From IMG/VR virus record IMGVR_UViG_3300020202_000067, positions 17,335 through 81,334 of that record: a DNA stretch of 64,000 bases, one strand, 5' to 3'. This document shows, piece by piece, positions 1 to 64,000 of the stretch. The translations under genes and the position numbers were made by a program. The notes under the pieces are model-generated. The model ran no database searches. It was not told where the DNA came from and worked only from the letters and a program-made list of their open reading frames with translations. The stretch's first letter is position 1. Each line of letters begins with the position of its first letter. The stretch comes from a virus (Duplodnaviria; Heunggongvirae; Uroviricota; Caudoviricetes).

Positions 1-375
1 AAGCGTGAATGGGGTAAGGACTATGACGCCAATGTTGAAATTGGTCGTCGGTTCAGAGATCAATTCGGCGGACCTGAGCTTCAAGCATTCTTCAATGAAA
101 CGCAGCTAGCGACTGGCGGCTTGGTTGGCGATCATCCGGTGATTGTCAAGTTGATGGCCTCTCTCGGTCGCAAGAGCGGCGAAGGAGAGCTGTTGCTCGG
201 TGCCACGCCGCAGGAGCGGCAATCCATTCAAGACCAGATCAACAAACTTAATAATGATGTGCCGCCCGGCTCTGCGGGCTACACCAATCCGGAACATCAG
301 AAGAAGCTCCAGACGCTGTACTCTCAGCTGCATGGAAAGCAACCGATCGTCGGCGCTGGCAATCGCTCCTTCTGA
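1..375 (+). CDS. scaffolding-like protein, C-terminal fragment (5' end outside window)
   Basis: Frame 1 is open from base 1 to TGA 373-375 (track lists only the internal Met at 121). Hydrophilic and Q/K/E-rich, directly upstream of the capsid gene. Role inferred from position only. Confidence 0.45.
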   Translation, partial: KREWGKDYDANVEIGRRFRDQFGGPELQAFFNETQLATGGLVGDHPVIVKLMASLGRKSGEGELLLGATPQERQSIQDQINKLNNDVPPGSAGYTNPEHQKKLQTLYSQLHGKQPIVGAGNRSF

Positions 376-507
376 TTAACAGCCAACTGCAATGCCCCAC
401 AAGAATGAGCAGTGCGCCCCGAATTACCGGCTACCGCAATGCTCGTCAAGTGGCTACCAGTGCAGAAGGTAAACTCAACCCAAACTTCAACACGAAAGAG
501 GAATTGA

Positions 508-1404
508 ATGTCTACTTCAATTGACTCCTCCTTCGTGCGGCAGTATGAGGCTGAGGTCCACCACCTCTTCCAGAGGCAGGGTGGATACCTTCGCCCCGCT
601 GTCCGCACCAAGGACAATGTGATTGGTACGTCCACGACCTTCCAGAAGATCGGCAAGGGCGTGGCCACCACCAAGGCGCGTCATGGTGTCATCACTCCGA
701 TGAACCAGGACCACACGGCTATCACCTGCACGCTCTCGGATTTCTACGCGGGCGACTGGGTGGACAAGCTGGACGAGGCCAAGGTCAACCACGATGAGCG
801 CATGGCTATCGCTCAAGGTGGTGCCTGGGCGCTGGGTCGTAAGGTCGATGACCAGATCCTCACGGCGCTGGACTCAACGACCACGACGGCTGTGACTTGG
901 GTTTACACCTCGGTCATGGGCATCGAGAACTCGCTGCTTGCCACGGTGCGTTCTCTCGATGCTGCCGACGTGCCCAACGATGGCATGCGCTTCGTTGTGC
1001 TGACTTCGCATGCCTACTCGGCGGCAATGAAGGTTGAGTCCTTCGCCAGCGCCGACTACGTTGATCCGATGAACCGTCCGATGGAGCAGGGCATGCCCAT
1101 CTTCACCTGGCGGCGTTGGATGAATGCGTTGTGGACTGTTCACACCGGCTTGTCCGGCGTGGGCACTTCGTCTGCCAAGGGCTTCGCCTGGCACAAGTCC
1201 GCTGCTGGCTATGCCACTGGTGCACATGCTGGCAACGCGGCTCAGAACCAGGCTGTGGCTGCCGACATTACGTGGCACGGCGATCGTGCTGCGCACTTCG
1301 TGAACCACTCGATGTCTGGTGGGGCTTGCCTCATCGACGACACCGGTGTGTTCGAGCTCGATCTTGATGACTCGGCTTCGTTGCCGACTGTCGTCACGGT
1401 CTAA
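508..1404 (+). CDS. major capsid protein (T7 gp10-like, HK97 fold)
   Basis: 298 aa. The FVRQYEAEV..FQ N-terminus and overall pattern match T7-type capsid proteins as I recall them. RBS AAGAGGA upstream; follows the scaffold-like ORF. Confidence 0.8.
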   Translation: MSTSIDSSFVRQYEAEVHHLFQRQGGYLRPAVRTKDNVIGTSTTFQKIGKGVATTKARHGVITPMNQDHTAITCTLSDFYAGDWVDKLDEAKVNHDERMAIAQGGAWALGRKVDDQILTALDSTTTTAVTWVYTSVMGIENSLLATVRSLDAADVPNDGMRFVVLTSHAYSAAMKVESFASADYVDPMNRPMEQGMPIFTWRRWMNALWTVHTGLSGVGTSSAKGFAWHKSAAGYATGAHAGNAAQNQAVAADITWHGDRAAHFVNHSMSGGACLIDDTGVFELDLDDSASLPTVVTV

Positions 1405-1419
1405 AGGAGGACAGACAAC

Positions 1420-2079
1420 ATGGCATTTTCTGCTTCTGCTCTCCACCTGCTCTCTGGCGGCGCTGCTGGCAAGCTGCGCTTCCACTATTCCACCTCCGAC
1501 GACTCAATGGCAACGGTTCTCGCAAACGGCTACTTCTTGTCGTCGAGCGTGAACGTTGTTGGGTTGACGGCAGGAGACCACATCTTCTGCCAGTGCTCCG
1601 ACGGCAACATGCTCGTGCGTGTTTCCGCCGCTTCTCAGACTGCGGTGGTCTGCAAGTTCGCCGGTGGCGACCTGCCGATCCGCACCTGGGCGACGGGCAC
1701 TGCGGCTGGTGACGGCAAGCTGAAGGTCGGCTTCTACGAAGTTGGAACATCGATCGCTACTGGCTCTCGAGCGGTGCTTCCCACGCCTTATCCGGGCGCG
1801 GAAGTCATCGTCTTCAAGGTCGATAGCGGCACGCAGATCTTCCACTTCGATGCTGGCGGTTCGGCTTCTGACTTCTCCATGGACGCGTCTGATGGCGCGG
1901 CTGGTGGAGGCACCGGTGTCACCTATGACAGCGTCGGCAATCGTCGCATTCAGTTGCAAGCTGAAGGCGAATGGTTCCATGTCAAGGCGACCTCGACTTC
2001 GCGCTGGCGTCTCTATGGCCACGGCCATCAGGCGACTGCCGTGAACGAAGGCGCGTCCGTCTTCTTGGGCGGCACCTAA
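1420..2079 (+). CDS. hypothetical virion protein (possible capsid decoration/minor capsid)
   Basis: 219 aa, G/S/T/A-rich, RBS AAGGAGGA just upstream. Sits between the capsid gene and a hairpin terminator. No motif recognised. Confidence 0.6.
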   Translation: MAFSASALHLLSGGAAGKLRFHYSTSDDSMATVLANGYFLSSSVNVVGLTAGDHIFCQCSDGNMLVRVSAASQTAVVCKFAGGDLPIRTWATGTAAGDGKLKVGFYEVGTSIATGSRAVLPTPYPGAEVIVFKVDSGTQIFHFDAGGSASDFSMDASDGAAGGGTGVTYDSVGNRRIQLQAEGEWFHVKATSTSRWRLYGHGHQATAVNEGASVFLGGT

Positions 2080-2090
2080 GCAAGCCAAAA

Positions 2091-2114
2091 GGGAGGAGCG
2101 CAAATGCTCCTCCC
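2091..2114 (+). terminator. stem-loop after capsid mini-operon
   Basis: GGGAGGAGC-gcaaat-GCTCCTCCC, a perfect 9-bp stem 12 nt after the stop at 2079. Followed by TACTTCTTC, a weak U-tract. Confidence 0.5.
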
Positions 2115-2137
2115 TACTTCTTCATGGGAGAGAGTTT

Positions 2138-3004
2138 ATGAAAAGAAAAATTGCGATGGTAGGCACTGCAGCTTCGGGAATAGCTGCTCCTTATGCTGAC
2201 CCTTCCTGGGAAATCTGGGGCGTGTCGCAACGTGCTGAATACGTCACTCGCGCAACGCGCTGGTTTGAGTTGCATCGCCTAGACGGCGAGCCGCAGGATT
2301 GGGCCAATCTTTGGCGCAAGTCACTCAGCGGCTTCATTGGCGACACTGAGCTCATCATGATGTATCCGGAGCCTGGCCTGGCAAAGAATTTAACCGTTTA
2401 TCCGCACGAACAAATTGTCGCGCGGTTTGGCACTTTCTTTATGACTTCCACCTTTGCTTGGATGATGGCATTGGCACTCAATGAGCTGCGCCCCATTGGA
2501 GGTCAGCCAGTCGATGGCGAGATCGCTATCTACGGCGTGGACATGGAGTATGGCACGGAATATCGGCAGCAACGTTCTGGCTTCCGGCACTTCATTCAAC
2601 TTGCTGCTCACATGGGCGTGCCAGTGACGCGACTAGCGGATGGCGGCTTGGCTTATGAGCCTGTGCCTTATCCAATGTGGCAGGATGACCCATTGCTTTC
2701 CAAGCTGACGCTCCGATCCAAGATTGTAAAGGAACGTCTCGCTTCATTCAATGAGTCATTGGCAGTGACTCAAGAAATGATGGCTCAAGCGCGCGCTAAG
2801 CTCGATCTTCTGGAAGAGCTTAAGCGCTGTGTCGTGGCAGATGCAGACAGCGACTTCAGCTGCTTTATCAAGAACAAGGAAGAGCAACTGGAGCGAGACT
2901 TGCAGGCATTCACCAAGACATCAGCTACCATTAGCAAGGACATCGTCAAGCTGGAAGGCAATGATGATGAACAGCAATGGATGATTGATTATCTCCAACC
3001 TTGA
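2138..3004 (+). CDS. hypothetical protein, enzyme-like N-terminus plus coiled-coil C-terminus
   Basis: 288 aa. KIAMVGTAASG..PSWEIWGVS resembles a Rossmann-type start; the last ~90 aa are coiled-coil-like. Family not recognised. Confidence 0.65.
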   Translation: MKRKIAMVGTAASGIAAPYADPSWEIWGVSQRAEYVTRATRWFELHRLDGEPQDWANLWRKSLSGFIGDTELIMMYPEPGLAKNLTVYPHEQIVARFGTFFMTSTFAWMMALALNELRPIGGQPVDGEIAIYGVDMEYGTEYRQQRSGFRHFIQLAAHMGVPVTRLADGGLAYEPVPYPMWQDDPLLSKLTLRSKIVKERLASFNESLAVTQEMMAQARAKLDLLEELKRCVVADADSDFSCFIKNKEEQLERDLQAFTKTSATISKDIVKLEGNDDEQQWMIDYLQP

Positions 3005-3013
3005 GGTTTTGAA

Positions 3014-3631
3014 ATGAACAAGCGATTTGAAATTCCTCGCAATGCGATGTGCATGTCAGATCCGATGCCGTTCTCGCAGCACTGGGAAGTGCGCGTGTCG
3101 ATCCCGTTGGAAGACATTGACAACATGGGCGCTGCATTGCAGAATGGATACTCTTCCTTCCGTGCAGGCGATTTGATCCATGTTTGCTCATTCGATAAGC
3201 CAGACTGGAAACGGCTCAAGGAACTAGCAAGCTATCGCGTTGTCTCTGTAGAGAACAATAAGATCGAAGTTGTTCAGGTCACCGAGATCATACGCGTTGC
3301 TGCTGCCAAGGAAATTGCAAATCCGTTGCACCATCTCAAGCTCGAGATCAGGCAAGTTGGTCGCTCTTGGCAAGTGGTCGATGAAAAAGGAAACATCATC
3401 GAAGCATTCGTCGAGGAGAAACAGGCTCGCGCATTCTTGGCCAGTAATCAGCCAGAACCAGAAGCCGAGAAGAAGGCTGCTGAAGATGATCGCTCCGGCT
3501 ATATTGTCCGTCGCGGCTTTCAGGGCAAAGGCATCGTGCAGAATGCCGCTGGCGAAGTCGTCAAGGAATTTCGTTCTGTCAAGGAAGCGGAAGAGTGGCT
3601 TGGAAAGAAGTCAGCTGAGGCCGCTGCTTAA
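3014..3631 (+). CDS. hypothetical protein with two DUF2188-like repeats
   Basis: 205 aa. Internal repeats WQVVDEKGNIIEAFVEEKQARAFL and GIVQNAAGEVVKEFRSVKEAEEWL. Stop overlaps the next start (TAATG). Confidence 0.6.
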   Translation: MNKRFEIPRNAMCMSDPMPFSQHWEVRVSIPLEDIDNMGAALQNGYSSFRAGDLIHVCSFDKPDWKRLKELASYRVVSVENNKIEVVQVTEIIRVAAAKEIANPLHHLKLEIRQVGRSWQVVDEKGNIIEAFVEEKQARAFLASNQPEPEAEKKAAEDDRSGYIVRRGFQGKGIVQNAAGEVVKEFRSVKEAEEWLGKKSAEAAA

Positions 3632-4239
3632 TGACGACACAAACAGACATCGTCAATATAGCTCTCAGACGCATTGGCGCTAATCGCATTGACGATTTAG
3701 CCAAGAGCGGTTCCAAGGAAGCGATTGCGGCGCGAGACCTTTATGAGGAGGCGCGTCGCGATCTGCTCAATTTGCACAACTGGAACTTCGCCATTAAGCG
3801 AAGTCAATTGTCCGCATCATCAACAGATCCGACCTTTGGCTGGGATTACACTTATCCATTGCCAGAAGATTTGATCCGATTAGTTTCGGTTCACCCGCAC
3901 AATGACGATCACTCAATCGTTGATTATCGTCTTGAGTTTCAATCAAGCGATGATCGCGTGTTGGTGACTAATTCAAATCAGATTTACATCAGGTATGTTT
4001 GGGACATCGAAGATCCAAATCTGTTCAGCGCTTCATTCAGAGAAGCACTCGCTTGGCGCTTAGCCAGAGACTTGGCATTGGCACTTTCGAAGTCTGCTTC
4101 AGCGGCTGAGCTGGCTGACAAAGCTTACAGGCGCTCCTTGAGCCATTCGAAGTCCATCGATGGAATTGAGGACTATCCAGAGAAGATGGCAGAGGGCGAT
4201 TGGATCACCTCAAGGTTCCCTGACTATTCGAGGGCTTGA
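3631..4239 (+). CDS. tail tubular protein A / head-tail adaptor (T7 gp11-like)
   Basis: 202 aa. The DIVNIALRRIGANRI...NWNFA pattern and the size are typical of gp11-type proteins. ATGA-coupled to the next gene. Confidence 0.75.
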   Translation: MTTQTDIVNIALRRIGANRIDDLAKSGSKEAIAARDLYEEARRDLLNLHNWNFAIKRSQLSASSTDPTFGWDYTYPLPEDLIRLVSVHPHNDDHSIVDYRLEFQSSDDRVLVTNSNQIYIRYVWDIEDPNLFSASFREALAWRLARDLALALSKSASAAELADKAYRRSLSHSKSIDGIEDYPEKMAEGDWITSRFPDYSRA

Positions 4240-7184
4240 TGGCAACTCCATTTCTTTCATCGATCAATTCTGGTGAATTCTCCCCGCGCATGGAAGCGCG
4301 GGTTGATTTCGAGCGTTACGCTAATGCGGCAAAATTGTGCCGCAATTTCATATTGTTTCCGCAGGGCGGCATCTCTCGTCGTCCTGGCACCAGATTTGTC
4401 AAGGAAGTTAAATCCTCTTCTCTATCTACAAAGCTCATCCCATTCGAGTTTTCTGAGGATGACTCTTACATCATCGAGGCTGGTAACAACTATTTCCGCT
4501 TTTATCGTCGTCAAGGAAGTCTCACTGTTGACGACACAGACGCAGCCGTCACAAATGGCACATTTGCCTCGAACATAACAGGATGGACGGACGCTTCGAC
4601 TGGCGGCGCTGCAATTGCTCATGACTCAACAAATCAACGTTTGCAATTGACTGGAACGTCAGGCGGTGTCGCCTGGGCTAGACAAACCATCTCGATTGGA
4701 GCCAGCCACACTGCAAAAGTGCACGTTCTGAAGTTTCGACTCGCCATTGCCGGTGGCGGGAAGATCGGTTTTCAAGTTGGCACTTCAAATACAGGATCTG
4801 AGGTTCTGAGCGAAATTCTCCTCGGAGAAGGAGAGCATTCAATCAGCTTCACTCCAGGCGCTACTTCGATCTCAATCCAATTTCGCAACACGAATTCTCC
4901 GGCACGCAATGGCTTCGTTGACAATGTTGAATTCATCGACAATGCAGCGCTTGAACTAGTCTCTCCTTATGCAACAGCAGACCTGGAAGATCTTCGTTAC
5001 TTCCAAGCTGCTGACGTTGTTTACGTCTGCCATCCAGATTATGCTGTTCGGAAGATCGAGCGCAGAGGGCATCGTAGTTGGTCCATTGTTCAAGCGTTCT
5101 TTACAGATGGCCCCTATCTTGAGACGCACAACGGCGATGATCTTGCAACTATGCAGCTCGTTTCCAACTCATTGTTCGAAAACGGGATGATAGGATGGAC
5201 CGACAATTCCACAGGCGATGGCTTCGTTGTATTCAATGAAGCTGGCAAATTTGCAGAGCTTGATCCTGGGACGACTGGCGGGACCGGGGTTGCCATACTG
5301 AGAACGAGCGCAACTGTTGTTACTAGCAAGAAACATGTCGCGCACATACTCGTGGTTGCTGCTGGACCAGTGACCGTCAAGCTCGGCAGCGCCGCTGGCG
5401 GCACGCAATATATTAACACGACGCAATATCCAGGCTGGTCGTCTTATGAGTTCACGACCTCCGGAACAACGTTGCATGCTGAATTTTCGCATAATGATTA
5501 TGACAAGGGCCGTGCAGGCATCGGCGGGTTTCAAGTTTACAGCGAGGACCATAGTCTTCTTGAAGCTAGTGCAACTACAGGATCCGTGACACTAACCGCT
5601 CTGGGCTTTTCTCCATTCACCTCAGCGGATGTCGGACGGCTGATTCGCATGGAATGGCCTGGACAAGAGGCTGGTTATGGAGTGATCACTGCTTATAGCA
5701 GCAGCACCTCTGTGACGCTGTTCGTGCTCAGAGCTTTAGCTTCAACGGCTCCAACTGAGTCATGGCGCTTTGGTGCTTGGGGTGGTGACCAAGGCTATCC
5801 AAAGGTGGTAGGGTTCTATGACGGACGATCTGTGTTTGCGAACACGGAAGCCAAACCCAACTCTCTGTGGATGTCGCAGTCAGGACAGATCGAGAATATG
5901 CGTCTTGATTCCTTCTCTGAAGGCGACCTAACAGCTCAGGATGATGATGCCATTTCAGTGACATTACGTTCTACAAAGATCAATCCAATTTTTTGGGTCA
6001 GTGGCCAGAAGAACTTGATGGTCGGCACTGCAGGCGGGCAGTGGGTCATTCGTTCCTCTGGAGCTGTGGTGACCCCCAGCGACATCTCTACCAAGCAGCA
6101 TGCTGCCGTGCCTTGCGCTGACACCAAGAATATCGAGATCAATCAAACCATTCTTTTCGCCGATCGCGCTCGCAGAGAGGTTCATGATCTTGGCTTCTCT
6201 TTGGAAGAGGACTCATTCCTCGCGACTGATTTGACGATCCTTTCAGATCATATGTTTACCTCTAAGCTGGAGGAGATGGTCTATCAGCGTAATCCGTATT
6301 CCATCATATGGTGCCGAAGAGAAGACGGCAGAATGGCGTCATTGAGTTACAACAAACAGCATCAAGTTCTTGGCTGGTCACAAACCGTTATTGGTGGATC
6401 ATTTGGTAGTGGAGACGCGGTTGTTGAAAGTGTAGCCGTCATCCCAGGAGCGAATGACGACACGCAAACGCACACTTCCGACGAGCGTAATGAATTGTGG
6501 ATGATCGTTAAAAGAACGATTAACGGATCAACCAAACGTTACATTGAGTTCATGGAATACTTCTTCGATGGTCCTTTGCGCGAAGATTACGACACGGAAG
6601 CCGAATGGCAAGCGGCAATGCGCACGCAACAGGAAGACGCCTTCTATGTTGACTGCGGTCTGACATATGACGGCTCTGCCACTTCAGTCATCACCGGCCT
6701 CGATCATCTTGAAGGGCAGACCGTTAGGATCTTGGCAGACGGAAAGATCCATCCAACAAGAATTGTTTCGTCTGGCTCCATTTCTTTGAATGAGCAAGTC
6801 ACCAAGGCGCAAGTTGGGCTTGGTTACAAATCACGTTATGAAAGTCTGAAGCTGGCACCGCCAAATATGGAAGGCGGGTCTGGTGTCGGCAAGGTGAAGA
6901 TTATCTCTGAAGTCGGGATCATTCTTCTTGACGCCACAACTTTCGATGTAACAACAGTTGAGTATGACGAAGAGCAGGGCCGTCGCCAGCACACGCTTTA
7001 TTCACAAGAATTCCTTCGCGACTACATGGACAGAGACGACGCCATTCCGCTTTTCTCCGGAGAGATCGCTCCGTCAACAGACGGCGTTTGGTCGCGCGAC
7101 TCACGCATTTATATCGAATGCGAACAACCTTTGCCGCTGACTGTTCTCGGCCTGGCTCCGCGCATGGAAGTAAGGGCTCAATAA
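4236..7184 (+). CDS. tail tubular protein B / nozzle (T7 gp12-like) with two inserted beta-sandwich modules
   Basis: 982 aa. The N-terminus GEFSPRMEARVDFERY..GGISRRPGTRFV is typical of gp12-type proteins. Inserts at nt 4545-4937 and 5154-5543 share a NGxFxxxxxGWTD start. Confidence 0.8.
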   Translation: MMATPFLSSINSGEFSPRMEARVDFERYANAAKLCRNFILFPQGGISRRPGTRFVKEVKSSSLSTKLIPFEFSEDDSYIIEAGNNYFRFYRRQGSLTVDDTDAAVTNGTFASNITGWTDASTGGAAIAHDSTNQRLQLTGTSGGVAWARQTISIGASHTAKVHVLKFRLAIAGGGKIGFQVGTSNTGSEVLSEILLGEGEHSISFTPGATSISIQFRNTNSPARNGFVDNVEFIDNAALELVSPYATADLEDLRYFQAADVVYVCHPDYAVRKIERRGHRSWSIVQAFFTDGPYLETHNGDDLATMQLVSNSLFENGMIGWTDNSTGDGFVVFNEAGKFAELDPGTTGGTGVAILRTSATVVTSKKHVAHILVVAAGPVTVKLGSAAGGTQYINTTQYPGWSSYEFTTSGTTLHAEFSHNDYDKGRAGIGGFQVYSEDHSLLEASATTGSVTLTALGFSPFTSADVGRLIRMEWPGQEAGYGVITAYSSSTSVTLFVLRALASTAPTESWRFGAWGGDQGYPKVVGFYDGRSVFANTEAKPNSLWMSQSGQIENMRLDSFSEGDLTAQDDDAISVTLRSTKINPIFWVSGQKNLMVGTAGGQWVIRSSGAVVTPSDISTKQHAAVPCADTKNIEINQTILFADRARREVHDLGFSLEEDSFLATDLTILSDHMFTSKLEEMVYQRNPYSIIWCRREDGRMASLSYNKQHQVLGWSQTVIGGSFGSGDAVVESVAVIPGANDDTQTHTSDERNELWMIVKRTINGSTKRYIEFMEYFFDGPLREDYDTEAEWQAAMRTQQEDAFYVDCGLTYDGSATSVITGLDHLEGQTVRILADGKIHPTRIVSSGSISLNEQVTKAQVGLGYKSRYESLKLAPPNMEGGSGVGKVKIISEVGIILLDATTFDVTTVEYDEEQGRRQHTLYSQEFLRDYMDRDDAIPLFSGEIAPSTDGVWSRDSRIYIECEQPLPLTVLGLAPRMEVRAQ

Positions 7185-7616
7185 ATGCGTACAGCCCAAT
7201 TTGAAATTGAGCACATCGATCAATTCAAGAATTTCGCAGGACAAGAGAACATTGTTGTTGGCGCCAAGACAGAAGACTTCATTCATCTGAAAGATGGCGG
7301 TGCGTCTTATACCATATTCAATGATGATGATATTCCAATTGGATGCGGCGGATTGATAGAATGTCACAAGTATCGCGCCCTGGCTTGGTGTCTCTTTCAA
7401 CGCACGAATGATCCTGTGTCATTTGTTTATATTCACAAGATCGTTTCCAGGGTTATCAGAGACAGCAATTATCCTCGCATTGAGGCCTATGTTAATCCGA
7501 TGCTGCTTTCCTCTGTTAGGTGGATCAAGCAACTCGGGTTCAAGCTCGAAGTCTCCTATTATCCTTATTTCTTTGCGGATGGCACTGGAGCTTCGCTCTA
7601 TGCCATTATGAGGTGA
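7185..7616 (+). CDS. GNAT-like N-acetyltransferase
   Basis: 143 aa. The C-terminal RIEAYVNPMLLSSVRWIKQLGFKLE resembles the RimJ/RimL-type GNAT core, but no clear Q/RxxGxG motif. Visibly AT-richer than its neighbours. Confidence 0.5.
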   Translation: MRTAQFEIEHIDQFKNFAGQENIVVGAKTEDFIHLKDGGASYTIFNDDDIPIGCGGLIECHKYRALAWCLFQRTNDPVSFVYIHKIVSRVIRDSNYPRIEAYVNPMLLSSVRWIKQLGFKLEVSYYPYFFADGTGASLYAIMR

Positions 7617-7622
7617 AGAAGA

Positions 7623-8222
7623 ATGGCAATGCTCACGATGGGAGCAACTGTTGCTAGCGGCGTTGTCGGCGTTCTAGGCGCTCTGCAGAAAGGCAAAGCT
7701 GATGCCTTCAATGCGCAAGTAGAAGCCGAGAACCGCGCAAGGCAAGCGGATGCGCAGTCTGAAGCCGACATCTTCAATGCAAAGGTTGCCAGGCAGCTCG
7801 CTGAGTCTGAAACGCGACAAGGCGCTGCCAATGCGAAAGATTACCGACGCACCCAAAGCGCCCGTGCTGCCAGTCGCCGCGCAATTGTTTCAGCGTCAGG
7901 TGTTTCCATGGAAGGATCCCCGCTGCTGGTTGATGAAGCGATCTTCCAGGAAATTGAATTTGGAGCACAACGCATTGCTTTTGATTCGATGACCAAGTCG
8001 TCTCGTGCCAGAAACGCAGCCTCACTACTCGAACGTTCAGCATGGCACAATAAGGAAACAGCGCGCATCGCGCGTGAGACTGGACGCGCTAGCGTTGAGA
8101 ACATCCGCAAGGCTTCTTATCTTTCTGCCCTAGGCAGAGGTCTGTCAGGCTTTCTTGACACAAGCAAGGCAATAAATGAAATGGCGACACAAGCAGCTCT
8201 TGGCGGCGGAGGAGGAGGTTAA
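7623..8222 (+). CDS. internal virion (ejection) protein, gp14-position
   Basis: 199 aa. Hydrophobic N-terminus, A/R/Q-rich helical body and a poly-G tail whose codons form the RBS of the next gene. Assigned by position. Confidence 0.55.
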   Translation: MAMLTMGATVASGVVGVLGALQKGKADAFNAQVEAENRARQADAQSEADIFNAKVARQLAESETRQGAANAKDYRRTQSARAASRRAIVSASGVSMEGSPLLVDEAIFQEIEFGAQRIAFDSMTKSSRARNAASLLERSAWHNKETARIARETGRASVENIRKASYLSALGRGLSGFLDTSKAINEMATQAALGGGGGG

Positions 8223-10354
8223 TGGCTAATGAGCTTTTGACGCCTGCTGGAATTCAACGTCCTGGTCATGGCCAGGACCCTGGCGTTTCTATGCGCCCAT
8301 CAACGGTCCTTCTTTCGCCTGTCAGAGACCCGATGGGTGATGCGCTCAATGAGTTTTCTAGAGATCTGTCGGGCATTGCTGCCACATTCAAAGAACTATA
8401 TAAAACTCGTCAGGACGCGGAAGACAGATCATTTGTTGACAAATATCAACTTGAGTACAATAAGCGCGTCACTCCTATTGAAACGGACGCGCTCAATGGT
8501 CCTGATTCCAGCAAGCCAGACTTTGTGAACAAGCTGGATCAGCGCCTCGCTGAGACGCAGAATTCATTAATGGAAGAGTTGCTATCCAGCGGGCAGTTCA
8601 ATCCGAGCAAGAATGGCAAGGAGGCTGCAATTCGTGCAGCTATGCAATTGCGCATTGCAGCGGCTAGGCGTTCTGCTGTAACTGCGCACAACCAACGCGT
8701 TACTAGAGTTGTTGATGAGGCAACAGCGAATGTTGGAGAAGTGGCAAGGGCTTCTGGAGCAAGTGGAGAGTTGGATGCTGGCATAGACCGAGTTGACTCT
8801 ACCATTAAGTCTCTTGAGCGCGTTCTGCCTCCGGACAAATTGCGTGAACTGCAAAAGACAGCGCGTGAGCAAGTGGTGGAGAGCGTTGTTCGCTCTCATA
8901 TTGAGAGAGGCAATTTTGCTGCCGCTCGAATGCTGCTCGATCGCAATCGCGGCTATGCCGCCAACACGACGGAAGGTGCCATTGCCCAAGCTGCGGCCAA
9001 GCACGGAGTTGATCCAGCCTACCTTGTTGCGGCAGCGCGTGCTGAGTCTTCACTCGATCCTGGGGCGAAGCCAAGGGTCGATCCTGCAACTGGCAAGCGC
9101 CCGTCGAATGCGGCTGGCATTTTCCAAATGGTTCCGGAAACAGCCAAGCAATTCGGTCTTCCAGAAGACGCGTCCACAGCGCCGGTAGAGCAACAGATTG
9201 AAGCTGGCGCAAGGTTCGCGGCGCTCAATAAGAAGGTATTGCAGCAAGCGCTCAAGCGTGATCCAACGCCTGGCGAAATGTATCTTGCGCACTTCCTCGG
9301 TGCTGGTGATGCTGTTAAGGTGCTGACTGCGCCAAAGGATCTTAGCGGCAGAGGCGTATCTCTAGACGGCTTGGTCGGCAGCAAATCAATCGCTGCCAAT
9401 AAAGCCATCTTAGATGGCAAGACGACAGACGACGTTATTGAATGGGCGAACAGAAAAATGCTGGCAGCAGGTGCTGGCGGTTCAGCCAACTTCATCAAGG
9501 AAGACACGCGCATTGCATTGCTGTCCCAGCTTGAAACGCGACAGCACCAAATGGATGTTCGCGCTAGAGAGGAAGCAAATCGGCAGACCAAGCTGATTGG
9601 CGAAGCCTTCTTGAAAGAAGCATTCACACAAGCTAACAATGGAAGGCTCAGCCCAGATTATGTCGAGCAAATCAAGCCTTGGATTTCACCGACAGAATAC
9701 AAAGGTCTGCTCTCGACCTTGGGCAAAGAAGACAATATCGATGATCAAGCTGCGATCGTGGATCTGACCACGCGCATAGACACTGAAGATCCAAATGAGT
9801 TCATGACGCGTGCAACGGACTGGATGAACAAAGGCAAACTTAAGACCGGCACCTACACTGCGATGGTTCAGCGCAATCGCACAGCGTTCAGAGACGATCG
9901 TCCTGCCAGTCCGTTCAAGTCCGGTCGTGAACTTGTCAGCACCTCTTTGGATCCTGGCGCGCTGAGCACAGCCGGACCAGAGGCTACGCAACATATGCGC
10001 GTAGCCAGAGCAAATGCATTGATTGAATTTGACCAATGGATCGAAGCCAATCCGCAGGCCAAGCGCGAAGACATCATCAATGAGGCGCAAAACATTGTGC
10101 GTCGTTATGAGCCTGTGGCGCAAGAACGCATGAAGATGGCTATTGGACTTTCTCGCTATTTCGGAGACAAGTCGCGCAATGCCATTACGATGAAAGAAGT
10201 AGAAGATGCAGAATTGGCTCTGCATCGGGACATTGAGTCGGGAAGGCTCACGCCAGCGCAGCAAGGCTTTGAAATTCGCAAACTAAAGAACTGGCGCGAG
10301 ATCATTGCGCGTGAAACCGCGCTTAAGGCGCAGCAGCCTGGACAAAGGAAATAA
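8222..10354 (+). CDS. internal virion protein with lytic transglycosylase (SLT) domain, gp15-position
   Basis: 710 aa. AESSLDPGA...AAGIFQMVPETAK...YLAHFLG matches the SLT E-S / GLMQ / AYNxG pattern. Confidence 0.8.
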   Translation: MANELLTPAGIQRPGHGQDPGVSMRPSTVLLSPVRDPMGDALNEFSRDLSGIAATFKELYKTRQDAEDRSFVDKYQLEYNKRVTPIETDALNGPDSSKPDFVNKLDQRLAETQNSLMEELLSSGQFNPSKNGKEAAIRAAMQLRIAAARRSAVTAHNQRVTRVVDEATANVGEVARASGASGELDAGIDRVDSTIKSLERVLPPDKLRELQKTAREQVVESVVRSHIERGNFAAARMLLDRNRGYAANTTEGAIAQAAAKHGVDPAYLVAAARAESSLDPGAKPRVDPATGKRPSNAAGIFQMVPETAKQFGLPEDASTAPVEQQIEAGARFAALNKKVLQQALKRDPTPGEMYLAHFLGAGDAVKVLTAPKDLSGRGVSLDGLVGSKSIAANKAILDGKTTDDVIEWANRKMLAAGAGGSANFIKEDTRIALLSQLETRQHQMDVRAREEANRQTKLIGEAFLKEAFTQANNGRLSPDYVEQIKPWISPTEYKGLLSTLGKEDNIDDQAAIVDLTTRIDTEDPNEFMTRATDWMNKGKLKTGTYTAMVQRNRTAFRDDRPASPFKSGRELVSTSLDPGALSTAGPEATQHMRVARANALIEFDQWIEANPQAKREDIINEAQNIVRRYEPVAQERMKMAIGLSRYFGDKSRNAITMKEVEDAELALHRDIESGRLTPAQQGFEIRKLKNWREIIARETALKAQQPGQRK
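8975..9325 (+). other. SLT lytic transglycosylase domain
   Basis: aa 252-368 of the 710-aa protein. Putative catalytic Glu lies in the AES motif. Confidence 0.7.
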
Positions 10355-10358
10355 TTGA

Positions 10359-13300
10359 ATGGCTCCTCCGATTAAGACACCGTTCCCGGTTGCTGATTAC
10401 GCTGATCAAAATCCGACGACCATGGACATCCTCAAACAGAACGAGGAACAGATCGAATTGGCTAATGAAGGGCTAATTCCGCCGAAGAGCATGGCGGAGG
10501 AAATTGCTCCACAATTAGATGAGCTGCGTGCTTCTGAAGTCCGTCAGGCTTCACTGACTCCTGAGGACATTTTCATTCCTCCAAGCAATCCAAAAGAAGA
10601 CGACATCGCCTCGCAATATATTCAGATGGCGCAAGCACGCGACAATGACTCTGCCATTGAAGAGTTCAAGGAGCGTATGCGTGCGCGAGCGTCCACAATA
10701 GCTCCTAATGGACGACCGATGCTGCCAAATGCAGATGGGTCTGTCTCAACAGAAGAGAGCATCACGATAACAGATCCACGCATCAATGGCGGAGCACCAA
10801 CGAACATTCCTAGCATTTGGGGAGGACAGCGTCCTCCTTATAATGCTGGAACGCCTGAAGCGGAAAATTGGGCTGTTGAGAAAGCACTTGAGTCCAAGCA
10901 GCGCTTCCAATCGTATCGCTCAATCGAAGATGCTGTACAAGCCGCGCGTCAGCGCTCTTTGGAGTTAGGCAAAGCCATTGAGCGTGGCCGCCTTGAACAG
11001 CGCAGCGAAGTGAAGAAAGCTACCGACACCATCAATGCGATGGAGTCATTGATCGCGGGCAAGCCTATTAAGTCCGTGACAGAAGCGCAATCCATGACTG
11101 AACTTTTCGACATCATCATGGAACATGCTCAGAAGACTAATTGGTCTGATGCGCCTGGCGCTGTTGCCAAGGATATTGGCAAAGGCTTCTTCGTTGAAGG
11201 CGTTCCGCAGGCTGTCGGTGGCGTCAATCTGGCAGTCAAGAATACTTCACGCGCGTTGGCCGGTCTGGCTGATTGGATGACAACGAATGTTGGCGGTGAG
11301 ATCCCCGTTCCGTCAACAGGTAATAAGAAACTTGACCAAGCAATACAGCGCCCACTCGATTTCATCACCGAGTTGCTGCCTGGCGATGAAGGCATTAAGA
11401 AGGCGGAAACATTTACAGGCATCTTCATTAAGGAAGGTGCGCGCTTCCTCACCGGCTTCATCCCGCTGTTCCGTGCAGGTAAGGCGGCCGGAGCTGGCAA
11501 TATAACCACATCTATCGCTGCCGGCAGTCTGACTGATGCGATCACGCAAACGCCTGAAGAGCCGAACCTTTCTAATCTGATTGAGAAGGTTCCGCCGCTC
11601 AGAAACCCGGTGACGGAGTTTCTTGCCACAGACCCCAATGATCCTGAAGCCCTCAATCGCCTGCGTCAAGGCATTGAGGGCGCTGGCATGGGCGTTCTCA
11701 CAGAAGGTTTGCTCTGGGGAATACGCGCATTGGCCAATGCCCGTAAGGCAGTGCCAGAGCTTGAAGCGCAACGGCAATTGCATGGCGAGGTTGGTGACGG
11801 AACGGTTGTTGCTGCAACCAAGGACGAGCCTTATACCGCAGTTGGTGGAGCCAGTGCTAAAAACCCCTTCGTGCTCGACCTGACCTCAGAAGTGGCAAGA
11901 GAGGAAACTGAGCGTCGCCTGCGGGCGATCTTGACGGGACAAGCTGATGGGCCGGTGATAAAGCCTTCAACACGCCCGCTACAGGATGATTCCTTTGGCA
12001 CACGTATTGAAAAGGAAGAGGTGTTAGGCCTCATCGAGCGCAAGGCGCGGCCAGAAGAGATCTCTGCCCATCCGCTGATTCGCCGCGCAATGGAGCGACA
12101 GAAACGAGATCTTGAGGCGCCACAGATCAGGATTGAAGACATCACTCCTGAACATCGCGCGCAGCGCAAATTTGACTTTAATGGCGAGGAGGTCGTCGGT
12201 TACGACAAGGCCGTGCCGCGCCTTGCGGCTAATGCAGAAGCTTATGCTGGCTCTAACGGCGCCGCTGCGAATAAAGAAGCCATTATCCTCCTCGGCCCAC
12301 CTGCCGCTGGCAAAACAACCATTGGCGACAAGCTCGCGCGTGAGCTCAGATATGCCGTTGTTGATGCAGATGATGTGAAGGCCACGTTGCCCGAATATGC
12401 CGGTGGCGTAGGATCGACGCGCGTGCATCCGGAAAGCACGTTGATCAATGCCATGGTTCTTGAGGAGCTGGCGCGTTCCGGCAAGAACATGGTGATTCCG
12501 AAGCTCGGTCACGGCTCAGAACCAATAGTTGCCTTAGTACAAAAACTCAAGGAGCTTGGATACACGGTTGATGTCGTCAATGTTCGGATGGACGCTGAAG
12601 AAAATTACCGTCGGATGATCTCTCGGTTCATTCACACTGGCCGATTGATTGAGGAGAACTACTTTAAGCAGATCGGAGACCTTCCGACACAGACTTATGA
12701 ACGCCTCAAGAGAGAAGGATTGGTACGTGAAGCAGCCAACTACGATAACTCAACAGCAGCTCCAAAGCGCCTCGAAGCCTCAGAGCGGCTCGCAGCCGCA
12801 ATCGAGAGATCCGGAGGAGGTGGAGACGCAGCTTCAATTGGAGGCGCTGGAGCGCGCCAAGCGCCCCCGCAAATAGAGCGTCTGCGACAGGCCGCTGAGC
12901 CTGTTTACAATGACATGCTGGCGCAGCTCCGCGCCACTGGCATGAAGGAGGAAGAGGCTCTCGCCAATGCTGCTGTCGTGGCTGCACGCTATGCGGCGCG
13001 CGCCGAACGGCTAGGCACCGGCAAGACGGCGATGGATCTCTACAAGGAGTCAGGCCTGCGTGTCGAGCGGTCTGACGCTCCTCCGTCATCTGAGCGCTTC
13101 ATCGTCAATGCAGATGAACCGATGCCTTTCCGCCCAACCAAGGAGCAGACGCTTGAACAGCGTCGTGGTTGGTTTGGCACCGGTTACTGGATCAAAGATG
13201 GCAAACTGCACAAGATTGAAGAAGGCGCACTCGGTCCGCATGGCGATCATGATGGGTGGATCTCCATTGCCGATAATGCCAACAAGCTTGGAGTTGACGA

Positions 13301-16300
13301 AAAGAAATCTGCGGCTTTTCAAATTGCTACATATAATTTCGCGGATGCAAGCAAGAACAAGTGGGTTGACAAATTCTTCAAGAAGCATCCAGAATATGCA
13401 CAGGCCGCAGATGAAGGTACGCCGCTTCAAGACTTTGATTTCTTCGATAGCGACTTCAAAAAGTTTTTCGGAATGGAAGCGCACGAAGCGCTTGCTTGGC
13501 GTCCTGAAGGCATGTTCCGCATGCGCAAATGGCCTGATGGCCAACTCACCATCGACAATATTGATGCCATCAAGGACACTCGCAAATTCATTGAACAAGT
13601 CATGGCGCAGGAGCCGGAACTTCTCAATGGCGTCAAGAGGATCAGTGTCGCAAGCGCCAAGGATGATTCATACATCGATCTGACCGTTGAGCAATTTCTT
13701 GATGGCAAGTGGAAAGGCAAAGGCTACTCCTTCGAACAACGCGGCGCCGCTCCTCCTTTCTTCTCCGTCATAGACCGGGCCGTCGGTGGCGCCTCCTTCG
13801 ACAAGGGCTCGGCGGGCCAGTGGCTGGGGCTGTTGAAGAATACCGCAGGCGTCAAGCAAGAAGAGATCAAGTGGCGTGGCATCGACAAGTTCTTGGAAGA
13901 CCGCAAAGGCCAGATGGTCACCAAGGCAGAGATCGAGGAATGGTTGCGCATCTCTGAGGTGAAGATCAAGGAGATCAGGAAGGACAACGAAAAAGCTGGC
14001 TTCATCGATGAGGATGAAGTCATGGCTGAAGCTGACAGGATTTATCGGCGCTGGTCCAGTGGTGAAAATGTAACGGCCGACTACAGAGAAGTTGAGGCTG
14101 GCCCGAACATTGCCTTCGAAGTTATTGACAATCGCGGCATTGTTATTGAGAGGGTTTATTCTCCTGAAAGTGCTAGAGCGATCGCTGAAGATTTCAACCG
14201 TGCAATCAATGAACAAGATTTTGGTGCACTGGTAGATTGGAGCCAGATCGCTGCAGAACAGATTGCAAAGTCTGATGCAGCAGAAGTAACCCGCCACGGC
14301 ACTCACATCCTCCCCGGCCCAAACTCCAAGTACCGCGAGATCTTGCTGACTCTACCTGACAATGATCGTGTTGTTCCAAATCCTGCAAAAAGGGTTTGGT
14401 GGGTAGATGTTCCGGACAGTCCGGCACCGGCCATGGCCTTCAGCGAGGAACAGGTCGCACAAATTAGGTCTCGCTATCCGGAAGGAACTAATCTTCAGGT
14501 CAGGGAAGAAAACTTCACCGGCGTTGACGTCGCTGACAGCGGCGGCACCTTCCGTGTTGATGATCATTGGCACGAAGACAACGTGCTCGCGCATGCGCGC
14601 GTCACGGAGCGTGAGCTCGGCACCGGGCAGAAAGGCTACCAGTGGGTCAACACTGGTTCAGGCAACAAGAGTCAGATCTTTCCGTCATTGGAAGCGGCTA
14701 ACGGTTACTATTGGTCGCTGCCTGACAATCTGAAGTCACAGATCAAGCTTGCGCATGTCGAAGACCGCAAGGTCAAGACTCTCTTCATCGAGGAGATCCA
14801 GAGCGATTGGCATCAGCAAGGTCGCGAGCGCGGGTACAAGGAGCCGAATGCTAAAGCGGAGCATGAGCGCTTGACGCAGGCCCACAAAGATCTCATCCCG
14901 GAGATCAACAGAGTCATAGAGGAAAATGATCGTCTTGGATTTGATACCGTTCACGAGGCCAGAGGCGCGCTGTGGCGTGATGGAGTTGAGAGATGGGAAT
15001 TCAGCAAGCCAGAAGATCTTGAGATTGCCAAGAAGTACGTTGATGCTCTGAATGCGCTCAGAGAATTTGAAGCCAAGAAATCTGACAAAGCGGTTCCTGA
15101 CGCCCCGTTCAAGAAGAACTGGCATGAGCTTATGCTCAAACGCATGATCAAGCTCGCGGCTGATGAAGGCTATGACCAGATCGCATGGACCACGGGCAAG
15201 CAGCAGAATGATCGCTGGTCGCTGTCGCGTGAGCTGAAGCGCATTGAGTATGACGAAGCGACCAAGCAACTTCGCGCCACGCCAAAGAATGGACGTGAAG
15301 AACTGCACTGGCGCGATGTCGATGGCGAACGTCTGAAGGAGATCGTAGGCGCTGAGATGGCGCGGAAAATCCTGGAGACGCAACCTTCGTCAGTGAGGCA
15401 GGTTGCTCAGATCGAAAACGACATTGTCAAGTATGTCCGGGAATTCACTGGAGATGACAACTTCACCTTTCCTGCCGCCAATGAGCCTGGCAAATGGAGC
15501 ATTATAACTAATCTTGAGAGAAACAAGCCTGCGATGAAACGGCTTGTGCAAGAGTGGCAAGATGCTTCCAATGGCCGCCTTGTTGGCAAACGCATTCTCG
15601 AAGGAGAAGACCTTGAGCTAGGCGGCCAAGGCATGAAGTCGTTCTACGACCGCATGCTGGTCAACGCTGCCAATGATCTCGGCAAGCCGCACAAGGCGCA
15701 GGTGAAGCAGGGCGAGGTTGTTACGGGGCAGAGCCTCGAAACGGTGTTCAGAGGAGAAGCTCCGACTGCAGCGAAGTTGAATGAAGTGGTTGAAGACTTG
15801 CTAGACAAGCAGTCACAAGGCATTCTCACTGGCTTCTCCAGATCCGAAATTAAACATATTGCAATAATTGCAGACGCGATGGAGGGCGGGAAAACATTCG
15901 ATCAAGCGATGCAAGTGCATGGACTTGGGTCAACATACGCTCTCATGCAGAAAGTCGGTTACGATGTGGACATGCGGCCTGCCGTTAAAACCGAACCGGT
16001 CCACGTCCTAGAGATCACGCCTGAACTCCGCCGCACGGCGCGTGAGGATGGCTTTCGGTTGTTCCAGAACCCGCGTGGGTGGGAGGATGCACCCGGCGGG
16101 CCAGATTACTTTGGTCACCCAAAAGGCATCATCGACATCAAGAGCAATGAGGCTGTTGTCAAGCTGTTCCGCACGGCTGACGCTTCCACCTTCCAGCATG
16201 AAGCGGGTCACCTGTTCTTCTTCGAGCTCATGCGCGACGCCGCAATGGATGCAGCGCCCAAGCAGCTCAAGGACGACCTCGACACTGTCTTCCGCTGGCT

Positions 16301-19300
16301 GGGCGTGCAGGACGGCACCCAGCTCACCCGTGCGCACCATGAGCAATGGGCCAAGGGCTTCGAGCGCTACTTGGCAGAGGGCAGCGCGCCTTCACCCCAG
16401 CTCCAGTCCGCCTTCGAGCGCTTCAAGACTTGGCTGATTGAAATCTACCGGTCACTGACCTCCATTGGCGACAAGGAGATCACCGACGAGGTCAGGGGCG
16501 TGATGGATCGGCTGCTGGCCACTGACCCAGAATTGGCCTTGGCCGGGAAGGCACCGCTTGTTGGCCCAGCCGGGCTAACGGGCGACATCCTCGGTGCCGT
16601 GGTGCCCAGGTTGCAGGAGGCCGGGTTCGATGGCCTAGTGACCAAAAGCGTGGGCGGGAAGACCCGCGCCATGGCTCTTCCTGCCCAGCTAGCCGGGAGG
16701 GACAAGCTCGGCGCAGCCATGGAGGCCACCGAAACGGGCGTGCCCTCACAGGTAGTGGCCCAGGGATTGGTCGGCAGCGCGGAGGACGCCGCGAGCCGCG
16801 CAGGCATTGCGCGCGTGCTGCGGACCGATGACAGCCCGGTCGGGGCGACCGGCGAAGGTGCTATAGCACCGGGACCAGATGTCTATGTCAACTTCGGCCG
16901 TATCAATGAACCTGACGACGTCAAGCAGGTTATCCGCGACCTGGCAGACGCCTTCAAGGGCGAGATCAATGAAGCACGGCGCGGTGTGCAATCCAATGAG
17001 GAGACAATCAGACTGGCGGATCGCCTTGGCATGGGGGTTGACGAGCTGCTGCAGCGTCAGAAAGGTCAGCCCTTCAATGCTGAGCAAGCGCTAGCGGCAC
17101 GGCGGCTGTTGAACACGTCGGCAGAACAGCTTCTCGGCTTCGCGGAAAAAGCTGCGCTGCCGACAGCAACGCTTGCCGACCAATACAATTTCCGCCGCAT
17201 GCTCGCCGTGCATCAAGCGATCCAGACTGAAGTGATTGCGGCAAGAACAGAGACCGCGCGTGCACTTCAGTCCTGGGCGATCCCGGCTGGTGGCAATGTC
17301 GAGATGGCACGCAACATTCAACAACTCATCGATGGAGCTGGTGGCGCAAAAGTGACGCAAGAGCTGGCCAAGCGCATGGCCATTCTCAAGGCGCAAGGTT
17401 TGCCGCCTGCTGCCATTGACACTATGGTCAAACGTTCCTGGGCGGCTGTTTCTATGGACATGGTTAAGGAAGCCTTCGTCCTTGGCCTTCTGTGGAACCC
17501 CAAAACGCATGTCGCCAACTTCGCTTCCAATCTTGTCACCGCTGCGCAACAGGTTTACGAGCGTTCAGCCGCAAGAGCGATAGGAGACCTTCTCGGCACA
17601 GCAGTCAGTGGTTCACGCGTGGTTGATGGAGAGGCCATCGCCATGATGTATGGCTGGGTGACGTCGCTCAAGGACGCATTCCGCCTGGCAGGACGCGCTG
17701 CCGTCTATGGTGAAACAGGCCAAGCCATACCTGGCTCCAAGATGGACGAGCGCATTGGCGCGATCTCTTCTCGACACATTGCTGAATCACGTGGTTACTC
17801 TGCTGTTGAGACTCAACAGTTCGTCAGCTCAACAGCAGGGCGCGCCATCGACTTCATGGGAACAGTTGTACGTTTGCCAGGCAATGCTCTGGCAGCAGGC
17901 GACGAATTCTTCAAGACTATCGGCTATCGCATGGAGTTGCATGCACACTCTTTGCGGCAGGCGACAGACGAGGGCTATACTGGACCAGACTTGTGGAAGC
18001 GTATGATGGAGATCGTCAATGATCCTCCTGAGCACATTCGCATCGCGGCCGCCGACGCGGCGCTTTACGCGACATTCCAATCTAAGATGGGAGAGATCGG
18101 CACAGCAATCAGCATGGCGCGCAATGCTGGCAGCTACAATCCAACTTTCGCAGTGCTGCCATTCGTAAAGACGCCTACCAATATTCTGCGCTACACTTTC
18201 GAGCGCACGCCGCTTGCATTCCTTGTGAAGCGCTGGAGAGACGACATCGACGCTGGCGGCGCGCGGCGCGATCTGGCATTGGCTCGCATGTCAACTGGCA
18301 CTGCCATCATGGCTGTTGCTATGGACTTTGCAGCCAATGGACAGATCACCGGCACCGGTCCGCGCGAGCGCGGCCGCAAGGAAGCATTGATGCGCGACGG
18401 CTGGCAGCCATCCAGCGCTCTTGTTGATGGAAAATACTACTCCTTCAACCGTGGCGATCCACTTGCGATGCCGTTCACTGTCATGGGACAAGTCGCCGAG
18501 ATCATGCGTTCCAAGGATCTTGCACCAGAAGACTTTGATCAGCTTCAAGAGATCATGGGCGCGGCCATAGGCATCATGTCAACGACTGTTGTTGACAAGA
18601 CTTACTTCCAAGGCATTTCGCAGATCATCATGGCGATTGAGAGCTCAGAGAAAGGTTCTCAAGCTGCAGCCAATTGGATGAACCGCCAGGTCGGCGGCTT
18701 TGTGCCATTCTCTTCTGCGCAAGGAGTGGTGAAGCAATTCACGGATCCTGTGCAGCGAGAAGTCAACTCGATGTGGGATGGCATTCAGAACCGCCTGTTC
18801 TGGATGTCAGAAAATTTGCCCCCTGTTCGTGATCTCTGGGGCGAGGAGCGTAAGCCGGAAGAAGTGTTCGGTAAGGCTTATGATGTTCTGTCGCCAGCTC
18901 AGGTCACCAAACAGAAGGGCTCGCCCATTGATCAAGAGATCATTCGTCTTGGCGGCTCCATTGAGCGCATCAAGAAGAAGGGCGAATTCATGGGGGCTGA
19001 TGTCAACTTTTATGAATGGCCGAAGGTGTATGACGAATACGTGCGCCTCGCCGGCAATGAGCTCAAGCACCCTGCCTGGGGCGTGGGGCTCAAGGATCTA
19101 TTGAATCAGGTTGTTTCTGGCAAGCATGAGTTGTCTGAAGTCTACAACTTCATGTCGAATGGACCTGAAGGCGGAAAGATGGCATGGCTCAAGAATCAGG
19201 TTTCAGCTTATCGCCGTTTGGCGCAACAAGAGATTATGAACTCAGACAAGTTTCCTGAATTTGTTAATTACGTCAATACGCGCAGACAGCAACGGCAGGA

Positions 19301-19343
19301 GTTGAAGATGCCGCCCGAAATTCTCGAACAGATGAGGCAGTGA
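10359..19343 (+). CDS. giant polyvalent internal virion/ejection protein (gp16-position)
   Basis: Uninterrupted 2994-aa ORF directly after the SLT protein. Contains a P-loop zeta-toxin-like kinase segment and an HEAGH metallopeptidase-type motif. C-terminal third is long and hydrophobic/helical. Confidence 0.85.
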   Translation: MAPPIKTPFPVADYADQNPTTMDILKQNEEQIELANEGLIPPKSMAEEIAPQLDELRASEVRQASLTPEDIFIPPSNPKEDDIASQYIQMAQARDNDSAIEEFKERMRARASTIAPNGRPMLPNADGSVSTEESITITDPRINGGAPTNIPSIWGGQRPPYNAGTPEAENWAVEKALESKQRFQSYRSIEDAVQAARQRSLELGKAIERGRLEQRSEVKKATDTINAMESLIAGKPIKSVTEAQSMTELFDIIMEHAQKTNWSDAPGAVAKDIGKGFFVEGVPQAVGGVNLAVKNTSRALAGLADWMTTNVGGEIPVPSTGNKKLDQAIQRPLDFITELLPGDEGIKKAETFTGIFIKEGARFLTGFIPLFRAGKAAGAGNITTSIAAGSLTDAITQTPEEPNLSNLIEKVPPLRNPVTEFLATDPNDPEALNRLRQGIEGAGMGVLTEGLLWGIRALANARKAVPELEAQRQLHGEVGDGTVVAATKDEPYTAVGGASAKNPFVLDLTSEVAREETERRLRAILTGQADGPVIKPSTRPLQDDSFGTRIEKEEVLGLIERKARPEEISAHPLIRRAMERQKRDLEAPQIRIEDITPEHRAQRKFDFNGEEVVGYDKAVPRLAANAEAYAGSNGAAANKEAIILLGPPAAGKTTIGDKLARELRYAVVDADDVKATLPEYAGGVGSTRVHPESTLINAMVLEELARSGKNMVIPKLGHGSEPIVALVQKLKELGYTVDVVNVRMDAEENYRRMISRFIHTGRLIEENYFKQIGDLPTQTYERLKREGLVREAANYDNSTAAPKRLEASERLAAAIERSGGGGDAASIGGAGARQAPPQIERLRQAAEPVYNDMLAQLRATGMKEEEALANAAVVAARYAARAERLGTGKTAMDLYKESGLRVERSDAPPSSERFIVNADEPMPFRPTKEQTLEQRRGWFGTGYWIKDGKLHKIEEGALGPHGDHDGWISIADNANKLGVDEKKSAAFQIATYNFADASKNKWVDKFFKKHPEYAQAADEGTPLQDFDFFDSDFKKFFGMEAHEALAWRPEGMFRMRKWPDGQLTIDNIDAIKDTRKFIEQVMAQEPELLNGVKRISVASAKDDSYIDLTVEQFLDGKWKGKGYSFEQRGAAPPFFSVIDRAVGGASFDKGSAGQWLGLLKNTAGVKQEEIKWRGIDKFLEDRKGQMVTKAEIEEWLRISEVKIKEIRKDNEKAGFIDEDEVMAEADRIYRRWSSGENVTADYREVEAGPNIAFEVIDNRGIVIERVYSPESARAIAEDFNRAINEQDFGALVDWSQIAAEQIAKSDAAEVTRHGTHILPGPNSKYREILLTLPDNDRVVPNPAKRVWWVDVPDSPAPAMAFSEEQVAQIRSRYPEGTNLQVREENFTGVDVADSGGTFRVDDHWHEDNVLAHARVTERELGTGQKGYQWVNTGSGNKSQIFPSLEAANGYYWSLPDNLKSQIKLAHVEDRKVKTLFIEEIQSDWHQQGRERGYKEPNAKAEHERLTQAHKDLIPEINRVIEENDRLGFDTVHEARGALWRDGVERWEFSKPEDLEIAKKYVDALNALREFEAKKSDKAVPDAPFKKNWHELMLKRMIKLAADEGYDQIAWTTGKQQNDRWSLSRELKRIEYDEATKQLRATPKNGREELHWRDVDGERLKEIVGAEMARKILETQPSSVRQVAQIENDIVKYVREFTGDDNFTFPAANEPGKWSIITNLERNKPAMKRLVQEWQDASNGRLVGKRILEGEDLELGGQGMKSFYDRMLVNAANDLGKPHKAQVKQGEVVTGQSLETVFRGEAPTAAKLNEVVEDLLDKQSQGILTGFSRSEIKHIAIIADAMEGGKTFDQAMQVHGLGSTYALMQKVGYDVDMRPAVKTEPVHVLEITPELRRTAREDGFRLFQNPRGWEDAPGGPDYFGHPKGIIDIKSNEAVVKLFRTADASTFQHEAGHLFFFELMRDAAMDAAPKQLKDDLDTVFRWLGVQDGTQLTRAHHEQWAKGFERYLAEGSAPSPQLQSAFERFKTWLIEIYRSLTSIGDKEITDEVRGVMDRLLATDPELALAGKAPLVGPAGLTGDILGAVVPRLQEAGFDGLVTKSVGGKTRAMALPAQLAGRDKLGAAMEATETGVPSQVVAQGLVGSAEDAASRAGIARVLRTDDSPVGATGEGAIAPGPDVYVNFGRINEPDDVKQVIRDLADAFKGEINEARRGVQSNEETIRLADRLGMGVDELLQRQKGQPFNAEQALAARRLLNTSAEQLLGFAEKAALPTATLADQYNFRRMLAVHQAIQTEVIAARTETARALQSWAIPAGGNVEMARNIQQLIDGAGGAKVTQELAKRMAILKAQGLPPAAIDTMVKRSWAAVSMDMVKEAFVLGLLWNPKTHVANFASNLVTAAQQVYERSAARAIGDLLGTAVSGSRVVDGEAIAMMYGWVTSLKDAFRLAGRAAVYGETGQAIPGSKMDERIGAISSRHIAESRGYSAVETQQFVSSTAGRAIDFMGTVVRLPGNALAAGDEFFKTIGYRMELHAHSLRQATDEGYTGPDLWKRMMEIVNDPPEHIRIAAADAALYATFQSKMGEIGTAISMARNAGSYNPTFAVLPFVKTPTNILRYTFERTPLAFLVKRWRDDIDAGGARRDLALARMSTGTAIMAVAMDFAANGQITGTGPRERGRKEALMRDGWQPSSALVDGKYYSFNRGDPLAMPFTVMGQVAEIMRSKDLAPEDFDQLQEIMGAAIGIMSTTVVDKTYFQGISQIIMAIESSEKGSQAAANWMNRQVGGFVPFSSAQGVVKQFTDPVQREVNSMWDGIQNRLFWMSENLPPVRDLWGEERKPEEVFGKAYDVLSPAQVTKQKGSPIDQEIIRLGGSIERIKKKGEFMGADVNFYEWPKVYDEYVRLAGNELKHPAWGVGLKDLLNQVVSGKHELSEVYNFMSNGPEGGKMAWLKNQVSAYRRLAQQEIMNSDKFPEFVNYVNTRRQQRQELKMPPEILEQMRQ
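12264..12758 (+). other. zeta-toxin-like P-loop kinase domain
   Basis: ILLGPPAAGKTT (nt 12294-12320 encodes GPPAAGKTT), followed by VVDADDVKATLPEY. Resembles the Walker A plus D-x-D-xFR..HPxY layout of zeta/AAA_33 kinases. Confidence 0.6.
16197..16211 (+). other. HExxH motif (HEAGH) in giant protein
   Basis: FQHEAGHLFFFEL at about aa 1947. This context is reminiscent of metallopeptidase domains described in phage polyvalent proteins. Confidence 0.45.
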
Positions 19344-19347
19344 AGAA

Positions 19348-19773
19348 ATGGTCGCATACAATAAATTTCAAGTCTTTGTTGAGAACATCGCCGAGGGCGT
19401 TCACAATCTCGGAGCTGACACTCTCAAGGTGATGCTCTCCAATACAGCGCCGGTTGCCACCAACACAATCAAGGCGAACATCACAGAGATTTCCGCTGGC
19501 AATGGATATACCGCTGGCGGAACACAAGCGACAATTTCATCTTCATCGCACACAACCGGCACCTACAAGCTGGTTCTTGCCGACGTTGTGTTCACAGCAT
19601 CAGGTGGGACTATTGGTCCGCTGCGTTATGCAGTGCTCTACAATGACACGCCAACTTCGCCTGCGGACCCATTGATCTGCTGGCACGACTATGGCAGCTC
19701 TATCACGTTGCAGGATACCGAAACTTTTACCTGGGATGCGGATGCAACCAATGGCATCTTGACCATTGCATGA
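19348..19773 (+). CDS. virion structural protein (tail-associated, by position)
   Basis: 141 aa, T/S/G/A-rich beta-type sequence. First gene after the ejection proteins. Confidence 0.55.
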   Translation: MVAYNKFQVFVENIAEGVHNLGADTLKVMLSNTAPVATNTIKANITEISAGNGYTAGGTQATISSSSHTTGTYKLVLADVVFTASGGTIGPLRYAVLYNDTPTSPADPLICWHDYGSSITLQDTETFTWDADATNGILTIA

Positions 19774-20024
19774 GCGATCCAACAAACAAGATCATGCACC
19801 TCAAGACGCCGAACTATCCGCAGTTCCGTTTTGAGTATCACCCATTCAAGAAGAAGGTCTACATCATACGCGTAGGCATCCTTCCAGAGATCGGTGAGGC
19901 ATTCGCGCATGAAATTGAAACCGAAGGCGCAGCGTGGAATGCTGCGCTCATCTGGCTACGTGGCTACAAGGAAGCAAAAAGGGAACTGAGCAATGTCGGC
20001 ATTGAAATCAAGATTGCGAGCTGA
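19770..20024 (+). CDS. hypothetical protein
   Basis: 84 aa track ORF, ATGA-coupled to the previous gene. No motif recognised. Confidence 0.5.
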   Translation: MSDPTNKIMHLKTPNYPQFRFEYHPFKKKVYIIRVGILPEIGEAFAHEIETEGAAWNAALIWLRGYKEAKRELSNVGIEIKIAS

Positions 20025-20247
20025 GTTCGACGAACTTGTCCGTAAGCGCGATGAAATCCGCGCCATTTCTACGCCAATGCGTGAAACTCGTGACAAGTTC
20101 AAGAATGAAATGCAAGCTCGTCTCAGGCAGATGGATGATGAAATCAGGAAAATTGAAGAGCCGCTCTATGAACTAGAAACAGATATCGGCTCTCTCGCTC
20201 GCGCTGTCGGCGGGCGCTACATGAGTGATGGGCGCGGCAATAAATAA
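19993..20247 (+). CDS. hypothetical coiled-coil protein
   Basis: 84 aa, R/E/K-rich helical. Stop overlaps the next start (TAATG). Confidence 0.5.
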   Translation: MSALKSRLRAEFDELVRKRDEIRAISTPMRETRDKFKNEMQARLRQMDDEIRKIEEPLYELETDIGSLARAVGGRYMSDGRGNK

Positions 20248-20858
20248 TGCCGGCCTTCCAGCCAGTCAGCGGCGCTCCTGTTGCAGATCCGAACCTCTAT
20301 GTAAGAGGCCTGCTGGCTATAGAGACAGGCTTCTTCAATCTCAATGGCCAAGCAGTCACACTCAGAAAAGGCTCCAAGGTCCAGGCAGGAGCTGGATCTT
20401 ATGCGCTGACCGGGAATGAAATTGCTTTCACCATCTCAACTTCTCAAGCGGGCATCAATCAGGTGCTCCTCACTGGATCGACATCAAACAGGGTTTACGG
20501 GTTCACAATGACAACCAATTTCGTCATGACTGCCGGAGACACAAAGACGCTCGTGATCTCTGTCAAAGACGCTTCCGGTAACCCAGTCAATATTACAGAC
20601 GCAAGCATCAAGTGGCAGGCAGGACGGAGCTTTGGTAAGGCGTCATCCATATCAAAAGCCACTGGCGGCTCTGGAATTTCGATTACGGATGCGGCGAATG
20701 GAGTGTTCACAGTCACACTCAATCCAAGCGATACAGAAAGTCTGAAGGGAACTTTTTATCACGAAGCTCAGGTTACTGGATCTGACAGTGCAATCTCTAC
20801 TGTAATATCTGGAACGATGAAGATCAACCCAGCATTGATCGAGTCAACAGCGACCTAA
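20247..20858 (+). CDS. tail fibre/spike-like protein 1
   Basis: 203 aa. N-terminus MPAFQPVSGAPVA is shared with the next gene. One GSYALTG unit; Ig-like T/S-rich C-terminal part. Confidence 0.6.
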   Translation: MPAFQPVSGAPVADPNLYVRGLLAIETGFFNLNGQAVTLRKGSKVQAGAGSYALTGNEIAFTISTSQAGINQVLLTGSTSNRVYGFTMTTNFVMTAGDTKTLVISVKDASGNPVNITDASIKWQAGRSFGKASSISKATGGSGISITDAANGVFTVTLNPSDTESLKGTFYHEAQVTGSDSAISTVISGTMKINPALIESTAT

Positions 20859-21550
20859 TGCCTTCATTCACTCCAGTATCAGGAGCGCCAGTCGCAACAG
20901 CCGCATTTGGCGGCACTGTCAATCACTACATCATAACAATCGATGCTGGATCTTACACACTTTCAGGACAAGCTGTTGATTTAGATTTCGGCCGCAAGCT
21001 TACGCTCGGTGCAGGGTCTTACACACTCACCGGTCAAGCGATTATTTTCGACGTCAAGATGCCGGCAGAGGCTGGCAGCTACACACTCACCGGCCAAGAT
21101 GTTGATCTCGATGCTGACAGAAAGATCTATCCGGATGCCGGAGCTTACACACTCACCGGTCAAGCGATTATTTTCGACGTCAAGATGCCGGCAGAGGCTG
21201 GCAGCTACACGCTCACCGGCCAAGATGTTGATCTCGACTTCGGCCATAAGATCACGATTGGAGCTGGCAGCTACACGCTCACCGGCCAAGATGTTGATCT
21301 CGATGCTGACAGAAAGATCTATCCGGACGTTGGCAGCTATGCACTCACCGGCAAGGATGTTGCTTTTGTATTCAGCTTAGACACCGACAATGGCCTTTAC
21401 ATAGTGCTGCACGGGGAGCAAGAGAGCGAGTTGGAGTTGGAAGGTCTGTTGCAAACTTCAATCAATCTTCATGGCAGACTCGAGACAGAAGAAGATCTGG
21501 ACGCGTTGAAAGTTGGCGACAGCAACCTCACCGGTGGTCTGAAGGCTTAA
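20858..21550 (+). CDS. tail fibre/spike-like protein 2 with seven GSYTLTGQ repeats
   Basis: 230 aa. N-terminus MPSFTPVSGAPVA. Seven ~21-aa units G[SA]Y[TA]L[ST]G..[VI].[FL]D. Confidence 0.6.
   Translation: MPSFTPVSGAPVATAAFGGTVNHYIITIDAGSYTLSGQAVDLDFGRKLTLGAGSYTLTGQAIIFDVKMPAEAGSYTLTGQDVDLDADRKIYPDAGAYTLTGQAIIFDVKMPAEAGSYTLTGQDVDLDFGHKITIGAGSYTLTGQDVDLDADRKIYPDVGSYALTGKDVAFVFSLDTDNGLYIVLHGEQESELELEGLLQTSINLHGRLETEEDLDALKVGDSNLTGGLKA
20948..21373 (+). repeat. in-frame tandem coding repeats (60-66 nt units; 126-bp near-perfect duplication)
   Basis: About 21017-21112 and 21143-21238 are nearly identical (one mismatch seen). 21264-21326 repeats 21073-21135. Confidence 0.85.
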
Positions 21551-21575
21551 CTGGACTCCTCCCAGGAGCAACTTG

Positions 21576-21603
21576 ACCCGCCTGCAAAGGCGGGTTATTT
21601 TTT
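21576..21603 (+). terminator. rho-independent terminator at convergent junction (probably bidirectional)
   Basis: ACCCGCC-tgcaaa-GGCGGGT followed by TATTTTTTTG. On the other strand the stem directly follows the TAA of the last minus-strand gene. Confidence 0.8.
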
Positions 21604-21822
21604 GTCCACAATGCGGAACTCCTTCCCCACCGCGCCCAACGCTGCAGCAAGCGTTGTGTGTTGCGGTCGTTTGGTCTTCTTGGAGCGCCAGTTGCGGATA
21701 GTTGAAGCGCTGAGCCCGCTGATCTGATTGATCTCTCGCGGCTTGTAGCCATTCAACTCTTCAAGCACATTTCCGACGGCAGGGTCCTGATCGCGGAAGA
21801 CGTATGTCTTGTAGCGCTTCAT
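21595..21822 (-). CDS. Ner/Nlp-like HTH DNA-binding protein
   Basis: 75 aa. ISGLSASTIRNWRSKKTKRPQHTTLAAALG resembles the Ner/Nlp HTH region. Last gene of the leftward block. Confidence 0.5.
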   Translation of the reverse strand: MKRYKTYVFRDQDPAVGNVLEELNGYKPREINQISGLSASTIRNWRSKKTKRPQHTTLAAALGAVGKEFRIVDKK

Positions 21823-21956
21823 TTCTTCAACGCCTCCCAGAGCAATTCAACATAATAGGCAGCAGCGCTCAATGGTGAGATTTCCATCGCTTCGTAGACC
21901 TCCTCAAGCGTTTTGCACTTCCGCACCTTTTCGATGATCTGTTCTCTCATGTTCAT
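21819..21956 (-). CDS. small hypothetical protein (45 aa, not in track)
   Basis: MNMREQIIEKVRKCKTLEEVYEAMEISPLSAAAYYVELLWEALKK. ATGA overlaps at both ends fill an otherwise empty gap. Confidence 0.45.
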   Translation of the reverse strand: MNMREQIIEKVRKCKTLEEVYEAMEISPLSAAAYYVELLWEALKK

Positions 21957-22288
21957 TTCAGCACCTTGTAGTGAGCACGCTTGAGGCGCTTGATGCGCTT
22001 CTCTTTGATGAGCTCTGCGAGAACCGGAGTTAAATGTTTTGACTCCTTGCTGATTGCACCAGCCGCGTCTTGGGTCGTGAACTCTGCCACCTGAGTCTCC
22101 TTGATCCAGGCCAGCAGCATGCCCTTGATCGTGCCATCACTTTTCGCAGCCAGAGCCCCATTGCGCTGCGGACGCGCATTGACGACAGGCACGACCTTCA
22201 TATCATACACTTTCATGTTGGATCCCATGAACCACATGAACTTGGCAAGGTCCTTGCCATCGATCACACCATCAAATTTGAACAACAT
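21953..22288 (-). CDS. hypothetical protein
   Basis: Start moved to MLFKFDG (AAGGAGGA RBS 8 nt upstream, 13 nt after the previous stop). 111 aa with a basic C-terminal helix. Confidence 0.6.
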   Translation of the reverse strand: MLFKFDGVIDGKDLAKFMWFMGSNMKVYDMKVVPVVNARPQRNGALAAKSDGTIKGMLLAWIKETQVAEFTTQDAAGAISKESKHLTPVLAELIKEKRIKRLKRAHYKVLK

Positions 22289-22301
22289 CAAGGTTCCTCC
22301 T

Positions 22302-22586
22302 TTATTCCCAAAGTTCCCATGCTCCATTGACACGACGCACATGCTGTAATGGCTCCCAGCGCTCTCCTTTCTTGTCCCATTTCACAATGATGCCTGGATA
22401 GCGACCGTTTGAATGTGGGCTAGGCGCGTGCCTAACAATGTCGCCAGTGTCGATTTCCTTGCGGACGTTAGCCATGCAACCGTCCCAATCGATCTTAGTG
22501 ATTGTGTGTCCTGATTTGATATCGGCAGCTTCAAAGGTGCCTGGACCAAAGCCTGCGACGTTCAGAATGTGATCCATCAGACTCAT
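22302..22586 (-). CDS. hypothetical protein
   Basis: 94 aa track ORF, 4-nt overlap with the upstream gene. Confidence 0.55.
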   Translation of the reverse strand: MSLMDHILNVAGFGPGTFEAADIKSGHTITKIDWDGCMANVRKEIDTGDIVRHAPSPHSNGRYPGIIVKWDKKGERWEPLQHVRRVNGAWELWE

Positions 22587-22981
22587 TTTGACTCCCTTTT
22601 ATTCCATGGCTTGAACGCCTTGAGTTCGCCAAGATCAGGCCACGAACCTGTGAAGTTGAGCGCGCGGTCGTCGATGGTAACCATGGCGCTAGGCTTGAGA
22701 CGCACGAAGAGGACGTCCTCGAGACCTGGCCCAAGTGGCGTTTCGTTCCAAAGGTTTCCGGCATGCTTCTTGAGCCAACGACGCATTGCCAAGGGGCCAA
22801 AGATGTGCCGCGCCCGCGAGGAGTGCACAACGACATCCCAGCCACTGTTGATTGCATGGTACATGAACAGCAGCGCGCCCGGCACCGGCGGATCCGGGAT
22901 GTTCGTAGCGCCCTTCCATCCTGACGTGTAGGAATGGATGACGCCATCGAAGTCAAGGCAAAGTATTGGTTTCCGTTGCAT
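22583..22981 (-). CDS. HAD-superfamily phosphatase (5'-nucleotidase-like)
   Basis: LCLDFDGVIH (DxDG motif I) near the N-terminus, TIDDR near the C-terminus. Start set at MQRKP after a GGAG RBS. Confidence 0.55.
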   Translation of the reverse strand: MQRKPILCLDFDGVIHSYTSGWKGATNIPDPPVPGALLFMYHAINSGWDVVVHSSRARHIFGPLAMRRWLKKHAGNLWNETPLGPGLEDVLFVRLKPSAMVTIDDRALNFTGSWPDLGELKAFKPWNKRESK

Positions 22982-23237
22982 CTTCCAACTCCACATTGAT
23001 AGCTTTTTTGAGATCAAAGTAATGGTTGCAGATCAGATCAACCACTTCATTAATTTCAATTTCTCCTCTACGCAAAGAGAAGAGATCGAAGAATGCTTGA
23101 ACATTCAGCTTGCGCTGATGATCGAGTGCGTTGGACAATACGAGGTGTTCCTCGCCGTCAGATGTCTGATAGATCGTTTTCTCTATCGCTTTAATCTTGA
23201 CATTCATTTCGGTATCCTTTCCAGATTTTCCATCCAT
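22953..23237 (-). CDS. hypothetical protein
   Basis: 94 aa track ORF. The true start may be MNVKIK at 23207. Confidence 0.45.
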   Translation of the reverse strand: MDGKSGKDTEMNVKIKAIEKTIYQTSDGEEHLVLSNALDHQRKLNVQAFFDLFSLRRGEIEINEVVDLICNHYFDLKKAINVELEDATETNTLP

Positions 23238-23439
23238 GACGCTTCCACTCCTTCATCATTCGCTTCCAGCGCTCTGTCCCAACTTTGCAGTAGCTATAGT
23301 TGAGTGACTGCGCCAGGATCGTCTTGCGTTCATTGGATCCACATCGCTGCAGCGTGACGCTACGTTCGTATGCATAGATCACCTTCCAAGGCGGCCGTCC
23401 GGGGTTCTGAGCGACATTCTCACCCGGTTGATAGCTCAT
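23191..23439 (-). CDS. hypothetical protein
   Basis: 82 aa track ORF, W/K/R-rich. ATGA-coupled upstream. Confidence 0.45.
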   Translation of the reverse strand: MSYQPGENVAQNPGRPPWKVIYAYERSVTLQRCGSNERKTILAQSLNYSYCKVGTERWKRMMKEWKRHGWKIWKGYRNECQD

Positions 23440-23597
23440 GTCGTACTCTCCGGCAGGCCAAGGGCCTTGTTGACTTCCTCTCTTGTCAGCAACCGCTCAA
23501 TCGGTAGCTCATCGCACTTGCGCGTTAGCGGCCCGCTCAAGTTTGCTATGACAGCCATGCAGCTTCCGATCCGTTTGACTTTTCTGGGAAAGATCAT
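23436..23597 (-). CDS. small hypothetical protein (53 aa, not in track)
   Basis: MIFPRKVKRIGSC...LGLPESTT. ATGA overlaps with the SNF2 stop and the next start. Confidence 0.4.
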   Translation of the reverse strand: MIFPRKVKRIGSCMAVIANLSGPLTRKCDELPIERLLTREEVNKALGLPESTT

Positions 23598-25063
23598 ATG
23601 AGCCACTCGCGCCAAGTGTCGCCGTTAATAATAGCAGCCAGATCGATCTTGTCGCGCAGCGCCTTGATGAACTTCTCTTCAACTGTGCCGGGCGCTATCA
23701 GATCAATGTAGCCGATTGACTTGGTCTTGCCTACGCCTTTCGGACGCTCCTCGCTCTGGGAGCGGTGTTCAAGGTCCGATGTCGAAGAGTAATAGACCAC
23801 GAGATCTGCGCAGTCCCAAGTTCGTCCACGTCCACCTGCAGCTGCCGTAGCAACAATGAAACGGCAGGAAGGATCCGTTTTGAAAGATCTCTCCTCGTCT
23901 TCCCTGGTTGCACGATTGCCGCCCCAGAAGCGCGCCACCTTGCAATCAAACTCTTTGGCGAGCGCTTCCGAGACCTTTTTGATGTCGTGGTCGTACGAAC
24001 ACCAGATGATCGCCTTGCCATCGTAGTCCTCCAGCAACTCAATGAGCGCCTCAGTGCGCTTCTCAGGGATGGTGTGCCACCCACCCTCCTCATCACGCAC
24101 ATGCCCACACAACACCTGGTGCATGCGCAGGATCTGAGAGATGACGATGGTGGCAGTGACATGCTTCTCGCCAGAGAGCTTGGCGGTCGCAAACTGTTTC
24201 AGCTCCTTGTAGATGCGCTTCTGCTCATCCGTCAACGGCACCTCACGGAAGGCGTAGGTTGATGGCGGCAGATCGTAGCAGTCCTCGAGACGCACACGGA
24301 AGGAATGTGGCGCGATGCGGCGCTGCAAATCCTCGGCGTCTCGGTATCCGACGATGATCGGCACCTCGCGGCCACCGAACTTCATCGACTTCATCACGGC
24401 GTAGCGCGCACGGAAAGTGTAGAATGACTTGTGGCCAAGGATCCTTGGATCAAGGAACTCAAATTGGGAGAACAGATCCATCGGTGAACGCGGCGTGATG
24501 AGGCCTGAAAGAATGCGCTTGTACTCCGCCAATGGCGCAACGTTCTTGTTGATGAACTTGGTGCGCTTGGCCTTGTGATTCTTTATTGCTGTGGACTCGT
24601 CCACTGCGACAGCGTTCCGACCCTTGCGCTGGCGAAGTAAATTGAGCAGAAGATCTCGCGCCTGCTCGACTGTACTCAACGCCTCGATGTTCATCAACAA
24701 GATGCGAGGGCCGTTATGAGACATAAAGTCACGGATCTCTTGCTTCGCCCTCGCTGACCCATGGCTTCCGCTTTCCCAGACGAAGACGCGCGTCGCGCTG
24801 AGCACTTCGTCTGGCACATCGTCCTTGATGGCCTGGACCCATGTCTTGTAAACACCGGCCGGGGCGAGGACGACGAGGTCAAGGCACAAGCCTTCCCACA
24901 CCATCTTCGCCCAGTCATCGAGCGTGACTTTGGTCTTGCCGGTGCGCATAGCCATGAGCAGAGCGAACACCTTCTTGCCAGCCATACGCTTCAGAGCTTC
25001 AGATTGCTTCTCGCGCGGCTTGCGCTTGAATGGGTAGCGTTTTGTCATCTTGCATTGTTCCAT
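23594..25063 (-). CDS. SNF2-family DNA helicase/translocase
   Basis: 489 aa. GTGKT-like motif I (RTGKTKV), DESTAIKN (DExx box) and a C-terminal helicase lobe with AAGGRGRT. Confidence 0.85.
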   Translation of the reverse strand: MEQCKMTKRYPFKRKPREKQSEALKRMAGKKVFALLMAMRTGKTKVTLDDWAKMVWEGLCLDLVVLAPAGVYKTWVQAIKDDVPDEVLSATRVFVWESGSHGSARAKQEIRDFMSHNGPRILLMNIEALSTVEQARDLLLNLLRQRKGRNAVAVDESTAIKNHKAKRTKFINKNVAPLAEYKRILSGLITPRSPMDLFSQFEFLDPRILGHKSFYTFRARYAVMKSMKFGGREVPIIVGYRDAEDLQRRIAPHSFRVRLEDCYDLPPSTYAFREVPLTDEQKRIYKELKQFATAKLSGEKHVTATIVISQILRMHQVLCGHVRDEEGGWHTIPEKRTEALIELLEDYDGKAIIWCSYDHDIKKVSEALAKEFDCKVARFWGGNRATREDEERSFKTDPSCRFIVATAAAGGRGRTWDCADLVVYYSSTSDLEHRSQSEERPKGVGKTKSIGYIDLIAPGTVEEKFIKALRDKIDLAAIINGDTWREWLI

Positions 25064-25245
25064 CTCTTCTGGAGCTCATCACGCACAGCGGTCGTGGCTT
25101 CCCATTCTCTTGCACCGCCCTTCTTCTGACGGATCTCACAAAGATCTTCCGCTCGACAGTAAGGATTGCCATCGGGCGTCAGCTTCATGTTTGAACGCAC
25201 CAGGGTGCCGTATCCACACTTGTGGCACGTGAAACCCCTACTCAT
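25045..25245 (-). CDS. small zinc-ribbon-like protein
   Basis: 66 aa with CHKCG ... CRAEDLC cysteine pairs. Confidence 0.5.
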   Translation of the reverse strand: MSRGFTCHKCGYGTLVRSNMKLTPDGNPYCRAEDLCEIRQKKGGAREWEATTAVRDELQKRWNNAR

Positions 25246-25411
25246 GCCGGACTCCGAGATGCTCTGTCAAAAGACGGTAAGTCAACATGCTTTCACTCGG
25301 GCTCAACTTAGCGAACTCATCAGGGTTCTCGCTGGGACCGTGATCAGCACTGGTCTTAAGCTTGTCAAGAACAACATTGACTGTTTCTTGCAGGTGCTTG
25401 ATGTCGCTCAT
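25238..25411 (-). CDS. hypothetical protein
   Basis: Start set at MSDIKHLQ (ATGA overlap with the upstream small ORF). 57 aa. Confidence 0.5.
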   Translation of the reverse strand: MSDIKHLQETVNVVLDKLKTSADHGPSENPDEFAKLSPSESMLTYRLLTEHLGVRHE

Positions 25412-25554
25412 CGCAACCACTCTCCTCCTTTTTCAATCCACTCTGTTACGCCCCAGAACAAGAATACTGTGATCACTCCCAAGAGGAAGTAGTCAATCGC
25501 TCTTGGCCCGGTTGCGGGTGGCTGCCCGCGTATCTGCCATGGTTTCTTCATCAT
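25408..25554 (-). CDS. small membrane protein (48 aa, not in track)
   Basis: MMKKPWQIRG...DYFLLGVITVFLFWGV...; one predicted TM helix. ATGA overlaps at both ends. Confidence 0.45.
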   Translation of the reverse strand: MMKKPWQIRGQPPATGPRAIDYFLLGVITVFLFWGVTEWIEKGGEWLR

Positions 25555-25745
25555 GTGAATATCTTTCCAAGAGTCTCCTTGATTTCTCCCTTGTACTTCG
25601 CCAACCTGCCATTGTCTTCATTGACAAGGTTCAACAAGTTGATCGCGTGGTTGATATAAGGAACTTCATCAGAAGTGAACGCAGCGCCTACGCCATGACG
25701 CAATGCGTCATCCAGCTTGTCCTGGATGGACATGAGCATCTCCAT
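25551..25745 (-). CDS. hypothetical protein
   Basis: 64 aa track ORF. First gene after an intergenic hairpin. Confidence 0.55.
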   Translation of the reverse strand: MEMLMSIQDKLDDALRHGVGAAFTSDEVPYINHAINLLNLVNEDNGRLAKYKGEIKETLGKIFT

Positions 25746-25763
25746 ATTTGTTAGAGGGAAGGT

Positions 25764-25814
25764 GACCCCACGCTTCCCAGGGAGGGAAGGGGCGGTTGCG
25801 GGAAGCGCGGGGTC
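25764..25814 (-). other. 15-bp GC-rich stem-loop in 83-nt intergenic gap
   Basis: GACCCCACGCTTCCC ... GGGAAGCGCGGGGTC (14/15 complementary, 21-nt loop). No U-tract on the transcribed strand. Confidence 0.6.
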
Positions 25815-25828
25815 TAGACGTCGCGCAC

Positions 25829-26122
25829 TCAGTGGTGGGGACGAGCGCTGACGTCTTTCTTTTGGTCGATCCAGAACTCAATGGGCTTCGGGCCGCGTCT
25901 GGTGGACCTACGCACTCGAAAAGGCTCGCGCTTAATCACGACCTTGTCGATCAGAGACCGCATCGCTGACATAACAATCTTCTGTCCATTGAGCGGAACG
26001 TTCTTGCCATACCGCTTGTTCACAAGATCGCTGGTCGTGATGCGGGTGCCATCCTTCGGGAGCAAGTTCAGGAGCTGCTGCTCTGATGGAGAGTAGCGCA
26101 CCTTACTTGCGGTTGATGCCAT
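25829..26122 (-). CDS. winged-helix-like DNA-binding protein
   Basis: Start moved to MASTASK (the N-terminal R/S-rich extension of the track ORF overlaps the upstream gene). 97 aa. SEQQLLNLL..TTSDLV suggests wHTH. Confidence 0.5.
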   Translation of the reverse strand: MASTASKVRYSPSEQQLLNLLPKDGTRITTSDLVNKRYGKNVPLNGQKIVMSAMRSLIDKVVIKREPFRVRRSTRRGPKPIEFWIDQKKDVSARPHH

Positions 26123-26585
26123 ACGTCTTTTCCTTGCGGTCACGCGTGAGGACGTACGGGAGCTTCTTCTTCTGGATGACATCCTTGATGCCCTTCATGA
26201 CCATTGCGAGCGCTCCTGTGTTCTCTGTGTTCTGAGAGCCATAGGCCGCCTTGAGCAATTCGCCCTGAGGGATTTGTTTGCCGAGGTTTGGCAGGAGCTT
26301 CTTCAACACCTTCTCGCGGTTCGTCCCAGAGCGAACCTCGAATGCCTCGATCTTCTTTTCCAACGCGGTCATGTCACTGTCTCCACTTTCGGCTTTCTTG
26401 GGTTCAGGAGCTCCCCCCTTTTGCCCCGACGAAATGGTCAAAGCAAGTTCTTTGACCCTCTTGAGACCGGAAACCCGGTCTGCGAACCGGGTCACTGGCT
26501 TAACACCAGTGGCCTGCTCAGCCAGCTTATTGTAAGCGGTCACAAGTTCCGGACCACTCATTTCCTCATACGGCTTGTCTGTCAT
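26103..26585 (-). CDS. hypothetical protein, C-terminal domain paralogous to 34049-34291
   Basis: Start at MTDKPYEE (AGAGGAAG RBS). The C-terminal ~78 aa (GTNRE..LPYVLTRD) align with the C-terminus of the gene at 34049. Confidence 0.6.
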   Translation of the reverse strand: MTDKPYEEMSGPELVTAYNKLAEQATGVKPVTRFADRVSGLKRVKELALTISSGQKGGAPEPKKAESGDSDMTALEKKIEAFEVRSGTNREKVLKKLLPNLGKQIPQGELLKAAYGSQNTENTGALAMVMKGIKDVIQKKKLPYVLTRDRKEKTYGINRK

Positions 26586-26620
26586 GTTAGTTCTTCCTCT
26601 GTTGTTAGTCCGCAGCGTGA

Positions 26621-27055
26621 TCATGATAAAGGCTCGAATTTGGCTTTGCGGGTCACCCTGCCTATCCTGCCAAAGATAGGGTGGTCAACGGTGTCATTCA
26701 CCTGTTCAATGCCAGAGAACTTAACGTTGGGGAACTCGACCTGGTGCTTAATGAGATCGAGCGTAATGTCGTCAGGCAGAGATGCTATGTCGTCGTCTTC
26801 AATGCCGGTGATGACAGCATTGCCTGCCATGATTTGATTCTCCGGCAGGCCGATACGGAAAAACTTATCTGGAGTTGGAGACTTGAGCAAGCCTTCCTCG
26901 TCCACCCAGGCGAAGACACCTTCATGCAACTGCACAGTCTGCAACCATTGACAGTTGCACAGATGTCTGATCTCCTCAAATGCGCTCTGAGCATCCTCAC
27001 TGAGCTCTGTTTCCGTGACCGTCTCGTCCGCGCTGTTTATTAAAATTGCTCTCAT
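26621..27055 (-). CDS. DUF3846-like protein
   Basis: Start at MRAILIN (ATGA coupling). AWVDEEGLLK...IMAGNAVITG matches the DUF3846 pattern as I recall it. Confidence 0.6.
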   Translation of the reverse strand: MRAILINSADETVTETELSEDAQSAFEEIRHLCNCQWLQTVQLHEGVFAWVDEEGLLKSPTPDKFFRIGLPENQIMAGNAVITGIEDDDIASLPDDITLDLIKHQVEFPNVKFSGIEQVNDTVDHPIFGRIGRVTRKAKFEPLS

Positions 27056-27261
27056 GCGCCTCTCTCCTTCAACACGCGACACTCAATCAAGCGCCAACGA
27101 CCGCCGCGCTTGGAGCTTTCATTAAAGATCTTCCTGGCAGTCTCCGGAGATTGCGCCGCATCAAAAACTCGAAAGTTGACCTCGCCAGTTCGTGGGTCTT
27201 CGATGCCTTGCAGCACTTCATAGTAGGTATCAAGAATTTGTGTATGCTCGCTCATGTCCAA
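27052..27261 (-). CDS. hypothetical protein
   Basis: 69 aa track ORF, coupled on both sides. Confidence 0.55.
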   Translation of the reverse strand: MDMSEHTQILDTYYEVLQGIEDPRTGEVNFRVFDAAQSPETARKIFNESSKRGGRWRLIECRVLKERGA

Positions 27262-27695
27262 GCCTCCTCTCTGTCTAGCCAGTTGTCAGGCGCGCGGCCA
27301 TCGTGGACCTTTTGCGCATCCCAGATCTTATGCAGATCACTCTCCACCGGGAACCCAGAAGGGAAAGCAGCACAGAATTTCAAAAGATCTGTTTCACCTT
27401 CGTGAGCGCTGTCTTCCTGGATCGCCTTGAGCGCAGCTGCATAAAGCACTACTGTTCCCGGTCTGTCACAAAGCACAGCAATGAACGCCTTCAAGTAATC
27501 ATTGACTTTCAGACCATGCACCTCAACACGTTTGTCCAGGATTTTGTATGCAAACATTTCCCTGAAGATGTCTGGCAGCGGCTCTCCGGCAGCTTCCATC
27601 AAGCCTAAAACTGCCATAACTTTTGATGCGTCTTCATTCATCTGATGCTGCGGCGCTGCCAACATTGCGCGACCAACTTCGACTGCTTTCATCAT
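27252..27695 (-). CDS. hypothetical protein
   Basis: 147 aa track ORF. The start directly follows the upstream stop. Confidence 0.6.
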   Translation of the reverse strand: MMKAVEVGRAMLAAPQHQMNEDASKVMAVLGLMEAAGEPLPDIFREMFAYKILDKRVEVHGLKVNDYLKAFIAVLCDRPGTVVLYAAALKAIQEDSAHEGETDLLKFCAAFPSGFPVESDLHKIWDAQKVHDGRAPDNWLDREEAWT

Positions 27696-27881
27696 TCACT
27701 GCTCCCATTGCTTGTAGACAACGATGCCTCCTTCGAACCCCTCGATGGAGTAGTGGTCAGCCAACTTGATCGGGCAAGTCTCGCTGACGAACCGGAAGCC
27801 CTGCTCCTTCATTTGTCGCATCACGCCATCCGGGCCAAGCTCGATAGCCATCTTTGGCGTCACTGTGAACTCGCGCATCAT
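27696..27881 (-). CDS. hypothetical protein
   Basis: Start moved to MMREFTV (ATGA overlap with the 27878 stop). The upstream part of the 117-aa track ORF is R/G/Q junk overlapping a better ORF. Confidence 0.5.
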   Translation of the reverse strand: MMREFTVTPKMAIELGPDGVMRQMKEQGFRFVSETCPIKLADHYSIEGFEGGIVVYKQWEQ

Positions 27882-28153
27882 CCGTCCTCCAGGAACCGTT
27901 CTGCTTGCAGGATCAATTTCAAGTTGGCTTCCTCCTGCTTGGATCCAGGCGGAATGATGCTGAGCAGCCGCTTGACAAGCAGCTTCGCCTTGTACCCATT
28001 CAGTTCCTTGGCGATGTCGGCCGCCTTGACGCCTGGCCCTGCCTCGCAAACGGCGAAGCCAAGCGTCGTGCTGGTCGTGCCATTGCGGTTCTTCTTCGTG
28101 ATCGGCAACTGGTAGACCACATCACCCCGCGCTCTGAACCTTGCTCTCGGCAT
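27878..28153 (-). CDS. hypothetical protein
   Basis: 91 aa track ORF with a basic N-terminus. Confidence 0.55.
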   Translation of the reverse strand: MPRARFRARGDVVYQLPITKKNRNGTTSTTLGFAVCEAGPGVKAADIAKELNGYKAKLLVKRLLSIIPPGSKQEEANLKLILQAERFLEDG

Positions 28154-28319
28154 CTTTGCTCTCCCTCACGACACGTTCCGCATTGCTCATCAAGGATTGT
28201 CGAAGATCCTTGTAGTATGGATCATAACCAAGAAAGTCTTCATGCTTCAATATTGCTTCGAGCATTTTGACAGGATCCTTGATTGCATCCCATTCACGCC
28301 TCAGATCTTCGTCAGCCAT
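28122..28319 (-). CDS. hypothetical protein
   Basis: 65 aa. The ATG shares one base with the upstream TGA. Confidence 0.55.
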   Translation of the reverse strand: MADEDLRREWDAIKDPVKMLEAILKHEDFLGYDPYYKDLRQSLMSNAERVVRESKDAESKVQSAG

Positions 28320-29242
28320 CAATCAAGATCCTCCTTTGGGTCGTATTCGTGGGCATGCTCTAATTCACCAATCATGAACTCCAGCTCCTCCTTGTCATGC
28401 GCTTCTTGCAGCAAGGCGCGCTCCCATTCCTTCTCATCACGAATACGACGCACGGCGTCGTCGATGAGATTGCGAATCACCGTCGGTTCAAGGGCATCAA
28501 GCTCCCAGCTCTGTTCGCCGAAGCGGCGTATGTATTCAGGAGAACGAACATCGCTGAACTTCACAGGGTTTGGCGGCGGATTGTAGCGCTCAATTTGATC
28601 CATGTTGAGCGCAAGACGAACAACCTGAATCTGCGTGCCAGCAAACAAGGACAACCGTGCTTGGTTGTCACGCGTCATGTCAATCCCACTTGGGTCGTGG
28701 TCGCCAAGATAAAAGACAATTGGCGTCTGCCCCTTGGAGATGTAACGAGCGAACCGGCGTCCTGCGCGCCACGCCTCGCTTTGCGAGTTGTAGCCTACAG
28801 TGGTGAAAAAATCGACACGCAACTGATTGCAGATCTGTCCGACCACGCCCACGAGCGCTTCCTTCTCCACCCAAACCTCTGGCCGGAAGCGCTGGTTCTC
28901 CCACATGTCAATGCGGTAGTGCTGCTCCTTCAACCACTTGACCGCGCCTTCAGGCGTATTGAAGGTGGTGAGACCCATAAGATTGCGGCGTCGATCCTCG
29001 ATCGCGGTCCATGAAATCAGGCCAGCGAGGCGACCTTCAGAGACAAGGTCTCCAAGACGATCGTAATTTGCCTTTTTGTTTTCCATCAACCCGCGCGCAA
29101 CGAATTGGTAATAGAGCTGACGCAGCGTGATGGACATGCCCTTGCTCTCATACTCTTCGATGATGTCGTTAGCTTGCTTGATGCGAGCCAGCGCATCGGG
29201 GCCGAAATTCTTCGGCACATAGGCGACGTAGTGTCCCTTCAT
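28319..29242 (-). CDS. Topo VI-A/Spo11-like protein (5Y-CAP + Toprim, 'Mini-A'-type)
   Basis: 307 aa. LRQLYYQFV (candidate catalytic Tyr in a winged helix), VWVEKEAL (Toprim Glu) and YLGDHDPSGIDM (DxD). No B-subunit/ATPase gene nearby. Confidence 0.7.
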   Translation of the reverse strand: MKGHYVAYVPKNFGPDALARIKQANDIIEEYESKGMSITLRQLYYQFVARGLMENKKANYDRLGDLVSEGRLAGLISWTAIEDRRRNLMGLTTFNTPEGAVKWLKEQHYRIDMWENQRFRPEVWVEKEALVGVVGQICNQLRVDFFTTVGYNSQSEAWRAGRRFARYISKGQTPIVFYLGDHDPSGIDMTRDNQARLSLFAGTQIQVVRLALNMDQIERYNPPPNPVKFSDVRSPEYIRRFGEQSWELDALEPTVIRNLIDDAVRRIRDEKEWERALLQEAHDKEELEFMIGELEHAHEYDPKEDLD

Positions 29243-29538
29243 TTTCTGATGAACCCCGTCAACATCCTCGTGAAATTGTGTTCGACCTCAATGACCTCGA
29301 AGTCACGCGGCTTACACCACCATGGATGACCCTTCCAAGACTTGCCAAACTCTTCAGCTTCCTCGCGCGTCTTGAATGTCTTCAAGCTCAGCGGGAACAA
29401 GACGCTTTCTTTACCTTTTTCAATGCGTTCGGAAGTGGCAAAGCCCTGCAGTTCCACCACCATGAATTTTTCACCCTCCTCGGCAATAGTCTCCCCGTCC
29501 AATCTTACCTCTTCTCCAGTCACAATTAAAGCGAACAT
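29239..29538 (-). CDS. hypothetical protein
   Basis: Start moved to MFALIVTG (AAGGAGGG RBS). 99 aa. Confidence 0.55.
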   Translation of the reverse strand: MFALIVTGEEVRLDGETIAEEGEKFMVVELQGFATSERIEKGKESVLFPLSLKTFKTREEAEEFGKSWKGHPWWCKPRDFEVIEVEHNFTRMLTGFIRK

Positions 29539-29554
29539 CACACCCTCCTTCTTC

Positions 29555-29785
29555 TCAGCTCTCCAGCTCCTCATAAGCCTTGTCCACGGCGACAATGAAA
29601 TCCATCGCCGGTGTTCTTGCAGGGTGATGCATCGAAAATTGCATTGCGATCTGGTTCATTACACCGCCAGCTTTGGCACCAGCTTCGAAATAAGCTGATG
29701 CCAATTTGAGATGATGGGCACAGAGGAACTCAGCTTCCGTCTGATTGACCTTGTCGTCAAGACTCACGCCACTTCGCTTATCCAT
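29555..29785 (-). CDS. hypothetical protein
   Basis: 76 aa track ORF. Confidence 0.55.
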   Translation of the reverse strand: MDKRSGVSLDDKVNQTEAEFLCAHHLKLASAYFEAGAKAGGVMNQIAMQFSMHHPARTPAMDFIVAVDKAYEELES

Positions 29786-30791
29786 GCTTCAACCTCCTCT
29801 TGTCCTCATCAACTTGTGGATCGATCGACACTTTATCTCCCGTGCGAAGACCATGGTGATAGGCGTCTGAGTTCTGACGCATGTCCTCCTTGGTCATGCG
29901 AAAGTATCTTTGGCGATTGACGCGTCGTTCCGCAGCACGTTCACGTGCACGCTGCCTAGCCGCTTCCTTCTTGGCTTCAGCCGCAGCTTCTTCAGGATGC
30001 GCCGCAGCCCATTCAGCATACTCCTTCTCAGCCGCAGCTTGCGCTTCAGCTTGATGGCGGCGACGCTCCATCATTTCTTTTTTCAGCTCTTCAAGATGCG
30101 CCTGTTTCCGCGCCCATGCACCTTCACCATGGAGGAAGTCGTAGTTAGCCTGCTCCTCACGCGCCTCTACATCCGCAAGCGTGAGCGCAGTGGATGTAGA
30201 AACCCCATGAGCTGCCGCCCGCTTCGCAGCTTCGCGCTTTTCCAACTCCTCCTTGTCCTTAATGTCTTGACGACGCTGCTGAATTTTCTCGATCACAGCG
30301 TCAGCAATGCCTTCACGGAAGGCGACAGCCCAGGAGGAGTACCGCTGCTTGTGCGCCTCACCGCCGAGCCGCTCGATCGTCAAACGCTCAATGGTGCCGA
30401 GCAGGTAGCTAGCCATGTTCTTGGTGGCAATAACATTGACCTCACGCCCAACAAGGCGCAACTCATGGGTGTAACGTCGTCCGCGCCTTTCCTGAATTGA
30501 TCCTGGCTTAACACGAACTTTCATCACCCAGAAGAAGCAGTAGTTCAGCTCAGCGATCGCTTCCCACAAGCGGCGCTGGAATTTGTGCATACCGCCGGAG
30601 ACATATTCATCCACGCGCTTGCCCGCCTTGCCAGTGGCAGACTCAATGGTGGACATGTCAAGGTTGTAAGCTTCAAGAAGCTCATTCGCCTTAGCCAAGG
30701 CTGAAGCAGCTTCCTCCTGGTTTGGATTGCGTTCCGCCAACTGCATCAGCTTGGCGATGCGCTCAACGACCTTCTGGGTTGCGTCGTCCAC
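29778..30791 (-). CDS. DUF2786-like protein with long charged coiled-coil
   Basis: GTG start giving MDDATQKVVERIAKLMQLAERNPNQEEAASALAKANELL, a typical DUF2786 N-terminus. The upstream 68 aa of the 405-aa track ORF overlap other frames. Confidence 0.6.
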   Translation of the reverse strand: MDDATQKVVERIAKLMQLAERNPNQEEAASALAKANELLEAYNLDMSTIESATGKAGKRVDEYVSGGMHKFQRRLWEAIAELNYCFFWVMKVRVKPGSIQERRGRRYTHELRLVGREVNVIATKNMASYLLGTIERLTIERLGGEAHKQRYSSWAVAFREGIADAVIEKIQQRRQDIKDKEELEKREAAKRAAAHGVSTSTALTLADVEAREEQANYDFLHGEGAWARKQAHLEELKKEMMERRRHQAEAQAAAEKEYAEWAAAHPEEAAAEAKKEAARQRARERAAERRVNRQRYFRMTKEDMRQNSDAYHHGLRTGDKVSIDPQVDEDKRRLKHG

Positions 30792-30946
30792 TATTTGAGC
30801 TCCGTTTCGTTGATCGCTTTCTTGAGTTGATTGAATTCTTCTTCCGTCATATGGAAGCTGAGCGAGATGCCGCGATCCTCCATAATGAGCGTGACTTTTC
30901 GTTCGATGCCCCAAGGAGCAGTGCGCCAGTGCCTTGTTGTGTTCAC
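30791..30946 (-). CDS. small hypothetical protein (51 aa, not in track; start uncertain)
   Basis: GTGA-coupled GTG start; an internal ATG (MEDRGISLSF...) is an alternative. The TAG overlaps the GTG of the next gene. Confidence 0.3.
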   Translation of the reverse strand: MNTTRHWRTAPWGIERKVTLIMEDRGISLSFHMTEEEFNQLKKAINETELK

Positions 30947-31185
30947 CACCGATACTCCTGATAGATGCCGATCGGCTTAACTTCGATCTTATCACTCTTG
31001 TAGAGTGTGTCAGACCAGCGCGATGCTAGCCGTTCCGCATGAGCTTGACGCTTCGCATTCCGCCGCTCAAGTGATTCGACGTCCAACTCATTGGGCGCGA
31101 CCCGCACCCGATTGAGTACAGTCTTGCGCTCAGGCAGCACGACGAGGTAGTGCAGTTCTTGTCCGATCATAACTAATCTCTCCAT
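30943..31185 (-). CDS. hypothetical protein
   Basis: 80 aa track ORF. An alternative start is MIGQEL at 31170, after an ATGGAGAG RBS. Confidence 0.55.
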   Translation of the reverse strand: MERLVMIGQELHYLVVLPERKTVLNRVRVAPNELDVESLERRNAKRQAHAERLASRWSDTLYKSDKIEVKPIGIYQEYRW

Positions 31186-31358
31186 TTGATTTCAACGTTG
31201 GCGAGTTCAAGCGCGCGGATGGCTCGCTCAGCGCGCCCGATGTATTGACCTTGCAGCCGCTGGCGCATTTCCTCCTTGGTGTTGTCCACCCAGAGGTACA
31301 TGTCCTGCGCAGCAAGGTGCTTGGCCAGCACCATGACAGCCTCAGCTCGGGAGATCAT
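31173..31358 (-). CDS. hypothetical protein
   Basis: Start moved to MISRAEAV (GGAGGAAG RBS). 61 aa. Confidence 0.5.
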   Translation of the reverse strand: MISRAEAVMVLAKHLAAQDMYLWVDNTKEEMRQRLQGQYIGRAERAIRALELANVEIKWRD

Positions 31359-31545
31359 CGATCTTCCTCCAATATGAAGCCACGACGCGCAGCGGCCCGA
31401 TGTCAAGATGGAAATCGAACCACATGCCATCAATCTCAAAGCCAGGACCAAGCGCCCAGCTCCTGATGTCCCACTGCAGAAAGAGGCTGAAGGAGCCGGG
31501 CGGATGCTCGGTCTTGCTGTGCGTATTGATAGACCATGATTTCAC
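31342..31545 (-). CDS. hypothetical protein
   Basis: 67 aa track ORF, W-rich. Confidence 0.45.
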   Translation of the reverse strand: MKSWSINTHSKTEHPPGSFSLFLQWDIRSWALGPGFEIDGMWFDFHLDIGPLRVVASYWRKIDDLPS

Positions 31546-31727
31546 TTGCCATCCCTCCCCATGTCCTGGTAAGCGGTGAGGGCATTAGCAAGTTGCCTGA
31601 TGTCCTCTCCGACATTGTGTCCATCAGTCTTGTAGTGCTGCAGACGTCCCAAAATTCTTCGGGCTGCATCTTGCGGAAACAACCCCTGCAGAATTCTCTC
31701 CCACCCTTCGACGCTTTCAACTTTCAT
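31542..31727 (-). CDS. hypothetical protein
   Basis: Start moved to MKVESVEGW (ATGA coupling). 61 aa. Confidence 0.5.
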   Translation of the reverse strand: MKVESVEGWERILQGLFPQDAARRILGRLQHYKTDGHNVGEDIRQLANALTAYQDMGRDGK

Positions 31728-31984
31728 TCCTGATCCTTGAAGCTTGTGTCCCACTCCTCCGGCGTGATGCCAGAGAGCAGGAATTCACGCTGCGCATTGG
31801 TCAAGTTCGGCATGGCGTTCTGAATGAGTTCGCCGCCCTTGTCCCATTTGTCGTACTGCTCCTGCGTGACGGGCAGGTCCATGGTGTTGATCTGCCGTGA
31901 CACAGCCGACTTGCGCGTGATGCGCATCAAGCCGTTGGGGAGAACCTCCTCCTTGTTCTCAGCGAACTTGAGTTGTGGCATCAT
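31724..31984 (-). CDS. hypothetical protein
   Basis: 86 aa track ORF. Confidence 0.6.
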   Translation of the reverse strand: MMPQLKFAENKEEVLPNGLMRITRKSAVSRQINTMDLPVTQEQYDKWDKGGELIQNAMPNLTNAQREFLLSGITPEEWDTSFKDQE

Positions 31985-32226
31985 CTCCTCCTGTCAAGCC
32001 GCGCCGCCCATTCAGCGCGGTCTGCATAGTCATCGACGTCAGGATCATCCTCCACTTCAAGCGGCGCAGTCGGGAAGGGCCACTCTTGATCACGCCATCT
32101 GTAGATGGCATAGGTGAGCCCGCCTGAATCATGCACACTGTGTTGGTATTCCCCGAATGTCCGCGCAAGCGCCAAGGTGAAAGCGATCCGCAGCGTGCTG
32201 CGCAGCTTGCGTATGAAGTGAATCAT
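31981..32226 (-). CDS. hypothetical protein
   Basis: 81 aa track ORF with an acidic C-terminal half. Confidence 0.55.
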   Translation of the reverse strand: MIHFIRKLRSTLRIAFTLALARTFGEYQHSVHDSGGLTYAIYRWRDQEWPFPTAPLEVEDDPDVDDYADRAEWAARLDRRR

Positions 32227-32227
32227 C

Positions 32228-32623
32228 TCAACTCACCCTCCCTGTGTGGACCAATACGTATGGCACGCCGCCGGGCATCGCCTGAGCGATCTCACGCAGC
32301 ATCCATTCTGCAGACCCGACAGCGATGCCCAAGCAGACAAGCGCTTCGGCTTCACGATGCTCGCCCCACTGCCGACCGTTCTTGTCAAATGGAACATTCA
32401 GGAAGCTATATCCACCACCTCCCCCTTCCTTGAAGTCATCATGCAACTCATCGAGCAACGCATCAATGCGTGGCTTGGCCTCCTGAACGCGCTGCGGGTG
32501 GAAGCCAAAGCGTCTGACGAGGCCATCCACGTGCAACGCCATCTTTGGCGCGTCATCCTTTTCCTCTTCCTTAAAGAGGACGTCCTTCATGATGTCATCA
32601 ACAGCTTGTGAAGTCAGCTTCAT
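32228..32623 (-). CDS. hypothetical protein
   Basis: 131 aa track ORF. Confidence 0.6.
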   Translation of the reverse strand: MKLTSQAVDDIMKDVLFKEEEKDDAPKMALHVDGLVRRFGFHPQRVQEAKPRIDALLDELHDDFKEGGGGGYSFLNVPFDKNGRQWGEHREAEALVCLGIAVGSAEWMLREIAQAMPGGVPYVLVHTGRVS

Positions 32624-32880
32624 CAGTCTCTCCCAAATCCGAGCGGAAGGTCCAAGCCTTCCGCTTCATCCACGACAGCAAGCGCCTCGTCGATTTGCAC
32701 ATCAACGACCGCCTGCAGCTTCTCACCGAGCGCGCTGTTGGCTAGGTTCTCTGGCAGGTTGTCTTGCCACTCCTCAAACTCCTCGCGCAAGCCTTGCAGC
32801 AGCTCGAGACCTTCTCGTGCCTTGGCGCATGCATCCGCCCACCTGGCAGCGCGTGAGTTGTTCTTCTTTCTCTTCGCCAT
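32623..32880 (-). CDS. hypothetical protein (W..W.DNLPENL ... LPLGFGRD motif family)
   Basis: 85 aa. I recognise the motif pattern as a recurring phage/MGE small protein but cannot name the family. Confidence 0.55.
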   Translation of the reverse strand: MAKRKKNNSRAARWADACAKAREGLELLQGLREEFEEWQDNLPENLANSALGEKLQAVVDVQIDEALAVVDEAEGLDLPLGFGRD

Positions 32881-33039
32881 TCACTTCCCCTTTTCAAGCA
32901 TAGCCAATCCTAGCAATCGCTCGATCTCTTCAGCCTCCCAACGCAGATGCCTAGCGCGTGATTCGAGGTTCTGTGCCTCTTTGCGCTTGGCTTCTGCTGC
33001 TGCGCGATCCTTAATTATTCTCTCGCCAATATTATCCAT
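32881..33039 (-). CDS. small coiled-coil protein (52 aa, not in track)
   Basis: MDNIGERIIKDRAAAEAKRKEAQNLESRARHLRWEAEEIERLL...; fills the gap exactly between neighbouring stop and start codons. Confidence 0.4.
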   Translation of the reverse strand: MDNIGERIIKDRAAAEAKRKEAQNLESRARHLRWEAEEIERLLGLAMLEKGK

Positions 33040-33251
33040 CAGTCAACGTCCTCCTCCTTCAACCCAGACCACTCGCGCGGCTTGCCATGTTGATCCAGAT
33101 ACTCAAGCGTGCTGAGCACATCGCGCTTCTCCTGAGCAGACATGCCTAACACATTGCATGCCTTCAGGACGCGCTTGGCGCTAGCCATGCTTGGGTTCTG
33201 GTTGTTGCCATAATCGCGCATGAGCGCAATCGCTGCTTCTGCCTTGTTCAT
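33039..33251 (-). CDS. hypothetical protein
   Basis: 70 aa track ORF. Confidence 0.55.
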   Translation of the reverse strand: MNKAEAAIALMRDYGNNQNPSMASAKRVLKACNVLGMSAQEKRDVLSTLEYLDQHGKPREWSGLKEEDVD

Positions 33252-33252
33252 C

Positions 33253-33714
33253 TCAATTCCTCACCGGGTGAAAGTTGCCGTCGCCATACTGATACGCCTT
33301 GGGGAAGGAGAGCAGCAGCTCAACGCCCTCAAGGAAGGTTTTATTGACCAACTTTATAGCAGGCATTCTGCTGCCTGCTATAACATGGCCGAGCCAACGG
33401 TGATTGCCGTCAAGGATGTAAGGCTCCTTGCTCAGCAGGCACGGCTTGCTCAGCACGCCGGAGCCGACCAAAGCCTTAGCCTTGCGCGCGTCCACCCGCT
33501 GGTGGGCGCGCACGAGCCACGGATCAATGGTGCACTCACGGACCTCCTCGCCCTTGTCCTTTAGGAAATCAAGGAGCTCAGGCATGTCATCACCGTCAAT
33601 TTGCGGCATGACTTCACGCGGGATGTAGAACGGTTCAAACTCTCCGCCTTTGTAAAAGCGGCCAAGGAGGGAGTTGCACTCCCCGCCTTTCGGTGCATGT
33701 TGCAGGCTCATCAT
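33253..33714 (-). CDS. ParB-like nuclease domain protein
   Basis: Start at MMSLQ (ATGA coupling). YILDGNHRW is the ParB/Srx-type DGxHR motif. Confidence 0.65.
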   Translation of the reverse strand: MMSLQHAPKGGECNSLLGRFYKGGEFEPFYIPREVMPQIDGDDMPELLDFLKDKGEEVRECTIDPWLVRAHQRVDARKAKALVGSGVLSKPCLLSKEPYILDGNHRWLGHVIAGSRMPAIKLVNKTFLEGVELLLSFPKAYQYGDGNFHPVRN

Positions 33715-34052
33715 GGCAGGTCCGGCCTTTCCTTTGCTGTGCATGAGCTATGATCATCGACATCTATGTGTGAAGGCAGCATTGCTTCCGCCTTCGCAAT
33801 GGCTTCACGCGGCGAGGCTGCACGCGCATAGTACTTGCGATAGAACCAGCGCTCGCCGTCACCGCAAGCAAGGTCAACTTCATAGACCATGTTTGCGGCG
33901 ATGACGTCCTGGTCGCATGCGCGACACGCCACGGAGTATGGTCCGTGCTTTTCGCAAACCTCCATCATGCGCTTACCTCTCAGTTGCTGGCGCAAGTCTT
34001 CTTGCGCGCGTTCGTTGAATGGATAGATCGCCTTCATAAGATCGGCCATCAC
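33711..34052 (-). CDS. hypothetical Cys-containing protein
   Basis: 113 aa track ORF. Confidence 0.6.
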   Translation of the reverse strand: MMADLMKAIYPFNERAQEDLRQQLRGKRMMEVCEKHGPYSVACRACDQDVIAANMVYEVDLACGDGERWFYRKYYARAASPREAIAKAEAMLPSHIDVDDHSSCTAKERPDLP

Positions 34053-34585
34053 AACCTTTCCAGCTTGAATGTCTTCGCCTTCTTGTCTTCTGTTAATCGA
34101 TAGGGAAGCTTATCCCTGTCGATCGACATCAGCATGCCCTTGATGACCATGCGCAGCGGACCGAGTTCTGCATGTGGGTTGCCGTAGACGGTCTCCAACA
34201 AGTCGCTGTAGGAGACCGTCTTCCCCAAGTCCCTAACCAACCGAGTGATGCATCTCTCCCTGTTGGTGCCATGCTTGGTCTTGAACTCAGCCAATACCGG
34301 ACCACCAGGGCCAGAGTATTTGGCACTCACCGGGACCACCCACTTAACCTTCTTGGGATCCCAGACCGCGTCCGGGTGCGGCTGGCGGGATTGGCGCTTA
34401 GCCGCCTTGCCCGCCTGCTTGGCTTCTAGGAAGGCAGCTTGAGCAGCGCGAAACCGCTCAAGCTCCTCTTCACGCTTTTCATCGCGGATGAGCAACGGCT
34501 TGGGAGGCGCTGCCTCCCACACCTTCGCCCGCTCCTCACGGCTCATGAAGCAGATGTCAGGCGCTCCATCTTCCATCATCATCTG
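34049..34585 (-). CDS. hypothetical protein, C-terminal domain paralogous to 26103-26345 (start uncertain)
   Basis: The track ORF extends to 34714, but its first 43 aa are low-complexity and overlap a better-looking frame. MMMEDG is taken as the start. Confidence 0.5.
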   Translation of the reverse strand, partial: QMMMEDGAPDICFMSREERAKVWEAAPPKPLLIRDEKREEELERFRAAQAAFLEAKQAGKAAKRQSRQPHPDAVWDPKKVKWVVPVSAKYSGPGGPVLAEFKTKHGTNRERCITRLVRDLGKTVSYSDLLETVYGNPHAELGPLRMVIKGMLMSIDRDKLPYRLTEDKKAKTFKLERL

Positions 34586-34754
34586 CTGCGCCTTCGTCAA
34601 GGCGCGAGGCGTAGGCTTCTCTGACTCTGGCAGGGAAGACGCGGGACTTGGCTTTTTTGACCGCGTGTTCCGGGCTGAGCGCGTAGACTGTGCGTTCTGC
34701 TTTCGTGCCGTCATTGAGCGTGAGCTCCACTCTGTACCTTGATCTCTCTGTCAT
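34557..34754 (-). CDS. hypothetical protein
   Basis: 65 aa. The N-terminal RYRVELTLNDGTKAERTVYALSPEHAVKK looks like a genuine small fold. The C-terminal half overlaps the next gene in another frame. Confidence 0.45.
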   Translation of the reverse strand: MTERSRYRVELTLNDGTKAERTVYALSPEHAVKKAKSRVFPARVREAYASRLDEGAADDDGRWSA

Positions 34755-35274
34755 AACGCTTCACCACGCTGTTATAGATACGGGACCCGACTTCATCGGC
34801 CTCCTGCTCCCATGGAGCATTCTCGTACCTAGCCTCCTGTCCGTTGACGAGGCGTCCGTTGTAGACAACGCCTTGCCGCGTCTGGCGCAAGCGACCCTGC
34901 AACATCTGTGAGACATGGACCATCTCGTGACAGAACACCGCAAGCGGCGTAGGTGCACTGAGACACTTGTCGCACTTGCCGCACCCAGACATGCTCTCAT
35001 TGAGCGTCATCATGATCTCGCCATTCGGTCCGAGAGCGGTGCTCGTGGAGCCCCGTGCATTGCCGTTGTAGCTGTCGTCATTCAGCTCGCCTGGCTCGAT
35101 GCCGAACAGCATGCGCAGAACATTTTCCGCCGGGTTGGGCGCCTTATTGTAGAAGCGAAGGATCACTTTATTTGGGAAGCGCGCGATCCAAAGCTCACGC
35201 ACGATCTCCTTGAACGCAGCTTGGTACTGCGCTTCCTTGTCCGGTGCATTTTCGATGATCAATTCCATTCTCAT
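34711..35274 (-). CDS. HExxH metallopeptidase-like protein
   Basis: Start moved to MRMELIIEN (ATGA coupling). FCHEMVHVSQ motif. 187 aa. Confidence 0.55.
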   Translation of the reverse strand: MRMELIIENAPDKEAQYQAAFKEIVRELWIARFPNKVILRFYNKAPNPAENVLRMLFGIEPGELNDDSYNGNARGSTSTALGPNGEIMMTLNESMSGCGKCDKCLSAPTPLAVFCHEMVHVSQMLQGRLRQTRQGVVYNGRLVNGQEARYENAPWEQEADEVGSRIYNSVVKRYDREIKVQSGAHAQ

Positions 35275-35432
35275 TCCTCCAGCAACCAGGCAACACTGAC
35301 GAAGGTCTGCACAGCCGCGACCGCAGCTTGAGCAGCATCCATACCAAGCGACACTTGCACGAGGAAGGTGCCGCTGAGCATTACGGCTAGCGCCATGTGG
35401 CGCTGCCGCTTGTTGGTGATGATCTTGCTCAC
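35271..35432 (-). CDS. small hydrophobic protein (53 aa, not in track)
   Basis: GTGA-coupled GTG start. MSKIITNKRQRHMALAVMLSGTFLVQVSLG...VSVAWLLEE. Confidence 0.4.
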   Translation of the reverse strand: MSKIITNKRQRHMALAVMLSGTFLVQVSLGMDAAQAAVAAVQTFVSVAWLLEE

Positions 35433-35605
35433 TCCTCGCCTCCCAGAACCGGGCTGAGGATGATGAACGCTGCAAGTGCGCCAGCGGCCCAGGAGTGGAC
35501 GCCGTGCCCTTCCAAGAAGGCGAAGGCAAGATAGGTAAGGTGCGCTGTCTCCTCGCCCATCTTGCGAGTTGCCTTGCCTTTAATCTTTTCAATGAACTTC
35601 TTCAT
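35429..35605 (-). CDS. small membrane protein
   Basis: MKKFIEKIKG...HSWAAGALAAFIILSPVLGG. Start chosen at 35605 by analogy with the spacing in the other conserved-block copies. Confidence 0.5.
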   Translation of the reverse strand: MKKFIEKIKGKATRKMGEETAHLTYLAFAFLEGHGVHSWAAGALAAFIILSPVLGGEE

Positions 35606-35611
35606 CTGCAT

Positions 35612-35632
35612 CTCTCCATGTTGCAGGCTTCA
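35612..35632 (-). promoter_or_regulatory. start-associated conserved block, copy 1
   Basis: Minus strand TGAAGCCTGCAACATGGAGAG, then ATGCAG-ATG. Confidence 0.8.
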
Positions 35633-35980
35633 GCACGGGTCCAGAATGACTTCGATCTCCTCGGTCAGACCTCCGTTGGGGTTGTCGGCCAAACGCGCGA
35701 AGGCGTTGGCCATCGTGTTGCCGAGCTCAGTGAGCGGCTGGCCATTGCGCTGCGCCAGCGTCACGGCCGCGTTGAACAGCGCGATCATGTAGCAGCCGGG
35801 GCAGAGCGTGCCTTCGTAGCTCTTGCCCTGCCAACGCGCACGATAGCGCATGGCTCGGTCGATGGTCGTGGCCAGTTCAGCGCCGAAGTTTCCACGTGTC
35901 TTGTCAGCGATGTGCACGAGGTCCCTGTCGCCGCCATAGACGCGGCCGTCGGTGCCATTGCGAGTGAGTTCGTTCGTCAT
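35630..35980 (-). CDS. hypothetical protein
   Basis: Start moved to MTNELTRNG, immediately after block copy 2. 116 aa. Confidence 0.6.
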   Translation of the reverse strand: MTNELTRNGTDGRVYGGDRDLVHIADKTRGNFGAELATTIDRAMRYRARWQGKSYEGTLCPGCYMIALFNAAVTLAQRNGQPLTELGNTMANAFARLADNPNGGLTEEIEVILDPC

Positions 35981-35984
35981 GTAG

Positions 35985-36005
35985 CTCTCCATGTTGCAGG
36001 CTTCA
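35985..36005 (-). promoter_or_regulatory. start-associated conserved block, copy 2
   Basis: TGAAGCCTGCAACATGGAGAG, then CTAC-ATG. Confidence 0.8.
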
Positions 36006-36200
36006 TAAACCAAACCACATCGGCTTGATTGCATCAACAACAGCCAACCAGAATTCCTTCTGATCAGCAAGGTCTGCGCCGCCATAGGCGTCGTAGTAGT
36101 TGGCATTGGACAACGCTTTCTTGTGCGCCTCTTCAGCGCCAAGAGCATTGATTAGCTGCTGCGCTCGCGCATCAGCCTCCTGGTAATCAGCAAGTTTCAT
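36003..36200 (-). CDS. hypothetical protein
   Basis: Start moved to MKLADYQ (ATGA coupling; GGAGG in AAGCCGGAGGCTGC upstream). 65 aa. Confidence 0.55.
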   Translation of the reverse strand: MKLADYQEADARAQQLINALGAEEAHKKALSNANYYDAYGGADLADQKEFWLAVVDAIKPMWFGL

Positions 36201-36622
36201 GCAGCCTCCGGCTTGAAAGGGTTGTAGCCCATCGCTTTTTCTTCTTCGAACGAAGGTGCCCATGACTCCACCTTGCTGCGTCCATAGTACAGCTTGCGCA
36301 GCAGGTCGTCGCGCGTTTCCACCGGCTCAACTGCGAGCGCGGCGAGCACTTCCTTATAGCGCTCCGCACCCCACAGCTTCTTCGCGATGTCATGGTCGAA
36401 GATGAGGCTGTCAGCAGAGGGGATCTCCTCGACGATGGTGTAATCGAAGCCGTCGCGCTTCTCGGTCACAACGTAGACCAAGTGATGCGCCACGATCACG
36501 TCGGTGACACCGAAGGCTTCGCGGATGATGTCCTTGAAAAGGTCTGCATGTTCAGCGTTGCGATCATTTTCCCAGGGTCCGGCGAGGCGCATGCCCTGCG
36601 GCGTGAAGTCATCCTTCATCAT
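36197..36622 (-). CDS. hypothetical protein
   Basis: 141 aa track ORF. Its start follows block copy 3. Confidence 0.65.
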   Translation of the reverse strand: MMKDDFTPQGMRLAGPWENDRNAEHADLFKDIIREAFGVTDVIVAHHLVYVVTEKRDGFDYTIVEEIPSADSLIFDHDIAKKLWGAERYKEVLAALAVEPVETRDDLLRKLYYGRSKVESWAPSFEEEKAMGYNPFKPEAA

Positions 36623-36627
36623 TTCAT

Positions 36628-36648
36628 CGCTCCATGTTGCAGGCTTTA
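36628..36648 (-). promoter_or_regulatory. start-associated conserved block, copy 3
   Basis: TAAAGCCTGCAACATGGAGCG, then ATGAA-ATG. Confidence 0.75.
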
Positions 36649-37275
36649 AATGTATTCCATCTGCTTGGGGCTCAGCGGGCGCGCGTACTTAGGCGCAGGG
36701 TCCTTGAGCCACTCGATGAGTTGCTTGCGCAGTGACTTCTTGAAGTCGCTACGCAGGTTGGTGGTGAGCAGCTTGCGGTAGCGCGCCCACTCGTAGTATG
36801 AGCGACGGCGCAGACGCAGAAGAGGCACATAGCTCTTGAGGCCGATCTTAGAGGCGATCTCCTTGATGTCCTTACGCGCCATGCGGAGCTCAGCCGCCTT
36901 CTGAGCGCGCTGCTGAGCACGATGCCTGGCTCTCTGTTCCTTCTGCCAAGCTTCGTATTTCGCCAGCGTCTCAGCGTCAGCATCAACCGACGTAGCGAAC
37001 AATGGGTAGGTCCACCCGCGCGTCGTGGCAAACATGACCGTGAACGGCTCGCCCTTTTCATCGTCCCAAATGAGACAAAAGAAGTCGCTGTCCCAAGCGC
37101 CGTTGTGCTCCCACTCCTTGAGCACGCGACCTTCGTATTTCTTCTTGGTCCAGTAGAGCCGCGTGACGGGCCACTCTTCACCCTTGAAGGGTCCGTCATA
37201 TTGCTTCTCGGTTCCTTGCGAGTGGCCCATGGTCGCACCCGGCTCCCATGGCTCTGCGAAGACGATGAGTGCCAT
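36646..37275 (-). CDS. hypothetical protein
   Basis: Start moved to MALIVFAEPW (GGAGCG RBS). 209 aa with a basic helical C-terminal half. Confidence 0.6.
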   Translation of the reverse strand: MALIVFAEPWEPGATMGHSQGTEKQYDGPFKGEEWPVTRLYWTKKKYEGRVLKEWEHNGAWDSDFFCLIWDDEKGEPFTVMFATTRGWTYPLFATSVDADAETLAKYEAWQKEQRARHRAQQRAQKAAELRMARKDIKEIASKIGLKSYVPLLRLRRRSYYEWARYRKLLTTNLRSDFKKSLRKQLIEWLKDPAPKYARPLSPKQMEYI

Positions 37276-37277
37276 GA

Positions 37278-37613
37278 TCAATCGCTCCACTTCTCGATGT
37301 AAGCGTTCGTCTCCTTGAGCACATCCTCAAGGTTGGTGGTATAGTCGGCGAGGCAGTCCTCGACGTTGCCCCAGATGAACTGCACCCAGCCTTGATAGCC
37401 GCGCTTATCAACATTGACCGGTATCTTGGTGACGTAGAACCGATCCTCGTCGGTCGTGAACATTACATTAAGAATGGCTTCTACATCCTTGCTGCAAATC
37501 AGCACATCCTCATCGCCTTCATTCACGGTGATGAAGTAGCCAGCAGCAATCAATTCTTCCGCTGCCTTGCGCGCGATGTTGCGCTCAAGCTCTTGATCCC
37601 ATTTGCGGCTCAT
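37278..37613 (-). CDS. hypothetical protein
   Basis: 111 aa track ORF with a GGAGG RBS. Confidence 0.65.
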   Translation of the reverse strand: MSRKWDQELERNIARKAAEELIAAGYFITVNEGDEDVLICSKDVEAILNVMFTTDEDRFYVTKIPVNVDKRGYQGWVQFIWGNVEDCLADYTTNLEDVLKETNAYIEKWSD

Positions 37614-37614
37614 G

Positions 37615-37695
37615 TCAGAACCTCCAGAAGAACGGCGCTGCGAACAGCGCGACCATTGCGAGCAGTCCTGCGGTTGCGATGAGTTGCTTGATCAC
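37615..37695 (-). CDS. tiny hydrophobic peptide (26 aa, not in track)
   Basis: GTGA-coupled GTG. MIKQLIATAGLLAMVALFAAPFFWRF. Its codons supply the GGAGG RBS of the next gene. Speculative. Confidence 0.3.
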   Translation of the reverse strand: MIKQLIATAGLLAMVALFAAPFFWRF

Positions 37696-37874
37696 TCAGC
37701 CCACCCCTGCAGCTCGCCGGTGTTCTTGGAGCGGACGGCGACGGCCAACCCACCCTGCGGCGCATCTTCGATCTTCCAGGTCTGATAGGGCATGGTGCTC
37801 TCACGAGCAAAGGTGCGCGCCCACTTGAGCGCGGCTTCGAAGTCGTTGAAGGTCTTGACAGGCATCTTGTTCAT
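37692..37874 (-). CDS. hypothetical protein
   Basis: 60 aa track ORF. Its start follows block copy 4. Confidence 0.6.
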   Translation of the reverse strand: MNKMPVKTFNDFEAALKWARTFARESTMPYQTWKIEDAPQGGLAVAVRSKNTGELQGWAE

Positions 37875-37879
37875 TTCAG

Positions 37880-37900
37880 CTCTCCATGTTGCAGGCTTCA
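37880..37900 (-). promoter_or_regulatory. start-associated conserved block, copy 4
   Basis: TGAAGCCTGCAACATGGAGAG, then CTGAA-ATG. Confidence 0.85.
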
Positions 37901-38248
37901 GAAACCGTTGGTGATGCGCTCCAGCGCCTCAGCCCATGCCGCCGTGCGGTCGGCGCTCATCGCATTCGACACCGGCGAAGTCGAGCGCTCCGGCCACCGC
38001 GCGCCGCGCAGCACCAGCCGCTTGATTTCGGACAACGCAGCTTCCGGCTTGTACTCCGGCAGCTCCGTCCATGCCTTGAGGGTCAGCGCAACCTCGAACC
38101 GTGCCGCAGCCTCCATGGCATTCTGCGCCCACTCGAAGGCGTAGGCGGGATTGGACTTGAAGTTTTCCTCGAACTTGCTGAGCGCGCCGCGCACCGCTGA
38201 GTTGGAAAATTCTTCGATGAGGCTGTCGATCTTATCTTGCAGTTCCAT
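37898..38248 (-). CDS. hypothetical protein
   Basis: Start moved to MELQDKIDSL after block copy 5. 116 aa, helical. Confidence 0.6.
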   Translation of the reverse strand: MELQDKIDSLIEEFSNSAVRGALSKFEENFKSNPAYAFEWAQNAMEAAARFEVALTLKAWTELPEYKPEAALSEIKRLVLRGARWPERSTSPVSNAMSADRTAAWAEALERITNGF

Positions 38249-38252
38249 TTCT

Positions 38253-38273
38253 CTCTCCATGTTGCAGGCTTCA
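38253..38273 (-). promoter_or_regulatory. start-associated conserved block, copy 5
   Basis: TGAAGCCTGCAACATGGAGAG, then AGAA-ATG. Here the leading TGA is not the upstream stop, which lies at 38293-38295. Confidence 0.85.
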
Positions 38274-38292
38274 GGCGTCCAGGGCAGTTCAG

Positions 38293-38574
38293 TCATCCAA
38301 GGTTGAATGGCTTGCGTCCTCCCCTTGTGGCATTGTCGATCTTGTCCATGACCGCGTAGAGAGCAGCCTGCTCTTTCTTCAGCGCCTTGCCGCGTGCACT
38401 CTTGAGCACGCTGTTGACCAGCCGTCGGCTATAGCGCTGGGTCTTGCTCTTGTTGATCGCGGCTTCAATGAGCTCGTCGATCTCCTTATCGATCACGTCA
38501 CAACGTGTTTCGGCGAGGCGGTAGATGCCCCACGTGGTGTTGATCGCTGCCTTCTCTTCCTTCGTTAGTTTCAT
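38293..38574 (-). CDS. hypothetical protein
   Basis: 93 aa track ORF. Its start follows block copy 6. Confidence 0.65.
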   Translation of the reverse strand: MKLTKEEKAAINTTWGIYRLAETRCDVIDKEIDELIEAAINKSKTQRYSRRLVNSVLKSARGKALKKEQAALYAVMDKIDNATRGGRKPFNLG

Positions 38575-38579
38575 TTCAG

Positions 38580-38600
38580 CTCTCCATGTTGCAGGCTTGA
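38580..38600 (-). promoter_or_regulatory. start-associated conserved block, copy 6
   Basis: TCAAGCCTGCAACATGGAGAG, then CTGAA-ATG. Confidence 0.85.
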
Positions 38601-38602
38601 AT

Positions 38603-38806
38603 TCACTTCATCGCTTCTTCAAAGAAGTTCGCCCACATGTCCGGCTGCCTCTCCGCCTTGGCCGCAGCCTCTCGGACCTTCGCGCCGGAGAAGGGCGGAT
38701 ACTTCTTGGAGCGCGGCTTCTTGTACGTGTCGGTCGCCTCGTCGTAGCGGTAGTTGCCGAATTGGCGCAGCATGCGCTCGAACTCTTGCAGCATCGTCGG
38801 TTTCAT
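38603..38806 (-). CDS. hypothetical protein
   Basis: 67 aa track ORF. Its start follows degenerate block copy 7. Confidence 0.6.
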   Translation of the reverse strand: MKPTMLQEFERMLRQFGNYRYDEATDTYKKPRSKKYPPFSGAKVREAAAKAERQPDMWANFFEEAMK

Positions 38807-38811
38807 TTCAG

Positions 38812-38832
38812 CTCTCCATGTTCAAGCAGGCC
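38812..38832 (-). promoter_or_regulatory. start-associated conserved block, copy 7 (degenerate 5' half)
   Basis: GGCCTGCTTGAACATGGAGAG, then CTGAA-ATG. Confidence 0.6.
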
Positions 38833-39049
38833 ATTCTTCGATCAAGGCGACGAATTCGTCCCCATCCATCATCGCGAGCTTTTCGAGTTGATTGTTGCTG
38901 AACTTGCCGCTGTCTTCGAGTTGATCGAAGACTTCCTGACCCAGCTCCAACCACGACTTGTTGAGCAACTTGCCGGGCTCGGACGGATCGATCTTCTTGA
39001 CTTCAGTGCTCACACCTTGGTAACGGAAAACATATGTCTTCGTCTTCAT
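38822..39049 (-). CDS. hypothetical protein (first gene after the 400-bp non-coding gap)
   Basis: 75 aa track ORF. Its start follows half-copy 8. Confidence 0.6.
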   Translation of the reverse strand: MKTKTYVFRYQGVSTEVKKIDPSEPGKLLNKSWLELGQEVFDQLEDSGKFSNNQLEKLAMMDGDEFVALIEEWPA

Positions 39050-39054
39050 TTCAG

Positions 39055-39063
39055 CTCTCCATG
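39055..39063 (-). promoter_or_regulatory. start-associated block, half-copy 8 (3' half only)
   Basis: CATGGAGAG then CTGAA-ATG. The 5' half is replaced by a long hairpin. Confidence 0.55.
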
Positions 39064-39120
39064 AGACAACAGGAAAGCGGCGGCAGGGTTGCGCCCCGTC
39101 GCCGCTTGATCTCTTGTCTC
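39063..39120 (-). other. extended stem-loop directly upstream of the first RBS of the small-gene array
   Basis: GAGACAA / TTGTCTC outer stem and AAGCGGCG / CGCCGCTT inner stem (8 bp perfect). On the minus strand it is followed by UUUCCUGUUGUCUC. Confidence 0.6.
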
Positions 39121-39453
39121 CAATTTTACTCTCTTGCCCCCGCTAGCAGCGTCTGTCGGCTAAGCGATCACGGCACCGTCGCGGTGGCGCGTCGCTCGCT
39201 CGGGATGCAGGACCGCCCGGTGAGCATGTTGCTCATCAACGCGAGAGGTCGCTACGCTCTTGCGTTGATGAACTCCCGCTGGAGACCACCTCTCGCTGCC
39301 CAACTGTTGTTGTCTTATTGGCTTGGTGGCGAGGGTACCAGTCAGAAGGACCTTTTATGCTTGGGCGTTCCGACCCGCTTTCTTTCTTTTTCAACCTGTG
39401 GCCGGATTATGCCTGAAATGATAAAGAAAGAAAACATATTTTTTCAACAGTGA

Positions 39454-39894
39454 TTACATGGACTTAGCGTAAATCAGGTCGTGGTAGACCTGGTCCCAAT
39501 CCCACTGCGCAGGTCCGCCAGAGTTTTCGAAAATCCAAAAACGCTTCGGCACGCCAACAAGTCCGGACGTGGCAAGATCGCGTATAGCCGCGCCTCTCAA
39601 CAGAATGAGATCATCACGCGCTTCACGTCGTTTGCCAGCCTTCGCCAGACGACGCACAGCGATGAAGACGCGACCACCATTGCGTATGCGACGCTCTATC
39701 CAACCCACCTGCGATGGCTGCACTTCACACGCGCTCGCCTCACAGCGCTTGTTCTCGATCCAACCTTCTGTGCCATCATGGCAGTAGTTCATGTCGGGCA
39801 CTCCTTGGCCCGTGCTCCATGTCTCCACCGCCTGCCAATGCACCATCGGTAGATGTTGTTGAAATAGTTGTCGCAGTCCCCCGTCGGTCTTCAC
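39454..39894 (-). CDS. VRR-NUC / PD-(D/E)xK endonuclease
   Basis: 146 aa, GTG start with a GAGG RBS. GVPDMNY...GWIENK matches the D...E.K nuclease core. Confidence 0.65.
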   Translation of the reverse strand: MKTDGGLRQLFQQHLPMVHWQAVETWSTGQGVPDMNYCHDGTEGWIENKRCEASACEVQPSQVGWIERRIRNGGRVFIAVRRLAKAGKRREARDDLILLRGAAIRDLATSGLVGVPKRFWIFENSGGPAQWDWDQVYHDLIYAKSM

Positions 39895-40099
39895 GCTGAA
39901 ACCTCGTCCATGGCAAATCGCGCGGCTTCATCACGCGCTCCATTGTGGTGAATGTTCTTCCACAAGACAAACATTTGCGATGCCGTCTAGCACGACGTGT
40001 CTGCATCACCTTGCTTGCGCTGTACCGGCAATAGGGGCAACAGACCTCTGTCTGCGAACTCTTTGCTCCGGATCTTGGCAGTCTGATCCTAGCCATCAA
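39776..40099 (-). CDS. NrdR-like zinc-ribbon protein (no ATP-cone)
   Basis: CPYCRYSASKVMQTRRA..RRHRKCLSCGRTFTTMERV parallels the NrdR N-terminal zinc ribbon. The 3' 119 nt overlap the VRR-NUC gene and look like out-of-frame sequence. Confidence 0.45.
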   Translation of the reverse strand: MMARIRLPRSGAKSSQTEVCCPYCRYSASKVMQTRRARRHRKCLSCGRTFTTMERVMKPRDLPWTRFQREDRRGTATTISTTSTDGALAGGGDMEHGPRSARHELLP

Positions 40100-42929
40100 T
40101 TTCTCCGAGGTACTTCACAGCCTTGATCTTGATCATGCGGAAGTCAGGCGGAACTGAGCCCTTGATTGCATAGAGCGACTTGCCTACTCGACCTTGCTCC
40201 ACGATCTGCCGACCAATGCGCTCGAAGTCGTAGCGGCTCACCTTGCAAAAGATCATGTCGGTGTCGTCCTTAATGAACAAGTTCAACGCAGCCGTCGGCC
40301 CATTGACCGCGTAGCCGCGCTTCATGACGTTGACGGCTTCGTTCTCATCCTTGGGCGCGATCTTGGAAGCGACGCCGATGATGACAACATCCTTGAACGC
40401 ACCGTCCGCTTGCACATCAATGACTGGCGTTGGCGCAGTGACAATGTTGATTGCTCCAAGATCTGGATGCAGCTCCTTCACCTTGTCAGCTATTGGGAAC
40501 AACGTGTCAATGTCGGTCTTGGCGTTGTCAAGTCGCTTCTTCAAGGTGGCACGCAGCGGTGTTCCTGAGGACCTCGCTTCCATGATCTCGCGGACGGTTG
40601 CTGAACCGATGCCCTTGATCGAGGTGAGAGGACCCACAAGGATCGTCCTCTCACCTTTCTTGATTGGCATCCACTTGTCTGTGGAGTGGTCCGGGTCAAA
40701 GGCGAGATAGTCAATGCCTTCTTCCTTCAACTCGCGCAGCAGCGCAATCTGTTTTGCTGGATCGCTCTCAGCATCTAATGTGGCAGCGGCAAACTCAACA
40801 GGATAATGCGCCTTGAGCCAACAGCAATAATACGACACGAGACCGTAGGCGACAGCGTGCGAACGGTTAAAAGCCCAAGAGCCGAAGGTGTTGATCTGAT
40901 CCCAAACAAGGCGCGCTGTGTCTTCATCGATCCCATTTTTCAATGCTCCATCCTTGAACTTCAACCAGTAGCGTTCGAAGAACTCATTGCCGAGACGGCC
41001 AGACATCGCCTTACGAATAGCAGACGTGTCCTCCCAGGACATGCCTCCCATCTCACGCACGATCTTCATCACCTGTTCCTGATAGATGGTGATGCCGAGC
41101 GTCTCCTTGGTGAGCTCGGTAAGCATAGGATGATAAGAAGATATCGGCTCCTTGCCGAGCTTACGTCGCACCCAGGACCCAGCGCCGCCCGTGGCCATTG
41201 GTCCAGGGCGCGCAAGCGCTGTAATCGAGATGATGTCTTCTAGGTGCGTCACCTCAATCTGCTTCACTAGCGATTGCAACGCCTGACCAGCAAATTGGAA
41301 CACACCAGCGAAGCGGTGCTGACTGAGAACATTGAATGCCGCCGCATCGTCCAATGGCAATCGATCAAAGAAGCGGAAATTTCCCTCTTCGCCGATCAGC
41401 TCCAATGCGCGCTCGAAGATTGAAAGCTGCGTCAGACCCAGAGCGTCGATCTTGAGTAGGTTCAGATCCTCAGCATCCTTCTTGTCGCACATGGCTGCGT
41501 TGGTGCGGCTGTCTACAGCGACATATTCAAGAATAGGCTCATCGGTGACAAGAACGCCAGCCGCGTGTTGCGAGGACGTTGTCGGGTGGCCTTCCATGCG
41601 GGAAGCCATCATGGCTTCTGGAAATTCATTCAGAAGAGACTGACCATTGATTGTCTCCTTGAGCGTGTCCTCAAGTTGCTGCATGGCGCGTGAGTCACCG
41701 GAGGAGCGTTCGATGATGCCGTCAAGCGCCTTGTCAACCTTCCACTTTGGTATGCGCAAGGAGATGCCAGCTTGCTGCAACGCGCTCTTGGGGCCGTACA
41801 TCATCACGGTTCCCAGCCGAGCCATGCGCTCCTCGCCATATTTCTCGGCAATGTACTTGAACACCTCCTCACGCTGCTTGTCAGAGAAGTCAACGTCGAT
41901 ATCTGGCAAATCCGCGCGATTGATATCGATGAAACGCTCAAAGATCAGTCCGTAAGGGATGGGATCTACTGTAGTGATATCGAGTAGGTAGCACACGAGA
42001 CTTCCACAAGAGGAGCCACGTGCCGGTCCGACAGCCATGCGGTCTCGAGCCCAACCAACAATATCTGAGAGGATGTAGAAATAGTCTTCAAACTTCTTGT
42101 CGGCGATAAGCTTAAGCTCCCGATCAAGACGCTCAGCATAGACCTTGTCTTTCAAATTGATGGAGCGTTTCTTCGCTCCTTCAATACACAATTGACGCAG
42201 CGTCTTCTTGCGCTCAGGCTTCAGGAGCGTCGCCTTCCTCAGTTCAGCTCGACATTGCTTGATTGCGTTATCTCTGGCCTTGATGGCAGCAGCCTTGTCC
42301 CGTTCACTAGCAAACCAGACAGCCTCCATCCATTCGTCATCATCAATGATCCATTGCGGATATGTTTGAGTGCCAGCTCTCTTCCCGAGAGCGACACGGT
42401 AAAGCTCAAGATCGGCTTGGCGAGGAAAGACATTGTCGCCGCTAGCGATGAAGCGGAACCCAGCAGCCTTCGCTTGTTTGTAGAGACCAATTGGCGTTGA
42501 TGGTGATAGAGCAACATAGAGATCCTTGTCCTTTTTCTTCACACGCTCAAGCTGCAGACGCTCGCCAGCGATCTTGATCACGCCCTGTGCGGCAAGCGCC
42601 TGCTTGTAAAGCAAGCTCGGCTCACGGCCAGGATTGGCTGTTGCAAGCGCAATGAGCTCATGGATAGAACGCAATGAGTCCTTGGCGAAGAATGTCCAGT
42701 AGTCTGGGCTTGGCCGCTTCTCCCCCAGAGAAGAGACCACTGCTAGTTCTACACCATAGATCGGTCTAAGCTCGTGCTTTGCGCACAGCTTAGACCAACG
42801 ATTAAATCCGAAGGCGCTCGTCCTGTCTGAAATCGGCGCGGCCTTCCACTTGATCTCCTTCAGACGCTCTATAATGTCTGGCAGGTGCCCCACCGCAGTG
42901 CGGAAGGAATATCCCGTGCGTATTCTCAT
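40089..42929 (-). CDS. dnaE: DNA polymerase III alpha subunit (DnaE-type)
   Basis: 946 aa. FERFIDINRADLPDIDVDF and downstream palm/fingers motifs are typical of DnaE. The N-terminal PHP-like region lacks obvious His clusters. Confidence 0.9.
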   Translation of the reverse strand: MRIRTGYSFRTAVGHLPDIIERLKEIKWKAAPISDRTSAFGFNRWSKLCAKHELRPIYGVELAVVSSLGEKRPSPDYWTFFAKDSLRSIHELIALATANPGREPSLLYKQALAAQGVIKIAGERLQLERVKKKDKDLYVALSPSTPIGLYKQAKAAGFRFIASGDNVFPRQADLELYRVALGKRAGTQTYPQWIIDDDEWMEAVWFASERDKAAAIKARDNAIKQCRAELRKATLLKPERKKTLRQLCIEGAKKRSINLKDKVYAERLDRELKLIADKKFEDYFYILSDIVGWARDRMAVGPARGSSCGSLVCYLLDITTVDPIPYGLIFERFIDINRADLPDIDVDFSDKQREEVFKYIAEKYGEERMARLGTVMMYGPKSALQQAGISLRIPKWKVDKALDGIIERSSGDSRAMQQLEDTLKETINGQSLLNEFPEAMMASRMEGHPTTSSQHAAGVLVTDEPILEYVAVDSRTNAAMCDKKDAEDLNLLKIDALGLTQLSIFERALELIGEEGNFRFFDRLPLDDAAAFNVLSQHRFAGVFQFAGQALQSLVKQIEVTHLEDIISITALARPGPMATGGAGSWVRRKLGKEPISSYHPMLTELTKETLGITIYQEQVMKIVREMGGMSWEDTSAIRKAMSGRLGNEFFERYWLKFKDGALKNGIDEDTARLVWDQINTFGSWAFNRSHAVAYGLVSYYCCWLKAHYPVEFAAATLDAESDPAKQIALLRELKEEGIDYLAFDPDHSTDKWMPIKKGERTILVGPLTSIKGIGSATVREIMEARSSGTPLRATLKKRLDNAKTDIDTLFPIADKVKELHPDLGAINIVTAPTPVIDVQADGAFKDVVIIGVASKIAPKDENEAVNVMKRGYAVNGPTAALNLFIKDDTDMIFCKVSRYDFERIGRQIVEQGRVGKSLYAIKGSVPPDFRMIKIKAVKYLGEIDG

Positions 42930-43375
42930 GCAGCCCTCTTCCCCTTGCGCTTATACCTTGGAATGCCAACTTCGCCTTCAACGACGCTGACCAATGCAAC
43001 AGAGCAATCACAACGCTTAGCAATTTCCTGCTGGCTCAATCCCTGCTTCGCCAAGGCGATGATCTTGGCGCGGCGCTCTGGATCATCTGTCTTCGGGCGC
43101 TTCTCAAGGCCAGCGATCCTTGCATAACGTAACACTGTATTGCGGGAGCATCCGTATTTCTTCTGAATATCATTCACCGGAACGCCAGCCTTGTAGTCTG
43201 CCACCACATGCTCAAAGCGCACCAAACGATTGGCGCGCTCATGAGTGAATGAAAAGATGCGCTTCACTTGCGCAATGAATTCAAGGAACGGCTTCACCGC
43301 CTTCCTGGTTCTCAGATACTCCGCCGCATCCTTCAGTGTGAACAGCATCATCTGGATCCTTCTTATTACGCTCAT
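42926..43375 (-). CDS. tandem-HTH DNA-binding protein
   Basis: 149 aa. Two resolvase/psq-type HTH units (IQKKYGCSRNTVLRYA and QQEIAKRCDCSVALVS). The start may be at MMLFTL. Confidence 0.55.
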   Translation of the reverse strand: MSVIRRIQMMLFTLKDAAEYLRTRKAVKPFLEFIAQVKRIFSFTHERANRLVRFEHVVADYKAGVPVNDIQKKYGCSRNTVLRYARIAGLEKRPKTDDPERRAKIIALAKQGLSQQEIAKRCDCSVALVSVVEGEVGIPRYKRKGKRAA

Positions 43376-43616
43376 TGATGCGTTTCATATCTTCAAGCGT
43401 GGCTGCGCCAGACGCCACAACAGCGCATTGCGCCCAACCTAGCCAACGGCATTTCTTGCCATATGACATTGGATCATTTTCATCTTCTCGTTCCCGCATG
43501 CGGTGATACATATTGATCAAATGCGCTGCGCTCAGAGGTCCGCTGTTAGGCAATTTCTGCGCAACGGACGATGCAAGATAAACGGTTTCTTTCATCGCTT
43601 CCATAACATTCATCAA
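43281..43616 (-). CDS. hypothetical protein (RWLGWAQC motif)
   Basis: 111 aa track ORF. The 95-nt 3' overlap with the next gene is unusual. Confidence 0.5.
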   Translation of the reverse strand: MMNVMEAMKETVYLASSVAQKLPNSGPLSAAHLINMYHRMREREDENDPMSYGKKCRWLGWAQCAVVASGAATLEDMKRINERNKKDPDDAVHTEGCGGVSENQEGGEAVP

Positions 43617-44155
43617 AGAATTCCCTTTTTAATGAGTTCAACACAACAGCGCTTGAGCGCCATGACGTCAACCTTGGCGCGATGAGCGCCCTCGAACTTC
43701 TCACCGAACAACAACTCGTGTAGGCCTGAAAGATTCAAGCGGTGACCTTTCAGGTGCACAGTCTGTTCCACAGTGCAGATCCTAATCTTTGGCCAATTAA
43801 CCTTGAGACCGCAACGTTCCGCCTCAATGTCGATCATCTCGATATCGAACGATAAGTTGTGCCCGATAACGATAGGTGATGCCTCGATCAGCTTAATGAT
43901 CTTCGAAGCTACATCCTTGAACGTTGGTGCGTCTTTCACATCCTCCCATTTGAGCCCTGTGATGGAGGTAATCAACTCAGTAATTGCCTCTGGTGAAGAG
44001 GGGCGTACAAGCTGATCGAGCTCATTGATCTTCTTGTCCTTAGCCAAGTCCCAAGTGCAGCCGTAGAATTCGATGAGCTCCGGCAGCTTGTCGTTCTTGA
44101 CTGTGCGGTTCTCAATGAGGCCGGTGGTCTCTGTGTCAAACAATAGAGCCTTCAT
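43613..44155 (-). CDS. dnaQ: DnaQ-like 3'-5' exonuclease (DEDDh)
   Basis: LLFDTETTGL (Exo I), GHNLSFDIEM (Exo II), HRAKVDVMAL (Exo III). Confidence 0.85.
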   Translation of the reverse strand: MKALLFDTETTGLIENRTVKNDKLPELIEFYGCTWDLAKDKKINELDQLVRPSSPEAITELITSITGLKWEDVKDAPTFKDVASKIIKLIEASPIVIGHNLSFDIEMIDIEAERCGLKVNWPKIRICTVEQTVHLKGHRLNLSGLHELLFGEKFEGAHRAKVDVMALKRCCVELIKKGIL

Positions 44156-44595
44156 CCTGGCACCTTGATCCTTGGGCCATCACAACTGACGACTGGCTTG
44201 TGCTCAATATCGCTCCAATCAAAACGCCAGAAAAGTCCGTCTGGCATCTTGAAGATCACCGGAAAGCCTGTTGTCGCTTCGTCTCTGTAGTCATTATTCG
44301 CTTGCTCCTCATCAACTGATTCCACCATAGCGCAATAAACACCGGCATCATGGATAGAGTCGCGATGCGGCTTGCCTGCTTCAATGGAGACAGCATAACG
44401 CGAGAGCTTGACGACGATTAAAGAGAACAGGTGGAAGCGGTCGTGATCCTCCTTGGTCTTCAACGTCACGCCATTCGGAAAGAGTGCAGCGAAGGCTCCG
44501 CCAGCGCGCTTGTAGTTGTCGCCATAGACCTTGTTGCGCTCGCGGAAGGTGTTAGCGCCTTCAGCCAAGATGTCAGCCGCTGTCCGCTTAGTCAT
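44152..44595 (-). CDS. DUF1599-like all-alpha (MazG-superfamily-like) protein
   Basis: Start moved to MTKRTAAD. RNKVYGDNY...VVKLSRY...HRDSIHDAGVYCAM matches the DUF1599 pattern as I recall it. Confidence 0.5.
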   Translation of the reverse strand: MTKRTAADILAEGANTFRERNKVYGDNYKRAGGAFAALFPNGVTLKTKEDHDRFHLFSLIVVKLSRYAVSIEAGKPHRDSIHDAGVYCAMVESVDEEQANNDYRDEATTGFPVIFKMPDGLFWRFDWSDIEHKPVVSCDGPRIKVPG

Positions 44596-45184
44596 TGCTA
44601 TTCCCCTTGGGGTGGATGCGGCGGATGTACTTAATGTAGGTTCCGGGCGCGAGCTCAAAGATGCGGTAGTGGTACTTGCGTCCGGCGCCTCCGCCAGTTG
44701 TAAGATATTCACTGGTGTGACTCTGCGTAAATGTCTCCTGGACGAGCGTGCACCCATCCATTGCAGGAAAATCTGCGCCGTCATCGAGGTGTATTCCTAC
44801 ATGGGAGATGAACTCTCTTCCAATGCCCCATAGAGGATTTCCTGCTTGGTTGTAGCTCACCGGAGCGCCCATTGCATAATGATCTCCAGAAGCTAGGTGC
44901 CAGTGCCTGCCTTCAATGTAAGTCAAGATCTCAAGCTCAATGCCGAGAGAATAGTTGAACTGCAGACGGCCCTTGTTGATGCACCACTGGCCGTCCGGGA
45001 ACAGTGACTTGGCGGTCACGACGTCCTCGACCCAAGGCTCTGTGTCAAGACCCAAGAGAACCTTGATGCGTTCTTCTTGGTCCTTGGTCCTTGCGTAGAA
45101 GGCAATCTGATCAATCTTCATCGGAGGTTTTTCTAGTTTCACGTTCACCACCTTCGTTTTCCAGTTGTCCGGAGAAATGTTCAT
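44588..45184 (-). CDS. VOC (glyoxalase/epimerase)-fold protein
   Basis: Start at MNISPD (ATGA coupling to the SDR gene). KIDQIAFY, IELEIL, ISHVGIHLDD and YRIFEL give a paired beta-alpha-beta-beta-beta pattern. Confidence 0.5.
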   Translation of the reverse strand: MNISPDNWKTKVVNVKLEKPPMKIDQIAFYARTKDQEERIKVLLGLDTEPWVEDVVTAKSLFPDGQWCINKGRLQFNYSLGIELEILTYIEGRHWHLASGDHYAMGAPVSYNQAGNPLWGIGREFISHVGIHLDDGADFPAMDGCTLVQETFTQSHTSEYLTTGGGAGRKYHYRIFELAPGTYIKYIRRIHPKGNSND

Positions 45185-45879
45185 GGCCCACCATACGGAA
45201 TGTCGCACCCGGCGAGATATTTGTGGCGCTCCTTGGAGGAGAGAAGGAATGCGATGAACTCAGCGATGATAGCTGGTGGAGTTTCCTCGCCTGCAGGCAA
45301 AGCAGCAAGTTGATATTCTCTAGCTTGCTGTTCCGTCCACCCTCTGAGCTGCACCACGCGCCGGTCGATCTCTGCACTCATGTGCGTGCCTGACATCTTG
45401 TTGGGAGAGACGCTGAACACGGTGATGTTGTGCGTCTTCTTCAACTCACGCGCCAACTGCTTTGTCAGAATGGCGGCCGCGCCCTTGGAAGCGTTGTAAG
45501 CCGCTGAAGATGTCATTGGCACATGGCTGGCATTGGAAACGATGTTCACCACCGTCCCATCACGCAGCTCTTCAAGAAGCGCCTTGGTGCAAAGGAAGAT
45601 GCCCTTGGCATTGGTGTCCATCACATCATCCCACTCCTGCTCTGGAACGTTTGGCAGGAAGTTGATGCGATTGATGCCTGCACAATTGATTAGAACATCG
45701 ATCTTGTCCAGCCCCCGCTTCAAAAGATCGAGCCGAGCCTGCCCAATAGAAAAGCTGCTCGACACATCAATGTGGTGCTTCAGCGACCAGTCAATCACTC
45801 TCCAGCCATTCTTCAAGAGATGGTTGGAGATCGCTTCACCCAAGCCACTGCTCGCGCCTGTGATAACTGCTGTCTTCAA
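45181..45879 (-). CDS. short-chain dehydrogenase/reductase (classical SDR)
   Basis: TGASSGLG, NCAG and S...YNASK motifs. 232 aa. Confidence 0.85.
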   Translation of the reverse strand: MKTAVITGASSGLGEAISNHLLKNGWRVIDWSLKHHIDVSSSFSIGQARLDLLKRGLDKIDVLINCAGINRINFLPNVPEQEWDDVMDTNAKGIFLCTKALLEELRDGTVVNIVSNASHVPMTSSAAYNASKGAAAILTKQLARELKKTHNITVFSVSPNKMSGTHMSAEIDRRVVQLRGWTEQQAREYQLAALPAGEETPPAIIAEFIAFLLSSKERHKYLAGCDIPYGGP

Positions 45880-46319
45880 TTCTGCCTCCCATGCACCAAG
45901 AGCGCTGTGATACCAGCCTCTCTGAACGCTGCAACGACATCTTCTCTGTCGTCAATGATCAAGGCAACTTCATCTTTGAACCGCTCGCCGAAGCGTTCGG
46001 CGGCCAGCTTAAGCTTTATTTCCGCTGCCGGATGATAAGCCTCGTCCGGCCGCATAAGCAGCTCATCGAACATGGCGCCATGCTTGACGAGCAGCTCCAT
46101 AGTAAGCTTGCGCCACTTCTCCGGTCGTGCCGTAATGCCAACGATGTACATGCCGCCAGCGCGCATTGCATTAATCATGTTGACAACGTCATGGATCGGC
46201 TCGTCATCCTTGGAAGCGGCATGATAAGCGTCCCATCCTCCAGGGCCACCGATCATGTCGTCACGCCAGAAAGCATTCGACACTGTATGATCAATGTCAC
46301 ACAAAACGATCTTCCTCAT
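45876..46319 (-). CDS. HAD-superfamily phosphatase (PNK-phosphatase/5'-nucleotidase-like)
   Basis: CDIDHTV (DxDxT), GITAR (motif II), IIDDRED (motif IV). Confidence 0.65.
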   Translation of the reverse strand: MRKIVLCDIDHTVSNAFWRDDMIGGPGGWDAYHAASKDDEPIHDVVNMINAMRAGGMYIVGITARPEKWRKLTMELLVKHGAMFDELLMRPDEAYHPAAEIKLKLAAERFGERFKDEVALIIDDREDVVAAFREAGITALLVHGRQN

Positions 46320-46561
46320 TGCTTTTGCACTCCTGCCATATTCTCGTAGAGTGCAAGCAATGAAGCATAGACCTTTTGCGGTGGATAAGGCGATGTGCCT
46401 GCATCGAACATCTTGAACTCGTTATCGCGATCACCCTTAAAGAAAGCGATCAAGATAACATGCTCCGCTCCAAGCCGCTCCTTGACTGCAACAGCCTCCT
46501 GATTGGCCGCCTGCTTACGCTGCAAGGCTACTTCTTGTTTGCCCAATTCGTCCTGCGCCAT
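46316..46561 (-). CDS. hypothetical protein
   Basis: Start moved to MAQDELGK (GAGGAGGGAG RBS). 81 aa. Confidence 0.5.
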   Translation of the reverse strand: MAQDELGKQEVALQRKQAANQEAVAVKERLGAEHVILIAFFKGDRDNEFKMFDAGTSPYPPQKVYASLLALYENMAGVQKQ

Positions 46562-46776
46562 GACGCTCCCTCCTCTGCGCACTTGCGCGCTTCTGAAACC
46601 ATTTCCATGTCTTGGGTTGGACGCAACCCGCACTTGACCATCATCTCCCGACGATTGGCCCAGAGCTCAAGAAGCTCTTGGAACAACGGATCGCGCGCCA
46701 ACAATACGAACATTGGCTCGTCATCCTTGGCCTTCTCGTAACAGTCAAACTTGCCGGGGTTCTTCTTGGTTCCCAT
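46528..46776 (-). CDS. hypothetical protein (PGKFDCYEKA..DEPMFVLLARD family)
   Basis: Start at MGTKK after ATGGAGCTGAAG. The motif recurs in phage small proteins, function unknown. Confidence 0.55.
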   Translation of the reverse strand: MGTKKNPGKFDCYEKAKDDEPMFVLLARDPLFQELLELWANRREMMVKCGLRPTQDMEMVSEARKCAEEGASWRRTNWANKK

Positions 46777-46966
46777 CTTCAGCTCCATAGATCTTCATTC
46801 GGACTTTGTGTTCAGTTCTCATAGTGCGGTTCATCTCTTCTGTCATTTCATTTTGCTTCTCCAATGCGTCAGCGATGCGTTTGAGGGAAATTGCTACAGA
46901 TCTGTCATAAAAAGCCTTCCCCGAGCTGAAACTGCCAGCCTCAAATAATTCAACATCTCTGTTCAT
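46745..46966 (-). CDS. hypothetical protein
   Basis: 73 aa track ORF. The ATG shares one base with the upstream stop. Confidence 0.5.
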   Translation of the reverse strand: MNRDVELFEAGSFSSGKAFYDRSVAISLKRIADALEKQNEMTEEMNRTMRTEHKVRMKIYGAEDGNQEEPRQV

Positions 46967-47382
46967 CAGAACTGTTTACCTCCTTCTTTCAGACGGTTCT
47001 CAGGCTTGTGATCTTCACGCTTTTCATTGTACCAGACCTTCTCGAGCACAGCGCCAGAGAGATCAAGTCTGAACGCTCCTCCATAGTCAAAAGCGCGAAT
47101 GAATAGATCTCCCAGCTCGACCTCCTCGCTCTTACGGTGCGGCAAGTGATCATCCATCTTGTCCTTACGCACACCTTCGAGCATCTCAGATAGTTCAGAA
47201 TGCTTGAGCGCAATCATCTCACCTTTGTTTCTTTCGATCCGCTCTCCCGTTCTTGGGTCCTGCCACCACCTTGCGTTTTTGTGGTGCAGGATCGCGGCCA
47301 GCCAGTTGAGGCTTTGCGCGTGTTGAACGAGCAGTCTGTTGATCGTCTCTTCGCTGAACCGGCTCAAGTCTGGTAAGCTCAT
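46966..47382 (-). CDS. MazG-like nucleotide pyrophosphohydrolase
   Basis: Start at MSLPDL. ALKHSELSEMLEGVRK ... EEVELGDLFIRAFD ... EKVWYNEKREDH fits the all-alpha NTP-PPase E..E/E..D pattern. Confidence 0.6.
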   Translation of the reverse strand: MSLPDLSRFSEETINRLLVQHAQSLNWLAAILHHKNARWWQDPRTGERIERNKGEMIALKHSELSEMLEGVRKDKMDDHLPHRKSEEVELGDLFIRAFDYGGAFRLDLSGAVLEKVWYNEKREDHKPENRLKEGGKQF

Positions 47383-47545
47383 CTTCCATCTCCACTCCGA
47401 CAATGTAAAGTTCATTACGCAGCTCGGTGAGTGACATCCTGCTTAGCCGTCCTGAAGTTACGGCCAAGGTCGAGGTGACTTTGGAAAGACGTTGATGCCA
47501 CCTCACCCAAGCGATGATTTTCTCAGTAATGGTCTCACCCCGCAT
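47219..47545 (-). CDS. hypothetical ORF (only the 5' ~130 nt are unique; the rest overlaps the MazG-like gene)
   Basis: The only ORF covering 47416-47534. Its C-terminal two thirds are low-complexity and out of frame with the MazG-like gene. Confidence 0.3.
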   Translation of the reverse strand: MRGETITEKIIAWVRWHQRLSKVTSTLAVTSGRLSRMSLTELRNELYIVGVEMEDELTRLEPVQRRDDQQTARSTRAKPQLAGRDPAPQKRKVVAGPKNGRADRKKQR

Positions 47546-47741
47546 GCTTGACCATCACTTCGATATTCAATACTCTGAGTTGCTTAAGCACACTTTCAGC
47601 GCCTTCCCGATAGCCCTGAAGTCTTGCTTGCGCCTCCGCTTCATCTCTTGTGCGTTTGAGCTCATGAAGTTCTTTCAACAACTCCTCAACTTTCTTTTGA
47701 TCGCCACATATTTCTTGGGCGAACAGTTTATAGTCTGTCAT
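47535..47741 (-). CDS. hypothetical coiled-coil protein
   Basis: 68 aa track ORF. Confidence 0.55.
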   Translation of the reverse strand: MTDYKLFAQEICGDQKKVEELLKELHELKRTRDEAEAQARLQGYREGAESVLKQLRVLNIEVMVKHAG

Positions 47742-47863
47742 GACAACGCCCTCATCTGATCGATCAACTTGATCATGTGCGTCTTCTGTTCAGCAGAGAT
47801 TGTGTTGTCAATTCCTGGAAACTGAGAAACAGGAATTGATCTGACGACTTCTCCACGCATCAT
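47738..47863 (-). CDS. small protein (41 aa, not in track) ending in the same 12 aa as ThyX
   Basis: MMRGEVVRSIPVSQFPGIDNTISAEQKTHMIKLIDQMRALS. ATGA overlaps at both ends. Confidence 0.5.
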   Translation of the reverse strand: MMRGEVVRSIPVSQFPGIDNTISAEQKTHMIKLIDQMRALS

Positions 47864-48825
47864 TGCGCCGGAACCGCGACTGGTGTTGAACTTGGCAGAA
47901 CCATAACATTAACCTTGCCTGTCTCTACAGCCTTCATGAGAGCATCGGCTCGCTCCTTCTCAGCCAGAGCCAACAGCACATCACGAATTTGCGCTGGCGT
48001 GAAGTTGTCAGGCAATTGCTCAAACAAGCGCTTGACACCAATGCCTTCATTCGAGCGTCTTGCCGCTTGCTCCTCAGCTATCTGCGTCAGCAATTTTTGG
48101 CGCTTGCGGTCCTCTTCAGAAGCCATGCGTTCAGCAATAGCGTTAAGCACCTTGGCGTCTGGCAGCACTTCGCGCAGAAGCACCGGCATGAAGGTGATTG
48201 CGCCCTTGGCCTCTGTATCCGTGAAGCCAAGCTTGATGAGATCATTGTTCACGGCGCGAACGACTTCCTCCATCATGCGCTGTTCAACGTCCGCGCGCCG
48301 CTCAACGCTAGCGTCTGCCCATGGAAATGAGGCGATTGCGTCTCTGACCGCGGCCCTTGCGGCGGGAACAATAAGATTGCGTTCAAGTGCATCCTCGTCG
48401 CCAATGCGCTGCAGGATCTTCCATGCGACTGAAGGGTTGATGGAGTAGGGGAAGGAAGCTTCCACCTGCACCGGGTTATGATCCTTAGACATCGACACAA
48501 TGGTCGGGCCGTCTGCGTCTTTGGCCTTGGCTGAGAAGTCAACGGACCGGCGCTGGATGGAGATCTTGGTGACGTCGTACATCGGGTTCATGAAGCGCAA
48601 CCCTTCAGGATAGGCTGTCTCCTGCACCGCGCCGAACCATTGGCCAACGCCAACATGGCCTGTGGAGACAGGGCTGATGGACATGATCAATGACCAAATG
48701 GCAGTGACCACCACACCTGCAACAAACCACAAACCAGCCAGACCTCCGCGACCGTCCAGCAACGAGAAAAGAGTCGCAATCAGAACGATAAAAGCGATGA
48801 TGCCTACACCAACAAGAAACAACAT
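47860..48825 (-). CDS. SPFH/band-7 (prohibitin/stomatin-like) membrane protein
   Basis: 321 aa. Two N-terminal TM helices, an SPFH-like core, then an A/E/R-rich coiled coil. Confidence 0.7.
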   Translation of the reverse strand: MLFLVGVGIIAFIVLIATLFSLLDGRGGLAGLWFVAGVVVTAIWSLIMSISPVSTGHVGVGQWFGAVQETAYPEGLRFMNPMYDVTKISIQRRSVDFSAKAKDADGPTIVSMSKDHNPVQVEASFPYSINPSVAWKILQRIGDEDALERNLIVPAARAAVRDAIASFPWADASVERRADVEQRMMEEVVRAVNNDLIKLGFTDTEAKGAITFMPVLLREVLPDAKVLNAIAERMASEEDRKRQKLLTQIAEEQAARRSNEGIGVKRLFEQLPDNFTPAQIRDVLLALAEKERADALMKAVETGKVNVMVLPSSTPVAVPAQ

Positions 48826-48835
48826 GTCTTCCTCC

Positions 48836-49594
48836 TCAGGAAAGAGCTCTCATCTGGTCGATCAGCTTGATCATGAACCTCTTCTCCTCGATTGAGATCG
48901 GGAGTTGTCTGATGTGATTGTCAAGATCATTCGCTGCCTTATCGAACGTTCGCTCGATAAACAAGTCGATCCAAGGGTGCACGGCGCGCACCGCAGTCTT
49001 CATGTCCTCAAGCACGTCACGGTATTCGCCCTGGGTGCGGGATGAGGAGCGCTTGCGCACCACATCAACAAACGTGCGCATGTTCATCTTGGCGACGATG
49101 TTGGTCAAGATGTTGGTGGGCAAGATGCCGCGTGCGTCTTCGATCGCAGCGCCATTCTTAATTAGCTCCTTGTAAACTGTATCAGTGAACGACATGCCTT
49201 GATCATAGATATGTTGTAGTCCTTCACTCTCAACGATGCTCGGCCCTGTCAGGTAGTCCCACCCCGGACCCTCGCTCACGTCCAAAACGCGCATGGTCTG
49301 TTGAGCAAAGCTGGCGGTGCGCGTGCGCACAAACTGGTGCGTGAAGGCGCGCGTCACATCCTCAATGACGAAGGTGTAGTCAACAAACTCCCAACTCGAT
49401 GGGATCGTATTGGCCATGTATTCGAGCTCCTTCCAGAGCTCAGCGATCGGCATGTCGAGGTATTTGCGCAAGCCTTCCGGGTTCATGGTGAGGCGCGTGT
49501 TCTTGGTGAACACAAGCAGTGCCGCCGCATAGTGGCTGGCATCCAGCCGCCCAGACCCGGTGTAGTCAAGCAGTGAGACCTTCAGCTTCTTCAT
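48836..49594 (-). CDS. thyX: flavin-dependent thymidylate synthase-like protein (divergent signature)
   Basis: Start at MKKLKVSLLDYTG. Signature RTRTASFAQQTMR versus the canonical RHRxxSxxxxSxR. About 30-aa C-terminal extension. Confidence 0.7.
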   Translation of the reverse strand: MKKLKVSLLDYTGSGRLDASHYAAALLVFTKNTRLTMNPEGLRKYLDMPIAELWKELEYMANTIPSSWEFVDYTFVIEDVTRAFTHQFVRTRTASFAQQTMRVLDVSEGPGWDYLTGPSIVESEGLQHIYDQGMSFTDTVYKELIKNGAAIEDARGILPTNILTNIVAKMNMRTFVDVVRKRSSSRTQGEYRDVLEDMKTAVRAVHPWIDLFIERTFDKAANDLDNHIRQLPISIEEKRFMIKLIDQMRALS

Positions 49595-50273
49595 CGCTCT
49601 CTCCATAAACTCTCTCAAGCACCTGCCGGACCTTCATGAGATCCATCTTGTCGTCCACTGTCCGCACGCCGCTTTCCATGTCGATGTAGTACGGGCCGCG
49701 CGCATTCATCTTGACCAGTTCAGCAACAACTTTGTCAGGGTTGAGGCCGCCTGAATAACCGTTGATGCCTTGCTTGTTTTCAAGATAGCGAGGCCAATGC
49801 TCTGGTCGGAGACCTCTTCCGCCTGAAGGATCATACAACCAATCTACCCGAGGATCAGTCGGCATCGCCGGTAATTGATGCTGCAACACCACGCGCACGC
49901 CATACTTCTTGCTGAACTCTACAGCATGGTCTTTCCAAAAGACATCTCCTGAAACAGGACGATAGTTGACCTGCACCCTCTGGAAACGCGACCATGGTAT
50001 GCTTGGACTGACAGGGTCAAGATCGCCGGTGTCGATGATCTTCTTCGCAAAGTAACCACAGATGTGCGCGGAGAGCGGCAACATCGATCTGGCCAGCTCC
50101 TTCACGTATGCGTAATCTGGGTAGCGAGGATGATTGCCGCTCTTGGTCGGCGAGAAGAGCACACCCCATTCAATGCGGCCGAGGTTCTCACGCGTGATCA
50201 CTTCAGCGTCGTTGATGTAGATGCTCTCATCGATGCCGGTGAAGGTGATGTGGTTAGGGAGCAACATTGCCAA
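49566..50273 (-). CDS. TrpF (phosphoribosylanthranilate isomerase)-like TIM-barrel protein
   Basis: Collinear with TrpF blocks: ITFTGID, EWGVLF, VQVNY, LYDPSGGRG, YSGGLNPDKV, IDMESGV. The TrpF catalytic Cys position is Thr. Confidence 0.5.
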   Translation of the reverse strand: MAMLLPNHITFTGIDESIYINDAEVITRENLGRIEWGVLFSPTKSGNHPRYPDYAYVKELARSMLPLSAHICGYFAKKIIDTGDLDPVSPSIPWSRFQRVQVNYRPVSGDVFWKDHAVEFSKKYGVRVVLQHQLPAMPTDPRVDWLYDPSGGRGLRPEHWPRYLENKQGINGYSGGLNPDKVVAELVKMNARGPYYIDMESGVRTVDDKMDLMKVRQVLERVYGESDEEAEGLTA

Positions 50274-50526
50274 ACCTCATTTGCCCGATGGTCCTTGCAT
50301 CAAGTTCTTTTACCCGCTCTTCCAATTTCTTCAGCCTTTCAACTTCATCCTTGCCTTTAAAAGAGCCACAAAAGTCGTCCTTAAAGGTTAATGGCCAATT
50401 GGCGCTTTTCCAAGATCCAGGAGCCATTTCTTCTGCGCCACTCTTAGGAGGAGCGCCGTGACAGAACCCATATCCCTCCTTCCAAGGTGCAAACCAAGAA
50501 CACTTTTCACAATTGTTGTTGTTCAT
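50254..50526 (-). CDS. small Cys-rich protein
   Basis: CEKCSWF...GFCHGAPP...WPLTFKDDFCGSF, then a coiled-coil tail. 90 aa. Confidence 0.55.
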   Translation of the reverse strand: MNNNNCEKCSWFAPWKEGYGFCHGAPPKSGAEEMAPGSWKSANWPLTFKDDFCGSFKGKDEVERLKKLEERVKELDARTIGQMRFGNVAP

Positions 50527-51455
50527 CTATGCCTCGCTAGCTTGTATCCACGGTCCTTGGATGCGATCCATTTGTCAATGAGGCGGACGTCATTGACGAG
50601 GTCGTCTAGCAGCAAACCAGGACGCCACGTCGCGAAGCGTCCCAAGGAGAAGACGCCGTGCTTGTCGGTCGCCCAGTGAATGAACTCTTTGCGCATGTAG
50701 TCATCCACCGGAGCTATTTTTGCATAGCGCTGCTCCACGGCACGAGGATTTTCCACCCAAGCGCTCGAGATGCCAAGCATCGTGCAGGCTTCTCTCGCCA
50801 AGTCGTCTGCATCGATTTGACTGGCATTCACTCCAGGGATCTCGACAATGAGCTCATTGCCAGTGAGCGAAACGCGCGAGATCGGGTTGCCTGGATCTGT
50901 GACCAGGATCGAAACATAAGCGTCGCAACGCGCAACAGCAGCTCGTACATTGACACCGTGCATCCAATTGAAAAGGAACTTGTCGCGCAACGGATATTGA
51001 AGGGCATCCATCAACAAAGGCATAGGGATGGTCGAGACCGTCACCACATTCGGGTCTCTTTCTGCACCCTCCCTATAAAATTCATAGTCTGTGTCAAAGA
51101 GCGCGCGCACAGGATCAGCCATCTGCTGGATGAGATCTGGCGGAGCGATCCAACGTTCAGACGCGACGAGGCCATCAATGACGGACCGGTCTGAGCGGTA
51201 AACCTGATTGTTCTTGTAGGAATAAGCCAACGCATCCGCCACCGGGTTCAGCCACGGCAGCGCATACTTGATCATCTTCACCTTCTTGAACTCGATGCCG
51301 AGAACGTCGCCAATCTGCGGCGTGCGGAAGCGCAACACGGCTGAGTGATTGTTCGGCAGACCCTTTTGCTTTTCATACACGATAGGCTGGCGATGTTGCA
51401 GCATCCGCGCCGCGAGTAGACCTGCCATCCCGGCACCTACAATTTCGAGTTTCAT
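50523..51455 (-). CDS. FAD-dependent enzyme, UDP-galactopyranose-mutase/amine-oxidase-like
   Basis: N-terminal IVGAGMAGLLAA (GxGxxG) and C-terminal GRFATWRPGLLLDD, resembling the UGM GRLxxYxYxxMD segment. Confidence 0.55.
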   Translation of the reverse strand: MKLEIVGAGMAGLLAARMLQHRQPIVYEKQKGLPNNHSAVLRFRTPQIGDVLGIEFKKVKMIKYALPWLNPVADALAYSYKNNQVYRSDRSVIDGLVASERWIAPPDLIQQMADPVRALFDTDYEFYREGAERDPNVVTVSTIPMPLLMDALQYPLRDKFLFNWMHGVNVRAAVARCDAYVSILVTDPGNPISRVSLTGNELIVEIPGVNASQIDADDLAREACTMLGISSAWVENPRAVEQRYAKIAPVDDYMRKEFIHWATDKHGVFSLGRFATWRPGLLLDDLVNDVRLIDKWIASKDRGYKLARHR

Positions 51456-51688
51456 GACGCAACCTCCATACCGCGCGATGAAATGCGCATGGCAAGCAAG
51501 GAGCGCTGGCCGACCGCTGAAGTGAGATCGACCATCACTGTGAAAATTTCAATCAGCCCTAACTGACGAAGCTCTCTGGCCGTTTCAAACTCACTGGCAC
51601 TGATCAAGAATGAATTGTTCATTCCTGCATTGTAAAGAGACCTCAACAGAACATGTTGTTCGTGAGGAAGAAGCAGCTTGTTATTCAT
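51452..51688 (-). CDS. hypothetical protein
   Basis: 78 aa track ORF, ATGA-coupled downstream. Confidence 0.5.
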   Translation of the reverse strand: MNNKLLLPHEQHVLLRSLYNAGMNNSFLISASEFETARELRQLGLIEIFTVMVDLTSAVGQRSLLAMRISSRGMEVAS

Positions 51689-51721
51689 GACACGAACCTG
51701 ACCTCCTTGGCTCCACGTTCC

Positions 51722-51967
51722 TTAAGCAAGGCTTCGAGCGTCGCGTGCACTAGCGCAACGTTGGCATATTTCCTGCCGCCTGTCACGATCACCTTGCATG
51801 TACTCACCGTAATGCTCCCAGCAAAGAATGCCCACACCATCTAACCAGACAATTCCGTACTCCTTACACAAATCACAAGCGCCGTTGTGCAACCTCTCGC
51901 TCTCTGCGTGCGATCCACGCATCCAACGAATGAGCGAAGTTAGGGCGTTTCTCACGGCGACGAGCAT
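51722..51967 (-). CDS. hypothetical Cys-rich protein (start uncertain)
   Basis: CDLCKEYG...CWEHY...CQRC. The 5' part overlaps 51873-52031 in another frame. Confidence 0.35.
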   Translation of the reverse strand: MLVAVRNALTSLIRWMRGSHAESERLHNGACDLCKEYGIVWLDGVGILCWEHYGEYMQGDRDRRQEICQRCASARDARSLA

Positions 51968-52031
51968 CCTTCAGCTCCTTGAGTGTCATGTCGCCCATCT
52001 GCTTGGCGGGCGGCATAGTGTAACTAACCAT
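51873..52031 (-). CDS. small basic protein (start re-assigned)
   Basis: MVSYTMPPAKQMGDMTLKELKDARRREKR...; the start overlaps the TAG of the upstream gene. The upstream part of the track ORF is K/R/S junk. Confidence 0.35.
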   Translation of the reverse strand: MVSYTMPPAKQMGDMTLKELKDARRREKRPNFAHSLDAWIARREREVAQRRL

Positions 52032-52266
52032 TGCAGTAGTCTTCGTAACTGCCATAGACCTTGACACCGTTGACGTACTTGAAGCGCGGCTTCGGCCACG
52101 AGGCTTCTGCGCGCGCCCAGCTTTGAGCTTGGGCCTTGATTTGAGCTTGCTTTTCTTCATCGCTCATTGCATCCCATTTCTTTTTCGCTTCAGCGAGGAG
52201 TCTGTCTAGAGGCACTGGCATCGAGCTCATCGCCACACTCCTTGCATTGATGTTTCCATTCACCAT
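52024..52266 (-). CDS. hypothetical protein
   Basis: 80 aa track ORF. The true start is possibly MSSMPVPL. Confidence 0.5.
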   Translation of the reverse strand: MVNGNINARSVAMSSMPVPLDRLLAEAKKKWDAMSDEEKQAQIKAQAQSWARAEASWPKPRFKYVNGVKVYGSYEDYCNG

Positions 52267-52399
52267 CGACTTTCAGCACGCTCCATCCTGCCTCACGCAT
52301 TGCGGCGAGTGCTATTTGAAAATTCTCTGAATTTGTCTCGAGAACTTCTTCGCACTCGTCGCAGATGAAGATGATCTTTCGGTGCTGGCGATCGATCAA
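52190..52399 (-). CDS. zinc-ribbon-like small protein
   Basis: CDEC ... CKEC pairs. 69 aa. Confidence 0.5.
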   Translation of the reverse strand: MIDRQHRKIIFICDECEEVLETNSENFQIALAAMREAGWSVLKVDGEWKHQCKECGDELDASASRQTPR

Positions 52400-52821
52400 G
52401 CTACTTCCTCAACTTTAGAGACATCTTTCCAAATTGGCTCAAGCGTTATCACGCCATCACTTGTGTTCTGCCAACGCTCCCATTTCTGCTGCAGAATGTT
52501 CTCTCCGTCACGGAACAAGAACCGGAACTCATTGGTGCGTCCTTCAATGATGTTGTATCCTGGAGCCGGGCTGCTGTAGGGCGAAGGCAGAGCAATCGGT
52601 TCAGCCCAATGCGTGACTTCGAAGCCGTAGTCTGATAGGTCTGTGTTTATGACATCGAGCCACCGCGTCTTGCCATTGCGCGGCGGGCGATACTCATTGT
52701 CATAGAAACCGAGAGTCAAGAACCTAGCCTTGTCCCCGACCATTCCACTGTCACCTGTCAACATGACAATACGCTTTTGCTGCGGCATGACCTTGCTGAC
52801 GTCGTACCAGTTGACATTCAT
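52396..52821 (-). CDS. DUF551-like protein
   Basis: WYDVSKVMP...THWAEPIALPSP matches the DUF551 pattern as I recall it. Confidence 0.55.
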   Translation of the reverse strand: MNVNWYDVSKVMPQQKRIVMLTGDSGMVGDKARFLTLGFYDNEYRPPRNGKTRWLDVINTDLSDYGFEVTHWAEPIALPSPYSSPAPGYNIIEGRTNEFRFLFRDGENILQQKWERWQNTSDGVITLEPIWKDVSKVEEVA

Positions 52822-52937
52822 GCTGCATCCTCCGGAACTTCAGCGTGGTGAAGATAGCGCACAATCTTCTCCTCAGCGAGCAGCGCGAGCCGCTCTGCTT
52901 GGGTCTCGGTCAAGCCGTTGTGATGATTTGTGGTCAT
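52818..52937 (-). CDS. small hypothetical protein (39 aa, not in track)
   Basis: MTTNHHNGLTETQAERLALLAEEKIVRYLHHAEVPEDAA. ATGA overlaps at both ends. Confidence 0.4.
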   Translation of the reverse strand: MTTNHHNGLTETQAERLALLAEEKIVRYLHHAEVPEDAA

Positions 52938-53305
52938 GAAATTGCAACCTCAAATGTGGGCCATCGAACTTGGCGCTTGGGTTGATATGGAAACGTCACT
53001 GGAACATTGCTGTCGATGTCATACACGCGTCCAGTTCTAGCATCTTTGAATACAGAACCACAACGCTTGTTCTGAAACAATGGGCCATCATCTGAAATTT
53101 CCATCCACTCATCGTCCTCACCCGTGAGCGGAGAGAGCGGACCGCCCGCAAGCAATTGCATGAACACCGGAGCGACAGCCGCGACGGCTCCTCCACTGTC
53201 CCATTGATCGAGAAACTTTTCCAAGATCTCAATCATGACTGCGCTGTCTTCCTCGCCGAAGTTGATGCGCTCAAGCTCAGCCTTGGCTTGATCGATGATG
53301 CTCAT
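52934..53305 (-). CDS. hypothetical protein
   Basis: 123 aa track ORF. Confidence 0.6.
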   Translation of the reverse strand: MSIIDQAKAELERINFGEEDSAVMIEILEKFLDQWDSGGAVAAVAPVFMQLLAGGPLSPLTGEDDEWMEISDDGPLFQNKRCGSVFKDARTGRVYDIDSNVPVTFPYQPKRQVRWPTFEVAIS

Positions 53306-53559
53306 GATATCGGCTCCTCCATAATGTCTGAGTAGTCGCCAACATTGTAACCGACAATAGGTGGAATTTCAACAGATGGCACGTGCCGCGCCATAGCCGC
53401 TTCCTTGCTCTCCAAGGCGCAATCGACTTCTTCACATGCGCCATACTCATTCCATCCTGCACCGCAAGTTGTGCAATAGAACGGCTCACCGTCCTTCGAG
53501 TCACGGAACCCGCGCTTGCGGTTCATGGCCAGTTCGATTTCAGGTGCAATCTCTGCCAC
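53302..53559 (-). CDS. hypothetical Cys-containing protein
   Basis: GTG start 7 nt after GGAGGA. 85 aa. Confidence 0.5.
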   Translation of the reverse strand: MAEIAPEIELAMNRKRGFRDSKDGEPFYCTTCGAGWNEYGACEEVDCALESKEAAMARHVPSVEIPPIVGYNVGDYSDIMEEPIS

Positions 53560-53881
53560 GATAGTTCCTCCTGATGTTCTCCTTGAGCGACACCGCTTCA
53601 AGGTGCTCTGGGTTAACGCATCTGCGGTGTGCTAGCGGCAACCAGCCCCAGTGCTTGCATATATGGTCAACTGTCTGGCTGCGACGCAACTTCTTCCCAT
53701 TGAACAACTCCCATGCGCGACGATGCACGTAAAACCACACCTCAACGCCACCAATCCAGCGCTTCGCTTTTGGATAATTCCGCCCGCGCCCCTTGCCGTC
53801 TCCGCTATCAGCCCCAATCCACAACCAACAACCTGATGGACACACAATTACCCGTTCAAGAATTTCCTCGATTGATTGCAT
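53540..53881 (-). CDS. HNH endonuclease
   Basis: CWLW..., VDHICKHW...CVNPEHLEAVSLKENIRRN. This is the HNH_3-type homing-endonuclease pattern. Confidence 0.75.
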   Translation of the reverse strand: MQSIEEILERVIVCPSGCWLWIGADSGDGKGRGRNYPKAKRWIGGVEVWFYVHRRAWELFNGKKLRRSQTVDHICKHWGWLPLAHRRCVNPEHLEAVSLKENIRRNYRGRDCT

Positions 53882-53991
53882 TCTTGCCCCTCAAATACTC
53901 TCCATACGACATTCGCAGCCAAACGGTTTCTTTTGCATTATCAGATCTAACAACACGCTCATCCGCATCTCTAGCCGGCATTTTGAACGGC

Positions 53992-54057
53992 TCAAGACTT
54001 GCACGAAGCTCTTTCGCGTCGAGAGGCCCACGGCTGCCAGAGCGAGATTGCCTTCAT
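53992..54057 (-). pseudogene. possible remnant of an ASCH-like gene (21 codons)
   Basis: MKAISLWQPWAS is the characteristic ASCH-type N-terminus, preceded by a GGAGAC RBS. It stops after 21 codons and the downstream ~110 nt are open in other frames. Confidence 0.3.
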
Positions 54058-54059
54058 GG

Positions 54060-54368
54060 TCAGGTCTCCTGCGGTTCTGTGATGTCAGCGTCAGCAAGGC
54101 TACAGCCTTGCTCTTCGTTAGCGATTGCTGCCCGGCCAGCCGCGGTTATGCGCCACGAATACCGTGCCTGCCGATGGCCGCCGTCGCGCTTCGCCTCGAT
54201 CAATCCTAGGCGTTCCAGGGAGAGCAGCGTGCGGGACGATCTTGCGGCGACGCCGCCAGAAATCTCGGTCGTGCAAAACCACGTCGTCGGAAGCTTCATG
54301 CGCTCCATGGACGCGCGGCACGCCTCCAGCTCGCGCAGCGCTTCCACTTGATGCCTGCTCAGGTCCAT
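54060..54368 (-). CDS. winged-helix (MarR-like) DNA-binding protein
   Basis: 102 aa. SSRTLLSLERLGLIEAK is a typical wHTH recognition region. Confidence 0.55.
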   Translation of the reverse strand: MDLSRHQVEALRELEACRASMERMKLPTTWFCTTEISGGVAARSSRTLLSLERLGLIEAKRDGGHRQARYSWRITAAGRAAIANEEQGCSLADADITEPQET

Positions 54369-54490
54369 GGCTCGTGGTTCCTATTGAACAGCGCGGACCA
54401 GCTTGTGCCAGTATAAAAATGCGAACGCTCCGCTGTGGCCTGCTTGTGCAGGTCCTCCAGTGCGGCGATGAGGTCATCAGACCCGCTCAT
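54359..54490 (-). CDS. small hypothetical protein (43 aa, not in track)
   Basis: MSGSDDLIAALEDLHKQATAERSHFYTGTSWSALFNRNHEPWT. Fills the gap. Confidence 0.4.
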   Translation of the reverse strand: MSGSDDLIAALEDLHKQATAERSHFYTGTSWSALFNRNHEPWT

Positions 54491-54494
54491 GAGC

Positions 54495-55061
54495 CTAGAC
54501 CCCCATCCAATCATTGTCCATTGCTTCATTAGTGTCCCAGATGCAGTACTCCACCTCAGTCTTTCCGATAATGTAGTTGCGCCTCATCAAGACTTCCCTT
54601 GCATCTTGCAGCAGCTTCTCAAACCAATAGCGCGTGGTCCGCGCTCGCATGGTGAGGATCCTGTATTCGCGATCATGCCGTGTGGAGAGATGCATATTGA
54701 GGCAGTGCAACAGCTCCCGGTCGAAGAGCTCAGGAGTGTGCACATGCACGTGCGCCTCGAAGTATCCCTTCTCATCGAACGGCACTCGTTGCGGTGCGTT
54801 CGGGTGCCATGGAACGGTTTCGATTTTCTTGCGAATGATTTCAATGTCGAAGTCTTTTTGTAAAAACTCCGACTGGTCCTCCATCTCACGCCGCGCTTGC
54901 AGTTCAAGCTCACAACGAACAATTTCAGACGTGAGAAACTCACGCTTCAAGTTGCCGTCCGGAAGATGATTGTCGATGACAATCAAATCAAGCCCAGCAG
55001 CTCTGATTTTATCGCCAGGATCATTTGCCAGCGTGAGATGAATTTCATACGGCAAATTCAT
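54495..55061 (-). CDS. putative 2H phosphoesterase (LigT/CPDase-like)
   Basis: Start at MNLPYE (CAGGAGAA RBS). Two H-x-T/S-x candidates: EIHLTLA and NMHLSTR. 188 aa. Confidence 0.4.
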   Translation of the reverse strand: MNLPYEIHLTLANDPGDKIRAAGLDLIVIDNHLPDGNLKREFLTSEIVRCELELQARREMEDQSEFLQKDFDIEIIRKKIETVPWHPNAPQRVPFDEKGYFEAHVHVHTPELFDRELLHCLNMHLSTRHDREYRILTMRARTTRYWFEKLLQDAREVLMRRNYIIGKTEVEYCIWDTNEAMDNDWMGV

Positions 55062-55084
55062 GACCATTCTCCTGATTGGGAGAC

Positions 55085-55150
55085 GGCGGGAGAGTGCTCC
55101 CTTCTCCCCCGCCGCCATCACCGTCTGCGCTTTCCGTGTTGAACAGACGG
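55085..55150 (-). other. two GC-rich hairpins in 92-nt gap after the 300-aa gene
   Basis: GGCGGGAGAG / CTCCCCCGCC (55085-55113, 9/10 bp) and CCGTCTG / CAGACGG (55121-55150). Confidence 0.5.
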
Positions 55151-55153
55151 CAA

Positions 55154-56056
55154 TTACATCGTTTCGCTGTCACCAGCCGGGCGCTCAACACCTTCAGCAG
55201 CATCAAACGTCCGGGCACCAGTCGCCATGTCTTGTGCGAGCTTCTGACCGCGCTGCAGATCCTCCAGCGTGGGCACCCAGAAGGTGGACGGGATGCCTTC
55301 CTCTTCCTCACCGGCGTCCGTGATCTTGAACACGTACCAGGACTGCGCACCCTTGGTGCGGATCTCAGTGGTGAAGCGATAATAAACAGCGCAAGAGTCA
55401 GCACGCTGACCGTCGATCTGCTTATTGTTCATAAGCATCATCCAGGCCTTCGCGACAGAATGGCCTGTGGAAGCGAAGGGGATGACCAGCGGGATTGGCG
55501 GGTTCTCGCCATTCTCGTCAATGAGCCACCCACCATGGTAGCGCGTCTCCACGATGATGTTGCCATTCGGCCGCACGAGGAATTCACGATCCGGGTTCTG
55601 CGGATCAATGCCCTTCTTGCTCACTGTATCGCGAGGCATATCGTCATGCATGGCGACGAAGCCTTGACCGCCGCCGCCACCCGAATTGCGCGGCAGCCAC
55701 TCCACCCACTTCTTCTGGAAGTAGCAAGGCTGGAACAGAAAGCCCTGCTCGCCCTTGATCAGCGGGTTCGGGGCGTTCTTGATCAGGATGTCACCAGCCT
55801 GCGCGCCAGGGATCTGGGTCTGGGAGCCACGCATCACTTCAGGCGAATTAGCCTGCAGCACCCGTGCCATCGGGATGAGCAGGTCTGAGGCATCCTGCGA
55901 GGTGCCAGCGCCTGTCATCTTGGCTTGAGCGAGATGTGCAGGAACCTTGCCGCCTGAAGCAGTCACGGCACGCTGTTGGGACCTCTTGTCATTCACCGCT
56001 GGCACGGACGCCTTGCCCTTGGTCGGCGTCGCGGCCTTCTGTGCAGTCTTAGCCAT
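55154..56056 (-). CDS. hypothetical protein (possible ssDNA-binding/annealing protein)
   Basis: Start moved to MAKTAQK (GGAGAA RBS). Basic disordered N-terminus, GGGGGQG loop and acidic C-terminal tail. Function is a guess from architecture and position. Confidence 0.6.
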   Translation of the reverse strand: MAKTAQKAATPTKGKASVPAVNDKRSQQRAVTASGGKVPAHLAQAKMTGAGTSQDASDLLIPMARVLQANSPEVMRGSQTQIPGAQAGDILIKNAPNPLIKGEQGFLFQPCYFQKKWVEWLPRNSGGGGGQGFVAMHDDMPRDTVSKKGIDPQNPDREFLVRPNGNIIVETRYHGGWLIDENGENPPIPLVIPFASTGHSVAKAWMMLMNNKQIDGQRADSCAVYYRFTTEIRTKGAQSWYVFKITDAGEEEEGIPSTFWVPTLEDLQRGQKLAQDMATGARTFDAAEGVERPAGDSETM

Positions 56057-56342
56057 TGTCTTTCTCCAGGTTATCATCTCGGCCGAAAACGCCGAATGCT
56101 TCAAGAGCCTTGCGTGCACACTCACGATCACGCAAGGCCATGAACTCCTCAAACGCCTTGATCGCTTCTTCTGGACCAAGGTTGTGGATTTCTAAATTCT
56201 GGTCCTCCATCGGTAAGTGTGGCTCACAGCGCACGGCTTCAAAGTGCGTCACGTTCGTGCGCATCGTCCATGCGCCTTCCTCCCTGCGCCATGCCTGCGC
56301 GACCTTGTTGAGCGTTTCTTGAGTGATCACCGAACGCTCCAC
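56049..56342 (-). CDS. hypothetical protein
   Basis: 97 aa track ORF. Confidence 0.55.
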   Translation of the reverse strand: MERSVITQETLNKVAQAWRREEGAWTMRTNVTHFEAVRCEPHLPMEDQNLEIHNLGPEEAIKAFEEFMALRDRECARKALEAFGVFGRDDNLEKDNG

Positions 56343-56653
56343 AAGACAATGGAGAACATTGCAAGCCCCAAGTAGCTTGGCCAGTAGGCAGGCTTGGCTT
56401 CAAGAGGCACGACTTTCAAATCTGAATGAATAACAGGCTCGCGCTCGATGATGCCGTAGGCCAGCGCCCAATAGGTCCACGCCCGCGCCCACACACGCGC
56501 TTCTGAATACCAATCATTGCATGGACCAAAAGCGCCGTTGTGAGCGCAATAGCACGCGCCAGGATATTCAGGAAAGAAGCCAACACAACTTTGACATTCA
56601 TACTGCGGCCAAGCGTAGTTGATGATGAGACGTTGCAGCCATGTATTCTTCAC
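56327..56653 (-). CDS. Cys/Trp-rich membrane protein
   Basis: 108 aa with a C-terminal TM helix (YLGLAMFSIVLWSV). Confidence 0.55.
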   Translation of the reverse strand: MKNTWLQRLIINYAWPQYECQSCVGFFPEYPGACYCAHNGAFGPCNDWYSEARVWARAWTYWALAYGIIEREPVIHSDLKVVPLEAKPAYWPSYLGLAMFSIVLWSVR

Positions 56654-56656
56654 TTG

Positions 56657-56863
56657 TCAATCTCCATCGACCAAGAAATGCAGCGGCTCGAATTGCTCGC
56701 CGCCGTCAGGAATGAAGCGATGAACATACACGACGCGATTGGTGGCGACATAGATCTTATTATTGAAGATCACCATTCCCACGACAGCTTCGCCTTCCGG
56801 AAGCTCTTTCATCAGGCGTGTACCTGGGCGGTGTCCACAAGGGCACTTGATCACTTCAGCCAT
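56657..56863 (-). CDS. hypothetical protein
   Basis: 68 aa track ORF. Confidence 0.55.
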   Translation of the reverse strand: MAEVIKCPCGHRPGTRLMKELPEGEAVVGMVIFNNKIYVATNRVVYVHRFIPDGGEQFEPLHFLVDGD

Positions 56864-57098
56864 GATTCAACTCCAGCAATTCGATCTCAACGAATGGCTC
56901 TCGCGCTTCAGCCAGCACCCAGAACGGATCAGAGGCGACCAAATAACGCTTGCCCCCAATTGAGAGACGATTGTTCAGCTGAGGAACTGCATGCATGTTC
57001 TGCGCGTGAACAACGGTCTTGCTTGTTCCTTTGGTCACGAAGCGAACGAAAGGGGCGGAGCCTTCTGTCGCTGACTTCAATTGCGCAAAATCTGGCAT
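56856..57098 (-). CDS. hypothetical protein
   Basis: Start taken at MPDFAQLK. 80 aa. Confidence 0.5.
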   Translation of the reverse strand: MPDFAQLKSATEGSAPFVRFVTKGTSKTVVHAQNMHAVPQLNNRLSIGGKRYLVASDPFWVLAEAREPFVEIELLELNHG

Positions 57099-57205
57099 GC
57101 GCTCTTTCCCCAATGCAAATCAACCAAAGCGCACAAGGAGCCCTTCACTCCAATTGCAAACAAGGTGGCAGCCACCAAGGCTACGATGATCACCAGTTGA
57201 TTCAT
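57077..57205 (-). CDS. small membrane protein (42 aa)
   Basis: MNQLVIIVALVAATLFAIGV...; ATGA overlap with the upstream stop. The rest of the 96-aa track ORF is junk. Confidence 0.45.
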   Translation of the reverse strand: MNQLVIIVALVAATLFAIGVKGSLCALVDLHWGKSACQILRN

Positions 57206-57804
57206 GCACGCTTCACCTTCGGCTTCACGACGCGGCCGACGGATGCCCCAAGCAGCTCCAGCGGCGGCATCACGCCCTTTTCCTCGACCATCTCCTTCAC
57301 AAACGCTGTGAGCGTCTGCGGGTGCACCGTCTCCTTGAACTTGGCGCTCACGCCTTTCTTCTTGCACACGCTCTCAAAGAACTTCTCAGCTTGCTCCTTG
57401 CGGCCGCGCTCGAAGGAGGAGATGACATCAACCTTGATCAAGTCGCCATGACCGTTCTTTTCAAGCCAATCGAAGGCAGCACGGCGCTTTTCCTCCGGCC
57501 ATGTGGCCGCGATGTTGGCGCTGTAGTACGGTTTCATCTCATATTCAATGGCCGGGTAATTGCCATCAGCCTGGAGCGTGAAGGCTTCCATCTTGCATTC
57601 ATCAAAGAGATCAGGAATGGTCTTGGAATAGAGACCATTGAGTTGTTGGCGCATCTCCGACAACCGTTCTTCGAGGGACGTGATTTCCCTCTCAAGGTCT
57701 CTGGCGTCTGTCAGATGCTTTTCAAGGCGGGACAGCTTGTCTTGGGGGACTTCTTGCTTGCTAGAAACTGCGGCGGCTGCCACAGCGGCGCTAGGTTTCG
57801 ACAT
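57202..57804 (-). CDS. coiled-coil protein (Gam/Gp157-like architecture), first gene of leftward block
   Basis: 200 aa. N-terminal coiled coil then a globular domain. The similarity to Mu Gam-type proteins is architectural only. Confidence 0.6.
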   Translation of the reverse strand: MSKPSAAVAAAAVSSKQEVPQDKLSRLEKHLTDARDLEREITSLEERLSEMRQQLNGLYSKTIPDLFDECKMEAFTLQADGNYPAIEYEMKPYYSANIAATWPEEKRRAAFDWLEKNGHGDLIKVDVISSFERGRKEQAEKFFESVCKKKGVSAKFKETVHPQTLTAFVKEMVEEKGVMPPLELLGASVGRVVKPKVKRA

Positions 57805-57946
57805 TCGGGAGCTCCTCTAACTGGGGTGATCCTGCCTCGGCAAAAGCCACACGAAAAGTGAATTTTTTTCTTTCTCTACGATTTTTATTTTCCTGTGGCA
57901 ATTTTCCAGCCTTAGATAGCGCGTCCTGAAACAAAGGAGAAGTCCC
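57805..57946. promoter_or_regulatory. divergent control region between leftward and rightward blocks
   Basis: 142-nt AT-rich gap between divergent starts. Direct repeats ATTTTCCTG (57887-57895) and ATTTTCCAG (57901-57909). No confident -35/-10 assignment. Confidence 0.5.
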
Positions 57947-58090
57947 ATGTTGCCAGAGGAAGACCGTAAAAAGAAGGAAGAAGAGGAGCGCAAGCGTCGA
58001 GCCCAAGAAGGCAGCGCGCCAGTGACAAGTGATTATTCGACAACAACAAGCGACAATGGAGGATGCGACACTGCTGGAGGATGCGACTGA
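57947..58090 (+). CDS. small acidic/basic protein (47 aa, not in track)
   Basis: AAGGAGAAG RBS. MLPEEDRKKKEEEERKRRAQEG... The terminal GGAGGATGCGAC x2 repeat supplies the next RBS. Confidence 0.45.
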   Translation: MLPEEDRKKKEEEERKRRAQEGSAPVTSDYSTTTSDNGGCDTAGGCD

Positions 58091-58320
58091 TGAAGAGGCA
58101 TCAACTGCACATTATGGATCAAACTGGTCACACCACCATTGACTTCGATCCTGCCAATGATGAGCAAGTCAAGAACGCAATGAAGAAATTTGCAGCTCTG
58201 GTGATAGAGAAAAAGTTCACGGCGGCAAAGCGTACGGGTGGAGGCGATTACACTCTGACGAAAGCATTTGACCCGAACGCAGAGGAGCACTTGTTCATTC
58301 CGCAACTCAAAGGCGGGTGA
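58090..58320 (+). CDS. hypothetical protein
   Basis: Start moved to MKRHQLH (GGAGG 9 nt upstream; TGATG overlap). 76 aa. Confidence 0.55.
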   Translation: MKRHQLHIMDQTGHTTIDFDPANDEQVKNAMKKFAALVIEKKFTAAKRTGGGDYTLTKAFDPNAEEHLFIPQLKGG

Positions 58321-59039
58321 TGCTCCGGGGTCCTGGACGCATTATAGAACATGAACTCGCGGGGTTCTTCTCTGAAATGAGAAGAGTCCCGCGACTGCGT
58401 GGCGTTGAAATTCGAGAGCGCTTTGATGATATGTCCATAAGCGTCATATTCAGAACCGATGAAAGCTCATTCAGCGTCCGCATTGATCAGAGATATTTTG
58501 AAGGCCTGACTCAACAATATTGGGTGATCGACAGCTTCCGTCGCTATTGCGAAGAGTTGTACTGTCACGTCGCTAATAATTTCACCAGAGGCTGCGAAGC
58601 AATAGGTCATCGTCATTATGAGAGAATGCAAACCATTGAAGATGAAGTCTCTCGTTCTATTCACCAGACACCTCCGGCGTACTGGCTACCTCCAGTAATA
58701 GCAGAATATGGCCGAGAACTTGAGCGCGTTTATGGCATTAATCCGGCAACCGAACGTTCCATGGAACTGTTACGACGATGGCTCTCAAAAGAGCAACTTG
58801 AACAGTTCGAAGCTGATGGACACTTCATTGTTGTCGGCAACGTAACAAGGCATGAATATCGCATTGAGCAAGCGCATATGTTTGGCGTAGTACGCATGAA
58901 AGATCAAATGAGCTTCTGCTTTGTGCCGCAAGGCGCGCTATCCATTGGAGACATCATGCTGGCGCAAAAGATCAGTTTAGAGACCGATGAGCTTGCTGCA
59001 TTGCGCATTGCTAACAAAAGACCATACAATGTCTTCTGA
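58317..59039 (+). CDS. hypothetical protein
   Basis: 240 aa track ORF. Confidence 0.65.
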   Translation: MMLRGPGRIIEHELAGFFSEMRRVPRLRGVEIRERFDDMSISVIFRTDESSFSVRIDQRYFEGLTQQYWVIDSFRRYCEELYCHVANNFTRGCEAIGHRHYERMQTIEDEVSRSIHQTPPAYWLPPVIAEYGRELERVYGINPATERSMELLRRWLSKEQLEQFEADGHFIVVGNVTRHEYRIEQAHMFGVVRMKDQMSFCFVPQGALSIGDIMLAQKISLETDELAALRIANKRPYNVF

Positions 59040-59163
59040 TTTCAAAAGAGGAGCGCTGGTCGGATTTTTGGCCACACTGGCGTTCAATGAATTGATCTGG
59101 CAAAGATGGATCATGGCTGCGCTTCTATGCGTGCTGATCTACTTGCTCTCACGGAGGGGATGA
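59029..59163 (+). CDS. small membrane protein (44 aa, not in track)
   Basis: MSSDFKRGALVGFLATLAFNELIWQRWIMAALLCVLIYLLSRRG. Two hydrophobic segments. Confidence 0.4.
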   Translation: MSSDFKRGALVGFLATLAFNELIWQRWIMAALLCVLIYLLSRRG

Positions 59164-59164
59164 G

Positions 59165-61474
59165 GTGGATACCAGCTACAAGAAAATACCAGCGCTCGCG
59201 GCATACATCGACCGCGTCGGCGCTGAGCAACTCAACTTCAAGCGCTTCATGGTGAAAGACTACAAGGGGCACTACTACACTGAACGCGCAATGATCGTGA
59301 TCAAGGAAGACTTCACGATCTTTTGCTCCAATAAGAACTATGCTCCGACCAAAGAAGAAGCAGAAGCCATCAAGCATGAGATGGCCAAGCATGACTTCCC
59401 CAAAGCGATCAAGGTCAGAGACATCAAGGCGCTGGTCAAGATGCTCAAGGAAGAAAAAGAGATCTCTTCCGAAGATGAGCTCTTCACATTCATAGACCGC
59501 CATGACGGTCAAATCATCATGGTGCAGCAACTCAAGCGCTTGCCCGATGGTCGGAAGATCTACCCGCCTTGGTCCTTCTGGAGTGATGGTGAATGGCGAC
59601 GCATGGAGCCGGGCGGCTTGCTGCCCTTCTGGAAGCCCGCTAAGCAGCGCAAGACCAAAGTGATGCTCCATGAAGGAGCCAAGGTCTCACGGTACCTGGA
59701 GACAGAACTATCGAAGAAGGGCCATGGTGAGCTTGCTAACCATCCATGGTTGACAATCTTGCTAGAATTCGAGCATTGGGGAATGATTGGTGGTGCTCTC
59801 TCTCCTCATCGCGCTGATTATGCTGAGCTGCGACGCGAGAAACCCACTGAAGTTGTTTATGTGTGCGACAATGACTGGCCCGGTCAGGCCGCGCTTCAAG
59901 AAGTCTCCAAGGCTTATGGCTACTCACTCAAGGGGATCCGCTTCGATGAACGCTGGCCGCAGTCATGGGATCTGGCAGATCCGATGCCAGAAGCTTTCTT
60001 CAAGAGCGGACGATATCTCGGTCCGGCTCTTGAAGAACTCCTGGTACCGGCCACGCGAGCCACTGAAATCGTGCCGAACCCCGAAGGCAAGGGACGACCT
60101 GCAACTCGTCTGCTGAGGGATTTTCGCGAAGAGTGGTTTCATTGCGTCAAGCCTGAAGTGTTTGTGCACGGCGGCTGGCCCAACCGTATCTTCACAGCGC
60201 AAGAGTTCAACAACTTTGTGGCACCATTCAGTGATGTACTTGAGACCGCCAACTTGCTCAAGAAGGACGGCGCATCAAAGTCTGCGGTCCTCAAGTACAG
60301 CCCGGCAATGGAACCAGGCATCTACGGCTCCGGCGATGACGGGCGCTTCATCAACACGCATGTTCCAGCGCCCATCAAAGCTGAGAAAGGCAACGCTGCG
60401 CCGTGGGTGGAGTTCATGGAGCACTTGGTGCCTGATGAAGGTGATCGCAAAGAGTTAATCAGGTGGTGCGCCACCTTGATCTGTCGCCCAGACATCAAGA
60501 TGCTGTACGGTGTGCTGCTGATCTCTGAGATCCAGGGCATGGGGAAGGGGACATTAGGCGAGAAGATCCTCGCACCGCTCGTGGGTGAGACCAATGTGTC
60601 CTACCCATCGGAGCAAGAAATCGTTGACTCCAACTACAATTACTGGCTCGCACACAAGCGACTAGCCGTGGTCCATGAGATCTATGCTGGACACTCCTCC
60701 AAGGCATACAACAAGCTCAAGTCGATCATCACAGACAAGAACGTGAACGTGTCGATGAAGTATATGGCCAACTACACCGTTGAGAATTGGATCCATGTAT
60801 TCGCATGTTCCAATTCGATGCGTGCATTGCAGCTTGCCTCCGACGATCGCAGGTGGTTCGTGCCTAAGATCTCTGAGGTCAAGAAGCCTCGGCAATTTTG
60901 GTTAGACTTCAACCACTGGCTGAAAGAGCAAGGTGGCCTCGGCATCATCAAGTGGTGGATGGAGCGTTGGCTCGAAAAGAACGAACCAGTGTTGCCTGGC
61001 ACCGACGCTCCTTGGTCCGTGCTTAAAGGCGAGATCGTTGAGGAAGGCTACTCTCCCGGCATGAAGTTGGTGGCTGATACACTCGACTACATCAAGGGAG
61101 TGCTCAATGGCGATGATCCTAAGAAGAAGGCGGAATGGGAAGGTGCGGGCTACCTACGGGACGGAAGCATATTTGTTCTTGACACAGCGCTCGTGGAGCT
61201 CATTCGCCAAGCCATCTATGAAGGCCGCCACAATGATCGCCTTGAGCGCCCGGCCACAATACGTCGCGTCGCGAAGTCTAAAGGATGGTTTATCGGTGAG
61301 ACGCGGTCTTCCGTCAAGGAGTGGATAAATAGCACAAAGGCGGCTATGGGTGGGAGAGTGATAGCCAATACCAGAGAGTTGGCCATCACTCGTCCAGGAG
61401 ATCTGTGCAATGAAACCATGTCAGAGAAGGATAAGCGTCGTCCACTCGACGTCGCGCAGTTTATGAGGATGTGA
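59165..61474 (+). CDS. primase-helicase (Toprim + D5/VirE-type SF3 helicase)
   Basis: 769 aa, GTG start after GGAGGGG. VVYVCDNDWPGQAA (Toprim DxD), GMGKGTL (Walker A), AVVHEI and DDRRWFV. Confidence 0.8.
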   Translation: MDTSYKKIPALAAYIDRVGAEQLNFKRFMVKDYKGHYYTERAMIVIKEDFTIFCSNKNYAPTKEEAEAIKHEMAKHDFPKAIKVRDIKALVKMLKEEKEISSEDELFTFIDRHDGQIIMVQQLKRLPDGRKIYPPWSFWSDGEWRRMEPGGLLPFWKPAKQRKTKVMLHEGAKVSRYLETELSKKGHGELANHPWLTILLEFEHWGMIGGALSPHRADYAELRREKPTEVVYVCDNDWPGQAALQEVSKAYGYSLKGIRFDERWPQSWDLADPMPEAFFKSGRYLGPALEELLVPATRATEIVPNPEGKGRPATRLLRDFREEWFHCVKPEVFVHGGWPNRIFTAQEFNNFVAPFSDVLETANLLKKDGASKSAVLKYSPAMEPGIYGSGDDGRFINTHVPAPIKAEKGNAAPWVEFMEHLVPDEGDRKELIRWCATLICRPDIKMLYGVLLISEIQGMGKGTLGEKILAPLVGETNVSYPSEQEIVDSNYNYWLAHKRLAVVHEIYAGHSSKAYNKLKSIITDKNVNVSMKYMANYTVENWIHVFACSNSMRALQLASDDRRWFVPKISEVKKPRQFWLDFNHWLKEQGGLGIIKWWMERWLEKNEPVLPGTDAPWSVLKGEIVEEGYSPGMKLVADTLDYIKGVLNGDDPKKKAEWEGAGYLRDGSIFVLDTALVELIRQAIYEGRHNDRLERPATIRRVAKSKGWFIGETRSSVKEWINSTKAAMGGRVIANTRELAITRPGDLCNETMSEKDKRRPLDVAQFMRM

Positions 61475-61489
61475 ATTGGAGCTGGCTCG

Positions 61490-61789
61490 ATGAAATTGAA
61501 ATATTTAACAAAGCGTGAACGCCAAGTTTTTGATGCGTGCGTTGGCGGCTTGCTCGACAAGGAAATTGCCCACACTCTCGATATCAAGTCAGAGACAGTC
61601 AAGGTGCACAAACACCACATTTACAAAAAGCTAGGATTGAGGAACAAAGCTGAACTCGCCTTCATACGTGGAAAACAGGAAGCCGTTTCAATCCTCGAAC
61701 TCATTGCCTTGACCGAATTTGCCGGCGATGAATCAGTCAGCAGGCTTGTGGCCAAATTCAAGGAGAAAGTCGAAAATGGCCTGGGTTGA
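61490..61789 (+). CDS. LuxR/GerE-type HTH regulator
   Basis: LTKRERQVFDACVGGLLDKEIAHTLDIKSETVKVHKHHIYKKLG. Confidence 0.8.
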   Translation: MKLKYLTKRERQVFDACVGGLLDKEIAHTLDIKSETVKVHKHHIYKKLGLRNKAELAFIRGKQEAVSILELIALTEFAGDESVSRLVAKFKEKVENGLG

Positions 61790-62414
61790 AAGTGAGGTTG
61801 CAGAGCTCAAGCGACTTGTTGAAGACACGGATCTTTCACGCAAAGAGATCGCTGCGCTCTTGGGCAAGACCAAGGGCATGGTTTCCTCCAAGCTCTGGGC
61901 CATGGGTCTGACGCTGAAGGATGAGACGTGGAATGCTGAAAGAGAACAGGCTCTGAGAGAACTCGCTCTCGCTGGAAGAACTGCCAAGGACATCGCCAAG
62001 GAGCTTGGCAATGGGATCACGCGCAATGCTGTGGTTTCAAAAGCTGCAAGAATGAAGATCTCGCTCAACGGCGATCTCAAGCAACGCAATGTGCACGGCA
62101 AGCACCCCACCATGAAAGAGATCGCCGAGCGCTCTTCTGCGCGCTACAAGCCGCGAGAGCGTGAGGTTCCAGGGATCATATTCAGACATTGTCAGTGGCC
62201 AATCGGAGACCCTCTTGAGGAGGGCTTCCATTTCTGCTGCCAGCCTGTCATGGAACCGAAGAGGATGCCGAACGCTCGGCGCGAGACCCGCTATCCTTAC
62301 TGCGAGGCGCATTGCTGTCGAGCGTATGGCGGATGGACCTACGAGGAATATGTTGAAGCCTTTGGTGAAGAGAAGGCCAAGAAGTACTGGGCGCAGAAGA
62401 GGCAGCGCCAATGA
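61776..62414 (+). CDS. gcrA: GcrA-like cell-cycle regulator homologue with duplicated N-terminal HTH
   Basis: Start at MAWVESE (AAGGAG RBS). Two W..E....L..L......s...IA..LG...RNAV.SK..R units and a C-terminal CQWPIGDP...FHFC...PYCEAHC. Confidence 0.7.
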   Translation: MAWVESEVAELKRLVEDTDLSRKEIAALLGKTKGMVSSKLWAMGLTLKDETWNAEREQALRELALAGRTAKDIAKELGNGITRNAVVSKAARMKISLNGDLKQRNVHGKHPTMKEIAERSSARYKPREREVPGIIFRHCQWPIGDPLEEGFHFCCQPVMEPKRMPNARRETRYPYCEAHCCRAYGGWTYEEYVEAFGEEKAKKYWAQKRQRQ

Positions 62415-62605
62415 AGCGCCATGTGCTTTGCTACTTTGGCATTCACAAGTGGCGCTATGAAGGCCAGCAACTTGGTTGTTGCGGCTTGGGCCTTGAGCGA
62501 TTTGAGGTCTGGGTCTGTGAGCGCTGTCCAAGGATGTTCTCGCAAATAGCTAACACGCATGAAGGCAAGATGCCGCTGTATGAGGACAGACTATGCACAA
62601 AATAG
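62411..62605 (+). CDS. small Cys-rich protein
   Basis: 64 aa, ATGA-coupled. Confidence 0.5.
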   Translation: MKRHVLCYFGIHKWRYEGQQLGCCGLGLERFEVWVCERCPRMFSQIANTHEGKMPLYEDRLCTK

Positions 62606-62730
62606 AATTTGACATATTTGTCTTCGGCTTGCGGGCCGACATCGCGCTGGCGGGCTACATCGCGCCCATGTTCCGTGATGCGCCGAGCAACTGCATCTTG
62701 CCAGAGGAGTGGAGGCAATGGCTAACATAA
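62593..62730 (+). CDS. small hypothetical protein (45 aa, not in track)
   Basis: MHKIEFDIFVFGLRADIALAGYIAPMFRDAPSNCILPEEWRQWLT. Bridges two track ORFs. Confidence 0.35.
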   Translation: MHKIEFDIFVFGLRADIALAGYIAPMFRDAPSNCILPEEWRQWLT

Positions 62731-62909
62731 TCAACGCTTTCGGTGACACGGCTGTTGTCATCGAATATCTGGGAGGCTTGCGTCAGAGAGTCATCCCATT
62801 TTCCATTCGCCACAACGGGAACCAGTGGCTCCTTAGAGCTTGGTGCTGTGAGAAGGATGAGGAAGTGTTCATTGAGATGAACAAGATCTATGATTGGTGT
62901 GAGAAATGA
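62718..62909 (+). CDS. WYL-like mini-domain protein
   Basis: Start at MANIIN (GGAGTGGAGG RBS). RQRVIPFSIRHNGNQWLLRAWCCEKDEEVFIEMNKI resembles a WYL beta-barrel. Confidence 0.4.
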   Translation: MANIINAFGDTAVVIEYLGGLRQRVIPFSIRHNGNQWLLRAWCCEKDEEVFIEMNKIYDWCEK

Positions 62910-63106
62910 CCAAGGCACTCAGCGATGCACAACAAGCTTGGCTCAAGGAGCATCCTGACTACGTGCTCGTAGGGCCGCCGCGCGTCGGCTCTTGGTACGT
63001 GGATTGTGGGACGCTTTATGCCGATGGAAAGTTTATTTTGCATCGGCAGGGAAATGCAGTCGAGCTCAAGGAAGGTTGCAAAATGGTAGGCATCAGACAC
63101 ACATGA
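62906..63106 (+). CDS. hypothetical protein
   Basis: 66 aa track ORF. Confidence 0.55.
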   Translation: MTKALSDAQQAWLKEHPDYVLVGPPRVGSWYVDCGTLYADGKFILHRQGNAVELKEGCKMVGIRHT

Positions 63107-63277
63107 GCTCAAGCTGCGACGTCCATTCCGCTCATGTGAAGTGCTAAGCGGCAAGGGCGTGCACATCTTCATTCCGCTGCCGAAGTTTAAACAGACAGCG
63201 CTCTGTAATCTTCTCGGAAGAAATCAAAGGGGATCGCGCAAAGAGAGCTGTGTGTCTCAACAAGATGAGGTGTGGTG

Positions 63278-63445
63278 ATGAATGAGGTCGAATTCAGAGC
63301 CAAGATCGTCATGGCGCTGAGAGCCCTGGCGAAGGGCAATGTCGATGATGCTCAAGACTGCATCGATGATTTGGAAGAATTTGTCATCCAAGAAATCATG
63401 GACGAGCCTGAACTTGGCTTCCTCATCAAGGAAATGGAGCGGTGA
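63278..63445 (+). CDS. small acidic protein (55 aa, not in track)
   Basis: GAGGTG RBS. MNEVEFRAKIVMALRALAKGNVDDAQDCIDDLEEF... Confidence 0.45.
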   Translation: MNEVEFRAKIVMALRALAKGNVDDAQDCIDDLEEFVIQEIMDEPELGFLIKEMER

Positions 63446-63618
63446 TGGAAATCGTGCTTCTGTTCTTGCCCATTTACCTCTCCATTGGCTTGGTGTGTGG
63501 AATAGCCAATGTTCTGCAGAACCTCGCGCGCTTTCACGGTGGTGGGTTCCATTGGAAACGCATAGCGAAGTATCTGCTGCTTTTCGCTTTCCTCTGGCCA
63601 TTATGGGTGCTCGGATGA
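63445..63618 (+). CDS. small membrane protein (57 aa, not in track)
   Basis: MEIVLLFLPIYLSIGLVCGIANVL...YLLLFAFLWPLWVLG. Two TM helices, coupled at both ends. Confidence 0.45.
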   Translation: MEIVLLFLPIYLSIGLVCGIANVLQNLARFHGGGFHWKRIAKYLLLFAFLWPLWVLG

Positions 63619-63926
63619 TCTCAATCGTGGAAGCTGCTGCGAGAGGCATTGAGCGTGTGCGGATGGAGGAATGGTCGAATGCGTTCGACCATTTGAAAAT
63701 CGATATTGTGGATACGCTCCCTGGTCCTTGGTTGAAGCTTTACAGCCCCATGAACAAGGCGGTCAATGGCAAGGATCCTGTGTTATTCGCCTGGGCTGTC
63801 GGACCAATGAAAACGGACGTGCATGCCAAGATTTTCGAGCCTTACAATGGGCCGTTGCCTGATTCTGAGGAATATAAAGAGGAGGTGGAGAAGTGGAATG
63901 AAACGCGTGATACTCAGAAGGCCTAA
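63615..63926 (+). CDS. hypothetical protein
   Basis: Start moved to MISIVEAAARG (ATGA coupling). The upstream part of the 195-aa track ORF overlaps the two small genes above. Confidence 0.5.
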   Translation: MISIVEAAARGIERVRMEEWSNAFDHLKIDIVDTLPGPWLKLYSPMNKAVNGKDPVLFAWAVGPMKTDVHAKIFEPYNGPLPDSEEYKEEVEKWNETRDTQKA

Positions 63927-64000
63927 GAACAAGAGTGAAAAATTCTATCGGGCATGGCTCAAAATTGTGGGCGAACACCACAAGAAGCACAAGCCGCTTC
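63898..64000 (+). CDS. hypothetical protein, N-terminal fragment (runs off window)
   Basis: MKRVILRRPKNKSEKFYRAWLKIVGEHHKKHKPL... is open to the window end. GGAGG upstream. Confidence 0.35.
   Translation, partial: MKRVILRRPKNKSEKFYRAWLKIVGEHHKKHKPL

Follow-up and report, generated by a model that had tools for sequence, protein, structure and literature searches.

What a short-chain dehydrogenase/reductase (SDR) and a VOC-fold protein do beside the replicase genes of a phage was the question raised by this locus, which lies in a 64,000-nt stretch of viral DNA (the window). A first-pass annotation had suspected a tie of both enzymes to nucleotide or DNA chemistry, and had described a chain of genes joined by overlaps of 4-8 nt. 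All the reading frames of that cluster were present on the minus strand at the coordinates claimed, and genes called independently on a Logan contig had identical products of 138, 147, 232, 198, 147 and 180 aa. The relevant features were the following:

40089..42929, minus strand: DnaE-type DNA polymerase III alpha subunit, anchor of the conserved block
43613..44155, minus strand: DnaQ-like DEDDh 3'-5' exonuclease, replicase proofreading subunit (RNase_T, 63.7 bits; phrog_192, E 4e-34)
44152..44595, minus strand: small protein with an all-alpha, DUF6378-like domain that is related to DUF1599 / Nmad1
44588..45184, minus strand: candidate VOC (glyoxalase/dioxygenase)-fold metalloenzyme of a phage-restricted family
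45181..45879, minus strand: classical SDR, 232 aa, TTG start
45876..46319, minus strand: HAD-superfamily phosphatase of the PNKP-phosphatase type, 147 aa, DIDHT motif
46316..46966, minus strand: three small ORFs of 73, about 82-86 and 81 aa that overlap one another and lie between HAD and the MazG-like gene, called identically in the Logan contig
46966..47382, minus strand: MazG-like nucleoside-triphosphate pyrophosphohydrolase, 138 aa (phrog_5658 'pyrophosphatase', E 7e-51)
48836..49618, minus strand: divergent ThyX-like flavin-dependent thymidylate synthase (Pfam Thy1, 112.7 bits)
49566..50273, minus strand: 235-aa accessory protein, weakly like phosphoribosylanthranilate isomerase (TrpF; NCBIfam PRAI, E 3e-4, with scores far under the model cut-offs)
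50523..51455, minus strand: putative FAD/NAD Rossmann flavoprotein, 'p310' (phrog_4828)
22583-22981: second HAD protein with DxDGV, SSR and DD motifs (phrog_1238, E 3e-13)

The overlaps of the chain were read directly in the sequence. The HAD stop overlaps the SDR TTG start by 4 nt (TTGA), the SDR stop overlaps the VOC ATG at 45184 by 4 nt (ATGA), the VOC stop overlaps the DUF6378 ATG at 44595 by 8 nt, and the DUF6378 stop overlaps the DnaQ ATG at 44155 by 4 nt (ATGA); HAD is the first gene of a tight four-gene cassette formed by HAD, SDR, VOC and DUF6378. The true VOC start may be 45121 (MKIDQ), since a start of this type is the first or second codon in 34 of the 35 aligned homologues (an N-terminal extension was seen in two), and it would leave a 59-nt spacer after the SDR gene and no overlap. 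Start/stop overlaps by themselves are frequent in phages; what goes beyond chance is the conserved gene order, not the overlaps.

The order p310-ThyX-HAD-SDR-VOC-DUF6378-DnaQ-DnaE was found on the same strand, as far as each contig reaches, in all of the VOC-bearing IMG/VR viral contigs (n = 38/38), a sample chosen through the VOC gene. SDR orthologues with 42-73% identity were present in 37 of these 38 loci, HAD lay upstream of SDR in 28 (the other loci being truncated) and ThyX upstream of HAD in 27. The median gaps were 5 nt between HAD and SDR, 2 nt between SDR and VOC, -4 nt between VOC and DUF6378, and 4 nt between p310 and ThyX, whereas the DUF6378 to DnaQ link was looser than those within the cassette (median 145 nt). 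Carpasinavirus XcP1 and Wifcevirus Bas99 carry ThyX - HAD::DUF6378 - SDR - VOC - exonuclease - DnaE (double colons denote fusions), and Microbacterium phage RikSengupta carries oxidoreductase - phosphatase - SDR - VOC - X::DUF6378 - DnaE, so that the order and coupling of SDR, VOC and DUF6378 are kept from proteobacterial phages to actinophages. In RikSengupta, a glycosyltransferase gene is located directly downstream of DnaE. Pbunavirus 14-1 and F8 have p310 - ThyX - HAD::DUF6378 - exonuclease - DnaE, with SDR and VOC absent.

Scattered SDR and VOC homologues unlinked to replication had been named beforehand as the result that would count against the suspected tie; the opposite was found, also in Wifcevirus, Carpasinavirus and the Microbacterium phage. 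The location of both genes beside DnaQ/DnaE in 38/38 loci, together with fusions of VOC to DUF6378 or DUF1599, supports the tie, and the block could also have been inherited as one replication module with no shared function.

The VOC protein has a confident VOC fold with invariant His/Glu/Gln residues, and its nearest folds are glyoxalase I and methylmalonyl-CoA epimerase. It differs from that branch in its low identity (8-17%), in the replacement of the first-strand His by Asp-Gln, in a long insert at residues 78-100 and in belonging to a phage-only family that lacks a Pfam model (no Pfam domain was recorded among the members listed). The family is confined to phage-sized contigs and essentially absent from species genomes, with a single locus in 185,579 of them. 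VOC::DUF6378 fusions were found in five representatives (P0260, P0283, P0333, P0363 and P0379), along with DUF1599::VOC and VOC::DUF3310 fusions.

The DUF6378-like protein comprises a core of ~95 aa and a C-terminal tail found in this window only. Its previous label, 'DUF1599-like', was corrected: DUF1599 was not matched, but the related DUF6378 was, weakly (Pfam, 14.7 bits; cut-off 27.1). DUF6378 (PF19905) was matched by 11 of 20 orthologues of the protein, which also resembles the C-terminal half of phrog_4889 (E 9e-22). Both DUF6378 and DUF1599 are 'nucleotide modification associated' domains. The conserved MazG-type glutamate cluster was not present in it. The MazG-like protein was recognised by its phrog_5658 match and its directly read acidic motifs (HSELSEMLEG...EEVELGD); neither Pfam nor a PDB sequence search gave a match for it. 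Its gene lies upstream as described, but it is a variable neighbour and not a conserved cassette member, with a homologue in the flanks of just 1/38 loci. HAD::DUF6378 fusions occur in three genera (Wifcevirus, Carpasinavirus and Pbunavirus), and the DUF6378-like protein probably assists VOC and HAD by binding substrate or as an adaptor.

The HAD protein of the cassette matched Pfam HAD_PNKP (53.3 bits) and phrog_415 (E 3e-31), and its best PDB sequence match was the Pnkp1 phosphatase domain 4xrp (E 3e-6). On these matches it is closest to polynucleotide 3'-phosphatase domains, not to dNMP 5'-nucleotidases. It has the HAD fold and DxDxT motif of the phosphatase domain of T4 and bacterial PNKP, but its partner domain is DUF6378 and a P-loop kinase domain is absent, which makes the GenBank and PHROG 'polynucleotide kinase/phosphorylase' labels on the fused form misleading. 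The second HAD protein was confirmed by its motifs and profile match, but it lies 23 kb off, outside the block. In the SDR (Pfam adh_short, 128 bits) the catalytic Ser-Tyr-Lys and cofactor motifs are kept (TGASSGLG, NCAG, S...YNASK), conservation is also good in the C-terminal substrate region, and similarity to many housekeeping reductases is equally good. Assignment of the SDR as a FabG equivalog was rejected (NCBIfam TIGR01830, 93.8 bits; cut-off 297.75).

Among the flanking genes, DnaQ showed the motifs DTETTG, HNLSFD and HRAKVD, and DnaE was 35-39% identical over its full length to phage DnaE proteins, with Pfam DNA_pol3_alpha on the called gene. The ThyX-like protein has RTR...TMR in place of the RHR...SxR of solved ThyX proteins, and its PDB ThyX matches reach only E 1e-4. 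The fold of p310, which is tightly coupled to ThyX in relatives, is of the UDP-galactopyranose-mutase / protoporphyrinogen-oxidase type, and its top match by profile and fold was UDP-galactopyranose mutase (UGM), a nucleotide-sugar flavoenzyme. The 235-aa protein had no Pfam or PHROG match and no homologue in 40 loci, and is a window-specific insert between p310 and ThyX; the three small ORFs had no family matches (Pfam, PHROG profiles). The best explanation for these observations is that HAD, SDR, VOC and DUF6378 form a single phage-specific, co-translated enzyme cassette, placed between a UGM-like flavoprotein with ThyX and DnaQ with DnaE.

This cassette is the best candidate so far for part of the pathway by which related phages attach sugar-like groups to thymine. 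In the DNA of Pbunavirus F8 and 14-1, about one T in four, in a TG context, was recently found to be modified, giving thymidine derivatives with masses of 362 and 390 Da; their authors, who identify no known modification genes, describe one as derived from a tetrose alcohol (tetritol-like) and the other from a cyclised aldopentose (Yee et al. 2025, PMC12191111). We tentatively propose, at somewhat under an even chance, that tailoring of a sugar-type thymidine hypermodification is the function of the cassette; both the role of its genes as makers of the modification and every substrate named here are what we infer. The flavoprotein/ThyX/HAD/DUF6378 core, which Pbunavirus also has, would make, or install on DNA or a uracil/thymine nucleotide, a phosphorylated group derived from a sugar. 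DUF6378 would act as a small non-catalytic nucleotide-binding module that guides its partner enzyme, HAD or VOC, to a substrate linked to a nucleotide, and HAD would take the phosphate off the appended phospho-sugar or a 3'-phosphorylated intermediate. The SDR, with NAD(P), would oxidise or reduce a sugar hydroxyl or carbonyl, and VOC, via a bound metal, would enolise the keto-sugar so formed and thereby epimerise, isomerise or dehydrate it; the adduct of SDR-VOC lineages would therefore differ chemically from that of Pbunavirus. Against this reading, F8 makes its sugar-alcohol adduct without a phage SDR, which is thus unnecessary for that chemistry. Moreover, F8 and 14-1 have different adducts although their blocks are only mildly divergent (79% aa for HAD::DUF6378, 93-99% for its neighbours), and their most divergent genome segments lie outside the block. 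It also counts against the proposal that neither the hallmark genes of known thymidine hypermodification (for a ThyA-like dUMP hydroxymethylase, 5-hmdU DNA kinase and aGPT-Pplase) nor a glycosyltransferase gene turned up among the window ORFs scanned. In favour of the proposal, Wifceviruses show restriction resistance without a known mechanism, and the Bas99 genome has 38 EcoRI and 92 EcoCFT_II sites; a protein inhibitor could account for that resistance.

Housekeeping of the nucleotide pool, together with dTMP supply, is an unlikely alternative, in which DUF6378 and the MazG-like protein would turn dUTP/dCTP or damaged dNTPs into monophosphates for ThyX, HAD would trim excess nucleotides, and SDR and VOC would be generic auxiliary metabolic genes (e.g. 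for redox balance or methylglyoxal detoxification) riding in an early operon. The presence of ThyX within the block, the canonical acidic motifs of the MazG-like protein, the unspecific SDR similarity and the nearest VOC folds agree with it, as does the reading of an Asgard virus DUF1599 gene, found with dUTPase and ThyX, as thymidylate supply (bioRxiv 10.1101/2021.07.29.453957). A generic enzyme would be expected to have cellular homologues, however, and the near absence of the VOC family from species genomes, its physical fusion to DUF6378/DUF1599, the SDR-VOC-DUF6378 order conserved as far as actinophages and the missing glutamate cluster of DUF6378 all argue against it. The PNKP-like HAD, co-transcribed with a 3'-5' exonuclease, and the resistance of Wifceviruses to every defence system tested except EcoP1_I could instead point to end healing or anti-defence, with phosphatase and DnaQ cleaning 3'-blocked DNA/RNA ends left by host nucleases, and SDR and VOC processing a sugar-derived 3' lesion or destroying a nucleotide-derived immune signal or poison. 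We consider this quite improbable: the cassette has no kinase or ligase partner, its link to DnaQ is looser than its internal links, and the SDR and VOC folds have no tie to known signal-degrading enzymes.

If the cassette supplied a cofactor to ThyX, the pyrophosphohydrolase-like protein and HAD would strip phosphate from a precursor of pterin or flavin, the SDR would be a reductase of the pteridine/dihydrofolate type, VOC would isomerise a diketo side chain and p310 would recycle flavin. The cassette does adjoin a flavin- and folate-dependent enzyme, FolM, PTR1 and sepiapterin reductase are SDR-type pteridine reductases, and a pyrophosphohydrolase followed by a phosphatase acts on dihydroneopterin triphosphate. 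ThyX, however, yields no dihydrofolate and so needs no extra reductase; GTP cyclohydrolase and other pterin genes were not found among the window ORFs scanned, the SDR showed no preferential similarity to pteridine reductases, and the VOC fusions to nucleotide-associated domains are left unexplained, all of which makes this account very doubtful. The least probable is the exclusion scheme of the first-pass annotation, in which MazG-like/DUF6378-like proteins and HAD remove a canonical nucleotide while SDR and VOC synthesise a fully substituting base. Two MazG-related and two HAD proteins are encoded, and cassette and replicase are linked, but ThyX is kept in the block, HAD is of the 3'-phosphatase type, DUF6378 lacks the MazG glutamates, the MazG-like gene is missing from 37/38 related loci, and PurZ, a ThyA-like hydroxymethylase and dCTP deaminase were not seen among the window ORFs scanned. 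Full base replacement also disagrees with the partial, motif-specific modification of related Pbunavirus, at about 25% of T (PMC12191111). Of that earlier interpretation, the tie of SDR and VOC to nucleotide or DNA chemistry was supported and the exclusion of a canonical base was not.

Among known systems with thymidine hypermodification, M6, ViI, SP10 and PhiW-14 (Lee et al. 2018, PMC5889632) and the M6-like SN1 (PMC9476957) resemble the window in their 'nucleotide modification associated' domains; their modification of T is partial, as in Pbunavirus. Their pathways use a ThyA-like dUMP hydroxymethylase, 5-hmdU DNA kinase, aGPT-Pplase, radical-SAM and PLP enzymes, none of which was found among the window ORFs scanned, whereas the window encodes ThyX, the UGM-like flavoprotein, HAD, SDR and VOC. 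SP-15, YerA41 and Carin-5 carry thymine with carbohydrate-type substituents and encode nucleotide-sugar modification blocks, but they are large (145-222 kb), have family A polymerases and glycosyltransferase blocks, and are not reported to have the SDR-VOC-DUF6378 cassette (PMC12686479); no glycosyltransferase was found within the window. Pbunavirus F8 and 14-1 belong to the same phage supergroup as the window, which also encodes Pam3 gp33/gp34-like proteins. They lack SDR and VOC, have HAD and DUF6378 fused, and are linked to the window by position and plausibility only; they have in common with it the backbone p310 - ThyX - HAD/DUF6378 - DnaQ - DnaE, and their sugar-derived modification fits a UGM-like flavoprotein, a phosphatase and sugar-type redox enzymes.

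The minus strand of the window carries a long early/replication operon, extending in the ORF reading from ~22 kb to 58 kb, a span over which GC skew was negative. All the ORFs proposed in the first-pass annotation were present where it had placed them, and a public Logan contig encoding identical proteins was called alike by an independent gene caller. The genes under study were:

50523-51455, minus strand, flavoprotein p310
48836-49618, minus strand, ThyX-like protein
46966-47382, minus strand, MazG-like protein
45876-46319, minus strand, HAD phosphatase
45181-45879, minus strand, short-chain dehydrogenase/reductase (SDR)
44588-45184, minus strand, VOC-fold protein
44152-44595, minus strand, DUF6378-like protein
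43613-44155, minus strand, DnaQ exonuclease
40089-42929, minus strand, DnaE polymerase

The start/stop overlaps described for the chain from HAD to DnaQ were visible in the sequence at all four junctions:

HAD/SDR, minus strand, TTGA overlap, the SDR start codon being TTG
SDR/VOC, minus strand, ATGA overlap, read in the sequence
VOC/DUF6378, minus strand, overlap of 8 nt, read in the sequence
DUF6378/DnaQ, minus strand, ATGA overlap, read in the sequence

A scan of 39.9-52.5 kb for promoters and terminators yielded no more sites than shuffled sequence did. When the region was compared with cultured phages at the nucleotide level, the sole match was the MazG-like gene, to Pakpunavirus-like phages, indicating that there is no close cultured relative, and the presence of Pam3 gp33/gp34-like proteins in the window places it in a Pbunavirus-related supergroup. 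The structural half of the genome includes a single ORF of 2,994 aa (10359-19343, plus strand). DnaQ and DnaE, which abut in many relatives, are separated here by an insertion that includes a double helix-turn-helix protein (42926-43375, minus strand; HTH_23, E 7e-13) and a 110-aa ORF (43281-43613). An SPFH/Band-7 membrane-type protein (47860-48825, minus strand; Pfam E 7e-18) lies within the operon between the ThyX-like and MazG-like genes, and no such gene was seen at this position in relatives.

Scattered SDR and VOC homologues, unlinked to replication genes, had been named as evidence against a role in nucleotide chemistry; the opposite was found, with SDR and VOC consistently beside replication genes. 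In all the IMG/VR loci encoding a VOC relative (n = 38), the genes for p310, ThyX, HAD, SDR, VOC, DUF6378, DnaQ and DnaE were found on the same strand and in this order, as far as the contigs extend. The gap statistics define two tight sub-operons, p310-ThyX and HAD-SDR-VOC-DUF6378, the ThyX-HAD and DUF6378-DnaQ links being looser.

Median gaps between consecutive genes in the 38 IMG/VR loci
p310 to ThyX, 4 nt
ThyX to HAD, 342 nt
HAD to SDR, 5 nt
SDR to VOC, 2 nt
VOC to DUF6378, -4 nt
DUF6378 to DnaQ, 145 nt

Among cultured phages, the Xanthomonas phage XcP1 (Carpasinavirus) and the E. coli phage Bas99 (Wifcevirus) encode, in this order, ThyX, a HAD::DUF6378 fusion, SDR, VOC, a DEDDh exonuclease and DnaE. 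Orthologues of the SDR were detected in Carpasinavirus, Wifcevirus, MyoSmar-like Serratia phages, Pantoea phage Kyle, Luteibacter phage Pluto and Aeromonas phage Gekk3-15, and also in actinophages of Microbacterium and Gordonia. In Microbacterium phage RikSengupta the order is oxidoreductase, phosphatase, SDR, VOC, X::DUF6378 and DnaE, followed by a glycosyltransferase. The Pbunavirus phages 14-1 and F8 carry p310, ThyX, HAD::DUF6378, exonuclease and DnaE, with neither SDR nor VOC. The DnaE tblastn matches were split by ~0.8 kb in two IMG/VR loci (L011 and L013), pointing to a polymerase gene that carries an intein or another insertion in some relatives; for RikSengupta, too, the DnaE annotation consists of two CDS.

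The earlier family calls for DnaQ, SDR and HAD proved solid by Pfam. The DnaQ protein has the Exo I-III motifs of DEDDh exonucleases (DTETTG, HNLSFD and HRAKVD; RNase_T 63.7 bits, cut-off 24), and the SDR has those of the classical family (TGASSGLG, NCAG and S...YNASK; adh_short 128.3 bits, cut-off 26.6). The FabG (3-oxoacyl-ACP reductase) identity annotated in relatives was rejected for the SDR (TIGR01830 93.8 bits, cut-off 297.75), and all its scores against the NCBIfam SDR equivalogs were far under the cut-offs. The HAD protein belongs to the PNKP-phosphatase family, with the DxDxT nucleophile motif as CDIDHTV (HAD_PNKP 53.3 bits, cut-off 27.6) and a PDB match to Pnkp1 at E 3e-6. A PNKP identity, also annotated in relatives, was discarded: the protein is 147 aa long and consists of the HAD domain alone, without the P-loop 5'-kinase, and the fused forms carry DUF6378, not a kinase, as their second domain.

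The VOC protein had no match in Pfam, PHROGs, NCBIfam or PDB sequences, with nothing at E <= 0.1 against the Pfam Glyoxalase-clan models, and its fold was resolved by structure prediction alone, the predicted model presenting the paired beta-alpha-beta-beta-beta modules in a cupped sheet that characterize the superfamily. A distant family member (P0360) reached 26.5 bits with Glyoxalase_4, just under the cut-off of 27. In a 36-sequence alignment, E62, E64, H107, H111, H135 and H151 were invariant and may include the metal-binding His/Glu residues expected at the module edges; the invariant Asp/Gln, Glu and His residues in this alignment (n = 36) indicate an active enzyme. An MKIDQ-type motif forms the start of nearly all the aligned members, so the true start of the window protein is probably at 45121. 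A search of 5.8 billion proteins returned 149 homologues, all lacking Pfam domains and many of them encoded on contigs as long as a phage genome; searched by profile, 1.84 billion representatives yielded a family of 415 members. Across 185,579 bacterial and archaeal species, one genome each, a single locus was found, on an 18-kb MAG contig, and the family is thus essentially confined to phages. No earlier description of it was found.

The protein at 44152-44595 had been labelled DUF1599-like, a name that DUF6378-like should replace. None of 20 orthologues matched DUF1599 (PF07659) at E <= 0.05, and DUF6378 (PF19905) matched 11 of the 20 (best E 3.9e-6), the window protein itself scoring 14.7 bits, under the cut-off of 27.1. 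The invariant residues of the family (Y24, G32, P40, G42, K63, R66, D79, S80, D83 and Y87) do not include the catalytic glutamate cluster of MazG enzymes, for which reason DUF6378 is read as a putative adaptor or binding domain and not as a pyrophosphohydrolase; no relative emerged when the alignment was used for a profile search of PDB. Five of the long VOC-family members are VOC::DUF6378 fusions (each domain E <= 1e-36), and, together with the HAD::DUF6378 fusions, these identify DUF6378 as a partner module common to HAD and VOC. One other long member is a DUF1599::VOC fusion, DUF1599 being the Pfam 'Nucleotide modification associated domain 1'; two further members have an N-terminal extension similar to DUF1599 by eye, with no Pfam or local HMM match. 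The representative P0270 is a VOC::DUF3310 fusion (DUF3310 E 3e-9), which brings to three the kinds of small all-alpha phage domain joined to VOC.

Upstream, p310 (phrog_4828; 2,536 homologues) can be described as a UGM-like flavoprotein, for which UDP-galactopyranose mutase is a candidate identity. The ThyX-like protein is divergent, with VRTRTASFAQQTMRV in place of the RHR...S-x-R-(Y/F) of solved ThyX proteins and a best E of only 1e-4 against PDB ThyX, and may be something other than an ordinary thymidylate synthase. Between the two genes lies a 235-aa protein (49566-50273, minus strand) with a weak likeness to TrpF (phosphoribosylanthranilate isomerase; NCBIfam E 3e-4, far under the cut-off), of which no homologue was found among 40 related loci (L001-L040); the pairing of a TrpF/HisA-type Amadori isomerase with an adjacent MazG/HisE-like domain brings to mind the chemistry of the histidine pathway, which acts on N-ribosylated nucleotides. 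In Gordonia phage Fulcrum, gp70 (3440-4135 of locus L042) is labelled 'nucleotide pyrophosphohydrolase', yet it has the HAD motifs DIDGT, TTRP and LDDE; its placement after a p310-like oxidoreductase implies that the flavoprotein-HAD pair is kept in actinophages too.

The MazG-like protein matched phrog_5658 'pyrophosphatase' (E 7e-51) and has the acidic motifs HSELSEMLEG and EEVELGD, with no Pfam MazG or PDB sequence match and, by local phmmer, no similarity to the MazG-annotated proteins of 14-1, F8 and Fulcrum. A gene of this type was present in only 1/38 IMG/VR VOC loci, and it is therefore considered a variable neighbour outside the cassette. A 208-aa protein at 54495-55121 (minus strand) matched the PHROG 'MazG-like pyrophosphatase' weakly (E 2e-5), without a Pfam match, and its HLTL and HVHV motifs, seen by eye, are reminiscent of 2H phosphoesterases.

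In virion DNA of F8 and 14-1, about a quarter of T is replaced, in TG context, by thymidine derivatives with masses of 362 and 390 Da, of which one was read as a tetrose sugar-alcohol derivative and the other as a cyclised aldopentose derivative; the authors stressed that genes so far implicated in hypermodification are missing from these phages (Yee et al. 2025, PMC12191111). By our arithmetic, both masses correspond to 5-hydroxymethyl-dU plus a tetritol or pentose, minus water. No later literature naming the Pbunavirus modification genes was found. Between F8 and 14-1, which bear different adducts, HAD::DUF6378 was the most divergent protein of the block (79 % identical, with indels; neighbours 93-99 %), but the worst-matching segments genome-wide were outside it and the most divergent non-structural protein was gp71, which is coiled-coil/zinc-ribbon-like and looks non-enzymatic; the comparison did not single out the p310/ThyX/HAD::DUF6378 block. 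The N-terminal 132 aa of 14-1 gp67 had no alignment to F8. For Wifcevirus, Humolli et al. describe broad restriction resistance. Site avoidance does not explain it, given that Bas99 has 38 EcoRI, 8 EcoRV, 92 EcoCFT_II and 89 EcoP1_I sites. Literature searches gave no relevant paper on DNA modification or in-vitro digestion in Wifcevirus and Carpasinavirus, or on a link between SDR, glyoxalase and ThyX in phages.

The tie to nucleotide or DNA chemistry drawn in the first-pass annotation is supported by this context. Its tentative model, in which a dNTP pyrophosphohydrolase and a dNMP phosphatase exclude the normal nucleotide, is not supported: a ThyX-like gene is kept in the block, the HAD is of the PNKP 3'-phosphatase type (Pnkp1), DUF6378 is without the MazG catalytic residues and the MazG-like gene itself is not conserved there, and modification is only partial in the closest relatives studied. 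This exclusion model stands as a rival reading beside nucleotide-pool housekeeping, cofactor supply, and end repair or anti-defence; RNR-independent 2'-deoxygenation of ribonucleotides, viperin-product detoxification and CoA-thioester metabolism were set aside for want of support. The 5-hmdU route as known was not recognised: the ThyA-like dUMP hydroxymethylase, the 5-hmdU DNA kinase and aGPT-Pplase did not appear among the ~45 window ORFs scanned with Pfam or PHROGs. A glycosyltransferase was not found among the scanned window ORFs.

We regard the cassette as a candidate variant of a phage DNA hypermodification pathway, and the best-supported reading, at somewhat short of an even chance, is that it belongs to a sugar-type pathway acting on thymidine. 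A p310/ThyX/HAD/DUF6378 core would be common to the window phage and Pbunavirus, and SDR-VOC would form a tailoring extension performing redox chemistry and metal-assisted enolisation of the sugar-derived adduct. Weak points are that F8 produces its sugar alcohol although it has no phage SDR, that the comparison of F8 with 14-1 did not point to the block, and that neither a glycosyltransferase nor a known hypermodification gene appeared among the scanned window ORFs. A more specific and more doubtful proposal is that p310, ThyX-like, HAD and DUF6378 are the missing pentose/tetritol gene set of Pbunavirus, with SDR-VOC as an add-on giving a new adduct in the window phage and in Wifcevirus, Carpasinavirus, MyoSmar-like and Microbacterium Krampusvirus phages. 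Were this true, the broad restriction resistance of Wifcevirus would be accounted for, and hypermodified thymine would be made via ThyX/flavin, HAD, SDR and VOC, with none of the known hydroxymethylase, kinase or Pplase enzymes.

Pbunaviruses, in which DNA hypermodification is a recent discovery, rank with the most widely used phages in Pseudomonas therapy. The candidate genes occur in cultured, genetically tractable phages (Bas99_0046, _0048, _0049 and _0052; 14-1 gp58 and gp66), making both the Pbunavirus modification genes and Wifcevirus restriction resistance testable in culture. No earlier description of the cassette as a unit was found, and GenBank labels of its individual genes are piecemeal (e.g. 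FabG-like reductase, polynucleotide kinase/phosphorylase, hypothetical). Confirmation would yield new DNA-modification enzyme families (the phage-only VOC clade, the DUF6378 adaptor domains and the UGM-like flavoprotein) and correct widespread misannotations ('FabG-like reductase', 'polynucleotide kinase/phosphorylase' and 'phosphofructokinase'); refutation would leave the cassette as a phage-restricted enzyme set conserved from actinophages to proteobacterial phages. The sugar-type reading is coherent with the kinds of enzyme present, with the confinement of VOC to phages, with the fusions that involve nucleotide-associated domains and with both published phenotypes, and also with the position of the genes upstream of the polymerase, as in M6-like phages.

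Follow-up and report, generated by a model that had tools for sequence, protein, structure and literature searches.

An SPFH gene between two copies of the thyX 3′ end in a phage genome: a probable product of recombination

Organization of the Locus

The window (the whole 64-kb stretch of phage DNA that was analysed) carries a series of minus-strand genes comprising thyX, a gene for an SPFH/Band-7 membrane protein, a small open reading frame (ORF41), and a gene for a 68-aa protein (gp68). All genes under discussion lie on this strand, and their coordinates are given in Table 1. The thyX ORF as delimited mechanically spans 48836-49618, from a TTG at 49618, and public gene callers place the start at 49594. 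ORF41 was described as unannotated in the initial annotation but had already been called by public gene callers (P0001). Its ATG (47861-47863) overlaps the SPFH stop codon and its own stop codon overlaps the gp68 ATG, in both cases as ATGA, and gp68 is predicted to be translationally coupled to ORF41. A scan for promoters and terminators revealed no element dividing thyX, SPFH, ORF41, and gp68.

Table 1. Features of the thyX-SPFH-ORF41-gp68 region (positions within the window).
Feature	Position	Strand	Remarks
thyX, flavin-dependent thymidylate synthase-like (predicted)	48836..49594	-	252 aa; public call P0024
Resident ThyX C-terminal extension, last 29 codons, LDNHIRQLPISIEEKRFMIKLIDQMRALS	48839..48925	-	
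Last 12 codons of resident thyX	48839-48874	-	
10-nt spacer GGAGGAAGAC between thyX and SPFH	48826..48835	-	Read off sequence
SPFH/Band-7 membrane protein gene, full-length, inserted cargo	47860..48825	-	321 aa; Pfam Band_7; PHROG 200
ORF41, between SPFH and the 68-aa gene	47738-47863	-	41 aa
ORF41 5′ part, non-ThyX, 17 codons, MMRGEVVRSIPVSQFPG	47813..47863	-	
thyX 3′-end relic, last 24 codons of ORF41, IDNTISAEQKTHMIKLIDQMRALS	47741..47812	-	Alignment to resident tail
12-aa identical tail within ORF41	47741-47776	-	
Native-type translation initiation region for gp68 (putative)	47738..47753	-	Read off sequence
68-aa gene (gp68)	47535..47741	-	ORF list and public gene call

The SPFH product matches Pfam Band_7 (PF01145; E 7e-18; 65.8 bits, cut-off 23.6). 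Its hydrophobic N-terminus (membrane segment) aligns with 21 homologues, and its N- and C-termini match the ends of homologues P0003 and P0017. The closest homologues are 67-70% identical and occur in bacterial-looking gene contexts. None of the related loci fetched (77 distinct thyX 3′ ends) carried an SPFH gene. A genome scan for a donor returned only a single match of 24% identity. The composition of the gene (GC 0.55) is not anomalous. The cargo is a single gene, and no integrase, transposase, homing endonuclease, or terminal inverted repeats were found with it. The SPFH gene ends in TGA, which creates the overlapping ATG, and two homologues use TAA, a possible sign of selection on the start of ORF41.

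No PHROG or Pfam family match was obtained for ORF41, and its first 17 codons have no similarity to thyX or to the flanks of SPFH. Only the query itself was recovered by a word-indexed search of 5.8 billion clustered proteins, which also missed the resident ThyX and has poor sensitivity for 41 aa, and by an exhaustive phmmer search of 1.84 billion representative proteins. With regard to gp68, no family match or relatives were detected, and no empty site with thyX joined to gp68 turned up. A 10-bp hairpin at 47808-47839, inside the ORF41 region, was considered as an RNA signal and rejected, as stems this large turn up roughly every 800 nt in the window, no more rarely than by chance. In addition, Rfam gave no match at E<=1, and the predicted RNA fold did not differ significantly from that of shuffled sequence (z-score -0.37).

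The ThyX Clade and Its C-Terminal Extension

The resident ThyX matches Pfam Thy1 (PF02511; E 2.4e-32; 112.7 bits, cut-off 24.8), belongs to PHROG 85, and is matched by Foldseek to the PDB structures of ThyX from M. tuberculosis and T. maritima (E ~1e-9). Its best match in the 5.8-billion-protein search is 67% identical. The canonical nucleotide-binding motif of ThyX is RHRxxSxxxxSxR. In the clade of the resident protein, this motif takes the form RTRTASFAQQTMR, with Thr for His and Thr for the second Ser. Conserved positions across 55 sequences are R90, S95 (nearly invariant), Q98, Q99, and R102.

The Pfam model stops at residue 216 of 260. The tail had been placed outside the normal ThyX fold, which is correct insofar as it lies beyond the Pfam model and the PDB alignments; within the clade, however, it is an integral, confidently predicted helix pair, with AF2 helices at residues 217-230 and 235-251 (high pLDDT). 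The tail motif is C-terminal in every clade ThyX (25 viral loci, about 120 proteins, and 77 distinct thyX 3′ ends), and per-position counts across 118 homologues show K-L-x-D-Q-M-R to be invariant or nearly so. Within the clade-specific extension, conservation is highest in the C-terminal helix, and the tail is this conserved helix of a large phage ThyX clade, not a special add-on.

The thyX 3′ End as a Translation Start Region

At 58 of the 77 thyX 3′ ends, the stop codon overlaps the next ATG, and thyX there abuts the next gene directly. The Arg codon of the tail is AGG in 40/74 ends (54%) compared with 9% elsewhere in those genes. In the window, the ORF41 copy has both the AGG codon and the TCATGA overlap: GAGGG (47749-47753; codons ATG-AGG-GCG) is followed, after an 8-nt spacer, by the gp68 ATG (47739-47741), which overlaps the ORF41 stop codon (47738-47740). 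The resident thyX copy, on the other hand, has AGA as the Arg codon and TCC as the last codon (TCC-TGA), with no overlapping ATG, and is followed by a separate Shine-Dalgarno sequence for SPFH, GGAGG, at 48831-48835 inside the spacer. It appears that the native thyX-type junction with the 68-aa gene was kept by the ORF41 copy and not by the resident thyX. Because the thyX 3′ end doubles as a Shine-Dalgarno sequence and overlapping start, the relic would preserve the native translation start of gp68. An RNA signal had been dismissed in the initial annotation; a signal at the level of RNA or translation is nevertheless present, with the Shine-Dalgarno sequence and the overlapping start for the following gene both lying in the tail codons. 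The annotation of the clade, which comprises abundant environmental phage ThyX proteins, may gain from recognizing a conserved two-helix C-terminal extension whose last codons serve as the Shine-Dalgarno sequence and start of the following gene.

Comparison of the Two Tail Copies

ThyX and ORF41 share the C-terminal end MIKLIDQMRALS (...LPISIEEKRFMIKLIDQMRALS in ThyX and ...NTISAEQKTHMIKLIDQMRALS in ORF41, each up to the stop codon). The reported identity of the 12-aa tails was reproduced, together with its codon pattern: 6 of the last 12 codons differ, at 7 nt (CTT/TTG accounts for two), and all 6 differences are synonymous at the codon level. For six random differences, the chance of an all-synonymous outcome is ~5e-5. 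Synonymous divergence between the copies is saturated (Nei-Gojobori pS = 0.88). Homology between thyX and ORF41 is certain for 20 codons; with a 5-codon gap that pairs IDNT with LDNH, it extends to 24. A direct repeat of the thyX 3′ end (12/12 aa; 20-24 homologous codons) is found on both sides of SPFH.

Upstream of the tail, the linker (IDNTISAEQKTH... in ORF41) contains many non-synonymous differences (pN 0.33 in the first 12 codons), with 6/12 residues differing and a 5-codon indel between the window copies. When linker and tail are aligned together, 51/72 nt are identical, and the longest identical run between the repeats is 10 nt. In the 64-kb window, every peptide-level repeat other than this one is also repeated, in tandem or dispersed, at the DNA level. 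Scored against the tail profile of the ThyX family, the relic reaches the 99th percentile and is thus undecayed, and the tail of ThyX P0060 is identical to AEQKTHMIKLID of the relic. Both window tails end in ALS, which is uncommon: among the 120 listed homologues, one other ALS tail was present (P0124), and AQS was far commoner. The shared ending may mean either that the parental genes were closely akin or that the identity was selected.

The synonymous pattern was originally taken as evidence of selection on the peptide. Purifying selection does act on the family-wide ThyX C-terminus, but this is no proof of selection on ORF41, as orthologous thyX genes behave alike. Orthologous ThyX pairs with 62-82% core identity often share identical last 12 aa with a linker identity of 0-4/12, and identical 9-aa tail cores of orthologous genes from different phages differ at up to 8/27 nt, synonymously. 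Since such pairs show the same pattern, the synonymous-only differences need no selection on ORF41, and this comparison shows them to be in all appearance the ordinary divergence of two thyX lineages. For reasoning from sequence only, a caution follows: identical peptides in the same genome with synonymous-only differences can stem from two diverged parental genes, and such identity need not mean selection on a new small ORF.

Relatives and a Second Case

No close relative of the window phage was found by blastn against phage GenBank, by protein-guided scans of IMG/VR, by DNA-pattern scans, by a scan of JGI metagenomes, or by the 5.8-billion-protein search; consequently there is neither a true empty site nor a donor allele, and we infer the two-parent history described below. 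Second tails were detected at 2 of the 77 distinct thyX 3′ ends, namely those of the window and of locus L040. The gene order in L040 is thyX, a SAM-methyltransferase gene, a 31-codon in-frame thyX-tail relic, and a HAD gene, and the stop/start overlap is duplicated. The two L040 copies are identical at 36/37 nt across the tail and start codon, and DNA identity switches sharply from ~97% to ~50% at the tail start. The L040 relic is undecayed (71st percentile of the family tail profile), and its mini-ORF shares with ORF41 just the ThyX-derived part. A search for relatives of the L040 thyX found none. L040 is an independent second case of a thyX-tail relic. In a further locus (L166), thyX is followed by an L040-type methyltransferase gene (74% identity) and a HAD gene with no relic between them; as this locus has the L040-type cargo without the relic, the relic is dispensable. 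A relic boundary common to the window and L040 would have pointed to a targeted mechanism, but this idea was dropped, the boundary in the window being uncertain (20-24 codons) as against 31 codons in L040.

Origin of ORF41

The absence of SPFH from the 77 thyX ends, 58 of which abut the next gene, and the bacterial-looking contexts of the closest SPFH homologues support the earlier proposal that SPFH was inserted and has a copy of the thyX 3′ end on either side. ORF41 is probably a recombination scar, that is, the displaced thyX 3′ end left when SPFH was joined to the locus, and such a scar is most likely an ordinary signature of phage genome mosaicism, not a new docking peptide. One parent would have carried SPFH behind thyX; in a related parent, the 68-aa gene would have come directly after thyX. 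The two would have been joined slightly out of register or, equivalently, SPFH would have been captured with duplication of the thyX end. The recombinant would then contain one complete thyX, SPFH, and a 20-24 codon end piece of the second thyX, still fused to its native downstream gene. ORF41 would probably be translated as a short bridge passing ribosomes from SPFH to gp68, with its peptide as a by-product, and the relic was possibly retained as such a translational-coupling bridge. The locus would thus provide a clean, dated-looking example of a phage gaining a host-like gene (SPFH) with its operon unbroken, in which the joint leaves thyX complete on one side and, on the other, retains the thyX-embedded ribosome-binding site of the downstream gene.

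What speaks against a scar is that ORF41 is in frame, coupled at both ends, and free of non-synonymous change in 12 codons, and a selected micro-protein would look alike. In that case, ORF41 would encode a free ThyX C-terminal helix docking on ThyX itself or on a partner shared with it, for instance as a competitor or complement of the helix in the tetramer. The intact reading frame, the lack of non-synonymous change despite synonymous saturation, the high rank of the relic in the family profile, the in-frame undecayed tail copy also retained in L040 (71st percentile), and the AF2 prediction of the tail as a discrete helical hairpin are all in line with such a function. However, we consider it unlikely: ORF41 has no homologue among 5.8 billion or 1.84 billion proteins, which also leaves the docking or competition peptide of the initial annotation unsupported; a second tail occurs at just 2/77 distinct thyX 3′ ends; L166 has the cargo of L040 without the relic; the N-terminal 17 codons offer no conservation to assess; and a recent origin from a functional thyX explains all the sequence features equally well. 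A broader form of this idea starts from the two unrelated phages, the window phage and that of L040, each of which has independently kept an undecayed in-frame ThyX helix mini-ORF between a new gene and the old downstream gene. That both mini-ORFs are selected, either as obligatory relay ORFs passing ribosomes to the thyX-embedded start or as free helices modulating the ThyX tetramer, seems rather improbable; if true, what began as a recombination scar would now serve as a regulatory micro-gene.

The simplest event would involve one genome, which copied its own thyX 3′ end when SPFH was captured, the copies then diverging in situ. The uncommon ALS ending common to both copies agrees with such an in-place tandem duplication, as do the L040 copies, whose 36/37 identical nt would be expected soon after it. 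Nevertheless, it is decidedly unlikely, for an unselected copy could not last to a pS of 0.88 undecayed, the linker differs at 6/12 residues and by a 5-codon indel, and the switch from ~97% to ~50% identity in L040 points to recombination or conversion and not to uniform divergence. Saturated synonymous sites in a relic at the 99th percentile argue instead for two diverged parents joined recently, as in the recombination scar favoured here, over an old unselected in-place duplicate. Direct repeats of a gene 3′ end around inserted DNA are also typical of integrative elements, and two different cargos are found at one junction (window and L040), which might suggest an SPFH cassette of the integrase or transposase type that targets and duplicates the thyX 3′ end in an att-like manner. 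This is highly improbable given that the cargo is a single gene lacking any recombinase-type gene or terminal inverted repeats, that the longest identical run is 10 nt, and that the repeats measure 60-90 nt with boundaries differing between the window and L040, unlike target-site duplications.

Comparison with Known Systems

In mycobacteriophage Island3, the C-terminal 18 aa of the inserted gp68 repeat the end of the upstream gp67 (Pope et al. 2011, PMC3029335). The repeat was ascribed by the authors to recombination over about 50 bp, and the inserted gene has no homologues and is absent in the sister phage Brujita (PMC3029335). As in ORF41, the C-terminus of the upstream gene is duplicated in an ORF without homologues. 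The Island3 repeat, however, lies inside the inserted gene and is similar at the DNA level, whereas that of the window occupies an ORF of its own, 41 codons long, that follows a functional cargo gene. In addition, Island3 has an insert-free sister, while the window copies differ at saturated synonymous sites and have no known insert-free sister genome.

In the Hendrix-type model of phage mosaicism (summarised in PMC3029335), morons are inserted and illegitimate, off-register recombination takes place at gene boundaries. SPFH resembles a moron in being one additional gene that has a Shine-Dalgarno sequence of its own and lies at a junction where, at the family level, thyX mostly abuts the next gene directly, with joints at or near gene boundaries that would preserve the functions of the flanking genes. 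Most described mosaic joints are clean, whereas the window keeps a 20-24 codon remnant with the overlapping start of the downstream gene. Integrative elements use att sites in the 3′ ends of tRNA or protein genes and duplicate the 3′ end. The window is similar in that the element-proximal copy completes the target gene and the displaced native 3′ end forms a diverged relic on the far side, but differs in having no integrase, no identical core sequence, and a single-gene cargo. With regard to the tail itself, Thermus thermophilus Thy1 (PDB 6J61) has an extra C-terminal domain and thus, like the phage clade, structure beyond the ThyX core; the phage-clade extension differs in that it is a short hairpin of two helices bearing a conserved motif of its own, and in that its last codons encode the ribosome-binding site of the next gene.

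Organization of the thyX-gp68 Region

All genes of the region, namely the resident thyX, the SPFH/Band-7 gene, a 41-codon open reading frame (ORF41), and the gene for a 68-residue protein (gp68), are encoded on the minus strand. No Rfam match, significant RNA fold, or promoter or terminator between the genes was found in this stretch. The coordinates of these and other features are listed below.

Features of the window and of two related thyX loci
Feature	Position	Strand	Remarks
thyX	48836-49594 (public call; mechanical ORF reaches 49618)	-	C-terminal end ...LDNHIRQLPISIEEKRFMIKLIDQMRALS, then stop
ThyX motif region	49300-49340		residues ~85-102 of the 252-aa protein
thyX-SPFH spacer	10 nt	-	GGAGGAAGAC; strong Shine-Dalgarno sequence
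SPFH/Band-7 gene	47860-48825	-	stop overlaps ORF41 ATG
ORF41	47738-47863	-	41 codons, ending ...IDNTISAEQKTHMIKLIDQMRALS, then stop; stop overlaps gp68 ATG
Hairpin in ORF41	47808-47839	-	perfect 10-bp CAAUUCCUGG-type stem, 12-nt loop
Shine-Dalgarno region of gp68	47749-47753		
gp68 gene	47535-47741	-	68 aa; ATG inside TCATGA of ORF41
MazG-like pyrophosphatase	46966-47415	-	PHROG 5658, E 7e-51
HAD/PNKP-type phosphatase	45876-46319	-	downstream module
29-nt repeat, eight copies	35602, 35975, 36618, 37870, 38243, 38570, 38802, 39045		TTCATTTCAGCTCTCCATGTTGCAGGCTT; range 35602-39073
Tandem peptide repeats	20260-21360	+	AGSYTLTGQ..., units ~63 and 126 nt
L040 (Ga0233427_10020240)	1400-2120		thyX, SAM-methyltransferase, relic, HAD phosphatase
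L046	2930-3045		linker echo

The initial annotation had reported an identical 12-residue C-terminus on ThyX and ORF41 with synonymous differences only, and the codon comparison bears this out. Six of the last 12 codons (7 nt) differ, all synonymously; pS between the two tails is 0.88, i.e., saturated, and the probability that six random differences would all be synonymous is ~5e-5. Homology extends 8-12 codons further upstream, where many amino-acid changes and a 5-codon gap are present. This is the only peptide repeat in the window that is not a repeat at the DNA level. The hairpin belongs to the part of ORF41 without ThyX homology, immediately 5′ of the thyX-derived portion (the relic). As the window has roughly one stem of this size per 800 nt, the hairpin is not clearly meaningful.

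The Tail as a Conserved Extension of a Phage ThyX Clade

The Pfam Thy1 model covers ThyX up to residue 216 of 260, and alignments with PDB ThyX sequences break off near residue 208; the last ~40 residues of ThyX therefore constitute an extension. The alignments of all 25 IMG/VR relatives of ThyX reach its C-terminus. Most of these relatives have the same C-terminal motif, as do ~120 from the protein collection. Across 118 aligned tails, K and D never vary; L occurs in 113, Q in 103, and R in 117, and the residues preceding the motif favour E-[KQ]-[RK]-T-x-M-I. AlphaFold2 (55-sequence alignment) predicted two high-confidence helices at residues 217-230 and 235-251. Rather than being peculiar to this genome, the tail is a helical hairpin conserved at the C-terminus in a large ThyX clade of environmental phages, and purifying selection on it is therefore expected. 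The earlier view that the tail lies outside the normal ThyX fold is correct insofar as it extends past the Pfam and PDB alignments, but has to be qualified, as the helices are clade-wide and confidently predicted.

In the motif region, the clade has RTRTASFAQQTMR at the position of the canonical ThyX motif RHRxxSxxxxSxR, with His and the second Ser both replaced by Thr. The clade matches PDB ThyX sequences only at E ~1e-4 and may represent a divergent ThyX-like enzyme.

The thyX 3′ End as a Translation Start

Related loci between L001 and L164 provided 77 distinct thyX 3′ ends. In 58 of them (75%), the thyX stop overlaps the ATG of the following gene, as nCATGA in 43 and as TAATG/TGATG in 15. 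AGG encodes the conserved tail Arg in 40 of 74 ends (54%), compared with 9% of the other Arg residues of these genes, and in 63 of the 74 this codon precedes the stop by 2-3 codons. With this codon preference and position, ATG-AGG supplies a GAGG Shine-Dalgarno sequence suitably spaced from the overlapping start; together with the stop/ATG overlaps, it follows that the last ThyX codons double as the ribosome-binding site of the next gene. ORF41 retains the native arrangement (...ATG AGG GCG TTG TCA TGA, with the gp68 ATG within TCATGA), whereas the resident thyX has AGA and TCC TGA, and SPFH has its own GGAGG. Because only the ORF41 copy keeps both AGG and TCATGA, it looks like the original type of junction between thyX and its downstream gene, and the thyX/SPFH junction is of a different kind.

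Inserted Cargo Genes and a Second Duplication

No SPFH gene was present at any related thyX locus examined. The SPFH protein is full length, with termini coinciding with those of its homologues, and its closest relatives (67-70% identity) have bacterial surroundings, with PilZ, HicAB, YkuD, and MoaA-type genes next to them. The gene does not stand out in GC content. SPFH is an insertion, and the proposal that it was inserted and is flanked by a duplicated thyX 3′ end is upheld by the related loci without SPFH and by the tails on either side. The module downstream of thyX contains the MazG-like pyrophosphatase and HAD/PNKP-type phosphatase genes. A homologue of the latter directly abuts thyX in many relatives; several small genes are interposed in this phage.

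Beyond the window, a second tail was detected only in L040, a 4.1-kb metagenome contig, among the fetched loci with 77 distinct thyX ends. Its thyX ends with ...SDLEDQIQRYVPALARPHMIKLLDQIRSR, and a TAATG overlap opens a 163-aa SAM-methyltransferase gene (Pfam). Directly past the methyltransferase stop, an in-frame relic of 31 codons (ending ...IDLEESILSTDMDPATKTSMIKLLDQMRSR) opens, again by TAATG, a gene for a HAD phosphatase, which directly follows thyX in many relatives. The last 37 nt of the two copies, including AGGAG and ATG, are identical at 36 positions, whereas the upstream linker is unrelated in DNA. As in the window, the relic is more canonical than the resident tail (71st versus 13th family-profile percentile). 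L040 is an independent second thyX-tail duplication. L166 and L018 are one contig, from another phage; there, thyX, the methyltransferase found in L040 (74% identity), and HAD are joined by clean overlapping junctions and no relic is present. Taken together, these cases indicate that different cargos entered the junction between thyX and the next gene, and that a relic is sometimes left but not required.

In the locus L046, the gene 3′ of thyX starts with MNNPKEKTTYM, which echoes the thyX linker LGKEKTTAM with 18/24 nt in common (E 0.007 by tblastn confined to this locus). The resemblance may be a weak remnant of a further off-register joint, or it may have arisen by chance in A-rich DNA.

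Origin of ORF41

The synonymous-only differences had been taken as selection on the ORF41 peptide; they do not demonstrate it, as orthologous thyX ends of different phages show the same pattern. Among 120 ThyX homologues, the last 12 residues match exactly in 34 pairs, some of which have core identity of just 62-69% and 0-4 of 12 linker residues in common. In DNA, up to 8 of 27 nt differ between thyX ends that come from separate phages but encode the same 9-aa core. The window pair, with 12/12 tail and 6/12 linker residues shared, an indel, and saturated synonymous sites, looks like a pair of thyX orthologues from phages of moderate divergence. The ORF41 tail (AEQKTHMIKLID) is identical to that of the ThyX homologue P0060, well within ThyX variation, and scores at the 99th percentile of real ThyX tails in the family profile, compared with the 25th for the resident ThyX. 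An unselected copy could not remain so canonical over the time needed to saturate synonymous sites; thus, either two parental thyX genes were recently joined or ORF41 itself is selected. No ORF41 homologues were found in protein searches, whose sensitivity is limited for so short a query, and it is unlikely that ORF41 is a functional micro-protein. The suggestion of a docking peptide is not supported; the insertion and the duplication are. Integrase- or transposon-type insertion is not supported either, with no recombinase and a longest identical run of 10 nt between the repeats. No close relative of this phage was found in any collection searched.

The gene layout, the conservation of the tail across the family, the double use of the thyX end, the L040 case, and the absence of ORF41 homologues are shown by the data; from them we infer a two-parent history with a coupling role for ORF41. 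In the proposed scenario, two related phage genomes with collinear gene order would have recombined once, off register, with parent A cut just past its cargo gene and parent B 20-31 codons before its thyX end, yielding thyX(A), cargo, relic(B), and downstream(B). Such a product would be viable: thyX(A) is intact, and the ribosome-binding site embedded in thyX stays with the downstream gene. ORF41 would have acquired its ATG on the SPFH stop, which is TGA; two SPFH homologues use TAA. Ribosomes probably translate ORF41 as a bridge within a coupled chain from SPFH through ORF41 to gp68. The region offered no other explanation, given the lack of Rfam, fold, promoter, and terminator signals noted above.

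In mycobacteriophage Island3, an inserted ORF without homologues repeats, at its own C-terminus, the C-terminal 18 residues of the upstream gene, which was attributed to recombination over ~50 bp (Pope et al. 2011, PMC3029335). The window shows the same signature and the same kind of joint; unlike in Island3, however, the repeat forms a mini-ORF of its own, synonymous sites are saturated between the copies, and the relic keeps the translation start of the downstream gene.

Other Repeats in the Window

The eight copies of the 29-nt repeat share 72-100% identity with the reference copy. In minus-strand orientation, the repeat reads AAGCCTGCAAC-ATGGAGAG-CTGAA-ATG, a conserved intergenic block that closes with a Shine-Dalgarno sequence and the ATG of successive small genes on that strand. 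It resembles a recurring gene-boundary or regulatory cassette, of a type for which a role in promoting modular shuffling has been proposed. The ORF with the tandem AGSYTLTGQ repeats probably encodes a repeat-containing structural or fibre protein.
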